From Scyliorhinus canicula (taxonomy: Eukaryota), in contig NC_052149.1 in NCBI RefSeq assembly GCF_902713615.1, forward strand, positions 126,793,256 through 126,857,255: DNA of 64,000 nucleotides, read 5' to 3'. The notes under the pieces are model-generated. The model did not search any database, was not told the origin of the DNA, and saw nothing but the letters and a program-made list of their open reading frames with translations. Below, in pieces: positions 1 through 64,000 of this stretch (its first letter is position 1; each line of letters starts with the position of its first letter). The position numbers and the translations under genes are program-made.

Positions 1-3000
1 GGATTGTCACGTGTTAATGAACCTTTGTACACAGACTGGATTGTGAAATGTGATGTACCTGTATACACAGACTGGATTGTGAAGTGTGATGTACCTGTGT
101 ACACAGACTGGATTGTGAAGTGTGATGTACCTGTGTACACAGACTGGATTGTGAAGTGTGATGTACCTGTGTACACAGACTGGATTGTGAAGTGTGATGT
201 ACCTGTGTACACAGACTGGATTGTGAAGTGTGATGTACCTGTGTACACAGACTGGATGTGAAGTGTGATGTACCTGTGTACACGACTGGATTGTGAAGTG
301 TGATGTACCTGTGTACACAGACTGGATTGTGAAGTGTGATGTACCTGTGTACACAGACTGGATTGTGAAGTGTGATGTACCTGTGTACACAGACTGGATT
401 GTGAAGTGTGATGTACCTGTGTACACAGGAAGGATTGTGAAGTGTGATTACTGTGTACACAGACTGGATTGTGAAGTGTGATGTACGCTGTGTACACAGA
501 CTGGATTGTGAAGTGTGATGTACCTGTGTACACAGACTGGATTGTGAAGTGTGATGTACCTGTGTACACAGACTGGATTGTGGCATGTGATGTACCTGTG
601 TACACACACTGGATTGTGAAGTGTGATGTACCTGTGTACACAGATTGGATTGTCACGTGTTAATGAACCTTTGTACACAGACTGGATTGTGAAATGTGAT
701 GTACCTTTATACACAGACTGGACTGTGAAGTGTGACGTACCTGTATACACAGACTGGATTGTGAAGTGTGATGTACCTGTGTACACTGACTAGATTGTGA
801 AGTGTGATGTACATGTGCACCGAGACTGGATTGTGAAGTGTGATGTCTCTGTGTACACAGACTGGATTGTGAAGTTTGATGTACCTGTGCGCACAGACTG
901 GATTGTGAATTGTGATGTCTCTGTGTACAGTAATTGGTCGTGAAGTGTGATGTACCTGTGTACAGGGACAGGATCATGATGTGTGATGTATCTGCATACA
1001 CAGATTGGATTGCGAATTGTGATATAGTTGTGCACACAGACTGGTTTTGTAGTATCATGCATCTGTGCACAGAGAATGGATTGTGAAATGTGCTGTGCAG
1101 GTGTACACATACTGGATTGTGGCATGTGATGTACCTGTGTACACACACTGGTTGGTGAAGTGAGATGTACCTGTGTACACAGACTATGTTGTCAAATGTG
1201 ATATAACTGTTTACACAGACCGGATTCTGTGGCTTGAAGTGTCTGCCTTCACAATCCTGTCTTTGTACACAGTGACATCACACTTCACAATCCAGTCTGT
1301 GTACACAGGTACTCAACACTTCACAATCCAGTCTTTGTACACAGGTACATCACACTTCACAACTCAGTCTGTGTACACATACTGGATTGTGAAGTGTGAT
1401 GTACCTGTGTACACAGACTAGATTGTGAAGTGTGATGTACCTGTGTACACATACTGGTTTATGAAGTGTGATGTACCTGTGTACACAGACTGGATTGTGA
1501 AGTGTGATGTACCTGTGCACACAAAATGTATTGTGAAGTGTGATGTACCTGTGCACACAGACTGGATTGTGAAGTGTGATGTACCTGTGCACACAGACTG
1601 GATTGTGAAGTGTGATGTCTGTGTACACAAACTGGATTGTGAAGTGTGATGTACCTGTGTACAGAGGCTGGATTGTGAAGTGTGATGTACCTGTGTACAC
1701 AGACTGGATTGTGAAGTGTGATGTACCTGTGTACACAGGCTGGATTGTGAAGTGTGATGTACCTGTGTACACAGACTGGATTGTGAAGTGTGATGTACCT
1801 GTGTACACAGACTGGATTGTGAAGTGTGATGTACCTGTGTACACTTGCTGGATTGTGAAATGAGATATACCTGTGCACACAGACTGGATTGTGAAGTGTG
1901 ATGTACATACGTACACAGACTGGATTGTGAAGTTTGATGTACATGTGTACACAGACTGGATTGTGAAGTGTGATGTACCTGTGTACACAGACTGGATTGT
2001 GAAGTGTGATGTACCTGTGTACACAGACTGGATTGTGAAGTTGTGGTAATACCACTTTATATATATGTGTGTGCCTCTATTAGGGGATGTACAATAATAC
2101 CGGCTATTACAGGTTTGTCGGTAAGCGACTGCATAGTTTGTCGGTAAGCCGCTGCCGTCTAGCTCCGCCCACAGGAGCAGGATAAATATCCATGAGGTCT
2201 CCTGAGCTGCCATTTTTCAGCTCCACTTGAGGTAATAACATCTCACGGTAATAAAGCCTCTTTTGTACCGTTTCGTGTTTCTGTGTGCAATTGTTAGCGT
2301 AACAGAAGTGTGATGTACTTGTATACACAGACAAGATTGTGAAGTGTGATGTACCTGTGTACACAGATTGGATTGTGAAGTGTGATGTACCTCTGTACAA
2401 AGACTGGATTGTGAAGTGTGATGTACCTGTGCACACAGACTGGATTGTGAATTGTGATGTACCTGTGTACACAGATTGGATTGTGAAGTGTGATGTAACT
2501 GTGTACACAGACTGGATTGTGAAGTGTGATGTACCTGTGTACACAGACTGCATTGTGAAGTGATGTACCTCTGTGCACAGACTGGATTGTGAAGTGTGGT
2601 GTACCTGTGTACACAGACTGCATTGTCAAGTGTGATGAATTGTGATGTACCTGTGTACACAGATTGGATTGTGAAGTGTGATGTACCTGTGTACACAGAT
2701 TGGATTGTCACGTGTTAATGACCTTTGTACACAGACTGGATTGTGAAATGTGATGTACCTGTATACACAGACTGGATTGTGAAGTGTGATGTACCTGTGT
2801 ACACAGATTGGATTGTCACGTGTTAATGAACCTTTGTACACAGACTGGATTGTGAAGTGTGATGTACCTGTATACACAGACTGGATTGTGAAGTGTGATG
2901 TATCTGTGTACACACACTGGATTGTGAAGTGTGATGTACCTGTGTACACAGATTGGATTGTCACGTGTTAATGAACCTTTGTACACAGACTGGATTGTGA

Positions 3001-6000
3001 AATGTGATGTACCTGTATACACAGACTGGATTGTGAAGTGTGATGTACCTGTGTACACAGACTAGATTGTGAAGTGTGATGTACATGTGCACCGAGACTG
3101 GATTGTGAAGTGTGATGTCTCTGTGTACACAGACTGGATTGTGAAGTGTGATGTACCTGTGCGCACAGACTGGATTGTGAATTGTGATGTCTCTGTGTAC
3201 AGTAATTGGTCGTGAATTGTGATGTACCTGTGTACAGGGACAGGATTATGATGTGTGATGTATCTGCATACACAGATTGGATTGCGAATTGTGATATAGT
3301 TGTGCACACAGACTGGTTTGTGTAGTATGATGCATCTGTGCACAGAGAATTGATTGTGAAATGTGCTGTGCAGGTGTACACAGACTGGATTGTGGCATGT
3401 GATGTACCTGTGTACACACACTGGATTGTGAAGTGTGATGTACCTGTGTACACAGATTGGATTGTCACGTGTTAATGAACCTTTGTACACAGACTGGACT
3501 GTGAAGTGTGACGTACCTGTATACACAGACTGGATTGTGAAGTGTGATGTACCTGTGTACACTGACTAGATTGTGAAGTGTGATGTACCTGTGTACACAG
3601 ATTGGATTGTGAAGTGTGATGTACCTGTGTACACAGACTGGATTGTGAAGTGTGATGTACCTGTGTACACTGACTAGATTGTGAAGTGTGATGTACATGT
3701 GCACCGAGACTGGATTGTGAAGTGTGATGTCTCTGTGTACACAGACTGGATTGTGAAGTTTGATGTACCTGTGCGTACAGACTGGATTGTGAATTGTGAT
3801 GTCTCTGTGTACAGTAATTGGTCGTGAAGTGTGATGTACCTGTGTACAGGGACAGGATCATGATGTGTGATGTATCTGCATACACAGATTGGATTGCGAA
3901 TTGTGATATTGTTGTGCACACAGACTGGTTTGTGTAGTATCATGCATCTGTGCACAGAGAATGGATTGTGAAATGTGCTGTGCAGGTGTACACATACTGG
4001 ATTGTGGCATGTGATGTACCTGTGTACACACACTGGTTGGTGAAGTGAGATGTACCTGTGTACACAGACTATGTTGTCAAATGTGATGTACCTGTGTACA
4101 CAGACTGGATTGTGAAGTGTGATGTACCTGTGTACACAGACTGGATTGTGAAGTGTGATGTACCTGTGTACACAGACTGGATTGTGAAGTGTGATGTACC
4201 TGTGTACACAGACTGGATTGTGAAGTGTGATGTACCTGTGTACACAGACTGGATTGTGAAGTGTGATGTACCTGTGTACACAGACTGGATTGTGAAGTGT
4301 GATGTACCTGTGTACACAGACTGGATTGTGAAGTGTGATGTACCTGTGTACACAGACTGGATTGTGAAGTGTGATGTACCTGTGTACACAGACTGGATTG
4401 TGAAGTGTGATGTACCTGTGTACACAGACTGGATTGTGAAGTGTGATGTACCTGTGTACACAGACTGGATTGTGAAGTGTGATGTACCTGTGTACACAGA
4501 CTGGATTGTGAAGTGTGATGTACCTGTGTACACAGACTGGATTGTGAAGTGTGATGTACCTGTGTACACAGACTGGATTGTGAAGTGTGATGTACCTGTG
4601 TACACAGACTGGATTGTGAAGTGTGATGTACCTGTGTACACAGACTGGATTGTGAAGTGTGATGTACCTGTGTACACAGACTGGATTGTGAAGTGTGATG
4701 TACCTGTGTACACAGACTGGATTGTGAAGTGTGATGTACCTGTGTACACAGACTGGATTGTGAAGTGTGATGTACCTGTGTACACAGACTGGATTGTGAA
4801 GTGTGATGTACCTGTGTACACAGACTGGATTGTGAAGTGTGATGTACCTGTGTACACAGACTGGATTGTGAAGTGTGATGTACCTGTGTACACAGACTGG
4901 ATTGTGAAGTGTGATGTACCTGTGTACACAGACTGGATTGTGAAGTGTGATGTACCTGTGTACACAGACTGGATTGTGAAGTGTGATGTACCTGTGTACA
5001 CAGACTGGATTGTGAAGTGTGATGTACCTGTGTACACAGACTGGATTGTGAAGTGTGATGTACCTGTGTACACAGACTGGATTGTGAATTGTGATGTACC
5101 TGTGTACAGGGACAGGATTATGATGTGTGATGTATCTGCATACACAGATTGGATTGCGAATTATGATATAGTTGTGCACACAGACTGGTTTGTGTAGTAA
5201 GATGCATCTGTGCACAGAGAATGGATTGTGAAATGTGCTGTGCAGGTGTACACATACTGGATTGTGGCATGTGATGTACCTGTGTACACACACTGGTTTG
5301 TGAAGTGAGATGTACCTGTGTACACAGACTATGTTGTCAAATGTGATATAACTGTTTACACATACCGGATTCTGTGGCTTGAAGTGTCTGCCTACAGAGA
5401 CTGGATGGCGACGTGTGATGTACCTGTGTGCACTGACTATATTGTGAAGTGTGATGTACCTGTGTACACAGACTGGATTGTGAAGTGTGATGTACCTGTG
5501 TACACAGACTGGATTGTGAAGTGTGATGTACCAGTGTACACAGACTGGATTGTGAAGTGTGATGTACCTGTGTACACAGACTATATTGTGAAGTGTGATG
5601 TACCTGTGTACACAGACTGGATTGTGAAGTGTGATGTACCTGTGTACACAGACTGGATTGTGAAGTGTGATGTACCTGTGTACACAGACTGGATTGTGAA
5701 GTGTGATGTACCTGTGTACACAGACTGGATTGTGAAGTGTGATGTACCTGTGTACACAGACTGGATTGTGAAGTGTGATGTACCTGTGTACACAGACTGG
5801 ATTGTGAAGTGTGATGTACCTGTGTACACAGACTGGATTGTGAAGTGTGATGTACCTGTGTACACAGACTGGATTGTGAAGTGTGATGTACCTGTGTACA
5901 CAGACTGGATTGTGAAGTGTGATGTACCTGTGTACACAGACTGGATTGTGAAGTGTGATGTACCTGTGTACACAGACTGGATTGTGAAGTGTGATGTACC

Positions 6001-7030
6001 TGTGTACACAGACTGGATTGTGAAGTGTGATGTACCTGTGTACACAGACTGGATTGTGAAGTGTGATGTACCTGTGTACACAGACTGGATTGTGAAGTGT
6101 GATGTACCTGTGTACAGAGGCTGGATTGTGAAGTGTGATGTACCTGTGCCCTCAGACAGGATTGTGAAATGTCAAGTACCTGTGTACACAGACTGGATTG
6201 TGAAGTGTGATGTACCTGTGCACACAGACTGGATTGTGAAGTGTGATGTACTTGTGTACACAGGCGGGATTGTGAAGTGTGATGTACGTGTGTACACAGA
6301 CTAGATTGTGAAGTGTGATGTACCTGTGTACACATACTGGTTTATGAAGTGTGATGTACCTGTGTACAGAGTCTGGATTATGAAGTGTAATGTACCTGTG
6401 CACACAGACTGGATTGTGAACTGTGATGTACCTGTGTACACAGACTGGATTGTGAAGTGTGATGTACCTGTGTACAGAGTCTGGATTGTGAAGTGTAATG
6501 TACCTGTGCACACAGACTGGATTGTGAACTGTGATGTACCTGTGTACAGGGACTGGGTTATGTAGTGTGATATATCTGCGTACACAGATTGGATTGCGAA
6601 TTGTGATATAGTTGTGCACGCAGACTGGTGTGTGTAGTATGATGCATCTGTGCACAGAGAATGGATTGTGAAATGTGCTGTGCAGGTGTCCACAGGCTGG
6701 ATTGTGAACTGTGATGAACCTGTGTACACAGACTGGATTGTGAAATGTGATGTACCTGTGTACACAGACTGGATTGTGAAGTGTGATGTACCTGTGTACA
6801 CAGACTGGATTGTGAAGTGTGATGTACCTGTGTACACAGACTGGATTGTGAAGTGTGATGTACCTGTGTACACAGACTGGATTGTGAAGTGTGATGTACC
6901 TGTGTACACAGACTGGATTGTGAAGTGTGATGTACCTGTGTACACAGACTGGATTGTGAAGTATGATGTACCTGTGTACACAGACTGGATTGTGAAGTAT
7001 AATGTACCTGTGTACACAGACTAGACTGTA
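1..7030. repeat. 36-bp tandem satellite (CTGTGTACACAGACTGGATTGTGAAGTGTGATGTAC)n, running off the window start
   Basis: 12-aa periodicity in the ORF track (VYTDWIVKCDVP). Near-perfect tracts at ~4080-5090 and ~5590-6110 alternate with diverged blocks. The unit contains the palindrome CTGTGTACACAG. Confidence 0.97.
2042..2304 (+). mobile_element. Solo LTR inserted in the 36-bp satellite
   Basis: TG...CA termini (TGTGGT...GTAACA). 5-bp TSD GAAGT at 2037-2041 and 2305-2309. Internal TATA-like ATAAATA followed by AATAAA. Confidence 0.88.
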
Positions 7031-7042
7031 AAATGTGAGTTC

Positions 7043-7334
7043 TGATGCGACCATCAATTCACTCGGAGACTCATGTCGAAGTATACATTGGTTTTAATCA
7101 GCTTATAACTGTGCCTGCCTGCGACCGGTACATTACTGAAGGCGGTCCCGCAGGTCAGCTGCTCTTTTGCTTCCTGAAAGGGGTGGACCCATGGGCGGAC
7201 CCCCTACATGCTCCACATCTCCCCTTGTGGGTGAAGCCACACAGTGGCCCATAGATGGAGCGCACAGGGTTAATACCATGGTCTAATGCAACACAGTATA
7301 TTGGTGAATTAATAGTTCTTATACATTCACCACA
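7043..7334 (-). mobile_element. Solo LTR-like sequence of the TGATG...ACCATCAATT family, TSD not matching
   Basis: Same terminus as the solo LTRs at 9770 and 45011 (TGATGCGACCATCAATT) and ends in ...CACCACA. Flanks AGTTC and CACTA differ. Confidence 0.65.
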
Positions 7335-7707
7335 CACTACAAAAGAGGAAATTCAAAGGTGGCCTGGCATTTCCGAACCGGCAATACTACCACTGGGCAG
7401 CAATGGCGGAAAGACTGAGAGGATGGGTAAACAAATCCAACTCAGAGTGGGTGCGGATGGAGGAGGCCTCCTGCAAGGGGACCCTCCAGGCCTTGGCTAC
7501 AGCAGCACTCCCATCCCCTTCGGCAAAATATACATCAAGCCCAGGGGTAGCAGCCACACTGAAACCGTGGGGCCCAATTACAGCAGCACTTCAGGCTGAC
7601 AAGGATCTGCCTCGTGGCCCCCATCTGTGACAATCACAGATTCCCCCCCCCCCCCCCCCCCCCCCCTCCCAGCCATGCCAAACACCACCTTCAGCAAATG
7701 GAGACAG

Positions 7708-9147
7708 GACAGGGACACGCTGACAGTTAGGGGCTTTTACACAGGGCACAGAGTGGCAGCACTGGACAAACTGACGGAGGAATGGGAACTGCCAACAGGA
7801 CAGGGACACGCTGACAGTTAGGGGCTTTAACACAGGGCACAGAGTGGCAGCACTGGACAAACTGACGGAGGAATGGGAACTGCCAACAGGACAGGGACAC
7901 GCTGACAGTAAGGGGCTTTTACACAGGGCACAGAGTGGCAGCACTGGACAAACTGACGGAGGAATGGGATCTGCCAACAGGACAGGGACACGCTGAGAGT
8001 TAGGGGCTTTTAAACAGGGCACAGAGTGGCAGCACTGGACAAACTGACGGAGGAATGGGAACTGCCAATAGGACAGGGACACGCTGACAGTTAGGGGCTT
8101 TTACACAGGGCACAGAGTGGCAGCACTGGACAAACTGACGGAGGAATGGGAACTGCCAACAGGACAGGGTCACGCTGACAGTTAGGGGCTTTTACACAGG
8201 GCACAGAGTGGCAGCACTGGACAAACTAACGGAGGAATGGGAACTGCCAACAGGACAGGGACACGCTGACAGTTAGGGGCTTTTACACAGGGCACAGAGT
8301 GGCAGCACTGGACAAACTGACGGAGGAATGGGAACTGCCAACAGGACAGGGACACGCTGACAGTTAGGGGCTTTTACACAGGGCACAGAGTGGCAGCACT
8401 GGACAAACTGACGGAGGAATGGGAACTGCCAACAGGACAGGGTCACGCTGACAGTTAGGGGCTTTTACACAGGGCACAGAGTGGCAGCACTGGACAAACT
8501 GACGGAGGAATGGGAACTGCCAACAGGACAGGGTCACGCTGACAGTTAGGGGCTTTTACACAGGGCACAGAGTGGCAGCACTGGACAAACTGACGGAGGA
8601 ATGGGAACTGCCAACAGGACGGGGTCACGCTGACAGTTAGGGGCTTTTACACAGGGCACAGAGTGGCAGCACTGGACAAACTGACGGAGGAATGGGAACT
8701 GCCAACAGGACAGGGACACGCTGACAGTTAGGGGCTTTTACACAGGGCACAGAGTGGCAGCACTGGACAAACTGACGGAGGAATGGAAACTGCCAACAGG
8801 ACAGGGACACGCTGACAGTTAGGGGCTTTTACACAGGGCACAGAGTGGCAGCACTGGACAAACTGACGGAGGAATGGGAACTGCCAACAGGACAGGATCA
8901 CGCTGACAGTTAGGGGCTTTTACACAGGGCACAGAGTGGCAGCACTGGACATACTGACGGAGGAATGGGAACTGCCAACAGGACAGGGTCACACTGACAG
9001 TTCGAAGCTGTTACACAGGGCACAGAGTGGCAGCACTGGACAAACTGACGGAGGAATGGGAGCTGCCAACAGGCAAGGGACACGCTGATAGTTAGGGGCT
9101 TTTACACAGGGCACAGAGTGGCAGCACTGGACAAACTGACGGAGGAA
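7708..9147 (+). repeat. 91-bp minisatellite, left part (~16 units), derived from L1 ORF2
   Basis: CAGGGACACG recurs at 7801 and 7892. The first unit continues the ORF2 frame FSKWRQDRDTLTVRGFYTGHRVAALDKLTEEWELPTG. Confidence 0.95.
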
Positions 9148-9769
9148 CATAGAACATAGAACATAGAACGATACAGCGCAGTACAGGCCCTTCGGCCCTC
9201 GATGTTGCACCGACATGGAAAAAAAAACTAAAAGCCATCTAACCTACACTATGCCCTTATCATCCATATGCTTATCCAACAAATTTTTAAATGCCCTCAA
9301 TGTTGGCGAGTTCACTACTGTTGCAGGTAGGGCATTCCACAGCCTCACCACTCTTTGCGTAAAAAACCCACCTCTGACCTCTGTCCTATATCTATTACCC
9401 CTCAATTTAAGGCTATGTCCCCTCGTGCTAGCCACCTCCATCCGCGGGAGAAGGCTCTCGCTGTCCACCCTATCTAACCCTCTGATCATTTTGTATGCCT
9501 CTATTAAGTCACCTCTTAACCTTCTTCTCTCTAACGAAAACAACCTCAAGTCCATCAGCCTTTCCTCATAAGATTTTCCCTCCATACCAGGCAACATCCT
9601 AGTAAATCTCCTCTGCACCCGTTCCAAAGCTTCCACGTCCTTCCTATAATGAGGCGACCAGAACTGTACGCAATACTCCAAATGCGGCCGTACTAGACCG
9701 AACTGCAACATGACCTCATGGCTCCGGAACTCAATCCCTCTACCAATAAAGGCCAACACACCATAGGCC

Positions 9770-10023
9770 TGATGCACCATCAATTGCACGCGAGGCGAGT
9801 GATTTACCAATGTCAGGCTTTAATTAACTAGAACACAGCCTGGCGATCGTCTACAGTGGAAAAGGCCGATCGTCAGGCTTCTGAGCATTTATACCTCGTT
9901 GATAGAGGCGTGGTTAACTCAGCCTCTCGGCCAATCGGTCGAGAGGCACATGACCGACCAGGGCCAATGGTAAGCCGACGTTCTGGCCCAATGGCAGACG
10001 AGTATGCAGATCATATCATCACA
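9770..10023 (-). mobile_element. Solo LTR nested in CR1 ORF2
   Basis: TG...CA ends. 5-bp TSD AGGCC at 9765-9769 and 10024-10028. Removing it restores CR1 VVKKA-YGVLAFIGRG. Confidence 0.92.
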
Positions 10024-11112
10024 AGGCCTTCTTCACAACCCTATCAACCTGGGTGGCAACTTTCAGGGATCTATGTACATGGACACCGAGATCCCTCTGC
10101 TCATCCACACTACCAAGAATTTTACCATTAGCCAAATATTCCGCATTCCTGTTATTCTTTCCAAAGTGAATCACCTCACACTTCTCCACATTAAACTCCA
10201 TTTGCCACCTCTCAGCCCAGCTCTGCAGCTTATCTATGTCCCTCTGTAACCTGCAACATCCTTCCGCACTGTCTACAACTCCACCGACTTTAGTGTCGTC
10301 TGCAAATTTACTCACCCATCCTTCTGCGCCCTCCTCTAGGTCATTTATAAAAATGACAAACAGCAACGGCCCCAGAACAGATCCTTGTGGTACGCCACTC
10401 GTAACTGAACTCCATTCTGAACATTTCCCATCAACTACCACTCTCTGTCTTCTTTCAACTAGCCAATTTCTGATCCACATCTCTAAATCACCCTCAATCC
10501 CCAGCCTCCGTATTTTCTGCAATAGCCGACCGTGGGGAACCTTATCAAACGCTTTACTGAAATCCATATACACCACATCAACTGCTCTACCCTCGTCTAC
10601 CTGTTCAGTCACCTTCTCAAAGAACTCGATAAGGTTTGTGAGGCATGACCTACCCTTCACAAAACCATGCTGACTATCCCTAATCATATTATTCCTATCT
10701 AGATGATTATAAATTGTATCTTTTATAATCCTCTCCAAGACCTTACCCACCACAGACGTTAGGCTCACCGGCCTATAGTTACCGGGGTTATCTCTACTCC
10801 CCTTCTTGAACAAAGGGACCACATTTGCTATCCTCCAGTCCTCTGGCACTATTCCTGTAGCCAATGATGACCTAAAAATCAAAGCCAAAGGCTCAGCAAT
10901 CTCTTCCCTGGCTTCCCAGAGAATCCTAGGATAAATCCCATCCGGCCCCGGGGACTTATCTATTTTCACCTTGTCCAGAATTGCCAACACTTCTTCCCTA
11001 CGCACCTCAATGCCATCTATTCTAATAACCTGGGTCTCAGCATTCTCCTCCACAATATTATCTTTTTCTTGAGTGAATACTGACGAAAAGTATTCATTTA
11101 GTATCTCGCTTA

Positions 11113-11282
11113 GGGGCTGTTTAGCACACAGCTAAATCGCTGGCTTTGAAAGCAGGCCAGCAGCATGGTTCGATTCCCGTAACAGCCTCCCCGAACAGGC
11201 GCCGGAATGTGGCGACTAGGGGCTTTTCACAGTAACTTCATTTGAAGCCTACTCGTGACAATAAGCGATTTTCATTTCATTT
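11113..11282 (+). mobile_element. tRNA-related SINE nested in CR1
   Basis: Box-B-like GGTTCGATTCCC and (TTTCA)n tail. A related copy lies at ~49405-49595. Confidence 0.8.
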
Positions 11283-12562
11283 CCTCAGCCTCCACACACA
11301 ACTTCCCACCACTGTCCTTGACTGGCCCTACTCTTACCCTAGTCATTCTTTTATTCCTGACATATCTATAGAAAGCTTTTGGGTTTTCCTTGATCCTACC
11401 TGCCAAAGACTTCTCATGTCCCCTCCTTGCTCGTCTCAGCTCTCTCTTTAGATCCTTCCTCGCTTCCTTGTAACTATCAAGCGCCCCAACTGAAACTTCA
11501 TGCCTCATCTTCACATAGGCCTCCTTCTTCCTCTTAACAAGAGATTCCACTTCTTTGGTAAACCACGGTTCCCTCGCTCGACCCCTTCCTCCCTGCCTGA
11601 CTGGTACGTACTTATCAAGAACATGCAATAGCTGTTCCTTGAACAAGCTCCACATATCCAGTGTGCCCAACCCTTGCAGCCTACTTCTCCAACCAACACA
11701 TCCTAAGTCATGTCTAATGGCATCATAATTGCCCTTCCCCCAGCTATAACTCTTGCCCTGCGGGGTATACTTATCCCTTTCCATCACTAACGTAAAGGTA
11801 ACCGAATTGTGGTCACTGTTTCCAAAATGCTCACCTACCTCCAGATCTAACACCTGGCCTGGTTCATTACCCAAAACCAAATCCAATGTGGCCTCGCCTC
11901 TTGTTGGCCTGTCAACATATTGTGTCAGGAAACCCTCCTGCACACATTGTACAAAGAACGACCCATCTAATGTACTCGAACTATATATTGTCCAGTCAAT
12001 ATTTGGAAAGTTAAAGTCTCCCATAACAACTACCCTGTTACTTTCGCTCTTTTCCAGAATCATCTTCGCCATCCTTTCCTCTACATCCCTAGAACTATTA
12101 GGTGGCCTATAGAAAACTCCCAACAGGGTGACCTCTCCTTTCCTGTTTCTAACCTCAGCCCATACTACCTCAGAAGAAGAGTCCCCATCTAGCATCCTTT
12201 CCGCCACCGTAATACTGTCCTTGACTAGCAGCGCCACACCTCCCCCTCTTTTGCCCCATTCTCTGAGCTTACTAAAACACCTAAACCCCGGAACCTGCAA
12301 CAACCATTCCTGTCCCTGCTCTATCCATGTCTCTGAAATGGCCACAACGTCGAAGTCCCAGGTACCAACCCATGCTGCCAGTTCCCCTACCTTATTTCGT
12401 ATACTCCTGGCATTGAAGTAGACACACTTCAAACCACCTACCTGAACACTGGCACCCTCCTGCGAAGTCAAATCTGTGCTCCTGACCTCTATACTCTCAA
12501 TCTCCCGTACCCCAAAACTACAATCCAGTTTCCCATGCCCCTGCTGAATTAGTTTAAACCCC

Positions 12563-13531
12563 CTGGACAAACTGACGGAGGAATGGGAACTGCCAACAGG
12601 ACAGGGACACGCTGACAGTTATGGGCTTTTACACAGGGCACAGAGTGGCAGCACTGGACAAACTGACGGAGGAATGAGAACTGCCAACAGGACAGGGACA
12701 CGCTGATAGTTAGGGGCTTTTACACAGGGCACAGAGTGGCAGCACTGGACAAACTGACGGAGGAACATAGAACATAGAACATAGAACGATACAGCGCAGT
12801 ACAGGACAGGGACACGCTGACAGTTAGGGGCTTTTACATAGGGCACAGAGTGGCAGCATTGGACAAACTGACGGAGGAATGGGAACTGCCAACAGGACAG
12901 GGACACGCTGACAGTTAGGGGCTTTTACACAGGGCACAGAGTGGCAGCACTGGACAAACTGACGGAGGAATGGGAACTGCCAACAGGACAGGGACACGCT
13001 GACAGTTAGGGGCTTTTACACAGGGCACAGAGTGGCAGCACTGGACAAACTGACGGAGGAATGGGAACTGCCAACAGGACAGGGACACGCTGACAGTTAG
13101 GGGCTTTTACACAGGGCACAGAGTAGCAGCACTGGACAAACTGACGGAGGAATGGGAACTGCCAACAGGACAGGGACACGCTGACAGTTAGGGGCTTTTA
13201 CACAGGGCACAGAGTGGCAGCACTGGACAAACTGACGGAGGAATGGGAACTGCCAACAGGACAGGGTCACACTGACAGTTAGGGGCTTTTACACAGGGCA
13301 CAGAGTGGCAGCACTGGACAAACTGACGGAGGAATGGGAACTGCCAACAGGACAGGGTCACGCTGACAGTTAGGGGCTTTTACACAGGGCACAGAGTGGC
13401 AGCACTGGACAAACTGACGGAGGAATGGGAACTGCCAACAGGACAGGGTCACACTGACAGTTAGGGGCTTTTACACAGGGCACAGAGTGGCAGCACTGGA
13501 CAAACTGACGGAGTAATGGGAACTGCCAACA
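12563..13531 (+). repeat. 91-bp minisatellite, right part (~10 units)
   Basis: Same unit as 7708-9147. L1 ORF2 sequence resumes at ~13532. Confidence 0.95.
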
Positions 13532-14084
13532 GGAAAGGAAATGAAATACCTGCAAATAAAGCACTTCCTCTGCAAAGAGACAGTTGGGTACCCCAGGGCC
13601 CCAGAGACCACACTACTAAAGAACCTGTTGAATACAGACAGTAAAGAAGGGGGAAAATATACAGACAGCTTCTGGACAGAGCCCGAACACCATTGGACGA
13701 GACCAGATGGAAATGGGAAGATGAACTGGGGACAGAGGTAGGGTGGGGACTCTGGAGCGAAGCACTGAGCAGGGTGAACTCCACCTCCTCCTGCGCAAGG
13801 CTGAGCCTAATGCAGCTCAAAGTGGTGCACAGAGCGCACCTGACCAGAACCCGAATGAGCAGGTTCTTCCCGGAGGTGGAGGATAAATGTGAACGGTGCC
13901 AGAGGGGCCCGGCCAACCACACCCATATGTTCTGGACTTATCCCAAACTTGCTGGGTAAATAAACACGACCAGTAATGTACATAATTGTTAAGAATTCTT
14001 GAAAATACCAATATAAATATTTTTTAATAAACCCCACCTCGCTCCCACCTTTCTCCTCCCCTCCACTGTCGCTAAATTATCCGA

Positions 14085-14919
14085 CTTGGGATTCTCCGGT
14101 GGCCGAGGGCGAAATCGCGTTCGGCCGGAGAACCAACGTTTTTGCCGAAATTGGGGTGGCGGCGCTTTCGCGATACTCCGCCCCCTCCAACGCGGCCTGC
14201 TCGAGCGGTACGCAGTATCGACAGCCTCTGGATGTTGCCTGAGGCCCTCCCTCCCCCCCGCCCCCCGATGCTCCACCCCCTCCAATGCGGCCTGCTCGAG
14301 GGGTACGCAGCATCGTCAGCCTCAGGATCTTGCCTGAGGCCCTGCTCCCCGATGCTCCACCCCCTCCAACGCGGCCTGCTCGAGGGGTACGCAGCATCGA
14401 CAGCCTCAGGATGTTGCCTGAGGCCCTCCCCCTCCCTCCCCCCCGATGCACCGCCCCCCGACCGGCCGAGTACCCAATGGCGTCGGTCGCGTGTGCTGTG
14501 AATCGTGGGGAACTCGGTGTGGCGGCTGCGGACTCAGTCCATCACCGCCACAGTCGGGGGAGAGCTGATCCACGGGCAGGGGGGACTTTGGCAGGGGCTG
14601 GGGGCAGTGTTAGGGGTTGGTCTGGGGGTAGCGAGTCGGCCAAAGGGGGGGCATTATTTTCCAGGTCAGGTCTGTGCGTGGCCGTCGCCTGGTTGTACGG
14701 AGCAGCCGCTGCAGGCCACCGCCGTGCGTATGAGGGGTCACGGACGGCAATTCTCCGGGCCGTATCACCAACTAAATCCGGGTGCTCTACGCTGCCGGCA
14801 TACTGGCACCCAGCCAGACGGAGGATCCGTGGCCGCTTTGCACCGAATATACGGTCGTAAAACACCACCGTTCCCAAGCCGGCATCAGGACACAGCCTGA
14901 AAATCGGAGAATCCAACCC
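14085..14919. mobile_element. GC-rich non-autonomous DNA element (GGATTCTCCG terminal motif) with ~3 internal 85-95-bp repeats
   Basis: Left GGGATTCTCCG and right CGGAGAATCCAACCC match the ends of the MITE at 26229. Confidence 0.55.
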
Positions 14920-15009
14920 CTTATCCGACATCCAGCACTGGATCAGCTGAAATGTCCTCCAATTAAATATTGGGAATACTGAATCCATTGTTTTCAGCCC
15001 CCACTCCAA

Positions 15010-15560
15010 ACTCAGTTCTCTAACTAGCTACTCCATCCCTCTCCATGGTAACAGTCTGACATTAAACCAGTCTCTTCACAACCTGGGGCTGACATTTAAC
15101 CCCGAGCTGAGCTTCCGACCTCATATTGGTGACATCACTAAGATGGTCTATTTCCACCTCAGTAACATCGCTCAACTTCACCCGTCTCAGCTCATCTACT
15201 GCGGAAACCATCACCCATGTCTCCGTTACCTCTGGACGTGACTATTCCCATACACTCCTGGCTGCTCTCCCACATCCTACCCTCCGGAAACATGAGCTCA
15301 TCCAAAACTCTGCTGTCCCAGCCTGAACTCCCACCAAGTCCCGTTCCCCTATCACCCCCTGTACTCACTGACCCACACTGACTCCTGGTCAAGCAATGTC
15401 TTTATTTAAAAATTCTCATCCTTGTTTTCCAATCCCTCCATGTCCTCGCCCCTCCCTATCTCTGGAATCTCCTCCAGCCCCACAACCCTCAGAGATATCT
15501 GCGCTCCTCTAATTCTGGCCTCTTGTACATTCCTGATTAGAATCGCTCCCCCATTGGTGG
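15010..15560 (+). mobile_element. Degenerate L2-type LINE 3' fragment
   Basis: Decayed sequence resembling NLGxTFxPELSFRPHI-YFHLxNIA. Several stops. Confidence 0.55.
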
Positions 15561-15829
15561 CTGTGCCTTCAGCTGCCATTGCCAAGGCCTGTAGCCATCT
15601 GACTGCGCATCCCACTGACCACCCACCATGGCCCATGGCTGTGCAGAGCGTCACCGGCCTACTCCACCCCACCCCATCACCACCACCCGATCCCCAACCT
15701 CCCCTTCCCTTCTGACAGCCGGGCGCCACCCTGCTGGCGGGGCAACATGAGGCCCACCCAAGGAGAACGCCCACATGGGTTGTACCAGCCACCGGTACCC
15801 CTGCCGGCAGGAATGGGTGCCAGGGTCTG

Positions 15830-16780
15830 AGTATTCCATTACACTCCTGACTTGTGCCTTGTAGATAGTGGGTAGGCAAGGAGTCAGGAGGTGAGTTACT
15901 CACCACAGGACTTCCTAACCTCTGACCTGTTCCTGTCGCCACAGTTTTTAGATGGCTCGACCAGTTCAGTTTCTGGTCAATGGCAACCCCAGGATGTTTA
16001 AAATGGGGATTTAGCAATGGCAATGCCAGTGAAAGACATGGAGCAATGTTTAACTTCCCTCTAGTTGGATGGGGCCACAGTGGTTAACACTGTTGCTTCA
16101 CAGTGCCATGGTCCCAGGTTCGATTCCCCGCTGGGTCACTGTCTGTGAGGAGCCTACACGTTCTCCCCATATCTGCATAGAGTTCCTCATGCAGTCCAAA
16201 GAGACGCAGGTTTGGTGGATTGGCCATGCTGAATCGCCCTCATTGACCAAAACGGTCAGGAAGGGGTTATTGGGTTACGGGGATAGGGTGGAAGTGAGGG
16301 CTTAAGTGGGTCGGTGCAGAATTAATGGGCCAAATGGCCTTCACCTGCACTGTATGTTCTATGTTCTATGTGCTGGGTATGACTGCGACCAGCCGAGGGT
16401 TTTCCCCCCTGATTCCCATTGACACCAGTTTAGCTCAGGTTCCTTGATGCCAAACTCGGTTAAATGCTGCCTCGATGTCAAAGGGCAGTCACTCTGACCT
16501 CACCTCTGGAGTTCAGCTCTTTTGTCCATGTTGAGCTGAGTGACTTTGGCAGAACCCAAACTGAGCATCAGTGAGCAGGTTATTGTGCAGCAAGTGGCAC
16601 TTGATAGCGTTGTTGATGACCCCTTTCATAATTTTGCTGATGAATGAGAGTGGGCTGATGGACGGAAATTGGCCGGATTGGATTTCTTCTGCATTTTGTG
16701 TACAGGACATTCCTGGGCAATTTTCCACATTGCTGGGTAGATGCCAGTGATGTATCTGCACTGGAACAGCTCGTCCTGGA
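15830..16780 (-). mobile_element. Fragments of a CR1/L2-group LINE, with a V-SINE (+) at ~16070-16370
   Basis: Minus ORF 16513-16797 (NNAIKCHLLHNNLLTDAQFGF) resembles the element at 22400-24570. The SINE has a tRNA-like head and a (TGTTCTA)n tail. Confidence 0.6.
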
Positions 16781-16839
16781 GCGGCGGTAATAACCACCCG
16801 ACTAACTAACCACCATCCGACTAACTAACCAACCTACCC

Positions 16840-19800
16840 ATCTGGCATCGTGTCCAACTACCATCCTATCCAGCTATCACCCTACCCAGCTATCACCCTA
16901 CCCAGCAATCACCCTACCCAGCTATCACCCTACCCAGCTATCACACTACCCAGCTATCATCCTACCCAGCTATCACACTACCCAGCTATCACCCTACCCA
17001 GCTATCACCCTGCCCAGCTATCACCCTACCCAGCTACCCACCCTAGCCAGCTACCCACCCTACCCAGCTATCACCCTACCCAGCTATCACCCTACCCAGC
17101 TATCACCCTACCCAGCTACCCACCCTAGCCAGCTACCCACCCTAACCAGCTATCACCCTACCCAGCTATCACCCTACCCAGCTACCACCCTACCCAACTA
17201 CCCACCCTACCCAGCTACCCACCCTACCCAGCTATCACCCTACCCCTCTATCACCCTACCCAGCTATCATCCTACCCAGCTATCACCCTACCCAGCTATC
17301 ACCCTACCCAGATATCAAACTACCCAGCTATCACCCTACCCATCTATCACCCTACCCAGCTATCACCCTACCCAGCTATCACCCTACCCAGCTATCACCC
17401 TACCCAGCTACCCACCCTACCCAGCTATCACCCTACCCAGCTATCACCCTACCCAGCTATCACCCTACCCATCTATCACCCTACCCAGCTATCACCCTAC
17501 CCAGCTATCACCCTACCCAGCTATCACCCTACCCAGCTACCCACCCTACCCAGCTATCACCCTACCCAGCTAAAACCCTACCCAGCTATCACCCTACGCA
17601 GCTATCACCCTACCCAGCTAACACCCTACCCAGCTATCACCCAACCCAGCTATCACCCTACCCAGCTATCACCCGACCCAGATATCAAACTACCCAGCTA
17701 TCACCCTACCCAGCTATCACCCTACCCAGCTATCACCCTACACAGCTATCACCCTACCCAGCTACCCACCCTACCCAGCTATCACCCTACCCAGCTAACA
17801 CCCTACCCAGCTATCACCCGACCCAGCTATCACCCCAACCCAGCTATCACCCAACCCAGCTATCACCCTACCCAGCTATCACCCTACCCAGCTAACACCC
17901 TACCCAGCTATCACCCTACCCAGCTACCCAACCTAACCAGCTATCACCCTACCCAGCTATCACCCTACCCAGCTATCACCCTACCCATCTACCCACCCTA
18001 CCCAGCTATCACCCTACCCAGCTATCAACCTACCCAGCTACCCACCCTACCCAGATACCCACACTACCCAGCTATCACCCTACCCACCCTACCCAGCTAT
18101 CACCCTACCCAGTTATCACCTACCCAGCTAACACCCTACCCAGCTATCACCCTACCCAGCTACCCAACCTAACCAGCTATCACCCTACCCAGCTATCACC
18201 CTACCCAGCTATCACCCTACCCATCTACCCACCCTACCCAGCTATCACCCTACCCAGCTATCAACCTACCCAGCTACCCACCCTACCCAGATACCCACAC
18301 TACCCAGCTATCACCCTACCCACCCTACCCAGCTATCACCCTACCCAGCTGACACCCTACCCAGCTACCCATCCACCCAGCTATCACCCTACCCAGCTAC
18401 CCACCCTACCCAGATACCCACACTACCCAGCTATCACCCTACCCACCCTACCCAGCTATCACCCTACCCAGCTATCACCCTACCCAGCTACCACCCTACC
18501 CAGCTATCACCCTACCCTGCTACCCACCCTACCCAGCTATCACCCTACCCAGCTATCATCCTACCCTGCTACCCACCCTACCCAGCTATCACCCTACCCA
18601 GCTACCCACCCTACCCAGCTACCACCCTACACAGCTACCACCCTACCCAGCTACCACCCTTCCCAGCTATCAACCTACCCAGCTATCACCCTACCCTGCT
18701 ACCCACCCTACCCAGCTATCACCCTACCCGGCTACCCACCCTACCCAGCTATCACCCTACCCAGCTATCACCCTACCCAGCTACCACCCTACACAACTAT
18801 CACCCTACCCAGCTACCCACCCTACCCAGCTATCACCCTACCCAACTAACACCCTACCCATCTACCCACCCTACCCAGCTGTCACCCTACCCAGCTATCA
18901 CCCTACCCAGCTATCACCCTACCCAGCAATCACCCTACCCAGCTATCACCCTACCCAGCTATCACCCTACCCATCTATCACCCTACCCAGCTATCACCCT
19001 ACCCAACTATCACCCTACCCAGCTATCACCCTACCCAGCTACCCACCCTACCCAGCTATCACCCTACCCAGCTAAAACCCTACCCAGCTATCACCCTACG
19101 CAGCTATCACCCTACCCAGCTAACACCCTACCCAGCTATCACCCAACCCAGCTATCACCCTACCCAGCTATCACCCGACCCAGATATCAAACTACCCAGC
19201 TATCACCCTACCCAGCTATCACCCTACCCAGCTATCACCCTACACAGCTATCACCCTACCCAGCTACCCACCCTACCCAGCTATCACCCTACCCAGCTAA
19301 CACCCTACCCAGCTATCACCCGACCCAGCTATCACCCCAACCCAGCTATCACCCAACCCAGCTATCACCCTACCCAGCTATCACCCTACCCAGCTAACAC
19401 CCTACCCAGCTATCACCCTACCCAGCTACCCAACCTAACCAGCTATCACCCTACCCAGCTATCACCCTACCCAGCTATCACCCTACCCATCTACCCACCC
19501 TACCCAGCTATCACCCTACCCAGCTATCACCCTACCCAGCTACCCACCCTACCCAGATACCCACACTACCCAGCTATCACCCTACCCACCCTACCCAGCT
19601 ATCACCCTACCCAGCTATCACCCTACCCAGCTACCACCCTACCCAGCTATCACCCTACCGAGCTACCACCCTACCCAGCTATCCACGCTACCCAGCTATC
19701 ACCCTACCCAGCTGTCACCCTACCCAGCTACCCATCCACCCAGCTATCAACCTACCCAGCTATCACCCTACCCTGCTACCCACCCTACCCAGCTATCACC

Positions 19801-22125
19801 CTACCCAGCTATCATCCTACCCTGCTACCCACCCTACCCAGCTATCACCCTACCCAGCTACCCACCCTACCCAGCTACCACCCTACACAGCTACCACCCT
19901 ACCCAGCTACCACCCTTCCCAGCTATCAACCTACCCAGCTATCACCCTACCCTGCTACCCACCCTACCCAGCTATCACCCTAGCCGGCTACCCACCCTAC
20001 CCAGCTATCACCCTACCCAGCTATCACCCTACCCAGCTACCACCCTACACAACTATCACCCTACCCAGCTACCCACCCTACCCAGCTATCACCCTACCCA
20101 ACTAACACCCTACCCATCTACCCACCCTACCCAGCTGTCACCCTACCCAGCTATCACCCTACCCAGCTATCACCCTACCCAGCAATCACCCTACCCAGCT
20201 ATCACCCTACCCAGCTATCACCCTACCCAGCTATCACCCTACCCAGCTACCACCCTACCCAGCTACCCACCCTACCCAGCTATCACCCTACCCAGCTACC
20301 ACCCTACCCAGCTATCACCCTACCCAGCTATCACCCTACCCAGCTATCACCCTACCCAGCTATCACCCTACCCAGCTATCACCCTACCCAGCTACCCACC
20401 CTACCCAGCTACCCATCCTACCCAGCTATCACCCTACCCAACTATCACCTTACCCAGCTATCACCCTACCCAGCTATCACCCTACCCAGCTACCCACCCT
20501 ACCCAGCTATCACACTACCCAGCTATCACCCTACCCAGCTATCACCCTACCCAGCTATCACCCAACCCACCCTACCCAGCTATCACCCTACACAGCTATC
20601 ACCCTACCCAGCTACCCACCCTACCCAGCGATCACCCTACCCAGCTATCACCCTACCCAGTTATCACCCTACCCACCCTACCCAGCTATCACCCTACCCA
20701 GCTATCACCCTAACCAGCTAGCCACCCTACCCAGCTATCACCCTACCCAGCTACCACCCTACCCAACTACCCACCGTACCCAGCTACCCACCCTACCCAG
20801 CTATCACCCTACCCATCTATCACCCTACCCAGCTATCACCCTACCCAGCTATCACACTACCCAGCTATCACCCTACCCAGCTATCACCCTACCCAGCTAT
20901 CCCCCCACCCAGCTATCACCCTACCCAGCTATCACCCTACCCACCCTACCCAGCTATCACCCTACCCACCCTACCCAGCTATCACCCTACCCAGCTATCA
21001 CCCTACCCAGCTATCACCCTACACAGCTATCACCCTACCCAGCTATCACACTACCCAGCTATCAACCTACCCAGCTATCACACTACCCAGCTATCACCCT
21101 ACCCAGCTACCACCTACCCAGCTACCCACCCTACCCAGCTATCACCCTACCCAGCTATCACACTACCCAGCTATCACACTACCCAGCTATCACACTACCC
21201 AGCTATCACTCTACCCAGCTACCCACCCTACCCAGCTAACACCCCACCCAGCTATCACCCCACCCAGCTACCCACCCTACCCAGCTATCACCCTACCCAT
21301 CTACCCACCCTACCCAGCTATCACCCTACCCAGCTATCACCCTACCCAGCTATCACCCTACCCAGCTACCCACCCTACCCAGCTGTCACCCTACCCAGCT
21401 ACCCACCCTACCCAGCTATCACCCTACCCATCTACCCACCCTACCCAGCTATCACCCTACCCAGCTATCACCCTACCCAGCTATCACCCTACCCAGCTAC
21501 CATCCTACCCACCTACACACCCTACCCAGCTATCACCCTACCCAGCTATCACCCTACCCAGCTACCCACCCTACCCATCTATCACCCTACCCAGCTATCA
21601 CCCTACCCAACTACCATCCTACCCACCTACACACCCTACACAGCTATCACCCTACCCAGCTACCATCCTACCCACCTACACACCCTACCCAGCTATCACC
21701 CTACCCAGCTATCACCCTACCCATCTACCCACCGTACCCAGCTATCCCCCTACCCAGCTATCACACTACCCAGCTATCACCCTCCCCATCTACCCACTCT
21801 ACCCAGCTACCATCGACCCATCAGGCACCCTCCCACCTACCACCCTACCCAGCTATCACCCTACCCAGCTATCACCCTACCCAGCTATCACCCTACCCAC
21901 CTATCACCCTACCCAGCTATCACCCTACCCAGCTATCACCCTACCCATCTACCCACTCTACCCAGCTACCGCCCAACCCACCAGGCACTTCCCACCTACC
22001 ACTCTACCAAGCTACCACCCTTCTTATCCACCCACCCTTCCCAGCAATCATCCTACCCAGCTATCACCCTACCCAGCTATCACCCTACCCAGCTATCACC
22101 CTACCCAGCTATCACCCTACTCTCT
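16840..22125. repeat. 16-bp minisatellite (CAGCTATCACCCTACC)n, C-rich on +, G-rich on -
   Basis: Direct reading, with variants CAGCTACCCACCCTACC and CAGCTACCACCCTACC. Roughly 320 units. Confidence 0.97.
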
Positions 22126-22399
22126 TGCCGCCTTACCCACCTCCCTACCCTTCTCATTTACCTCACTCATGTCCCCACCCTCCTCACTTACCTCACTCAC
22201 GTCCCCACTTGCACGCCCTCACACACCCATTGACTCAGACATTCGAACACACTGAGCAGCTTTGTGATCTTTAAACTTACCAGAATACGGCAGCTATCGG
22301 TGTAAAAAGGGCAGGTGGTGGCTCTGTGGTATTATCACTGGGCCAGTAATCCAGAGAGCCCAGGCTAATGTTCCCACTGGCAGGACCCACCAGAGGCAC

Positions 22400-24570
22400 A
22401 GTGACTGCCGGGAGGGAGTTACCCTGGGAGTCCTGAACATCAACGCAGGACACCATGAAATGCCATGGCATCAGGTCAAACCCAGACATGGAAACCTCAT
22501 GTTGATTACCACGTACAGTCAAACCCTTAACTGATGAATCATTACTCCTCCATGTTGAACACCACTTGGAGGAAGCACTGAGGGTGGCAAGGGCACAGAA
22601 TATACTCTGGATGTGGGACTTCAATGTCCATCACCAAGAGTGGCTCCACCACAGACCGAGCTGGCCGGAGTCATAAAGGACATAGCTGCTGGACCTGGGA
22701 CTGCAGCAGGTGGTGAGGGAACCAACAAGAGGGAAAATCATACTTGACCTCATCCTCACCAACCTGCCTGCCACAGATACATCTGTCCGTGACAGCATCA
22801 ATAGGAGTGAGCACCGCACAGTCCTTGTGGGGATAAAGTCCCATCTTCACATTGAGAATATCCTCCATCATGTTCTGTGACACTATCACCGTACTAAATG
22901 GGATAGACTTTAAACAGATCGAGAAACTCAAGACTGGGCATCCATGAGGTGCTGTGGGTCATCATCAGCAGCAGAATTAGACTCAACCTCAAACTGCAAC
23001 CTCATGACTGCATATCCCCCACTCTACCATTCCCACCAACCCAGGGGATCAACCCTGGTTTAAGGAAGAGTGCAGGAGTGCATGCCAGGAATAACACCAG
23101 GCATACCGAAAAATGAGGTGTCAACATCCTAAACCTACAACACAGGATTACCTGCCTGCCAAACAGCATAAGCAACAAGTATTAGACAGAGCTCAGCAAT
23201 AGATCCATAACCAACAGGTCAGATCTAAGCTCTGCAGTCCTTCCACATCCAGCCATGAATGGTGGTGGACAATTAAACAACTCACTGGGGTAGGAGGCTC
23301 CACAAAGATCCCCATCCTCAATGATGGGGGAGCCCAACACATAAGTGCAAACGATAAGGCTGAAGCAGTAATAACACTCTTCAACCAGAAACGCTGAGTG
23401 GATGATCCATCTCCGTCTCCTCCAGAGGTCTTCAGCATCACCGATATCAGCCTTCAGCCAGTTTGATTCACTCCACGTGATATGAAGAAACAGCTGAAGG
23501 CTCTGGATGCTGCAAAGCCTATGGGTCCTGACAACATCCCAGCAATAGTACTGAAGACGTGTGCCCCAGAACGTGCTTCACGCCTAGCCAAGCTGTTCCA
23601 GTACAGCTACAACACTGGCATCTACCCGACAATTTGGAAAGTTCCCAGGTGTGTCCAGTACACAGGAAACAGGACAAATACAACCCAGCTAATTATCACC
23701 CAGTCATTCTGCTCTCAATCATTAGCATCGTGATGGAAGGTGTCATCAACAGTGTTATCAGCGGCTCTTAGCAATAATCTGCTCACTGATACTCAGTTTG
23801 GGTTTCACGAGGGTAACTCAGCTCCTGAACTCATTCCAGCCTTGGTTCAAACATAGACAAAGGTGCTAAACTCTCGAGGTGAGGTGAGAGTGACTGCCCT
23901 TGACCAAGTTTGGCATCAAGGAACCCAAGCAAAACTGGACTCAATGGGAATCAGTGGGAAAAGTCTCTCCTGATTGGAGCCATACCTGGCACAAAGGTGG
24001 ATGGTTGTGGTTGTTGGAGGTCAATCATTTCAGTTCCAGGACATCACTGCAGGAGTTCCTCAGAGTAGTGACCTAGGCCCAACCATCTTCTGTTGCTTCA
24101 TCAATTACCTTCCTTCAATCATAACGCCAGAGGTGGGGATGTTCCCGAATGACTGCACAAAGTTCAGCACCATTCACAACTTCTCAGATACTGAAACCAT
24201 CCCTGTGTAAATGCAGCAAGACCTAGACAATATCCAGGCTTTGGCTGAAAAGTGGCAAGTAACACTTGCATCAAACATGTGCCAGACAATGGCCATCACC
24301 AACAAGAATGAATCTAACTGCTGCCCCTTTCAATGTCATTACCATTGCTGAATGCCCCATTTTCAACATCCTGGGGGTTATCATTGAGCAGAAACTGAAC
24401 TGGACCATCCATATCAATACTGTGCTTAACAAAACTCATCAAAGGCTGGGAATCCTACGGCGAGTAACTAACCTCCTGACTCCCCAAACCCTGTCCAACA
24501 TGTACAAGACACAAGTCAGGAGTGTGATGGAATACTCTCCACTTGCCTGGATGAGTGCAGCTCCAACCAC
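22400..24570 (+). mobile_element. Decayed CR1/L2-group LINE ORF2 (endonuclease remnant + RT)
   Basis: Remnants of DFNVHHQEW, GPDNIPAIVLKTCAPE, GVPQSSDLGPTIF and MFPNDCT. Many stops and frameshifts. Related copies at 54800-55210 (+) and 60520-62310 (-). Confidence 0.8.
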
Positions 24571-24789
24571 CCTCACCTTTATCTTTTCAGTGGTGGCAGC
24601 AACGGCAGGGTAAATTGCCGATTGTACGGGGATAGACAGCCGCGGTCTGAGATGATGGCACATTTCAGAAAGTGCGTGAGTATGTCCTGGAGGGTATTTT
24701 CAAATTGGATTAAATTGTCAGTCATTTTTTAAGCAAGGGAAGGGACCTGTTTGATTTATTTAATTTTTTAATTAAATTTTAAATTTAAA

Positions 24790-26560
24790 TAGTTTAGTCA
24801 TGACAGGCAAACTCAAAGATGTGTTATGTTCCTCCTGTTCTATGTGGGAAGCCAGGTACATTCCAGTGCCCGGGACCAGCATTTGTGCAGAAAGGCTGTC
24901 CAGCTATAGCTTCCGGAAGCTCGGATTTCATATCTGGAATGGTGGCTGGAGATAGTGTGGAGCATCCTTGAGGCTGAGAGCATCATGGGTAGCACGCTCA
25001 GAGAGATGGTCACACCGCAGCTGAAGGGTCTTGAAGATGGAAGGGAAAGGGTAGCACCAAGCTGTCTATGATAAACAGGCAGGTAGTTCAGGAGTTCCCT
25101 GGAAGCTGATGAAGGTACTGCTTCCTCCAGTGAGTGAGTGAGTGCAGACAGAGCCAAAAATATGGCACCACAGGAGCCTGTATGTACAGGAGGGGAGGAA
25201 GAGATGAAGAGCAATAATAATAGGGGAACCCATATCAGGGGAAAAGATAGGCATGACTGTGGCCATCAACCACTGTGACTCCTGAATGGTGAGTTGTCTC
25301 CCTGGTACCAGGGACTTGGATGTTGCTGCACGGCTGCAGGGAATCCTGAATGGGGGAGAGATAAGGCAGAGGTCATGGTCCATCTTGGTCCCAATGATAT
25401 CAGTAGAAAGAGGGATGAGGTCTTACATCAAGAATTCAGGAAGCAAGGCAATAGAATAAAAAGCAGGACCTCTCGGGTTGGGCAGTATGGTAGCACAGTG
25501 GGTAGCACTGTGTGCCTCACAGCTCCAGGGTCCCAGGTTCGATTCCTGGCTTGGGTCACTGTTTGTGTGGAGTCTGCACGTTCCCCCTGTGTCTGAATGA
25601 GCTTCGTCCGGATGCTCCGGTTTCCTCCCACAAGTCCCGTTAGATGTGCTGTTAGGCAATTTGGACATTCTGAATTCTCCCTCAGTGTACCCAAACAGGC
25701 ACCAGAGTGTGGCAACTAGGGGATTTTCACAGTAACTTCATTGCAGTGTTAATGTAAGCCTACTTGTGACAATAAAGATTATTATTATTATTATTATTGT
25801 AAACTCTGGATTACTCCCAGTGCCAGGTGCTAGTGAGCACAGAAATAGGAGAATAATGCAGATTAACGTGTGGCTTAAGAGCTGGTGCAGGAGGGAGGGG
25901 TGTAAATTCCTAGATCACTGGGACCATTTGTGGGGAAAGTGGGACCTGTGCAAGCAGGACAGTCGACATCTCAACCACAGAGGGACTAACATCCTTGTGG
26001 ATGGGTTTGCTTGTGCTGTTGGGAGGAGTTTAAAATAATTTGGCAAGGAGAGGGGATCACAGAATGTTAGCACAATAGGGACGCAGCATTATTCAGTAAA
26101 GCAATCGTGTCAGAGGCTATAGAACTTCATTGAATTTCAAGGGAGAAGGTAAGACTGGATGGCATCTACTTTATTGCCAGGAGTATTACAGGTGAAGCAG
26201 ATGAGTTAAGGGGGAGGATTGTCACGTGGGGCTGGATTCTCCGCCCCGTTGCACCACATTTCTGTTTCACCCCACTGGCGGGATGCTCCGTTACGCCAGC
26301 TAAACAATGGGGTTTCCCATTGTGGGCAGCCCCACACCGTTGGGAAACCTCCGGGCTGCCGGCAAAACGAAGCATCCGCCGGCGTAGAATCCAGCCCGTG
26401 GAATTGTGATATAGTTGCCATCACGGAGATGTGGTTGAGGGAGGGGCAGGATTGGCAGCTGATATAAAATCTTCAGGCGAGACAGGGGTGGGGGTAAATG
26501 AGGAGGAGGCATTGCATTATTAGTTAAGCAGTCAGTTACTGCAGGAAGGACAGATGTTGG
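24790..26560 (+). mobile_element. Decayed 5' part of a CR1 LINE (ORF1 SGNH/GDSL esterase-like region and start of ORF2), with a nested SINE and MITE
   Basis: VMVHLGPNDISRK-SGLLPVP-INVWLKSWCRREGCKFLDHW-HLNHRGTNIL, then DIVAITEMWLREGQDWQL. SINE at ~25480-25780. Confidence 0.7.
26229..26397. mobile_element. 169-bp MITE, PIF/Harbinger-like
   Basis: TIRs GGGCTGGATTCTCCGCC and GGCGTAGAATCCAGCCC. 3-bp TSD GTG at 26226-26228 and 26398-26400. Confidence 0.8.
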
Positions 26561-27701
26561 GCAGGTTTCTCTGTCGGCCAACACCAAAATCGCAAAATGC
26601 AATTTGGTGGGGAATGTGTTTTGACTCTGAAATTGTGGCGCGCGCCGGTTTCAAAATCGCAATTCTCCGGTGCCTCGACAGCAGCGTCATTGTGTTCCAT
26701 TCCTCACTTAGAGAAAATGGCATTGGCATATCAGCGTGCCTGACCCGGTATTCTCCAGGACTCCGCGATTCTCCGCCTCCATCGGGGGGAGTTCCCGACG
26801 GCGAGGTTCACTTGTGCTTTTAACAATCGTGAAACAGGCGCCGTGGCTGAAGAGGGAGAGAGAGGGGTTCGGACCCGGAGAGGCGCCACCTCTTCGATGC
26901 CGGTTATGATGCTGGGGGAGGGGGTGGGCTGCACGATTGTCCTCAATACCTGGGCCCTCTAAAGCTGCGTACCTAGCTCCCTACTATATTTCCTATACAC
27001 ACACGACTGCGTGGCAAAGTTTGGCTCCAACTCCATGTCCAGGTTTGCTGATGACACAACCATAGTGGGTCGGATCTTCAACAACGATGACTCAGAGTAG
27101 AAGAGGGAGATAGAGAACCTTGTGGAGTGGTGCAATGACAACAATCTCTCCCTCAAAGTCAGTGAAACTGAAGAGTTGGTCATTGACTTCAGGAAGCGCA
27201 GTGTCATACACACCCCTGTCTGCATCAATGGTGTAGAGGTGGAGATGGTGTCGAGGTGGAGATGGTTATCAGTTTCAAATTCCTAGGTGTGCACATCACC
27301 AATAAGCTGTCCTTGTCCACCAATGTCGACGTTGTGACCAAGAAAGCACAACAGTGCCTATACCTCCTCAGGAAACAAAGGAAATTTGGTATATATCCAC
27401 ATTAACTCTTCCCAATTTTTACAGAGGCACCATAGTAAGCATCCTATCTGGCAGCATCACAGCCTGGTGTGGCAACTGCTTGGCCCAACACCGTAAGAAT
27501 CTACAGAGTCATGAACACAGCCCAGTCCATCACACAATCCCTCGCCTCCCATCCATTGACTCTGTCTACGCCTCCCACTGCATTAGGAGAGCGGGCAGCA
27601 TAATCAAAGACCCCTCCCACCCAGCTTACTCACTCTTCCCACTTCTTCCATCGACCAGGAGATACAAAAGTCTGAGAACACGCACTAACAGGTTCAAAAA
27701 C

Positions 27702-27915
27702 CATGATGTGGAAATGCCGGCGTTGGACTGGGGTGAGCACAGTAAGAAGTCTTCCAACACCAGGTTAAAGTCCAACATGTTTGTTTCAAACACGAGCTTT
27801 CGGAGCACTGCTCCTTCCTCAAGTGAATCACCTGATGAAGGAGCAGTGCTCCGAAAGCTAGTGATTTGAAACAAACCTGTTGGACTTTAACCTGGTGTTG
27901 GAAGACTTCTTACTG
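27702..27915. mobile_element. Penelope-like-element terminal fragment forming a 176-bp hairpin (27740-27915)
   Basis: 11-bp TSD GGTTCAAAAAC at 27691-27701 and 27916-27926. The two arms are near-complementary and carry hammerhead cores. Confidence 0.75.
27826..27866 (+). ncRNA. Minimal type-I hammerhead ribozyme motif
   Basis: AATCAC-CTGATGA-A-GGAGC(AGT)GCTCC-GAA-AGCT-A-GTGATT. Stem I 6 bp, stem II 5 bp, core CUGAUGA/GAAA, palindromic stem III AGCU, UA cleavage site after 27860. Confidence 0.75.
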
Positions 27916-28169
27916 GGTTCAAAAACAGCTTCTTCCCCGCAGTTACCCGACTCCTGAATGACCCTCTTATGGACTGATCTGATCTCTTCACATATCTTCT
28001 CTAATGAGTAGTACTACACTCCTGTATGCTTCATCCAATGCCGGTAGCTATGTATTTACATTGTTTTTTTTCATGAATGGAATGATTTGTCTGGACTATG
28101 CGCAGAACAATACGTTTCACTGTACCTCGGTACACGTGACAATAAAACAAATCCAAACCCAAGGATGGA

Positions 28170-28690
28170 GTGCTGGCCACACAACAGGCCGAGGAGGAGG
28201 AGGAGGAGGAGGAGGTGCAAAGGAGGTGCCACATGAGGCCTCATGTGTACCGGCAGCGCCTGACATTCGAGGACCTGCCGGACCGGGCATGCTGTCGAAG
28301 TCTCCGGCTGATCAGGGGATGTGCGGAATTTCTGCCAGATCATGATGCTCCAGGCACCATCAATAGGAGAGGACACCGTCAAGGTGACGGTCGCCCTGAA
28401 CCTTTACGCCATGGGGTCCATAGTCATAGTCTGGGATCTCACAGAGCTCGGTGCAAAGGTACATCCGCGTTGTCACGGAGGCCCTATATCCCCAGAAGCC
28501 ACAATATATACATTTCAATGTGGCCCGTGCCCACCACGATACAACGCCGGGATACCCCGGGTCAAGGAGAGATCAACGGGGTGCATGTCCTCCTGCGAAC
28601 ATTTGCAGATGACAGGCCGCTCTACACAAACCGTAAGGAGTTCCACTCGATGACCATGCAGCTGGTGTGTAACCATCAGCTGAGCATCAG
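28170..28690 (+). pseudogene. PIF/Harbinger (HARBI1-like, DDE_Tnp_4) transposase, N-terminal part
   Basis: PHVYRQRLTFEDLPDRAC-LRL, VKVTVALNLYAMGS, PGQGEINGVHV (GxIDGxH with D>N), NRKEFHSMTMQLVCNHQLSIRH. Frameshifted. Confidence 0.85.
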
Positions 28691-31600
28691 ACACAACTGT
28701 GCCCAATACCCGGGCAGTGTGCACAACGTCTTCATCATACACAACTGTGCCCAATACCCGGGCAGTGTGCACAACGTCTTCATCATAAACAACTGTGCCC
28801 AATACCCGGGCAGTGTGCACAACGTCTTCATCATAAACAACTGTGCCCAATACCCGGGCAGTGTGCACAACGTCTTCATCATAAACAACTGTGCCCAATA
28901 CCCGGGCAGTGTGCACAACGCCTTCATCATAAACAACTGTGCCCAATACCCGGGCAGTGTGCACAACTCCTTCATCATACACAACTGTGCCCAATACCCG
29001 GGCAGTGTGCACAACGTCTTCATCATACACAACTGTGCCCAATACCCGGGGAGTGTGCACAACGTCTTCATCATACACAGCTGTGCCCAATACCTGGGCA
29101 GTGTGCACAACGTCTTCATCATACACAACTGTGCCCAATACCCGGGCAGTGTGCACAACATCTTCATCATACACAACTGTGCCCAATACCCGGTCAGTGT
29201 GCAACAAAGTCTTCATAATACAAAACTGTGCCCAATGCCCGGGCAGTGTGCACAGCCCCTTCATCATAAACAACTGTGCCCAATACCCGGGCAGTGTGCA
29301 CAACGTCTTCATCATAAACAACTGTGCCCAATACCCGGGCAGTGTGCACAACGTCTTCATCATACACAACTGAGCCCAATACCCGGGCAGTGTGCACAAC
29401 ACCTTCATCATACACAACTGTGCCCAATACCCGGGCAGTGTGCACAACGTCTTCATCATACACAACTGTGCCCAATACCCGGGCAGTGTGCACAACGTCT
29501 TCATCATACACAACTGTGCCCAATACCCGGGCAGTGTGCACAAAGTCTTCATCATACACAACTGTGCCCAATACCCGGGCAGTGTGTACAGCCCCTTCTT
29601 CATAAACAACTGTGCCCAATACCCGGGCAGTGTGCACAACGTCTTCATCATAAACAACTGTGCCCAATACCCGGGCAGTGTGCACAACGTCTTCATCATA
29701 CACAACTGAGCCCAATACCCGGGCAGTGTGCACAACACCTTCATCATACACAACTGTGCCCAATACCCGGGCAGTGTGCACAACGTCTTCATCATACACA
29801 ACTGTGCCCAATACCCGGGCAGTGTGCACGTCTTCATCTTACACAACTGTGCCCAATACCCGGGCAGTGTGCACAAAGCCTTCATCATAGACAACTGTGC
29901 CCAATACCCGGGCAGTGTGCACAACGTCTTCATCATACACAACTGTGCCCAATACCCGGGCAGTGTGCACAAAGCCTTCATCATAAACAACTGTGAACAA
30001 TACCCAGGCAGTGCACACAACACCTTCATCAGACACAACTGTGCCCAATACCCTGGCAGTGTGCACAAAGCCTTCATCATAAACAACTGTGCCCAATACC
30101 CGGGCAGTGTACACAACACCTTCATCATAAACAACTGTGCCCAATACCCGGGCAGTGTGCACAACATCTTCATCATACACAACTGTGCCCAATACCTGGG
30201 CAGTGTGCACAAAGCCTTCATCATACACAACTGTGCCCAATACCCGGGCAGTGTGCACAAAGCCTTCATCATAAACAACTGTGCCCAATACCCGGGCAGT
30301 GTGCACAACGTCTTCATCATACACAACTGTGCCCAATACCCGGGCAGTGTGCACAACGTCTTCATCATAAACAACTGTGCCCAATACCCGGGCAGTGTGC
30401 ACAACGTCTTCATCATACACAACTGTGCCCAATACCCGTGCAGTGTGCACAACGTCTTCATCATAAACAACTGTGCCCAATACCCGGGCAGTGTGCACAA
30501 TGCCTTCATCATACACAACTGTGCCCAATACCCGGGCAATGTGAAGAACGTCTTCATCATAAACAACTGTGCCCAATACCCAGGCAGTGTGCACAACGTC
30601 TTCATCATACACAACTGTGCCCAATACCCGGGCAGTGTGCACAACATCTTCATCATATACAACTGTGCCCAATACCCGGGCAGTGTGCACAACGTCTTCA
30701 TCATAAACAACTGTGCCCAATACCCGGGCAGTGTGCAAAAAGCCTTCATCATAAACAACTGTGCCAAATTCCCGGGCAGTGTGCACAACGTCTTCATCAT
30801 ACACAACTTTGCCCAATACCCGGGCAGTGTGCACAAAGCCTTCATCATAAACAACTGCGCCCAATACCTGGGCAGTGTGCACAACGTCACATCATACACA
30901 ACTGTGCCCAATACCCGGGCAGTGTGCACAACGTCTTCATCAATAACAACTGTGCCCAATACCCGGGCAGTGTGCACAAAGCCTTCATCATAAACAACTG
31001 AGCCCAATACCCGGGCAGTGTGCACAACGTGATCATCATAAACAACTGTGCCCAATACCCGGGCAGTGTGCACAACGTCTTCATCATAAACAACTGTGCC
31101 CAATACCCGGGCAGTGTGCACAACGCCTTCATCATAAACAACTGTGCCCAATACCCGGGCAGTGTGCACAACTCCTTCATCGTACACAACTGTGCCCAAT
31201 ACCCGGGCAGTGTGCACAACGTCTTCATTATAAACAACTGTGCCCAATACCCGGGCAGTGTGCACAACGTCTTCATCATAAACAACTGTGCCCAATACCC
31301 GGGCAGTGTGCACAATGTCTTCATCAGACACAACTATGCCCAATACCCGGGCAGTGTGCACAATGCCTTCATCATAAACAACTGTGCCCAGTACCCGGGC
31401 AGTGTGCACAACGCCTTCATCATAAACAACTGTGCCCAATATCCGGGCAGTGTGCACAACGTCTTCATCATAAACAACTGTGCCCAATACCCGGGCAGTG
31501 TGCACAACTCCTTCATCATACACAACTGTGCCCAATACCCGGGCAGTGTGCACAAAGCCTTCATCATAAACAACTGTGCCCAATACCCGGGCAGTGTGCA

Positions 31601-34600
31601 CAACGCCTTCATCATACACAACTGTGCCCAATACCCGGGCAGTCTGCACAACGTCTTCATCATACACAACTGTGCCCAATACCCGGGCAGTGTGCACAAC
31701 GTCTTCATCATAAACAACTGTGCCAAATACCCGGGCAGTGTGCACAACGCCGTCATCATACACAACTGTGCCCAATTCCCGGGCAGTGTGCACAATGTCT
31801 TCATCACACACAACTGTGCCCAATACCCGGGCAATGTGTACAACGTCTTCATCATACACAACTGTGCCCAATACCCAGGCAGTGTGCACAACGTCTTCAT
31901 CATACACAACTGTGCCCAATACCCGGGCAGTGTGCACAACGTCTTCATCATACACAACTGTGCCCAATACCCGGGCAGTGTGCACGTCTTCATCTTACAC
32001 AACTGTGCCCAATACCCGGGCAGTGTGCACAAAGCCTTCATCATAGACAACTGTGCCCAATACCCGGGCAGTGTGCACAACGTCTTCATCATACACAACT
32101 GTGCCCAATACCCGGGCAGTGTGCACAAAGCCTTCATCATAAACAACTGTGAACAATACCCAGGCAGTGCACACAACACCTTCATCAGACACAACTGTGC
32201 CCAATACCCTGGCAGTGTGCACAAAGCCTTCATCATAAACAACTGTGCCCAATACCCGGGCAGTGTACACAACACCTTCATCATAAACAACTGTGCCCAA
32301 TACCCGGGCAGTGTGCACAACGTCTTCATCATACACAACTGTGCCCAATACCTGGGCAGTGTGCACAAAGCCTTCATCATACACAACTGTGCCCAATACC
32401 CGGGCAGTGTGCACAAAGCCTTCATCATAAACAACTGTGCCCAATACCCGGGCAGTGTGCACAACGTCTTCATCATACACAACTGTGCCCAATACCCGGG
32501 CAGTGTGCACAACGTCTTCATCATAAACAACTGTGCCCAATACCCGGGCAGTGTGCACAACGTCTTCATCATACACAACTGTGCCCAATACCCGTGCAGT
32601 GTGCACAACGTCTTCATCATAAACAACTGTGCCCAATACCCGGGCAGTGTGCACAATGCCTTCATCATACACAACTGTGCCCAATACCCGGGCAATGTGA
32701 AGAACGTCTTCATCATAAACAACTGTGCCCAATACCCAGGCAGTGTGCACAACGTCTTCATCATACACAACTGTGCCCAATACCCGGGCAGTGTGCACAA
32801 CATCTTCATCATATACAACTGTGCCCAATACCCGGGCAGTGTGCACAACGTCTTCATCATAAACAACTGTGCCCAATACCCGGGCAGTGTGCACAACGCC
32901 TTCATCATAAACAACTGTGCCCAATACCCGGGCAGTGTGCACAACGCCTTCATCATAAACAACTGTGCCCAATACCCGGGCAGTGTGCAAAAAGCCTTCA
33001 TCATAAACAACTGTGCCCAATTCCCGGGCAGTGTGCACAACGTCTTCATCATACACAACTTTGCCCAATACCCGGGCAGTGTGCACAAAGCCTTCATCAT
33101 AAACAACTGCGCCCAATACCTGGGCAGTGTGCACAACGTCACATCATACACAACTGTGCCCAATACCCGGGCAGTGTGCACAACGTCTTCATCAATAACA
33201 ACTGTGCCCAATACCCGGGCAGTGTGCACAAAGCCTTCATCATAAACAACTGAGCCCAATACCCGGGCAGTGTGCACAACGTGATCATCATAAACAACTG
33301 TGCCCAATACCCGGGCAGTGTGCACAACGTCTTCATCATAAACAACTGTGCCCAATACCCGGGCAGTGTGCACAACGCCTTCATCATAAACAACTGTGCC
33401 CAATACCCGGGCAGTGTGCACAACTCCTTCATTGTACACAACTGTGCCCAATACCCGGGCAGTGTGCACAACGTCTTCATTATAAACAACTGTGCCCAAT
33501 ACCCGGGCAGTGTGCACAACGTCTTCATCATAAACAACTGTGCCCAATACCCGGGCAGTGTGCACAATGTCTTCATCAGACACAACTATGCCCAATACCC
33601 GGGCAGTGTGCACAATGCCTTCATCATAAACAACTGTGCCCAGTACCCGGGCAGTGTGCACAACGCCTTCATCATAAACAACTGTGCCCAATATCCGGGC
33701 AGTGTGCACAACGTCTTCATCATAAACAACTGTGCCCAATACCCGGGCAGTGTGCACAACTCCTTCATCATACACAACTGTGCCCAATACCCGGGCAGTG
33801 TGCACAAAGCCTTCATCATAAACAACTGTGCCCAATACCCGGGCAGTGTGCACAACGCCTTCATCATACACAACTGTGCCCAATACCCGGGCAGTCTGCA
33901 CAACGTCTTCATCATACACAACTGTGCCCAATACCCGGGCAGTGTGCACAACGTCTTCATCATAAACAACTGTGCCAAATACCCGGGCAGTGTGCACAAC
34001 GCCGTCATCATACACAACTGTGCCCAATTCCCGGGCAGTGTGCACAATGTCTTCATCACACACAACTGTGCCCAATACCCGGGCAATGTGTACAACGTCT
34101 TCATCATACACAACTGTGCCCAATACCCAGGCAGTGTGCACAACGTCTTCATCATACACAACTGTGCCCAATACCCGGGCAGTGTGCACAACGTCTTCAT
34201 CAGAAACAACTGTGCCCAATACCCGGGCAGTGTGCACAACGTCTTCATCATAAACAACTGTGCCCAATACACGGGCAGTGTGCACAACGTCTTCATCATT
34301 AACAACTGTGCCCAATACCCGGGCAGTGTGCACAACGTCTTCATCAGACAACACTGTGCCCAATACCCGGGCAGTGTGCACAACGTCTTCATCATACACA
34401 ACTGTGCCCAATACCCGGGCAGTGTGCACAACGTCTTCATCATAAACAACTGTGCCCAATACCCGGGCAGTGTGCACAACGTCTTCATCATAAACAACTG
34501 TGCCCAATACCCGGGCAGTGTGCACAACGTCTTCATCATAAACAACTGTGCCCAATACCCGGGCAGTGTGCACAACGCCTTCATCATAAACAACTGTGCC

Positions 34601-36854
34601 CAATACCCGGGCAGTGTGCACAACTCCTTCATCATACACAACTGTGCCCAATACCCGGGCAGTGTGCACAACGTCTTCATCATACACAACTGTGCCCAAT
34701 ACCCGGGCAGTGTGCACAACGTCTTCATCATACACAGCTGTGCCCAATACCTGGGCAGTGTGCACAACGTCTTCATCATACACAACTGTGCCCAATACCC
34801 GGGCAGTGTGCACAACGTCTTCAACATACACAACTGTGCCCAATACCCGGGCAGTGTGCACAAAGTCTTCATCATACACAACTGTGCCCAATGCCCGGGC
34901 AGTGTGCACAGCCCCTTCATCATAAACAACTGTGCCCAATACCCGGGCAGTGTGCACAACGTCTTCATCATAAACAACTGTGCCCAATACCCGGGCAGTG
35001 TGCACAACGTCTTCATCATACACAACTGAGCCCAATACCCGGGCAGTGTGCACAACACCTTCATGATACACAACTGTGCCCAATACCCGGGCAGTGTGCA
35101 CAACGTCTTCATCATACACAACTGTGCCCAATACCCGGGCAGTGTGCACAACGTCTTCATCATACACAACTCTGCCCAATACCCGGGCAGTGTGCACAAA
35201 GTCTTCATCATACACAACTGTGCCCAATACTCGGACAGTGTGCACAGCCCCTTCTTCATAAACAACTGTGCCCAATACCCGGGCAGTGTGCACAACGTCT
35301 TCATCATAAACAACTGTGCCCAATACCCAGGCAGTGTGCACAACGTCTTCATCATACACAACTGAGCCCAATACCCGGGCAGTGTGCACAACACCTTCAT
35401 CATACACAACTGTGCCCAATACCCGGGCAGTGTGCACAACGTCTTCATCATACACAACTGTGCCCAATACCCGGGCAGTGTGAACGTCTTCATCTTACAC
35501 AACTGTGCCCAATACCCAGGCAGTGTGCACAAAGCCTTCATCATACACAACTGTGCCCAATACCCGGGCAGTGTGCACAACGTCTTCATCATACACAACT
35601 GTGCCGAATACCCGGGCAGTGTGCACAAAGCCTTCATCATAAACAACTGTGAACAATACCCAGGCAGTGTACACAGCCCCTTCTTCATAAACAACTGTGC
35701 CCAATACCCGGGCAGTGTGCACAACGTCTTCATCATAAACAACTGTGCCCAATACCCGGGCAGTGTGCACAACGTCTTCATCATACACAACTGAGCCCAA
35801 TACCCGGGCAGTGTGCACAACACCTTCATCATACACAACTGTGCCCAATACCCGGGCAGTGTGCACAACGTCTTCATCATACACAACTGTGCCCAATACC
35901 CGAGCAGTGTGCACGTCTTCATCTTACACAACTGTGCCCAATACCCGGGCAGTGTGCACAAAGCCTTCATCATACACAACTGTGCCCAATACCCGGGCAG
36001 TGTGCACAACGTCTTCATCATACACAACTGTGCCCAATACCCGGGCAGTGTGCACAAAGCCTTCATCATACACAACTGTGCCCAATACCCGGGCAGTGTG
36101 CACAAAGCATTCATCGTAAACAACTGTGCCCAATACCCGGGCAGTGTGCACAAAGCCTTCATCATACACAACTGTGCCCAATACCCGGGCAGTGTGCACA
36201 AAGCCTTCATCATAAACAACTGTGCCCAATACCCGGGCAGTGTGCACAACGTCTTCATCATACACAACTGTGCCCAATACCCGGGCAGTGTGCATAACGT
36301 CTTCATCATAAACAACTGTGCCCAATACCCGGGCAGTGTGCACAACGTCTTCATCATACACAACTGTGCCCAATACCCGTGCAGTGTGCACAACGTCTTC
36401 ATCATAAACAACTGTGCCCAATACCCGGGCAGTGTGCACAATGCCTTCATCATACACAACTGTGCCCAATACCCGGGCAATGTGAAGAACGTCTTCATCA
36501 TAAACAACTGTGCCCAATACCCAGGCAGTGTGCACAACGTCTTCATCATACACAACTGTGCCCAATACCCGGGCAGTGTGCACAACATCTTCATCATAGA
36601 CAACTGTGCCCAATACCCGGGCAGTGTGCACAACGTCTTCATCATAAACAACTGTGCCCAATACCCGGGCAGTGTGCACAACGTCTTCATCATTAACAAC
36701 TGTGCCCAATACCCGGGCAGTGTGCACAACGTCTTCATCAGACAACACTGTGCCCAATACCCGGGCAGTGTGCACAACGTCTTCATCATAAACAACTGTG
36801 CCCAATACCCGGGCAGTGTGCACAAAGCCTTCATCATACACAACTGTGCCCAAT
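28691..36854 (+). repeat. 48-bp satellite derived from Harbinger transposase (unit encodes HNCAQYPGSVHNVFII), part 1, ~170 units
   Basis: ACACAACTGT recurs at 28691 and 28739. The first units are in frame with the transposase. Confidence 0.97.
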
Positions 36855-39709
36855 GGCCACTATGATTTAGTGGCCCTTACTGAAACATGGTTAAAGGATG
36901 GTCACGACTGGGAGTTAAATATCCGAGGGTATCAAACTATTCGGAAGGGCAGAGTGGATGGTAAGGGAGGTGGTGTTGCTCTGTTAGTTAAGGATGACAT
37001 CCGGGCAATAGTAAGGGATGACATCGGTGCTATGGAGGATAAGGTTGAATCCATTTGGGTGGAAATCAGGAATAGTAAGGCGAAAAAGTCACTGATAGGA
37101 GTAGTCTATCGGCCACCAAATAGTAACGAGATGGTGAGGCAGGCAATAAACAAAGAAATAACTGATGCATGTAGAAATGGTACAGCAGTTATCATGGGGG
37201 ATTTTAATCTACATGTCGATTGGTTTAACCAGGTCGGTCAAGGCAACCGTGAGGAGGAGTTTATAGAATGTATCCGCGATAGTTTCCTAGAACAGTATGT
37301 AATGGAACCTACGAGGGAACAAGCGGTCCTAAATCTTGTCCTGTGTAATGAGACAGGATTGATTCATGATTTCATAGTTAGGGATCCTCTCGGAAGGAGC
37401 GATCACAATATGGTGGAATTTAAAATACAGATGGAGGGTGAGAAAGTAAAATCAAATACTAGTGTTTTGTGTTTAAACAAAGGAGATTACAAGGGGATGA
37501 GAGAAGAACTAGCTAAGGTAGACTGGGAGCTAAGACTTTATGGTGGAACAGTTGAGGAACAGTGGAGAACCTTCCAAGCGATTTTTCACAAAGGTTTATA
37601 CCAGCAAAGGTTTATACCAACAAAAAGGAAGGACGGAAGAAAGAGGGAAAATCGACCGTGGATATCTAAGGAAATAAGGGAGAGTATCAAATTGAAGGAA
37701 AAAGCATATAAAGTGGCAAAGATTGCTGGGAGATTAGAGGACTGGGAAATGTTTAGGGGGCAACAGAAAGCTACTAAAAAAAGCTATAAAGAAGATTAAG
37801 ATAGAGTATGAGAGTAAACTTGCTCAGAATATAAAAACAGACAGTAAAAGTTTTTACAAATATATAAGACAAAAAAGAGTGGCTAAGGTAAATATTGGTC
37901 CTTTAGAGGATGAGAAGGGAGTTTTAATAATGGGAAATGAGGAAATGGCTGAGGAACTGAACAGGTTTTTTGGGTCGGTCTTCACAGTGGAAGACACAAA
38001 TAACATGCCAGCGACTGATAGAAATGAGGCTATGACAGGTGAGGACCTTGAGAGGATTGTTATCACTAAGGAGGGAGTGATGGGCAAGCTAATGGGGCTA
38101 AAGGTAGACAAGTCTCCTGGCCCTGATGGAATGCATCCCAGAGTGCTAAAAGAGATGGCTAGGGAAATTGCAGATGCACTAGTGATAATTTACCGAAATT
38201 CACTAGACTCTGGGGTGGTCCCGGTGGATTGGAAATTAGCAAACGTGACGCCACTGTTTAAAAAAGGAGGTAGGCAGAAAGCAGGAAATTATAGGCCAGT
38301 GAGTTTAACTTCGGTAATAGGGAAGATGCTGGAATCTATCATCAAGGAAGAAATTGCGAGGCATCTGGATAGAAATTGCCCCATTGGGCAGACGCAGCAT
38401 GGGTTCGTTAAAGGCAGGTCATGCCTAACTAATTTAGTGGAATTTTTTGAGGACATTACCAATGCAGTAGATAACGGGGAGCCGATGGATGTGGTATATC
38501 TGGATTTCCAGAAAGCCTTTGACAAGGTGCCACACAAAAGGTTGCTGCATAAGATAAAGATGCATGGCATTAAGGGTAAAGTAGTAGCATGGATAGAGGA
38601 TTGGTTAATTAATAGAAAGCAAAGAGTTGGGATAAATGGGTGTTTCTCTGGTTGGCAATCAGTAGCTAGTGGTGTCCCTCAGGGATCCATGTTGGGCCCA
38701 CAATTGTTCACAATTTACATTGACGATTTGGAGTTGGGGACCAAGGGCAATGTGTCCAAGTTTGCAGATGACACTAAGATGAGTGGTAAAGCGAAAAGTG
38801 CAGAGGATACTGGAAGTCTGCAGAGGGATTTGGATAGGTTAAGTGAATGGGCTCGGGTCTGGCAGATGGAATACAATGTTGACAAATGTGAGGTTATCCA
38901 TTTTGGTAGGAATAACAGCAAACGGGATTATTATTTAAGCGATAAAATATTAAAGCATGCCGCTGTTCAGAGAGACTTGGGTGTGCTAGTGCATGAGTCA
39001 CAGAAGGTTGGTTTACAAGTGCAACAGGTGATTAAGAAGGCAAATGGAATTTTGTCCTTCATTGCTAGAGGGATGGAGTTTAAGACTAGGGAGGTTATGT
39101 TGCAATTGTAAGGTGTTAGTGCGGCCACACCTGGAGTATTGTGTTCAGTTTTGGTCTCCTTACTTGAGAAAGGACGTACTGGCGCTGGAGGGTGTGCAGA
39201 GGAGATTCACTAGGTTAATCCCAGAGCTGAAGGGGTTGGATTATGAGGAGAGGTTGAGTAGACTGGGACTGTACTCGTTGGAATTTAGAAGGATGAGGGG
39301 GGATCTTATAGAAACATTTAAAATTATGAAGGGAATAGATAGGATAGATGCGGGCAGGTTGTTTCCACTGGCGGGTGACAGCAGAACTAGGGGGCATAGC
39401 CTCAAAATAAGGGGAAGTAGATTTAGGACTGAGTTTAGGAGGAACTTCTTCACCCAAAGGGTTGTGAATCTATGGAATTCCTTGCCCAGTGAAGCAGTTG
39501 AGGCTCCTTCATTACATGTTTTTAAGGTAAAGATAGATAGTTTTTTGAAGAATAAAGGGATTAAGGTTTATGGTGTTCGGGGCGGAAAGTGGAGCTGAGT
39601 CCACAAAAGATCAGCCATGATCTAATTGAATGACGGAGCAGGCTCGAGGGGCCAGATGGCCTACTCCTGCTCCTAGTTCTTATGTTCTTATGTTCTTATG
39701 TTCTTATGT
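36855..39709 (+). mobile_element. 5'-truncated CR1 LINE inserted in the 48-bp array
   Basis: DLVALTETW-GVVYRPP-MGDFN-DHN, then KSPGPDG-GVPQGSMLGP-FADD. (TTCTTATG)n tail. AAT duplicated at 36852-36854 and 39710-39712. Confidence 0.95.
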
Positions 39710-41027
39710 AATACCCGGGCAGTGTGCACAATGCCTTCATCATAAACAACTGTGCCCAATACCCGGGCAGTGTGCACAACGCCTTCATCATAAACAACTG
39801 TGCCCAATACCGGGGCAGTGTGCACAACGTCTTCATCATAAACAACTGTGCCCAATACCCGGGCAGTGTGCACAAAGCCTTCATCATACACAACTGTGCC
39901 CAATACCCGGGCAGTGTGCACAAAGCCTTCATCATAAACAACTGTGCCCAATACCCGGGCAGTCTGCACAACGTCTTCATCATACACAACTGTGCCCAAT
40001 ACCCGGGCAGTGTGCACAACGTCTTCATCATAAACAACTGTGCCCAATACCCGGGCAGTGTGCACAACGCCGTCATCATACACAACTGTGCCCAATACCC
40101 GGGCAGTGTGCACAACGTCTTCATCATACACAACTGTGCCCAATACCCGGGCAGTGTGCACAACGTCTTCATCATAAACAACTGTGCCCAATACCCGGGC
40201 AGTGTGCACAAAGCCTTCATCATACACAACTGTGCCCAATACCCGGGCAGTGTGCACAAAGCCTTCATCATAAACAACTGTGCCCAATACCCGGGCAGTG
40301 TGCACAAAGCCTTCATCATACACAACTGTGCCCAATACCCGGGCAGTGTGCACAAAGCCTTCTTCATAAACAACTGTGCCCAATACTCGGGCAGTGTGCA
40401 CAACGTCTTCATCATACACAACTGTGCCCAATACCCGGGCAGTGTGCACAACGTCTTCATCATAAACAACTGTGCCCAATACCCGGGCAGTGTGCACAAC
40501 GTCTTCATCATACACAACTGTGCCCAATACCCGTGCAGTGTGCACAACGTCTTCATCATAAACAACTGTGCCCAATACCCGGGCAGTGTGCACAATGCCT
40601 TCATCATACACAACTGTGCCCAATACCCGGGCAATGTGTACAACGTCTTCATCATACACAACTGTGCCCAATACCCAGGCAGTGTGCACAACATCTTCAT
40701 CATACACAACTGTGTCCAATACCCGGGCAGTGTGCACAACATCTTCATCATACACAACTGTGCCCAATACCCGGGCAGTGTGCACAACGTCTTCACCATA
40801 AACAACTGTGCCCAATACCCGGGCAGTGTGCAAAAAGCCTTCATCATAAACAACTGTGCCCAATTCCTGGGCAGTGTGCACAACGTCTTCATCATACACA
40901 ACTTTGCCCAATACCCGGGCAGTGTGTACAAAGCCTTCATCATTAGCAACTGTGCCCAATACCCGGGCAGTGTGCACAACGTCTTCATCATACACAACTG
41001 TGCCCAATACCCGGGCAGTGTGCACAT
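39710..41027 (+). repeat. 48-bp satellite, part 2 (~27 units)
   Basis: Same unit. Ends in ...PGSVH, then unique transposase sequence ISFIPAHSMIPDMFEM. Confidence 0.95.
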
Positions 41028-42427
41028 CTCATTCATCCCTGCACACTCGATGATTCCTGACATGTTCGAGATGCCCCCCCCCCCCCCCCCCCCCCCCCCC
41101 CAGCTGAGGGGTTTGTTGTGTTATACACCCTGGGGTAACACGGACTGCAACATGATGCAGATAAACGATAAAGCATACACCAAACATAGGCGTTGGTTCA
41201 ATAAGATTTATTGAACTTCAGTAACGAAGCACGCAGCTGCCTGGGGGTTGACTCTCTACTACTCGAAGTAAATTGACACTAACTATCTTGTCCAGGCTAG
41301 CTCTGATCCACGTGTAGAAGGTGTTGAATGATTTGTACACCATGTTATGAGAGCGGCGTTTTCAGAACCCCAAAATGTACCATGGAGTTCAACCAACCTC
41401 TCCCTTTAATGGATTGTTGCTTTTGAAGCACACGGCTTGGTCTCCAGGTGTGGGATTACAATTATGGACACGTGGGTTTTTAAACACAAAACAATGTTTA
41501 TTCCATGAATTCAACTTAACCTTTTAAATAAACATTGGCTCATTTACCACCCCTTCCTCCAAAAATAACCCCGAAAATAATACTACACTAAATAATCCCT
41601 CAAAATGGTCCTTCAAACCTCCAACCTCCAATAGACTGAACACCTTTAACAACAGAAACACATCAGGTTAAAGACATTACTATTATGAGTTTAAATCACC
41701 CAAATGATTCAGAGATAGTCTTTCATGGCAGAGATCACAGCAGATCCAGCTCACTGCAAACACAGACACACCCAAGCTCTTTTCCTCAAAACGGAAACCA
41801 AAACACTGCAAAATGGCTGAGCTAAAAACCCAGCTCCACCCACACTCTGACATCACTTCAGTAATATGAGCTGCTCCATTTCTTAAAGTTACATTACTTA
41901 GACATCCATTTCTTAAAGGTACTCTCACCTTGTTGTCACCAGTGGAAAGAGGCAGAGTGCTGATGCCTCGTGTGTTTTATAGTTGGAAGCCACCCTCTGG
42001 TGTTCTGTCTGCTGATTGGCTGTGTTCTGTTCTGTATGTTGATTGGCTCACCTTGGTGTCTGTCACTGCCTGCTTTGGCATCATGATATGCATGGGTGCA
42101 TATTATGACAGGGTTTGCTCCTGGGTGATAGGGGTTATCCACTGCGGCTGTGGCTGATGACGTGGAGACCCTCTACAACAATGCCCATGTAGGACTAGGG
42201 GTGTGACCGAGCGGTGCTTCGGCCTCCTGAAGATGTGGTTCAGGTGCCTGGACCACTCTGGATGGGCCCTTCAGTATGGTCCCGAGAGGGTCGCCCGCAT
42301 TATGGTGGCCGGCTGTACCCTCCACAACATCACGCAGCAGAGGGGCAACGTGCTGGCAGAAGAGGATGAACATCCAGCCTCCTCTGATGAGGAGGATGTA
42401 GGGGAGGGCGAGTCAGGCAGGGCATAG
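41028..42427 (+). pseudogene. Harbinger transposase C-terminal part, interrupted by LTR sequence at 41114-42110
   Basis: After removing the insert: LRGLLLGDRGYPL-WLMT. Then ERCFGLLKMWFRCLDHSG-LQYGPERVARI-CTLHNI, carrying the LGDxGY Asp and the E of the DDE triad. Confidence 0.88.
41114..42110 (-). mobile_element. Solo LTR with a second LTR-like segment nested at ~41343-41927
   Basis: Outer TG...CA with 5-bp TSD GGGTT at 41109-41113 and 42111-42115. Inner segment starts TGTTATGA and its TSD is unresolved. Strand inferred from TTTATT motifs. Confidence 0.7.
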
Positions 42428-45010
42428 GGCCCGGGCAGGCACTGGAGGCCCTACAATGTGTGCACAAGGGCCAATGTACATGGGACGCTCTGATCACCTC
42501 CAGATTCACCGACTGACGGTGTCTGACCAAGGGCACAGACACCACAATGCCCCCCACACACCCCGGCCCGCCTACCTGGCCACTCGCCCGCCCACAACCT
42601 CCTCTATGATACATTCCTGCCGCACTACGGGATGCAGACCCTGGTTGGCAGTAACAGCGGGTCTGGTCTATGGGACGGAGGATGATGACAGCCCACTCAG
42701 CAATGAGCTCTGGTGCTCCGCATCGTTTGACAATGTCTGACTCCTGCCACAGTAGCACTTTCCACCTGGGTGATCCCTGCCTGCGAGCTGACCAATCCAT
42801 TGAATCATTGATGTGCCGGACTTCCGGTGGTGGCTATGAGGGAGTAAGTCGCACATTTGGTAGCTCGCGCTCCGGTCTGACTTTAAGACCTTTTCCCCCG
42901 ATTTTTTTGAACTTTTGAGCGCTGGAGTGAAAAGCAATAGCACTCTAGATCTGAATCCATACAGAGTTGTCTGGACTTAAGGAGCAGAAGGGAGCGAAAA
43001 CAGGCGAAGAAGGGGCTGAACAAAGGTGGTGTGGAAGCTCTAGTGGGAGGAAAGATGGCCGATGAACGGACCACGGAACGGACGGTCCAGGCAGCACCGG
43101 ACAACATGCTGAAGGTCATGAAAGAGAGCTTCGCAGCACTGAAGCGGGATAATTTGGAACCGCTCCAGAAAGTGGTGGAGCGACTTGACCAGATGCTGGA
43201 TGCTCAGGATAAGAAGGTCCAGGCACTGGAGAAGACAGTGGAAGAGCAGGCGGATTTCCAAACGGTAGCGGACGTGGAAATTAGAAAGTTGAAGGAGCAG
43301 CAAGCAAGGCTGATGGACAAGCTGGAGGACCTGGAAAACAGGTCTCGCCGGCAGAATCTGAGAATCATTGGGCTCCCGGAGGGGGCCGAGGGAGTGGATG
43401 CCACGGTATATGTGGCAGACATGCTGCAGAAGCTGGTGGGGGATGATTTCTTCCCGCGTCTGTTGGAGCTGGGCAGGGCACACAGAGTGCAGGTGAGGCA
43501 TCCACGGGCGGTGGGGGGGGCCGGGCGATGGTGGTCAGATTCCATAGGTTCATGGACAAGGAGCGGGTTCTACAGTGGGCCAAGAGCATGAGGAGCTGCT
43601 CATGGAACAACAGTGTCCTGCGCATCTACCAGGATCTGAGCCAGGAGGTGGCCAGAAGGAGGGCAGCCTACAGACAAATTAAAGGGATTCTATTTAAAAA
43701 GAAGGTCAAGTTTGGGCTACTTTTCCCGACGCAGCTTTGGGTCACATACAAGCCGAACAGCAACATTATTTTGACAACCCGGAGGAAGTGATGGACTTTG
43801 CTAAGGGGCATGGACTGATGCCGAACTGAGGACCCATGGACTCAGGTTAGGGTGTACTGAGGGATGTCTGCAGTTGTTCATAGCCCTTTGTATTAGCGAT
43901 GTCGTGTTCTTCTGTTTGTGTTTGCCTGTTTGAAAGTTTTAAAGTTAAAGCCAAAGTTATAGTTAAAGTTTAAGTTATTGGTAGCTGGGGGGCTGTTTGG
44001 GTTCTTTTTGCTTTTTTTCTGGGAATGTTGGGAGGGGGTAGGTGGCAGCGCCCACCTCATTACACAGTTTGAATTGCACTATTGTGGGAACGAGCTTTGT
44101 TCTTTGTTTGTTTTCTCTCTGTTTTGGTCCCAGAGCGATTGCTCGAACAGGGCTGTTCTGGGGAGGTGGTGTGGATGGGTGGGGGGGAGGGGAGCGGGGG
44201 GACAATAGGTGGGAGACATGGTGGCGCCGGAGTTGAGAGCCACCAGGCTAGCTGCTTTGAGCTAGTCAACGGGAGCGAGGTGGGGGGGGGGTGTATACAG
44301 CCAGTATAGGACAGGGGTTAGGTGACAAGGGGTTGTTGCTGGGGGGGGGGGGGGGGGGAGGCGGGGGGGGGGGGGGGGGGGGTGGGGGGAAGATGATCTG
44401 CTGATGAGGGAGGCAACTGAACCAGGTAACAAGGAAGGGGTCGGGTGTGGAAGCTGCCAAGAGGCGGACCAGGGGAGACGCGGCACATGGGCAGGGGGTG
44501 GGCCCAAGAAAGGGGGATGGCAGGCGTTGGGCGGGGGGGGGAGGGGCAGGGTGCCCTCCAACCAGGCTGATCACCTGGAATGCTAGAGGATTAAACGGGC
44601 CGGTCAAGAGGACATGTGTGTTCGCGCACTTACGGGCTCTGAAGGCGGATGTAATGTTACTGCAGGGGACACATTTGAAAGTGGCGGACCAGATTAGATT
44701 ACGGAAGGTCTGGGTTAGCCAGGTTTTCCATTCGGGGCTTGACGCTAAGACCAGAGGGGTCGCGATCATGATTAAGAAACGGGTTAAGCTTGAGGCGAAC
44801 AGCACAGTTGCAGATGGGGGGAGGGGTAGATTTCCCATGGTCTGGGGCAAGCTTGAGGGGGTGAAGGTGGTCCGAGTGAATGTTTACGCTCCAAATTGGG
44901 ATGATGTAGATTTCATCAAAAGGCTGCTGGGGAAAATCCCCGACTTGGATTTGCACAAGTTGATTATGGGTGGGGACTTTAATACAGTCCTCAACCCCGA
45001 CCTGGACCGG

Positions 45011-45291
45011 TGATGTACCATCAATTGGACGAGAGACACGATGAATGTCAAAACTTAGGCTTTAATCAGCTAGATGTTAGCCCGGTGGCCATCTACAGAG
45101 AAAGGCCGACCGCCGGGAACTCTGGGTACTTATACCCCGCCTCGGAGGCGGGGTCTACTTGCCTCTCGACCAATTGGTGAGCAGTCACATGACTAGTCTC
45201 AGCCAATCAGCCGAGAGGCACATGACCAGCCAGAGCCAATGGGAAACCAGTGCTCTGCACCAATGGCAGTGCTCCCACTCATACAACCACA
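45011..45291 (-). mobile_element. Solo LTR nested in the L1 endonuclease domain
   Basis: TG...CA ends. 5-bp TSD ACCGG at 45006-45010 and 45292-45296. Related to the LTR at 9770. Confidence 0.92.
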
Positions 45292-48194
45292 ACCGGTCAT
45301 GCTCCAGAACGGGCAGGGTCCCGGCAATGGCAAGAGAACTGACAGGGTTCATGGAACAAATGGGGGGGGGGGGGTGGACCCCTGGAAAATCAGCCGGCCG
45401 ACGGGGAAGGAGTTCTCGTTCTATTCACATGTTCACAAGGTTTATTCTCGTATTGACTTCTTTATTATGAGTAGGGACTTTTTGGAGGGGGTGAGGGATA
45501 CTGAATACTTGGCGATCACTATTTCAGGCCATGCTCCACATTGGGTCGACCTGCTGGTCTGCAAAGAAAATTACCAGCGCCCACAATAGATGTTAGAGGT
45601 GGGATTGTTGGCAGAGAGGGTGTGTGAGCGAGTGGGGAAATGCATGCAGGACTACCTGCAGGTCAACGATACAGGGGAAGTCTCAGCAGCGGTGCTCTGG
45701 GAGGCACTGAAGGCCGTGGTGAGAGGGGAACTGATCTCAATCTGAGCCCATAGGGACAGAACGGATAGGGCGGAGATGGACAGACTGGTGCAGGAGATGA
45801 CACGGACGGATAGGGAATATGCGGAATCCCCGAGGGCAGAGCTACTTAGGGAATGACGGAGACTGCAGGCGGAGCTGGGAGCGCTATCCACTGGGAAGGC
45901 CGTAGAGCAACTCAGAAAGGCCAGGGGCGCGGTGTATGAGTACGGGGAGTAAGCCAGCAGAATGCTTGCACAGCAACTTAGGAAGAGGGAGGCGGCCAGG
46001 CAGATAGGGACGGTAGTGGACAGGGCAGGGAACCGGGTGGGAGACCCGGCAGGACTGAACAGGGTATTCAGGGACTTTTACAGTAAGCTGTGTACCTCGG
46101 AACCCCCCACGGGGCCGGAGGGGATGAGGCGCTTCTTAGATGGGCTGACCTTCCCAAAGGTGGGCAGGGGGATGGTAGAGGGGCTGGGGGCCTCGATTAG
46201 AGCTGAAGAAGTAATGGGGAGCCTGAAGGCCATGCAGTCGGGTAAAACCCCGGGGCCGGATGGGTATCCAGTGGAGTTCTACAAAACGTTCTCGGGTATA
46301 CTGGGGCCAGTGCTGGTTAGGGTGTTTAACGAGGCGAGGGACAATGGGATATTGCCCCCGACGATGTCGCAAACCACCACCTCGCTGATATTAAAACGGG
46401 ATAAGGATCCGCAGGTTTGTGGGTCCCATAGGCCAATCTCCCTGATTAATGTAGACGCTAAACTGCTGGCCAAGATCCTGGCATCCAGAATTGAGGACTG
46501 CGTACCGGACGTGATTGTGGAGGACCAAACGGGGTTTGTTAAGGGCAGGCAGCTAGTAGCCAATCTAAGAAGGCTACTCAATGTGATTATGATGCCCCCG
46601 GAGGGCAGAGAGGTGGAGGTAGTGGTGGCAATGGATGCCAAAAAGGCTTTTGACTGGGTGGAATGGGACTATTTATGGGAGGTGTTGGGACAGTTTGGGT
46701 TTGGAGAAGGCTTTGTGGATTGGGTTAAACTGCTATATGAGGCCCCGGAGGCTAGTGTAAGGACGAACAGGACGACATCTGAGTATTTTAGGCTACACCG
46801 CGGGACAAGACAGGGATGCCCCATCTCTCCACTGCTGTTTGCGTTGGCCATAGAACCGCTGGCAATTGCTCTGAGAGCGGCAAGGGGATAGAAGGGAATG
46901 GTCGGGGGGGGGGGTGGGGGGGGGGATAGAACACAAGGTCTCGCTCTGCGCGGATGACCTGCTTTTTGTATGTGTCAGATCCAGCGGCAGGGATGGACGG
47001 GATTATGGAAATCCTAGGGGAGTTTGGCTGGTTTTCGGGCTACAAGTTGAACATGGCAAAAAGCGAGATGTTTGTGGTGCAGGCGAGGGGTCAGGAGAAT
47101 AGGCTGAGTGAGCTACCATTTAGGCTGGTTGGGGAAAGTTTTAGGTATCTAGGGATACAAGTGGCGCGCGACTGGGGTACGATGCATAGGATGAACTTGT
47201 CCAGGCTGGTGGAGCAAATGAGGAGCGAGTTTCGGAGGTGGGATGAACTCCCGAAGTCACTAGCGGAGAGAGTACAGACGGTGAAGATGACGATCCTCCC
47301 GAGATTCCTGTTTATTTTTCAGTGTCTCCCTATTTTCATTCTTTAAAAGAATCAATAAAATCATCCTGGGATTTATTTGGGCGGGGAAGTCCCCGCGGGT
47401 AAAGAGGGGAATGCTGGAACGGAACCGTAGCGAGGGGGGGCTGGCGCTGCCGAACCTCAGCAACTACTACTGGGCGGCTAACATAGCCATGATAAGGAAA
47501 TGGATGGTGGGTATGGGGTCTGTTTGGGAGCGGGTGGAGGCTGCTTCATGCAGGGGCACCAGCTTGGCAGCCCTGGTCACGGCTCCCCTACTGTTCCCGC
47601 CGCCAGGTACTCCACCAGCCCTGTAGTGGTGGCTTTGCGGATTTGGGGCCAGTGGAGGAAGTGTGCGGGGGAAGTGGGAGCGTCGGTCTGGTCCCCAATA
47701 TGTGACAACCATCGATTTGTCCCGGGGAAGATGGATGGCGGGTTTCGAGCGTGGCAGAGGGCAGGGGTGGGAAGGATGGGCGACGTGTTCCTGGAAGGGA
47801 GCTTCGCAAACATGAGGGCGCTGGAGGAGAAGTTCGGGCTGGCGAGGGGGAATGACTTTCGGTACTTGCAGGTGCGGGATTTCGTACGTAGACAGGTCCC
47901 GTCCTTTCCACGCCTTCCACCAAGGGGGATCCAGGACAGGGTAATTTCCAGGGGTGAGGTAGGAGAGGGGAGAGTCTCAGATATTTATAAGGAGCTAATG
48001 GGAACGGAGGACACAGGAGCCGAGAAACTGAAACTTAAGTGGGAGGAGGAGCTTGGTGGGGAGTTGGAGGGAGGCGTATGGGCAGACGCTCTGAGGAGGG
48101 TAAATGCAACTGTAACAGTTCAAGGTAGTTCACCGGGCCCACATGACGGTGGCCCGGATGAGCAAATTCTTTGGGCTGGAGGACAAGTGTGCTA

Positions 48195-48545
48195 GATATC
48201 ATAGATTTTACAGTGCAGAAGGAGGCCACTCGGCCCAACGAGTCTGCACCGGCTCTTGGAAAGAGCACCCTACCCAAGGTCAACACCTCCAATTTATCCC
48301 CATAACCCAGTGACCCCACCCAACACTAAGGGCAATTTTGGACACAATGGGCAATTTATCATGGCCACTCCATCTAACCTGCACATCTTTGGACTGTGGG
48401 AGGAAACCGGAGCACCCGGAGGAAACCCACGCACACACGGGGAGGATGTGCAGACTCCACACAGTCAGTGACCCAAGCTGCAATCGAACCTGGGACCCTG
48501 GAGCTGTGAAGCAATTGTGCTATCCACAATGCTACCGTGCTGCGC
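48195..48545 (-). mobile_element. HE1/V-SINE-like tRNA-derived SINE nested in L1
   Basis: tRNA-like head, central domain GTGGGTTTCCTCCGGGTGCTCCGGTTTCCTCCCACA, CR1-type 3' end. Similar copies at ~49598-49915 (+) and ~51405-51650 (-). Confidence 0.8.
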
Positions 48546-49919
48546 CTGATGTGGGGGAGGACCAGTGAACCATGTCCACATGTTCTGGGCGTGTCCAAAA
48601 CACAGGGGATACTGGCAGGGATTTGCAGACGTCATGTCCCGGGGACTGAAAACAAGGGTGGCGATGAGTCCAGAGGTGGCGATTTTTGGGGTGTCGGAAG
48701 ACCCGGGAGTCCAGGAGGGGATAGAGGCCGATGTTGTGGCCTTTGCTTCCCTGATGGCCCGGTGACGAATACTGTTGGCCTGGAGGGACTCAAAGCCCCC
48801 AAAGACCGAAGTATGGCTGTCGGACATGGCAAGCTTTCTCGGCTTGGAAAAAAATCAAGTTCGCCTTACGCGGATCACTATCGGGGTTCGCTCGAAGGTG
48901 GCAACCATTCATCAACTTCTTCGCGGGGAACTAATCATCAGCGGAGGGTGGGGTAGAATAGTGTAGAGTAGGGGGGGGGAGAATAGGTGGGTCAATCTGA
49001 GAGAGTGGTACTGTTATTTTACTATGTTTTTTGTAATTGGTATTTGCACACTAATGTATATTGTTATTGTTTACAATGCCAAAAATACCTGAATAAAATT
49101 GTCTGTTAAAAAAAATCATTGATGTGGCGGAGGTTGGGACGGTGGTAGTTGTGGGTGGCGGGGGAATGGGACACCGGAGCGGAGAGCGCTGTCCTGAACT
49201 GTGGCCTTTGAGCCAAGCCAACCCCCAACAACCGTCCATTTCCCCTGCCCCACGCACCCTATCTGGCCAGCCCAGACCCTAACCAGCCCACCCCTCACAC
49301 CCATCCGACAGAGCACCAAGGCAGGTTGTGAACAGGTGTTTAATGTGACAACAAATATACAGATTGGGCCCTAGCCCCCGTCACTAAACTGTGCCCTGCA
49401 CCTGTGCCAGCATAGGGCACTGTTTAGCACACTGGGCTAAACCGCTGACTTTGAAAGCAGACCAAGCAAGCAAGCAGCACGGTTCGATTCCCGTAACAGC
49501 CTCCCCGAACAGGCGCCGGAATGTGGCGACTAGGGGCTTTTCACAGTGACTTCAATGAAGTCTACTCGTGACAATAAGTGATTTTCATTTTTCATAAGGG
49601 GGCACGGTAGCAAAGTGGTTAGCACAATGGCTTCATAGTGCCAGGGTCCCGGTTTGATTCCCGACTTGTCTGTGCGGAGTCTGCACATTCTCCCCTTGTC
49701 TGCGTGGGTTTCCTCTGGGTGCTCCGGTTTCCTCCCACAGGCCAAAGATGTGCACAGGTAAGTGAATTGGCTATACTAAATTGCCCTAAGGTTAGGTGGG
49801 GTTACGGGGATGGGGTAGAAGTGTGGGCTTAGATAGGGTGATCTTTCCATAGGTTGGTGCATACTCGATGGGCTGATTGGCCTCCTTCCGCACTGTAAAT
49901 ACTGTGATTCTGTGAAAAC

Positions 49920-51160
49920 TGCTTTCTAATTTTCTGTCCTTACAGATCCGAATGCTACCTCTAGGTGGATCAGGAGTGGAGGCTGCCTGCTGTGATTCCT
50001 ACTCTGTGACCTGGGTCCCCTTTGCTGGCCATCTTCTGGGGCAAATGGGCCTGGATGGACCCGGCTGCTGTTCGACTGTCCCAGGTAGTGTGGTGCCGCC
50101 CTGTTCTGCCCGCTGTGACTGCACTGTCCAGCAGTGTCTGGCACATTGCTGCCTGTGGGGGGGCAGCCTTGTACTGGGCCTAGGCCAGCGGCCGCAGAGT
50201 GTGCCCCAAGCCTTGGACATGCTGACCCAGGGCTGAAACCCTCACCCCAAGGCCTCCACTGCGGACCTGGGTGTCACCATGGCAGCACCACCTCCTGCTC
50301 CTGCACGCGGTTGGATTCCTCCACCTTCTCCTGCAGGTGCTGGATACTCACCAACAACCCCTCATGTAATCGCTGAATCTGCGACTGCATCACCACAATC
50401 GATGGGACTGTCCGTTCCAGCACCCCAACACCCTTCTGGATGGCAGCTTGTCCCTGGGGCCGCCCACCCTCCGACCGTCCGCTCCATCGGGAGTTCCTAC
50501 CTCCACCTGCTGTACTGGAGCATGTGTGTGGTGGCACCAGATAGTGTCCCAGGAGCTTCTTCACTAAGGTGCCCCGCCGAGGTGAGTATCTCTGGGATGG
50601 TGGAGGGTGTTGGAGACAGCTTAGCAGTGCTAGCCTGGCATGCTGGCAGTGCCACCTGGTGACTCTGGCAATGCCATCTGGTCACCCTGGCAATGCCACA
50701 CTGGCCCTGCCAAGATGTCCATGGGGCACGACCAGAATGGCATGAGCACTGCCAGGGTGTCAGGCTGGCACTGCCATGCTGCCCGGGCAGCAGGCTGTCC
50801 GAGCCTGGGATCAGGACCCGAGCGTTCCCTGCCTTGACCGGGTGGATGAGGGGTGGGTCGAGAACCCCCTAATCGGTAATTTGGGGAATCCGGATGCCAC
50901 GGTGGGAGTTGAGGGATGGGGGCAGCATTTAAAGATCACCCCCTGATCTCTCCCTGCACTGACGGGTTCAGCTCGCAGGAAGTGGATGTCAGTGCGGCCT
51001 CGGAGTCTCCTTCCTCACCAAGGCCCAAATATCCCAGAGTCCCGGTTAATAACGGGATCATTTTCAGCACTGCAGCCTCCGGGAAACACCCCACTAAACA
51101 CTCCCAAAACAGGAGCCTGTTCATTCCCAGTTACATTGCTCCCTGAGTAAATCAGTCGCT
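49920..51160 (-). mobile_element. GC-rich decayed sequence, possibly the second (Myb/SANT-type) gene region and end of the Harbinger element
   Basis: Continues the GC-rich sequence that follows the transposase across the L1 TSD. Minus ORF 50274-50564 looks coiled-coil (QIQRLHEGLLVSIQHLQEKVEESNRVQ). No Myb motif seen directly. Confidence 0.35.
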
Positions 51161-51770
51161 GCAGAAATGTTGTGGTGATCGGAGAGCCAGAGACAGATAG
51201 TTGGGATTTTGAAAGTGCCGTTGGAAGTGAATTGGGGAATAGGTTTTTCCAGGGATGGATACAAAAGGGGGTAGGGTTGGGGTGTGGAAGGGGGATGTGG
51301 GTGGGGAGTGATATAAGGAAGTGATCAGTGATGGTCTTATCTGTGATTGAAACACTGGGAGTAGTGATACCACGTGAGGAGGTAAGGTCATATACAATTC
51401 ATAAACTTCATAGAATTCATAGAATTTACAGTGCAGAAGGAGGCCATTCAGCCCATCGAGTCCGCACCGGCCCTTGGAAAGAGCACCCCACCCAAGCCCA
51501 TGCCTCTACCCTATCCTCGTAACCCAGTAACCCCACCTAAACATTTTGGACACTGAGGGCAATTTAGCATGACCAATCTACCTAACCTGCACAACTTTGG
51601 ACTGTGGGGGAACTGGAGCACCCAAAGAAAACCCACACAGACACAGGGAGAATATGGGAGAAGGGGGAGGTGGGGAATATGGGTTGGAGAATTGTGATTG
51701 TGATGATTTAATCCCAGCAACTTTCAGTCTCTTTTCTGATTTGAATCTTGTAAACTCAGAGATTCCAGAT

Positions 51771-52037
51771 TGTTATAACCTGCCTGCTTCCCACTGGCTG
51801 GGGACTAATGGCAATCCCACAATCCTTTGGGAGTATGAGATTCCCCAATGAGGGGGTTGGGGCAGAAATCATAAGCAGATTCGCTGCATAAATAAAGCTG
51901 GCCAGTTTGGAACCAGCTAGAGAGGAGTGAGCAGCAAGGGAGTTGCTGCTGCTGTTGTCTAAATATGTTATTGTAAATAAATGTTATTTCTTTCTATCCT
52001 TCAACTCGTGCTGGATTTCTCGTGACCTCACAAAACA
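51771..52037 (+). mobile_element. Solo LTR-like sequence just 3' of the Ig gene
   Basis: TGTTATAACC...CACAAAACA, with internal ATAAATA and AATAAA. No clean TSD. Confidence 0.5.
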
Positions 52038-52222
52038 AATAAAACTGATCATTTAAAAATGATTGATAATTGTCTTTGAATCCAATCTTCTTCGAATGTG
52101 TCATTGATTGACAGGCCAACCAGCCAATCATGATAATCATTTGCTGAAATGCAGCCAATCAGCTGATGGGGAGGAGGGACATTCCAAACCACACACGAGA
52201 CACATACTGAATATTCTTTATG

Positions 52223-52228
52223 TTTATT
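52223..52228 (-). terminator. Polyadenylation signal of the Ig light-chain transcript
   Basis: AATAAA on the minus strand ~505 nt after the C stop, followed by GT-rich AGTATGTGTCTCGTGTGTGGT. Confidence 0.7.
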
Positions 52229-52732
52229 ACCTTTTACAGATTTACATTGTCAGAAAAAAGACTTGAATAAACAGCCCAGCCAGAGGAAGCTGGAGAAATT
52301 CTCAGGGAAAATATGGAGATTTTCTCAATGACATGAGAATCCTGTCCCTTAAACGGTGACTAAACCTTAAATTGTAACTGCAGGGTGAGCAGGAAGGAGG
52401 TCTGGTTTCCTATAGCTGAGACTTCAGGGGTCACGTTATTTTGGTACAGCTGACAGTCTTCAGCATCTTAGAGAGGTTTTACTTGGCATCACGAGTCTGC
52501 ACTGTCCCATCAAACATTCCCAGAACAAATGCTGCATGGGATAATATACAGAGTAAATATCCCTCTACAATGTCCCAAAAACATGCCTTAACCCCTGACC
52601 CTCAGAAGTGTCTCAGACCCAGTCCCGAGAATGAAGAGAGTTGTAATTCAGTGCTGATAATGTCCTTTGCCCTCCCAGATCACCCCTGTTCTATTTAAAG
52701 TTGTGTCTCCTCTGTGGACTGTCTCTGACACT

Positions 52733-53061
52733 CTACGCACATTCTGATCTCCTGATGCTCTTGCTGAGGGCAGAGGAGAGGCTCACGTGGGTGAGGGCAC
52801 AGGAGAAGCGGGCGTTGGACTCCCAGGCAGAGCCAGAGAGGGTCAGCAGGCTGCTGACGCTGTAGGTGTTGTCCGAAGCTCGCAGGTAGTTGCTGGTCTG
52901 AACCCCGTCCGAAATGGCTGCACCATCCTTCTTCCACTCCACCACCAGCTCATCGGGATAGAAGTGATTGGCAAGGCACACCAGGGTGGCAGTGTTCTTG
53001 GTCTTGACCTCCTCCAGGGAGGGGGGCAGCAGGGTCAGTGTGGGTTGTGAATTCTCACGGC
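52733..53061 (-). CDS. IGKC: Ig light-chain constant exon, kappa-type (shark type III/NS4-like)
   Basis: Acceptor ctctttcAG at 53063-53062, phase 1. Reads RENSQPTLTLLPPSLEEVKTKNTATLVCLANHFYPDELVVEWKKDG-YSVSSLLTL-FSCALTH-SIRRSECA*, with canonical Cys/Trp and terminal Cys. Confidence 0.96.
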
Positions 53062-53149
53062 CTGAAAGAGAAAGGAAGGAATTTTAATTGCTGCCTTAAT
53101 AAAGGATTTCAACTTCCCAAATATTAACTGGAATCAAGACATGTGTCAA

Positions 53150-54140
53150 TGTATAGATGATCCGGAATTCTTACAATCCATTCTGAGCAACCTTTCTAAC
53201 CAGTACAGAACAATCCCAACAAGAGAAGGAGCAGTTTTGGACAGTTTTGTGGATTGAATCTGGGCAGGTGAAGGGGTATCAGTGGGAGAGTATTTGGGTA
53301 ATAGTGATCATAATTCAGTTAGATTTAGAGCAGTAATGGAAAAGGGTAAAGGCAGACCAAGAGGAAAAGTTTTAAATTGGGGAAAGGCCAATTTTCTGAA
53401 ACTGGGATTTGCCAAAATGGACAGTAAACAGCGACTTGATGGTAAAACAGTGACAGAGCCCGGGGAGAATATTCAAGCTGGAGATAGAGAGATTTCAGAA
53501 CAAATATGTTCACACAAAGCAAGAGTGAGGGACATTGTGAGAGGATAACTAATGAATGAGTGAGATCAATTAGAGAGCAAAATGTAACTTGTGTGTGGAG
53601 GTGGAAGGCATGGAGATGGTTCTTAATGAATAATTTACATCAGTTTTCACTAATGCGAGGGACAAAGCAGACATTGGAGTTCAGGAGGAGGAGAATTGTG
53701 AAATATTGGATGTGATAAAGATAGTGAGAGAGGAGATATTAACGTGTTTATCAGCTTTGAAAGGGGAGATACCCCCAGGCCCGGGTGAAATGTATCCCAG
53801 GCTGCTCAGGGAAGGAAGGGAAGAAATAGCGGAGGCTCTGACCATTATTTTCCAATCCTCTCTGACTACAGGCTTGGTGTCAGAGGACTGGTGGATGATC
53901 ATGTTGTACCATTGTTTAAAAAGGGAGGAAGGGATAGGCCGAGGGAGCAATTTTGAATTTGATGAGGAGGGAACGAGGAGGGTTGATGACGGGAGTGAGT
54001 TTGATGTTGACAACATGGGTTTTCCAAGGATTTTGCCAAGTTTCCAATGACAGACGGGTTTGGAAATTAAAAGCTGATGGAATCCAAGGGAAAGTGACAA
54101 ATTGGATTTCAAATTGGTTCCGTGTCAGGAGGGTAAAGGT
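53150..54140 (+). mobile_element. Decayed, internally deleted CR1 ORF2 fragment in the J-C intron
   Basis: GEYLGNSDHNSVRF-LNWGKANF and PGPGEMYPRLLREGREEIAEALTIIFQSSL. Further CR1 remnants at ~55230-56390. Confidence 0.7.
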
Positions 54141-55744
54141 TTGATGTTAAGCTGATTAAATCATTTTAGAATGATACTTAGACATTTGTAAAGAAGTTCA
54201 CTACAAATTCAGCACTGAAATAGTTAATAATGAGAGCATTTAAAGATGCAGTGTCCCATTTAAGAGACTATTAACCTATCAGGATGCTCGAACTATTGAT
54301 CATTATTTCTGGGGGAACAGGTTGAACATTAACAAACCTCAAATCACACACAGAACCGGAGAAATCTATCCCAGAAATTTGGAGCAGACGTGGATCGACA
54401 TACTTCACAAAGGATACTGATTGGCTGCCAGTGTAGAAGGTTCTAGATTTCACTTCAAACCTTGCTGCCCAGCCCTGGGCTCAGGTCAAGAGTGAGATTA
54501 CGATTAGCCTCTGTGTCCAGGGGTCAGAATAATCTATCCTTGCTCCTGTGCGGGAACGTCCGGTTCACCAGCCGCGTGATTCTTGGCTGTGTGCCATTCA
54601 CTGGCGGCAGGATTATATCTGTCCGTCAATTGTCAATGGGATTTACCACAGCAACCACCTGATTCCACTGTGAAACCCGATGGCGGTGATGTGCTGCTGG
54701 TGGGAGAATTGAATAGCAACACTGGAGAAATCCGCCCCCTATTTCTGGTGGTCTTGTGTCCAGGTCACACCCCCCAGCCAAGCTGCCCCAGTTTAGATAC
54801 ATAACTGGCATCGACCAGTTACCCAGGTGTGTCCTGTCCACAAAAAGCTGGACAAACCCAATCCGGACAATTACTGTCCATCAGTCATCTCGCGATCATC
54901 AGCAAAATGATTGATGTTGTTAAGACAGTGTTATCAAGTAGCACTTACTCAGCAATAACCTACTCATTGACACTCAGTTAAGTATCTACCAGGGTCTCTC
55001 AGCTCCTGACCTCATTACAGCCTTGGTTCAAACATGGACAAAAGAGCTGAATTCCAGCGGTGAGGCCAGAGTAACTGCCCTTTGACATCGAGGCAGCATT
55101 TGACCAAGTTTGGAATCAAGGAGCCCGAGCAAAACTGGAGTCAATGGGAAGCAGGGGGAAAACTCTCCGCTGGCTGGAGTCATACCCAGCACAAAGGAAG
55201 ATGGCTGTTGTTTGGGGTTTTAACTCTCCAATCTATATTAATGAGCTGGATGAAGGCAATGAGAGTATTGTAGCTATACTTGCTGATGATAAAATGATTG
55301 GAAGGAAAGCAAGTTGTGAGGAGGATACAGAGTCTGAAAAGGGATATTGATAGGTTCAGTGAGTGGGGAGAACATTTGACAGATGGAGTATAATGTGGGG
55401 AAATGTGAGCTTGTCCACTTTGTTAGGAAGAATAGAAAAGCAGAATATTATTGACATGGAGAGAGACTGCAGAAAGCTGTGGTACAAAGGGATCTGGGTG
55501 CCCTTGTGTATGAATCACAGAACGTTAACCTGCAGGTACAGCAAGTGATGAGGAAGGTCAATGGAATGTTGTCCTTTATTACACAGGGGGATGAAGTATA
55601 AAAGTAGGGAAGTCTTGCTCCATCTATACAGCACATTGGGGAGATTACACCGTGAGTACTGGGGAAAGGTTTGGTCTCATAGAATCATAGAATTTACAGT
55701 GCAGAAGGAGGCCATTTGGCCCATCGAGTAGAAAGAGCACCCTA

Positions 55745-55984
55745 TATTTTCTTTTTTTATTAAATAAATTTAAAATACCCAATTCATTTTTTCCAATTAA
55801 GAGGCAATTTATGTTTGGCCAATCCACCTACCCTGCACATTTTGGGGTTGTGGGGGCGGAACACACGCAAACAAAGGGAGAATGTGCAAGCTCCACACGG
55901 ACAGTGACCCAGAGCCGGGATCATACCTGGGACCTTGACGCAGTGAGGCAGCAGTGCTAACCACTGTGCCACCATGCAGCCCTC
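55745..55984 (-). mobile_element. A-tailed V-SINE-like copy
   Basis: 14-bp TSD GAAAGAGCACCCTA at 55731-55744 and 55985-55998. T-rich tail on +. Confidence 0.75.
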
Positions 55985-57220
55985 GAAAGAGCACCCTACT
56001 TAGGACCACTCCTGCACCCTATCCCCGTAACCACTGATTCCACTGAGGAATGGAATGTCTGATGAGGAAAGGTTGAGCTGGTTGGGTCTGTACTCATTGC
56101 AGAATGAGAGGTGATCTTATTGAAACATATAAGATTCCGAGGGAGCTTGACAGGATGGATGCTGAGAGAATGTTTGCCCTCGTGGGGAATCTAGAATTAG
56201 TGGACACAGTTTCAAAATAAGGTGGAGATGAGGAGGAATTTCTTCTCCCAGAGGGTCATTAGTTTTTGGAATTCTCTTTCCCAGAGAGCAGTGCATGCTG
56301 GGACATTATATATATTCCAGGCTGAGTTCGACAGATATCTGATTGACGAGGGTCAAAGGTTATGGGGACCGACAGGAAAGTGGAGTTTGGGCCATTTTTA
56401 AAAATTCATTTATGGGATGTGTGGGTCTGAAGTGGGAACCTGCCATCCTGACCTTGTCCGGCCTACAAGTGACTCCAGATCCGCAGTAATGTGTTGATTC
56501 TGAAATATCCTCTGGAATGGCCGAGCAAGACACTCAGTTCAAGGGCAATTAGGGATGGGCAATAAATGCTGGCCCAGCCAGAGATCACACATCACATCAA
56601 ACAATAAAAATATCTCCAGGGATTTTCAGGAATATTGGATCAGGAATAAATATCAGACTGAACTCGACCAAAACAGAAAGTAACTGAGAGTCTCCCCAAA
56701 AGCCTGGAACACTGAAGCCACTGGATTGTGAGCCCTGCTGGACCTGTTTGTCATCAGAACTTTGCTAAGAGATAAGCAGGGAGTGGAGAGAGCAGAGTTA
56801 AAGCTGGGGGAAGTGGGACCTCGGTGTCTCACTGTGCTGCTGCTGCTGCTGTGATCAGTTATATCAGAGAGTGTGACAGGGAGCCAGAGCTCACATCAAA
56901 CTCTGCCCGTGTCTGTCACACGCAGACTGACAGGAGTCTAGTGAGTGATTTCACTCCATGGTCCAGGAATGTGAACACAGTCTGCAAACGTCCAGATCTC
57001 CTCCACACGGTGGGTAAAAGCTGCTTACTTATATCTTGCTGCTTAAAGGGGGGAATGGAACTAAAGAAATACAGCTGGGCACCCTGTTCTACACAGTGTT
57101 CTTCAATGAACCATTTCATTCACTGCAGCTCCTCACTAACACCTTCAACTATTTAGCATTTGTATTTGAGAAAGTTTCAGTATTGAAAGGGTTAATAACG
57201 GAGGATTGGGGTTTACTTAC

Positions 57221-57255
57221 TCAGTCTGAGCTTGGTTCCTTTACCGAACGTAAGC
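57221..57255 (-). CDS. IGKJ: Ig light-chain J segment (LTFGKGTKLRL)
   Basis: FGxG motif. Donor GTAAGT at 57220. The final A plus GC of the C exon gives Ser, in frame with RENSQP. Confidence 0.96.
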
Positions 57256-57294
57256 CACACTGACAGCTTCCAGTGCAGGGGCTGTACAAAAACC
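57256..57294 (+). promoter_or_regulatory. J recombination signal sequence, 23-bp spacer
   Basis: CACACTG (57256-57262), 23 bp, ACAAAAACC (57286-57294). Confidence 0.95.
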
Positions 57295-57639
57295 TCTGCT
57301 CTCTGCTTCACTCACTCACTCTCACCCTCTCTCTGTCTCTCGCTGTCTCTCACTCACTCATGTCTTTCTCTCTCACTCTTTCTCACTCTCTGTTTCTCTC
57401 AATATCTCTGTGGTTTGTTGGGAGATTTGAAAAGTCTAATTTTGAATGATAAATCTTTCAGCTGCTCTTCATACGTGGACATGGAGAATAAAAAACCTGA
57501 GGCCTTCAGTGACTGGAGTGTGTAGTGGACAGTGAAAATAATGTGTTCAGGTTCCTTTCTTGTGTTTATATAAAACTGTTCATATATTATATAAAACTGT
57601 GCTTTGTGTCAGGAGAGGAGGTGGTGCTGTGGATACTGA

Positions 57640-57667
57640 GGTTTTTGTAAGGCTCTGTATCACTGTG
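57640..57667 (-). promoter_or_regulatory. V recombination signal sequence, 12-bp spacer
   Basis: Consensus CACAGTG (57667-57661), 12 bp, consensus ACAAAAACC (57648-57640). Confidence 0.97.
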
Positions 57668-57965
57668 TTGGGGTTGCTGTAACCTTGCTGACAGTAATAA
57701 TCAGAGACATCCTCATTCTGTACATTGCTGATTGTCAGGGTGAATCGTGTTCCAGATTGACTGCCGGTGAATCGGTCGGATATTCCTGTGAACCGGGTTG
57801 TTGCCCGGTAGATCAGCAGAGCCGGTTTCTGACCTTCTCGCTGTTGATACCAAGCAACATAATTGCTGACAGATTGACTGGCCGTACAGGTGATGGTTGC
57901 GGTCTGGCCCAGGCTCAATGACAGCACCGGGGGAGACTGGGTCATGATGATGTCTCCACTGATAC
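57668..57965 (-). CDS. IGKV: Ig light-chain V exon, kappa-type
   Basis: GISG|[79 protein letters not shown]. Acceptor AG at 57967-57966. Both Cys and the Trp are conserved, no stops. Confidence 0.97.
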
Positions 57966-58151
57966 CTGAGGGGTAATAGAGAAACAGAGTGAAGTAAGAA
58001 CTGTCACAGAAAGAGCCTGTACAATGAGATATTGTTGGAGACACTGACTATTCCTCTGCTTTCAGCATTTTCCCTTCAATCACAAGTCAGTAGAATTGGA
58101 TTGAAATGGAGAGCAGGAAAATATTCAAGGTGGAAGGAGAGAGATTTGTAC

Positions 58152-58200
58152 CTGCGATGCAGAATGCCAGAGGCCAGATCAGCTGGATGGCTGAAATCAT
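58152..58200 (-). CDS. IGKV: Ig light-chain leader exon (MISAIQLIWPLAFCIAG)
   Basis: ATG in ACACCATG context, hydrophobic signal peptide, donor GT at 58151-58150, 186-bp phase-1 intron in frame with V. Confidence 0.92.
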
Positions 58201-58260
58201 GGTGTCTGCTCCTGTCCCTGTGCCTGGTTACTGATAAACTCTCCCTTCACTGGGCTCTGC

Positions 58261-58314
58261 TTTATAAAGCTGCAGCCTGTGAGAGTCTGACAGCCCATTC
58301 CTCAGTATGTAAAT
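58261..58314 (-). promoter_or_regulatory. V promoter: TATA box and octamer-like element
   Basis: TATAAA on minus at 58266-58261. ATTTACAT on minus at 58314-58307, one mismatch to the light-chain octamer ATTTGCAT. Confidence 0.7.
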
Positions 58315-58917
58315 GGTATGAGGCAGAGACACCACGTCAGCACCTTCACTTCCTCTTCTCTCTCTCATTCACTCCCTCAGTGTCAGTCCCTCAGTTTCTG
58401 TCGCTCCCCCTCTCTCTCTGTCTCTCTGTCTTGTTCTTCCTGTCTCACTGTATCTGCTTGATCTCCCGCTCTCTCTCCTCTCCGTTGATACCTGTCCCTC
58501 AGACTCTCTCTCTGTCTCTCTCTCTTTCACCCTGATTTTATCTCTCTTTCTCCCTCACTTTATTTCTCTATTTGTTCCTCTGTGTTTTCATCTCCCTCTA
58601 CCTGAGAGGAGGGAACAATCTCATTCACTCTATTAGTCCCCTCAGGATATCTTTATTGAAGTTCATGTCTCGTTCTTCTGAACTTTTATCCCTGTACAGC
58701 TGCAGTAAAATGTCCCTTTGATTTTTTTTCTGTTCCTCTTATAATAAACACCAACATTCCATTTCCCTTCCTGATCACTTGCTGGACCTGCAGACTAACG
58801 TGATCTGTAGTTACAGCTTGCCAACGCATAACAAAGCATTTACCCCACTCCCTGATTTCTGTTCACCAAAAAATCCTACATCCATATTCAGATATTACAC
58901 TGTATACCATGAGATCA

Positions 58918-59032
58918 GGGCGGGATTCTCGAGCCACATCCACCCGGTGACCGGACATTCCGCCCGAGGTCAAAGGACCTTTACAGGGTCTGCGTCCCAC
59001 CCATGACGACCTTGCGGCGGAGAATCCAGCCC
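58918..59032. mobile_element. 115-bp MITE of the GGGC(T/G)GGATTCTC TIR family
   Basis: GGGCGGGATTCTC...GAGAATCCAGCCC. TSD not matching. Confidence 0.6.
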
Positions 59033-59199
59033 CATATCTTGTGCAGTAAGATTTTGTGTGGCACCTGACCAAATACCTTTTGGAATTCCGTGTACATCAC
59101 ATCTACAGCTTCCCCTTTTTCCACCTTCTGACTTCCTCAAAGATGGATGAGCTCAAGCGAGAGCACAACAATGCCTGAAGATGTCGCACCCCAAGTGGC

Positions 59200-59770
59200 C
59201 ATTCCAGAACTCCCCTGACGCTCACTGACCCTGGTACCAGTCTGACCCTCAACTGACCTGTTAATTCTCCGCACTGACACTGTTAATTCTGACTCACTGA
59301 CCTTCCTGACCTCACTGACCTGTTAATTCTGACCTCACTGACCTGTTAATTCTGACATCACTAGACCTGTTACCCCTGACCTCACTGGAACTGTTTAATT
59401 CTGACCTCACTGACCTGTTACTTCTGACCTCACTGACATGTTACATCTCTGACCTCACTGACCGATGTTAATTCTGACCTCACTGACCTGTGACCTCTGA
59501 CCTCACTGACCTGTTAATGTATGACCTCACTGACCTGTTAATTCTGACCTCACTGACTGTGTAATTCTGACCTCACTGTACCTTTTACCTTACCTGACCT
59601 CACTGACCTGTTAATTCTGACCTCACTGACCTGTTAATTCTGACCTCACTGACCTGTTATTCCCTACATCACTAATCTGTTAGTCCCTGATCTCACTGAC
59701 CTGTTACCTTTGAACTCACTGATCTATTGCCCCTAACCTCACTGACCTCTTACCCCTGACCTCACTGACC
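59200..59770. repeat. Degenerate ~23-bp minisatellite (CTGACCTCACTGACCTGTTAATT)n
   Basis: Direct reading. Confidence 0.85.
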
Positions 59771-60519
59771 TCCCAATTCCCTCCACTGGCCTCACTCCTC
59801 CCTACCTCTGCATCCTGCTGCAGACTCACATTCCCTCCCTCACCCTTCCATCCTCTGACTCTGGTCTCCTGCCCATCGCTACTTCCTTCATCCCACCATT
59901 GACAGCAGAGCCTTCAGATGCCTAGGGCCTGATCTCTGAACTCTCACCCTCAAACCCTCCCCCTCTCTAGGTCACTCCACTCCATCAAACTCCATCCTTC
60001 AATCCAAGCCTTCGATTAATCTTCCTTAAATACCCCCAACTCCCCCGCTCCTCTTACTGCCGCTCTGCGTAACATCCTGGGATGTTTTGTACATTAAGGC
60101 ACTAAGTAAATTCATTTTGATTGGGGATTTTGTTTGGGGACAGAATTAGACAAAGTAGTGATGGCTCCTTCAGTCAAATATCCTGATGAAAGGGTCCAAC
60201 TTCCCCAAACAGAATGGGGAAGAGGCTGATGTTAGATTTTTTTTAATGTATGCATTCATGTGATGAGGGTGTCACTGGCTGGATCAGCATTTATTGCCCA
60301 TCCCTAATTGCCCCAGCGGATGTGGTGATGCAGCTGCCTTCTTGAACGGTACAGACCCTGAGGTGTAGGTACACCCACAGTGCTGTTAGGGAGGGCATTC
60401 CTGGATTTTGATCCTGAATTCTGAACCTTGTCGCTCGCCTGAGGTGTGGTGTCCCTCAGGTTAAATCACCACCAGCCAGATCTCCCTGTCTAAGGGGAAA
60501 GCAGCCTATGGTCATCTGG

Positions 60520-62310
60520 GACTATGATGACTTTGCTATTTATATGGCTAGTCCAGTTCAGTATCTGGTTCATGGTAAACTCCCAGGATGTTAATAATGG
60601 GGGATTCAATGATGGGACACCATTCATTGAATGTCAAGAGGCAATGGTTGGATTCTCTCTTGTTGGAGATGGACATTGCCTGGCACTTCTGTGGTGTTAA
60701 TGTTACTTACCACTTGTCAAATCAACTCTGGATACTGTCCAGTCTTGCTGCACTTGGACAAGGACTGCTTCATTATCTGAGGAGTCGTGAATGGTGCTGA
60801 ACATTGTGCAGTCATCCGCAAACATCCCCACTTCTGACCTTATGATGGAAGGGAGGTCATTGATGAAGCAGCTGAAGATGGTTGGGCCTTGGACACTACC
60901 CTGAGCAACTCCTGCAGTTATGTCCTGAAGCTGAGATGATTGACCTCCAACTACAGCAACCATCTTCCTTTGTGCCGTGTATGAGACCAACCAGCGGATG
61001 GTTTTGCCCCCAATTCTCATTGACTCCAGATTAGCTTGGGCTCCTTGATGCCACACTCGGTCAAATGCTGCCTTGCTAGGGGGGCAGCAAGTTCTGGAGC
61101 ACAAGGCTTCAATACTATTGCTGGAATATTGTCAGGGCCCATAGGCTTTGAGTATCCAGTGCCTTCAGCCGTTTATTAATATCACGTGGAGTGAATCGTA
61201 TTGGCTGAAGACTGACATCTGTGATATGGAGACCTCAGGAGGAGACCGAGATGGATCATCCACTCGGCCCTTCTGGCTGAAGATTGTTGTGAATGCTTCC
61301 GCCTTGTCTTTAGTACGAATGCACTGGGTTCTTCCATCATTGAGGATGAGGATATTTGTGGAGCCTCCTCCTCCAGTGAGTTGTTTAATTGTCCACCAAC
61401 ATTCACAGCTGGATGTGGCAGGACTGCAGAGTTTAGATCTTATCCATTGGTTGTGGGATCGTTTAGCTCCGTCTGTCACTTGCTGTAAGTGCTGTTTGAT
61501 ACACAAGTAGTCCTGTGTTGTAATGCACCAGATTGCCTGGTGTTGTTCCTGCCGTGCTCTCCTGCACTCTTCATTAAACCAGGGTTGCACCCCTGGCTCA
61601 GTGATAATGGTAGAGTGGGAGACATGCAGAGTCATGAGGTTGCAGATGGTGGTTCAGTCCAATTCTGCTGCTGCTGATGACCCACACCACCTCATGGATG
61701 CCCAGTATTGAGTTACTAGATCTGTTCTGAATCTATCCCATTCAGCACTGTGGTAGTGCCACACAACAGAATAGAGTGTGTCCTCAATATGAAGATGGAT
61801 CTTTGTCTCCACAAGGACTGTGTGGTGGTCACTCCTACCGATACTGTCATGGACAGATGTATCTGTGGAATGCAGATTGTTGAGGATGAGGCCAAGTATG
61901 TTTGTCCCTCTTGTTGGTTCCCTCACCACCTGCTGCAGTCCCAGGTCCAGCAGCTATGTCCTTTAGGAGCTGGCCAGCTTGGCATGTGGTGGTACTACTG
62001 AGCCACTCTTGGTGATGGACATTGAAGGTCCCCACTCAGAGTATAATCTGCACCCATGCCACCCTCAGTGCTTCCTCCAAGTGGTGTTCAACATTGTGGT
62101 GCTGTCTCATAAACTGAGGGAGATTTGGGGTATGGTAATCATATTTAACACATGTTCAACCTGACACCATGAGACTACATGGGGTCCAGATTCGATGTTG
62201 AGGATTCCCAGGGCACCTCCTCCCTACAGTATACCACTTTGCCCCCACCTCTGCTGAGTCTGTCCTGCTGGTGAGACAGGACATACCCAGGGAATGGTGA
62301 TATTGTCTGG
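60520..62310 (-). mobile_element. Decayed CR1/L2-group LINE ORF2
   Basis: AAFDRVWHQG-GVAQGSVQGPTIFSCFINDL-MFADDCT and GTFNVHHQEWL-REPTRGTNIL-SDHHTVLV. Confidence 0.8.
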
Positions 62311-62512
62311 GATATTGGGCACAATTCTCCAGCCTCTTTGCGCTCTCGCTCAAACAAGGCTGGTGAATAGCGGGAGAGGACAAAAATGAGATCCGTGCCA
62401 GGTGCTAAACAGCTTGTGATGTAACCGGCCGCTCCCATTGGCCAAATCAGGATCTCGCCGTAGCGCGGCAAGAAACCGTTTATCACCATGTAAGCCCCAT
62501 TTCCATACAATT

Positions 62513-62718
62513 TTTTTTTTTTTAATTTAGTGTACCCAATTCATTTTTTCCAATGAAGGGGCAATTTAGCCTGCACATCTTTGGGTTGTGGGGGTGAAAC
62601 CCACGCACACACGGGGAGAATGTGCAAACTCCACATGGACAGTGACCCAGAGCCGGGATCGAACCTGGGACCTCGGCGCCGTGAGGCTGCAGTGCTAACC
62701 CACTGCGCCACCGTGCTG
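62513..62718 (-). mobile_element. Poly(A)-tailed V-SINE-like copy inside a MITE-type element (starting ~62317)
   Basis: Perfect 18-bp TSD CCCCATTTCCATACAATT at 62495-62512 and 62719-62736. T-run tail. Confidence 0.85.
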
Positions 62719-62839
62719 CCCCATTTCCATACAATTAACGGGAGCGACCCCATATCCAACGGCCTCCCATCATTCAGCCGCCTCCCCAGTAAGTGGTCAC
62801 GCTGACGCCGATTAGTACTCCATTTAAAAAGGTAAACCT

Positions 62840-64000
62840 GGACTTCCGGTGGCGGTGATGCCTGAATGAGCCGCACATTCGGCGGGCTCTCACTCCGGCG
62901 GGGCTTTGGAGCTGATTCCCCGTGATAGCGGACCACGGGGGGAAAAATGGCTGCCACGAAAGAGCAGGAGAGCGGGCTGACATCGATGGAACCGTGGGAG
63001 GCCAGCAGGTAGGGGAAGAGAGAGAGAGAGAGACACGGAGGCAAGGAGCAGAGGAAACTGACCTGCAACGTAAGATAGCGGACCCACGGACCTTCCTTCC
63101 TCCAGGAGAAGAAAATAAGTTTTGAAGTCGCTTGGACCCACTTCAGAGGCCCAGAAGGTAAAAGTTAAGGAGCTGGGAGAAGGAAGGCGGCAGCGAAAGT
63201 GCTGAGGAGCGGGCTGCGGCACATGGAACAGCGAGAGTCCAGAAGGCAGAAGAAGAAGGAGAAAAAGGGACAGAGACAAGGACCTGAAGAAACTTACCTG
63301 GGACCTAAGATGGCGGACACACGGACCCCGGACTTAGCAATCCAGCTGGCGCTGGATAACATGCTCCAGGTAATGAAGTCCAGTTTTGAAGCGCTGAAGC
63401 GGGACAGCTTGGACCCAATCCAGAAAGCGGTGGATCAGCTGAACCAGAGGCTGGACGCCCAGGATGTTAAAGTTAAGGAGCTGGGAGAGGCGGTGGAGGA
63501 GCAGGCGGATGCGCAAACGGTTGCAGCCCTAGAAGTTGACGGCCTGCAAGAGCGGCAGAGAAGACTGTTGGACAGAGTGGAGGAGCTGGAGAATAGAGTC
63601 CGCAGGAACAATCTGAGGATGGTCGGCCTCCCGGAGGGGACTGAGGGAGCTGATGCTGCAGCGTTTGTAGCAGACCTGCTGAAGCAGCTGATGGGGGCCG
63701 AAGCCTTTCCGCGACCGCCGGAGCTGGAGGGGGCACACAGTGCAGGCAAGGCTGGGGCGGCCGGGTGGACCCCCCCGCCCGATGCTGATTAGGTTCCACA
63801 GGTTCGTGGACAAGGAGCGGGTGCTGCAGTGGGCAAAGAGCGCCAGGAGCAGCACGTGGAACAACAGTGTTCTCCGCATTTATCAGGACCTAAGCCAGGA
63901 GGTGGCTCGGTGGCGTGCAGCCTTTAAGAATGTCAAGGAGGTGCTGTTCAAGAAGCACGTGAAGTTTGGTCTGCTGTTCCCAGCTCGGCTATGGGTCACG
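62840..64000 (+). mobile_element. 5' end and ORF1 of a second L1/Tx1-clade LINE, running off the window
   Basis: Same 5' terminus GGACTTCCGGTGG as the L1 at ~42820. ORF1 reads DNMLQVMKSSFEALKRD-VEELENRVRRNNLRMVGLPEG-IYQDLSQEVAR. Confidence 0.9.

Follow-up and report, generated by a model that had tools for sequence, protein, structure and literature searches.

A 48-bp minisatellite inside a dead PIF/Harbinger transposase gene of a catshark, and its probable origin by tandem duplication

In most satellites, homogenisation has gone so far that the origin can no longer be traced. In a stretch of 64,000 nucleotides of DNA from the catshark Scyliorhinus canicula (the window), a 48-bp tandem array lies between two pieces of transposase-like sequence and has a unit that itself resembles part of a transposase, raising the questions of where this array came from, how it grew, and whether it encodes or does anything. 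The reading favoured here, with a probability of about 0.85, is that the array is a neutral, non-coding minisatellite that arose from a 48-bp tandem duplication inside an already inactive PIF/Harbinger transposase gene.

As measured by TRF, the array totals 9,487 bp and ~198 units in two parts, both on the + strand: a first stretch at 28685-36854 (170.5 copies, 92% matches) and part B at 39710-41026 (27.4 copies, 93% matches). These values agree with the earlier note, which had described a ~9.5-kb satellite of ~197 copies derived from a Harbinger catalytic core. A unit-by-unit parse by stepwise alignment yields 170 units, one unit split by an insert, and 27 further units. In this parse part A (28692-36854) contains 170 48-bp units and a 16-nt partial unit, and part B consists of the rest of the split unit followed by the 27 units; TRF begins at 28685 because the flanking CATCAGA resembles the unit end, CATCATA. 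Part A contains seven small indels (+1, -3, -1, -3, -1, -3 and -3, in order). The 27-nt core of the unit has 194 matches at up to 3 mismatches, all of them on the + strand and inside the array (chance expectation, 0), and each of 189 tblastn HSPs to residues 113-130 of the intact relative P0001 falls wholly within the array. As in a TE-derived tandem repeat, the units stand head to tail and are homologous to a TE segment (P0001 residues 113-130); by unit and array size the array is a minisatellite. Strictly defined satellite DNA is abundant and spread over multiple loci, as numerous long arrays or as a large part of the genome. Units differ pairwise by a mean of 3.40 within part A, by 3.40 within part B and by 3.37 when A is compared with B. 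Thus, the two parts draw on one variant pool and represent a single array that has been divided by a LINE. The window is free of N runs. Tandem arrays of five unrelated units take up about 39% of it, so that repeats in general expand in this region.

Profile and protein matches confirm the flanks as two halves of a PIF/Harbinger (Pfam DDE_Tnp_4) transposase. Membership of this Pfam family is defined by a score above the curated threshold, and in a profile test set beforehand both pieces exceed it; the 5' flank plus the first unit matches positions 12-63 of PF13359 (E 4.6e-8, 33.3 bits, cut-off 24.8) and the 3' flank matches positions 115-158 (E 3.7e-6, 27.1 bits). The 5' half (28165-28691, + strand) extends from the N-terminal region to ...LVCNHQLSIR and matches P0001 residues 72-130 by BLASTP (E 2e-18). 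It changes frame four times (+1, +2, +3, +2, +1 in the frame map), and, given the seven indels of part A, the array does not form a single continuous frame either. After the array the transposase continues in frame at 41027-41113 (+ strand) with ISFIPAHSMIPDMFEM, where a 28-nt poly-C run (41074-41101), expanded from PP codons, is followed by QLRG. The 3' part (42111-42427, + strand) reads LLGDRGYPL and then, past a deletion of ~9 codons, ERCFGLLK..., ending in a stop at 42425-42427; this half has two frame changes, and BLASTP matches it to P0001 residues 184-237 (70% identity, E 2e-24). When P0003 (XP_072327009.1), a full-length relative from the catshark Scyliorhinus torazame, is used as a tblastn query, residues 74-266 map to 28218-28739, 249-280 to 40987-41082, 284-307 to 42112-42177 and 320-376 to 42194-42364, while P0001 residues 113-150 map to 40987-41118. 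The order of the motifs GxxDGxH, NRKxxxS, PGSxHD, LGDxGY and ExxFGxLK is colinear with the intact members P0001 and P0003, as had been proposed for the two halves from the sequence alone, and the halves are likewise colinear with "putative nuclease HARBI1" proteins of S. torazame.

The gene is a dead copy, given its six frame changes, the ~9-codon deletion, the poly-C expansion, a solo LTR and the loss of two of three catalytic residues; the first catalytic D has become N (INGVH, compared with VDGVH in relatives), and the intact D-D-E in an open frame that characterizes an active member is absent. A whole PIF/Harbinger element has terminal inverted repeats, a 3-bp TWA target duplication and a second, Myb/SANT-like gene. 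No terminal inverted repeats pairing 22000-28170 with 42430-56000 were found, and a Pfam scan of flanking ORFs detected LINE domains only and no Myb-like partner gene. An L1-like LINE begins ~400 bp past the transposase stop, and another repeat adjoins the transposase start codon. An exhaustive search of representative proteins returned no relative closer than ~52% identity. Relatives with two matched stretches were considered as possible unit arrays and ruled out, since they are whole-domain duplications. Rfam, at gathering thresholds, detected no RNA families anywhere in the window.

Two insertions interrupt the locus, and both had been recognized in the earlier note. LINEs of the CR1 clade are marked by an AP endonuclease, a reverse transcriptase, short octamer repeats at the 3' end and no poly-A tail. 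The insert that lies inside one unit (36855-39709, + strand), a 5'-truncated LINE, contains AP endonuclease (PF03372, E 5e-12) and reverse transcriptase (PF00078, E 1e-33) domains, has a 3' tail of (GTTCTTAT)4, and is bordered by a duplicated AAT at its junctions; it thus carries the marks of the clade and, by its domains and 3' end, is classed as CR1-like. The other is a solo LTR of 997 bp (41114-42110, no strand assigned; TGTTGTG...ATGACA), which starts with TG, ends with CA, and has a 5-bp target duplication, GGGTT, at 41109-41113 and 42111-42115. Removal of the LTR and one GGGTT restores an in-frame QLRGLLLGDRGYPL, which matches PRMRGWLLGDRGYPL of P0001.

The unit itself is a piece of the gene in which it sits. 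Translated in the frame of the flank, its consensus is HNCAQYPGSVHNVFII, which spans 16 codons and includes the PGSxHD catalytic motif; the sequence of the 5' flank is ...NRKEFHSMTMQLVCNHQLSIR, and the 3' flank continues into the LLGDRGYPL and ERCFGLLK stretches. At the protein level every unit aligns without gaps to ...HVCAQYPGSVHDAFIL, the PGSVHD catalytic-motif segment of relatives. Together with the mapping of P0003, these gap-free alignments uphold the proposal that the unit is 16 codons over this motif, colinear with intact relatives. The edges of the array pass into the parental gene on both sides, without foreign sequence and without loss. The arrangement of 5' half, n units and 3' half, the clean edges, and the colinearity with relatives and with DDE_Tnp_4 argue that the array originated within a Harbinger copy, either this one or a parent of it. 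Furthermore, the catalytic D appears to have been lost before the array expanded. The first base of its codon (unit position 34) is A in 189/189 full-length 48-bp units, GAC is found at this codon in 0/197 units (the residue is N, K or S), and the terminal unit copy has I at the second catalytic D. This loss in all units, and the N at the first catalytic D, point to a founder that was already dead. At unit position 47, seven units have G, matching AGA in the flank, and contigs of another species have ATG at the corresponding site, as in the IMH of relatives.

A simple route would account for the founding step. CATC is present at 28685-28688 and recurs at a distance of exactly 48 bp, at positions 42-45 of the unit (in the last copy, 41034-41037). 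If these tetramers mispaired through strand slippage or took part in unequal exchange, the intervening 48-bp stretch of the inactive gene would have been duplicated in tandem and the unit junction CATC-ATA-CACAAC created. Since this microhomology is only 4 bp, it could be a coincidence. The period is in frame only because the two CATC sites happen to be so spaced, for which the chance is 1 in 3. From there unequal exchange, mostly of multi-unit blocks, carried the array to ~198 units; later the CR1-like LINE entered one unit, and the 3' half of the gene was left with a solo LTR.

The array retains a record of its growth. The string of unit types contains two near-identical blocks of ~2.2 kb and 45-47 units each (29797-31952 and 31953-34156, together 29797-34156 on the + strand), with 0-1 differences per unit at lags of 45 and 47. 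The -3 and -1 indels recur at equal positions in both blocks; two inserted units and a handful of substitutions set the blocks apart. This pair marks a recent multi-unit duplication. In addition, neighbouring units are as different from each other as random pairs (3.39 versus 3.39 differences). Growth to ~198 units thus occurred largely through the exchange of multi-unit blocks rather than through single-unit slippage.

The array is non-coding and encodes nothing, as indicated by its frame-breaking indels, its in-register stops and its neutral synonymous/non-synonymous pattern. Three indels break the frame, seven units have an in-register TGA, and 37 stops occur in a fixed frame; the distinct unit variants include 13 synonymous, 45 non-synonymous and 1 stop change, compared with 28, 112 and 4 possible. 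CpG observed/expected is 0.54, and few positions of the unit vary as much as its CpG sites. The alternative that the array codes for a functional repeat protein, or forms part of a domesticated HARBI1-like gene as an exon, might seem to gain from + strand ORFs of 608, 741 and 585 aa and from a period that is a multiple of 3. However, ORFs on the minus strand are also long (1,156, 1,377 and 1,085 aa) and the first units are stop-free in all three + frames, so that ORF length is meaningless within the array. Both flanking gene halves are frameshifted as well, and no predicted protein resembling the array translation is present among 5.8 billion (434-aa and 64-aa queries). With the stops, indels and neutral variants, this alternative is effectively refuted, in keeping with the earlier note, which had argued against such a protein from frameshifts and D>N changes. 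Nor is any function of the array indicated. A role as a source of piRNA or siRNA, for which the array would be kept because it silences active Harbinger copies in trans, would fit with the match between the unit and a conserved stretch of a Harbinger family that is repeated many times over in these genomes (summed contig depth reaches the thousands on conserved Harbinger gene segments). Yet in an index of contigs no RNA run contains array words, and such words are next to absent from ~18 probable RNA runs of this species; the variation among units looks neutral; and at the protein level the unit shares only ~51-72% identity with its nearest Harbinger matches, making base-pairing with active copies doubtful. 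Such a role is therefore very unlikely. The unit lacks stops on both strands, an observation that is uninformative on this point.

Other alternatives concern the locus rather than the array's function. Assembly errors typically arise at near-identical tandem blocks, and the length of the array, especially the pair of 2.2-kb blocks, might be artefactual. However, the tandem arrangement is seen in independent runs and species, the two blocks differ as real paralogous blocks would, and the assembly runs through the window without Ns; an artefact is quite improbable, if slightly less so than a small-RNA role. It is more conceivable, although not favoured, that the locus is itself a copy. In that case a Harbinger already bearing a short 48-bp tandem duplication would have been dispersed, either as a transposing non-autonomous derivative or through segmental duplication, and its arrays would have expanded separately at several loci and in several shark species. 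This possibility is compatible with the account of the unit's origin given above. In DNA runs of other species, contigs of two organisms (B and C) cross the unit junctions with zero differences, and a third (organism E) has high summed contig depth on the units. For organism A, the depth of units relative to unique flank gives a rough estimate of 10^2 to 10^3 units, which may exceed the 198 of this locus, although summed depth is not copy number; a 163-nt contig of this organism over the flank differs at 4 positions, hinting at a paralogous copy. The association of tnp2 with arrays at many loci of Chenopodium (PMC7320549) provides a parallel. On the other side, the 64-kb window contains no second Harbinger copy or array, and terminal inverted repeats were not found, so mobility of this Harbinger copy cannot be argued. 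Thus, of the earlier claim that the birthplace of the satellite is preserved, the native gene context stands, but the first duplication may have taken place in a parent copy instead of at this very locus, given the junctions in contigs of other species; the claim is only partly borne out. A further, somewhat more doubtful idea is that codons of the Harbinger catalytic motif are a recurrent seed, with several copies here and in related sharks giving rise to arrays from the same or nearby codons, either because an array-bearing derivative was mobilised and seeded new arrays or because the sequence is intrinsically prone to slippage.

The birth of a tandem repeat from a transposable element has precedents. 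The closest is the CficCl-61-40 satellite of Chenopodium, whose seed was ~40 bp from the tnp2 transposase domain of Jozin, a CACTA element (Belyayev et al. 2020, PMC7320549). In both cases the monomer represents 40-48 bp of a conserved class II transposase domain and arrays are joined directly to the transposase (PMC7320549). They differ in superfamily (PIF/Harbinger versus CACTA) and host (shark versus plant). Moreover, CficCl-61-40 ranks first in abundance among satellite families in Chenopodium and is linked with deletion derivatives at many loci (PMC7320549), whereas the catshark family is low-copy, with a rough depth estimate on the order of 10^2 to 10^3 units, and retains both gene halves in exact colinearity. 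TE coding sequence has also become a tandem monomer in PROsat (LINE-1 ORF2, Phodopus), HinfI/SCR1 (CR1 ORF2, chicken) and E3900 (gag, rye) (PMC9659126, Table 1), but these derive from class I elements, mostly have longer monomers, and do not keep the parental gene on both sides. The Drosophila Tetris/DINE-TR1 arrays similarly start as tandem repeats inside a DNA transposon and expand in a satellite-like manner; they are, however, non-coding internal repeats of a mobile element and spread with it (PMC4079207), while the catshark unit is coding sequence of a catalytic core, and any mobility of the Harbinger copy that carries the array is hypothetical. The HARBI1-like proteins of S. torazame (XP_072327009.1 and relatives) share the domain and motif order and are 51-70% identical to the gene pieces, but have a single PGSVHD segment with an intact D, in contrast to the ~198 segments and two lost catalytic residues of the copy in the window. 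No Harbinger-derived satellites, or catshark satellites of such a kind, were found in the literature. Consequently, the suggestion that the family is undescribed holds for Harbinger, but a satellite from ~40 bp of a class II transposase domain has been published (PMC7320549).

The locus clearly illustrates an already known process, and with it PIF/Harbinger and a cartilaginous fish join the short list in which transposon coding sequence has become a tandem repeat. Because the parental gene survives to the codon level on both sides, the founding 48-bp duplication, probably at CATC, and the growth by blocks can be read directly. Arrays of this type also produce long spurious ORFs on both strands, which can mislead gene prediction. 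As a single locus, the array is a good teaching example and no surprise. If arrays of the same unit exist at further loci, they would offer a system for studying whether the seeding of arrays by transposon copies is a repeated event in a vertebrate genome. Recurrent seeding, if true, would parallel in a vertebrate the CACTA tnp2 case of Chenopodium, and new identical monomers would keep arriving from transposon copies.

The sequences on either side of the 48-bp array match the DDE_Tnp_4 profile (PF13359) above its curated cut-off, the 5' flank together with the first units at profile positions 12-63 (E 4.6e-8) and the 3' flank at positions 115-158 (E 3.7e-6), which bears out the Harbinger identity proposed in the earlier note. 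Among database proteins, the closest are those predicted in the catshark Scyliorhinus torazame under the name "putative nuclease HARBI1". Pieces of the gene are colinear with XP_072327009.1, a full-length relative of 420 aa from that species: residues 74-266 correspond to 28218-28739, 249-280 to 40987-41082, 284-307 to 42112-42177, and 320-376 to 42194-42364. In addition, the relatives' HVCAQYPGSVHDAFIL aligns without a gap with all units, as expected from the colinearity that had been claimed for the unit. Together, these alignments establish the order: the 5' half of the gene comes first, a 16-codon segment of the gene follows n times, and the 3' half comes last, with neither foreign sequence nor loss at the array edges. 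Such an arrangement is what tandem duplication inside a gene copy leaves behind. An array that had merely landed beside the gene would not give such a seamless succession of gene half, units, and gene half.

Tandem Repeats Finder reports the array in two parts: 170.5 copies with 92% matches at 28685-36854, and 27.4 copies with 93% matches at 39710-41026. A stepwise parse resolves these into 170 units, then one that an insertion interrupts, then 27 more, with seven small indels (+1, -3, -1, -3, -1, -3, -3) in the first part. A 27-nt core of the unit is matched 194 times with three or fewer mismatches, on the plus strand only and in the array only (chance expectation, none), and the two most frequent units translate as HNCAQYPGSVHNVFII and NNCAQYPGSVHNVFII. 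Within the interrupted unit lies a 5'-truncated LINE (36855-39709) that encodes an AP endonuclease and a reverse transcriptase and ends in octamer repeats of the kind typical of CR1. Since a pool of variants is common to both parts, they represent one array, split by the LINE.

The tetramer CATC is present in the 5' flank (28685-28688) and at unit positions 42-45 (last copy 41034-41037), with a spacing of exactly 48 bp. The junction CATC-ATA-CACAAC is what these tetramers would yield through slippage or unequal exchange, which may have been the founding step. After CATC, the flank now reads AGA, and seven units keep a G at position 47; at this AGA/ATA site, contigs of another species read ATG, matching the IMH of the relatives. 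Later growth by block duplication is directly visible: units 24-43 return as units 69-88, and units 43-68 as units 90-115, each unit differing from its counterpart at 0-1 positions. The corresponding 2.2-kb blocks (29797-31952 and 31953-34156) are near-identical to each other and have their indels in common. Smaller unit-type motifs reappear at other places in the array, and neighboring units are no more similar than random pairs.

The Harbinger gene is inactive, past and present. Its 5' half contains four frame changes; its 3' half contains two and is missing about nine codons. A poly-C run of 28 nt has grown out of PP codons, and a solo LTR of 997 bp (41114-42110) is present, with TG...CA ends and a 5-bp GGGTT target duplication; removing it and one GGGTT restores an in-frame QLRGLLLGDRGYPL, as in the relatives. 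The first catalytic aspartate has become asparagine. At the second, the codon begins with A in 189 of 189 full-length (48-bp) units and is GAC in 0 of 197, none of which encodes D; thus, the second catalytic D was already gone in the founder unit.

The array is likewise non-coding. Long ORFs are present on both its plus and minus strands, and the first units are stop-free in all three plus frames, so ORF length is uninformative here. The frame is lost at three indels, a TGA stands in register in seven units, and a fixed frame meets 37 stops. Distinct unit variants comprise 13 synonymous, 45 non-synonymous, and 1 stop change, versus 28, 112, and 4 possible single changes, respectively; thus, the protein frame is not under purifying selection. 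The case that had been made against a functional repeat protein is upheld by the frame-breaking indels, the TGA codons, and this lack of selection. The two CpG sites of the unit rank among its most variable positions (CpG observed/expected, 0.54). No similar predicted protein was found for the array translation among 5.8 billion searched, and no run recorded as RNA contained words of the array, which is weak evidence. The array apparently has no function.

Neither Harbinger element termini around the gene nor a Myb-like partner gene was found. Just upstream of the transposase start, at 27702-27921, there are nested inverted repeats 57 nt and 39 nt long. About 400 bp past the transposase stop begins a plus-strand, L1-like LINE (42830-~48200) with a coiled-coil ORF1 (43031-43591), AP endonuclease from 44447, reverse transcriptase from 45962, and a poly-G tract (44341-44389). 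Neither a hammerhead nor any other RNA family was detected within the window by Rfam at gathering thresholds. Tandem arrays occupy ~39% of the window and are built of five unrelated units (36, 91, 16, 48, and 23 bp). Other large arrays lie at 1-7038 (36 bp x 194), 16854-22120 (16 bp x 328), and 59215-59771 (23 bp x 24), and two 91-bp arrays (7704-9147 and 12563-13538) lie on either side of a minus-strand LINE (9244-12570) that carries domains for AP endonuclease and reverse transcriptase. The layout could reflect a LINE landing within an older 91-bp array, as happened with the CR1-like element and the 48-bp array. The setting suggests that this chromosomal region expands repeats in general, and the Harbinger pseudogene may just have been in the way.

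Logan contigs from four DNA runs, whose sources are coded by letter, were aligned to the 5' flank plus three units. Contigs from organisms B and C extend across the unit junction with zero differences, and summed depth on the units is high in organism E. For organism A, depth on the units relative to that on the unique flank suggests 10^2 to 10^3 units, a rough figure and not a copy number, and a 163-nt flank contig with four differences hints at a paralogue. The earlier note considered the birthplace of the satellite to be preserved: the native gene context is indeed kept, but the first duplication may have happened either at this locus or in a parent copy. In three shark DNA runs, summed contig depth reaches thousands on the conserved Harbinger segments 28372-28479 and 28588-28695; thus, the family is abundant. 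Many contigs contain internal deletions joining these segments, a pattern suggesting that this Harbinger family is very abundant and includes deletion derivatives.

Transposable elements are a recognized source of satellites, with ORF-derived cases from LINE-1 ORF2, CR1 ORF2, and gag, and one satellite from a class II transposase (reviewed in PMC9659126). The closest precedent to the Harbinger-derived array is in Chenopodium, where the major satellite family started from a monomer of ~40 bp, a piece of the tnp2 domain in the CACTA element Jozin (PMC7320549). This publication limits the claim that such a satellite had not been described, although the claim stands for Harbinger itself: a literature search found neither a Harbinger-derived satellite nor a comparable shark case. 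Given these precedents, the array is a further instance of a known phenomenon, adding an unusually legible Harbinger case to the satellites known to derive from transposable elements.
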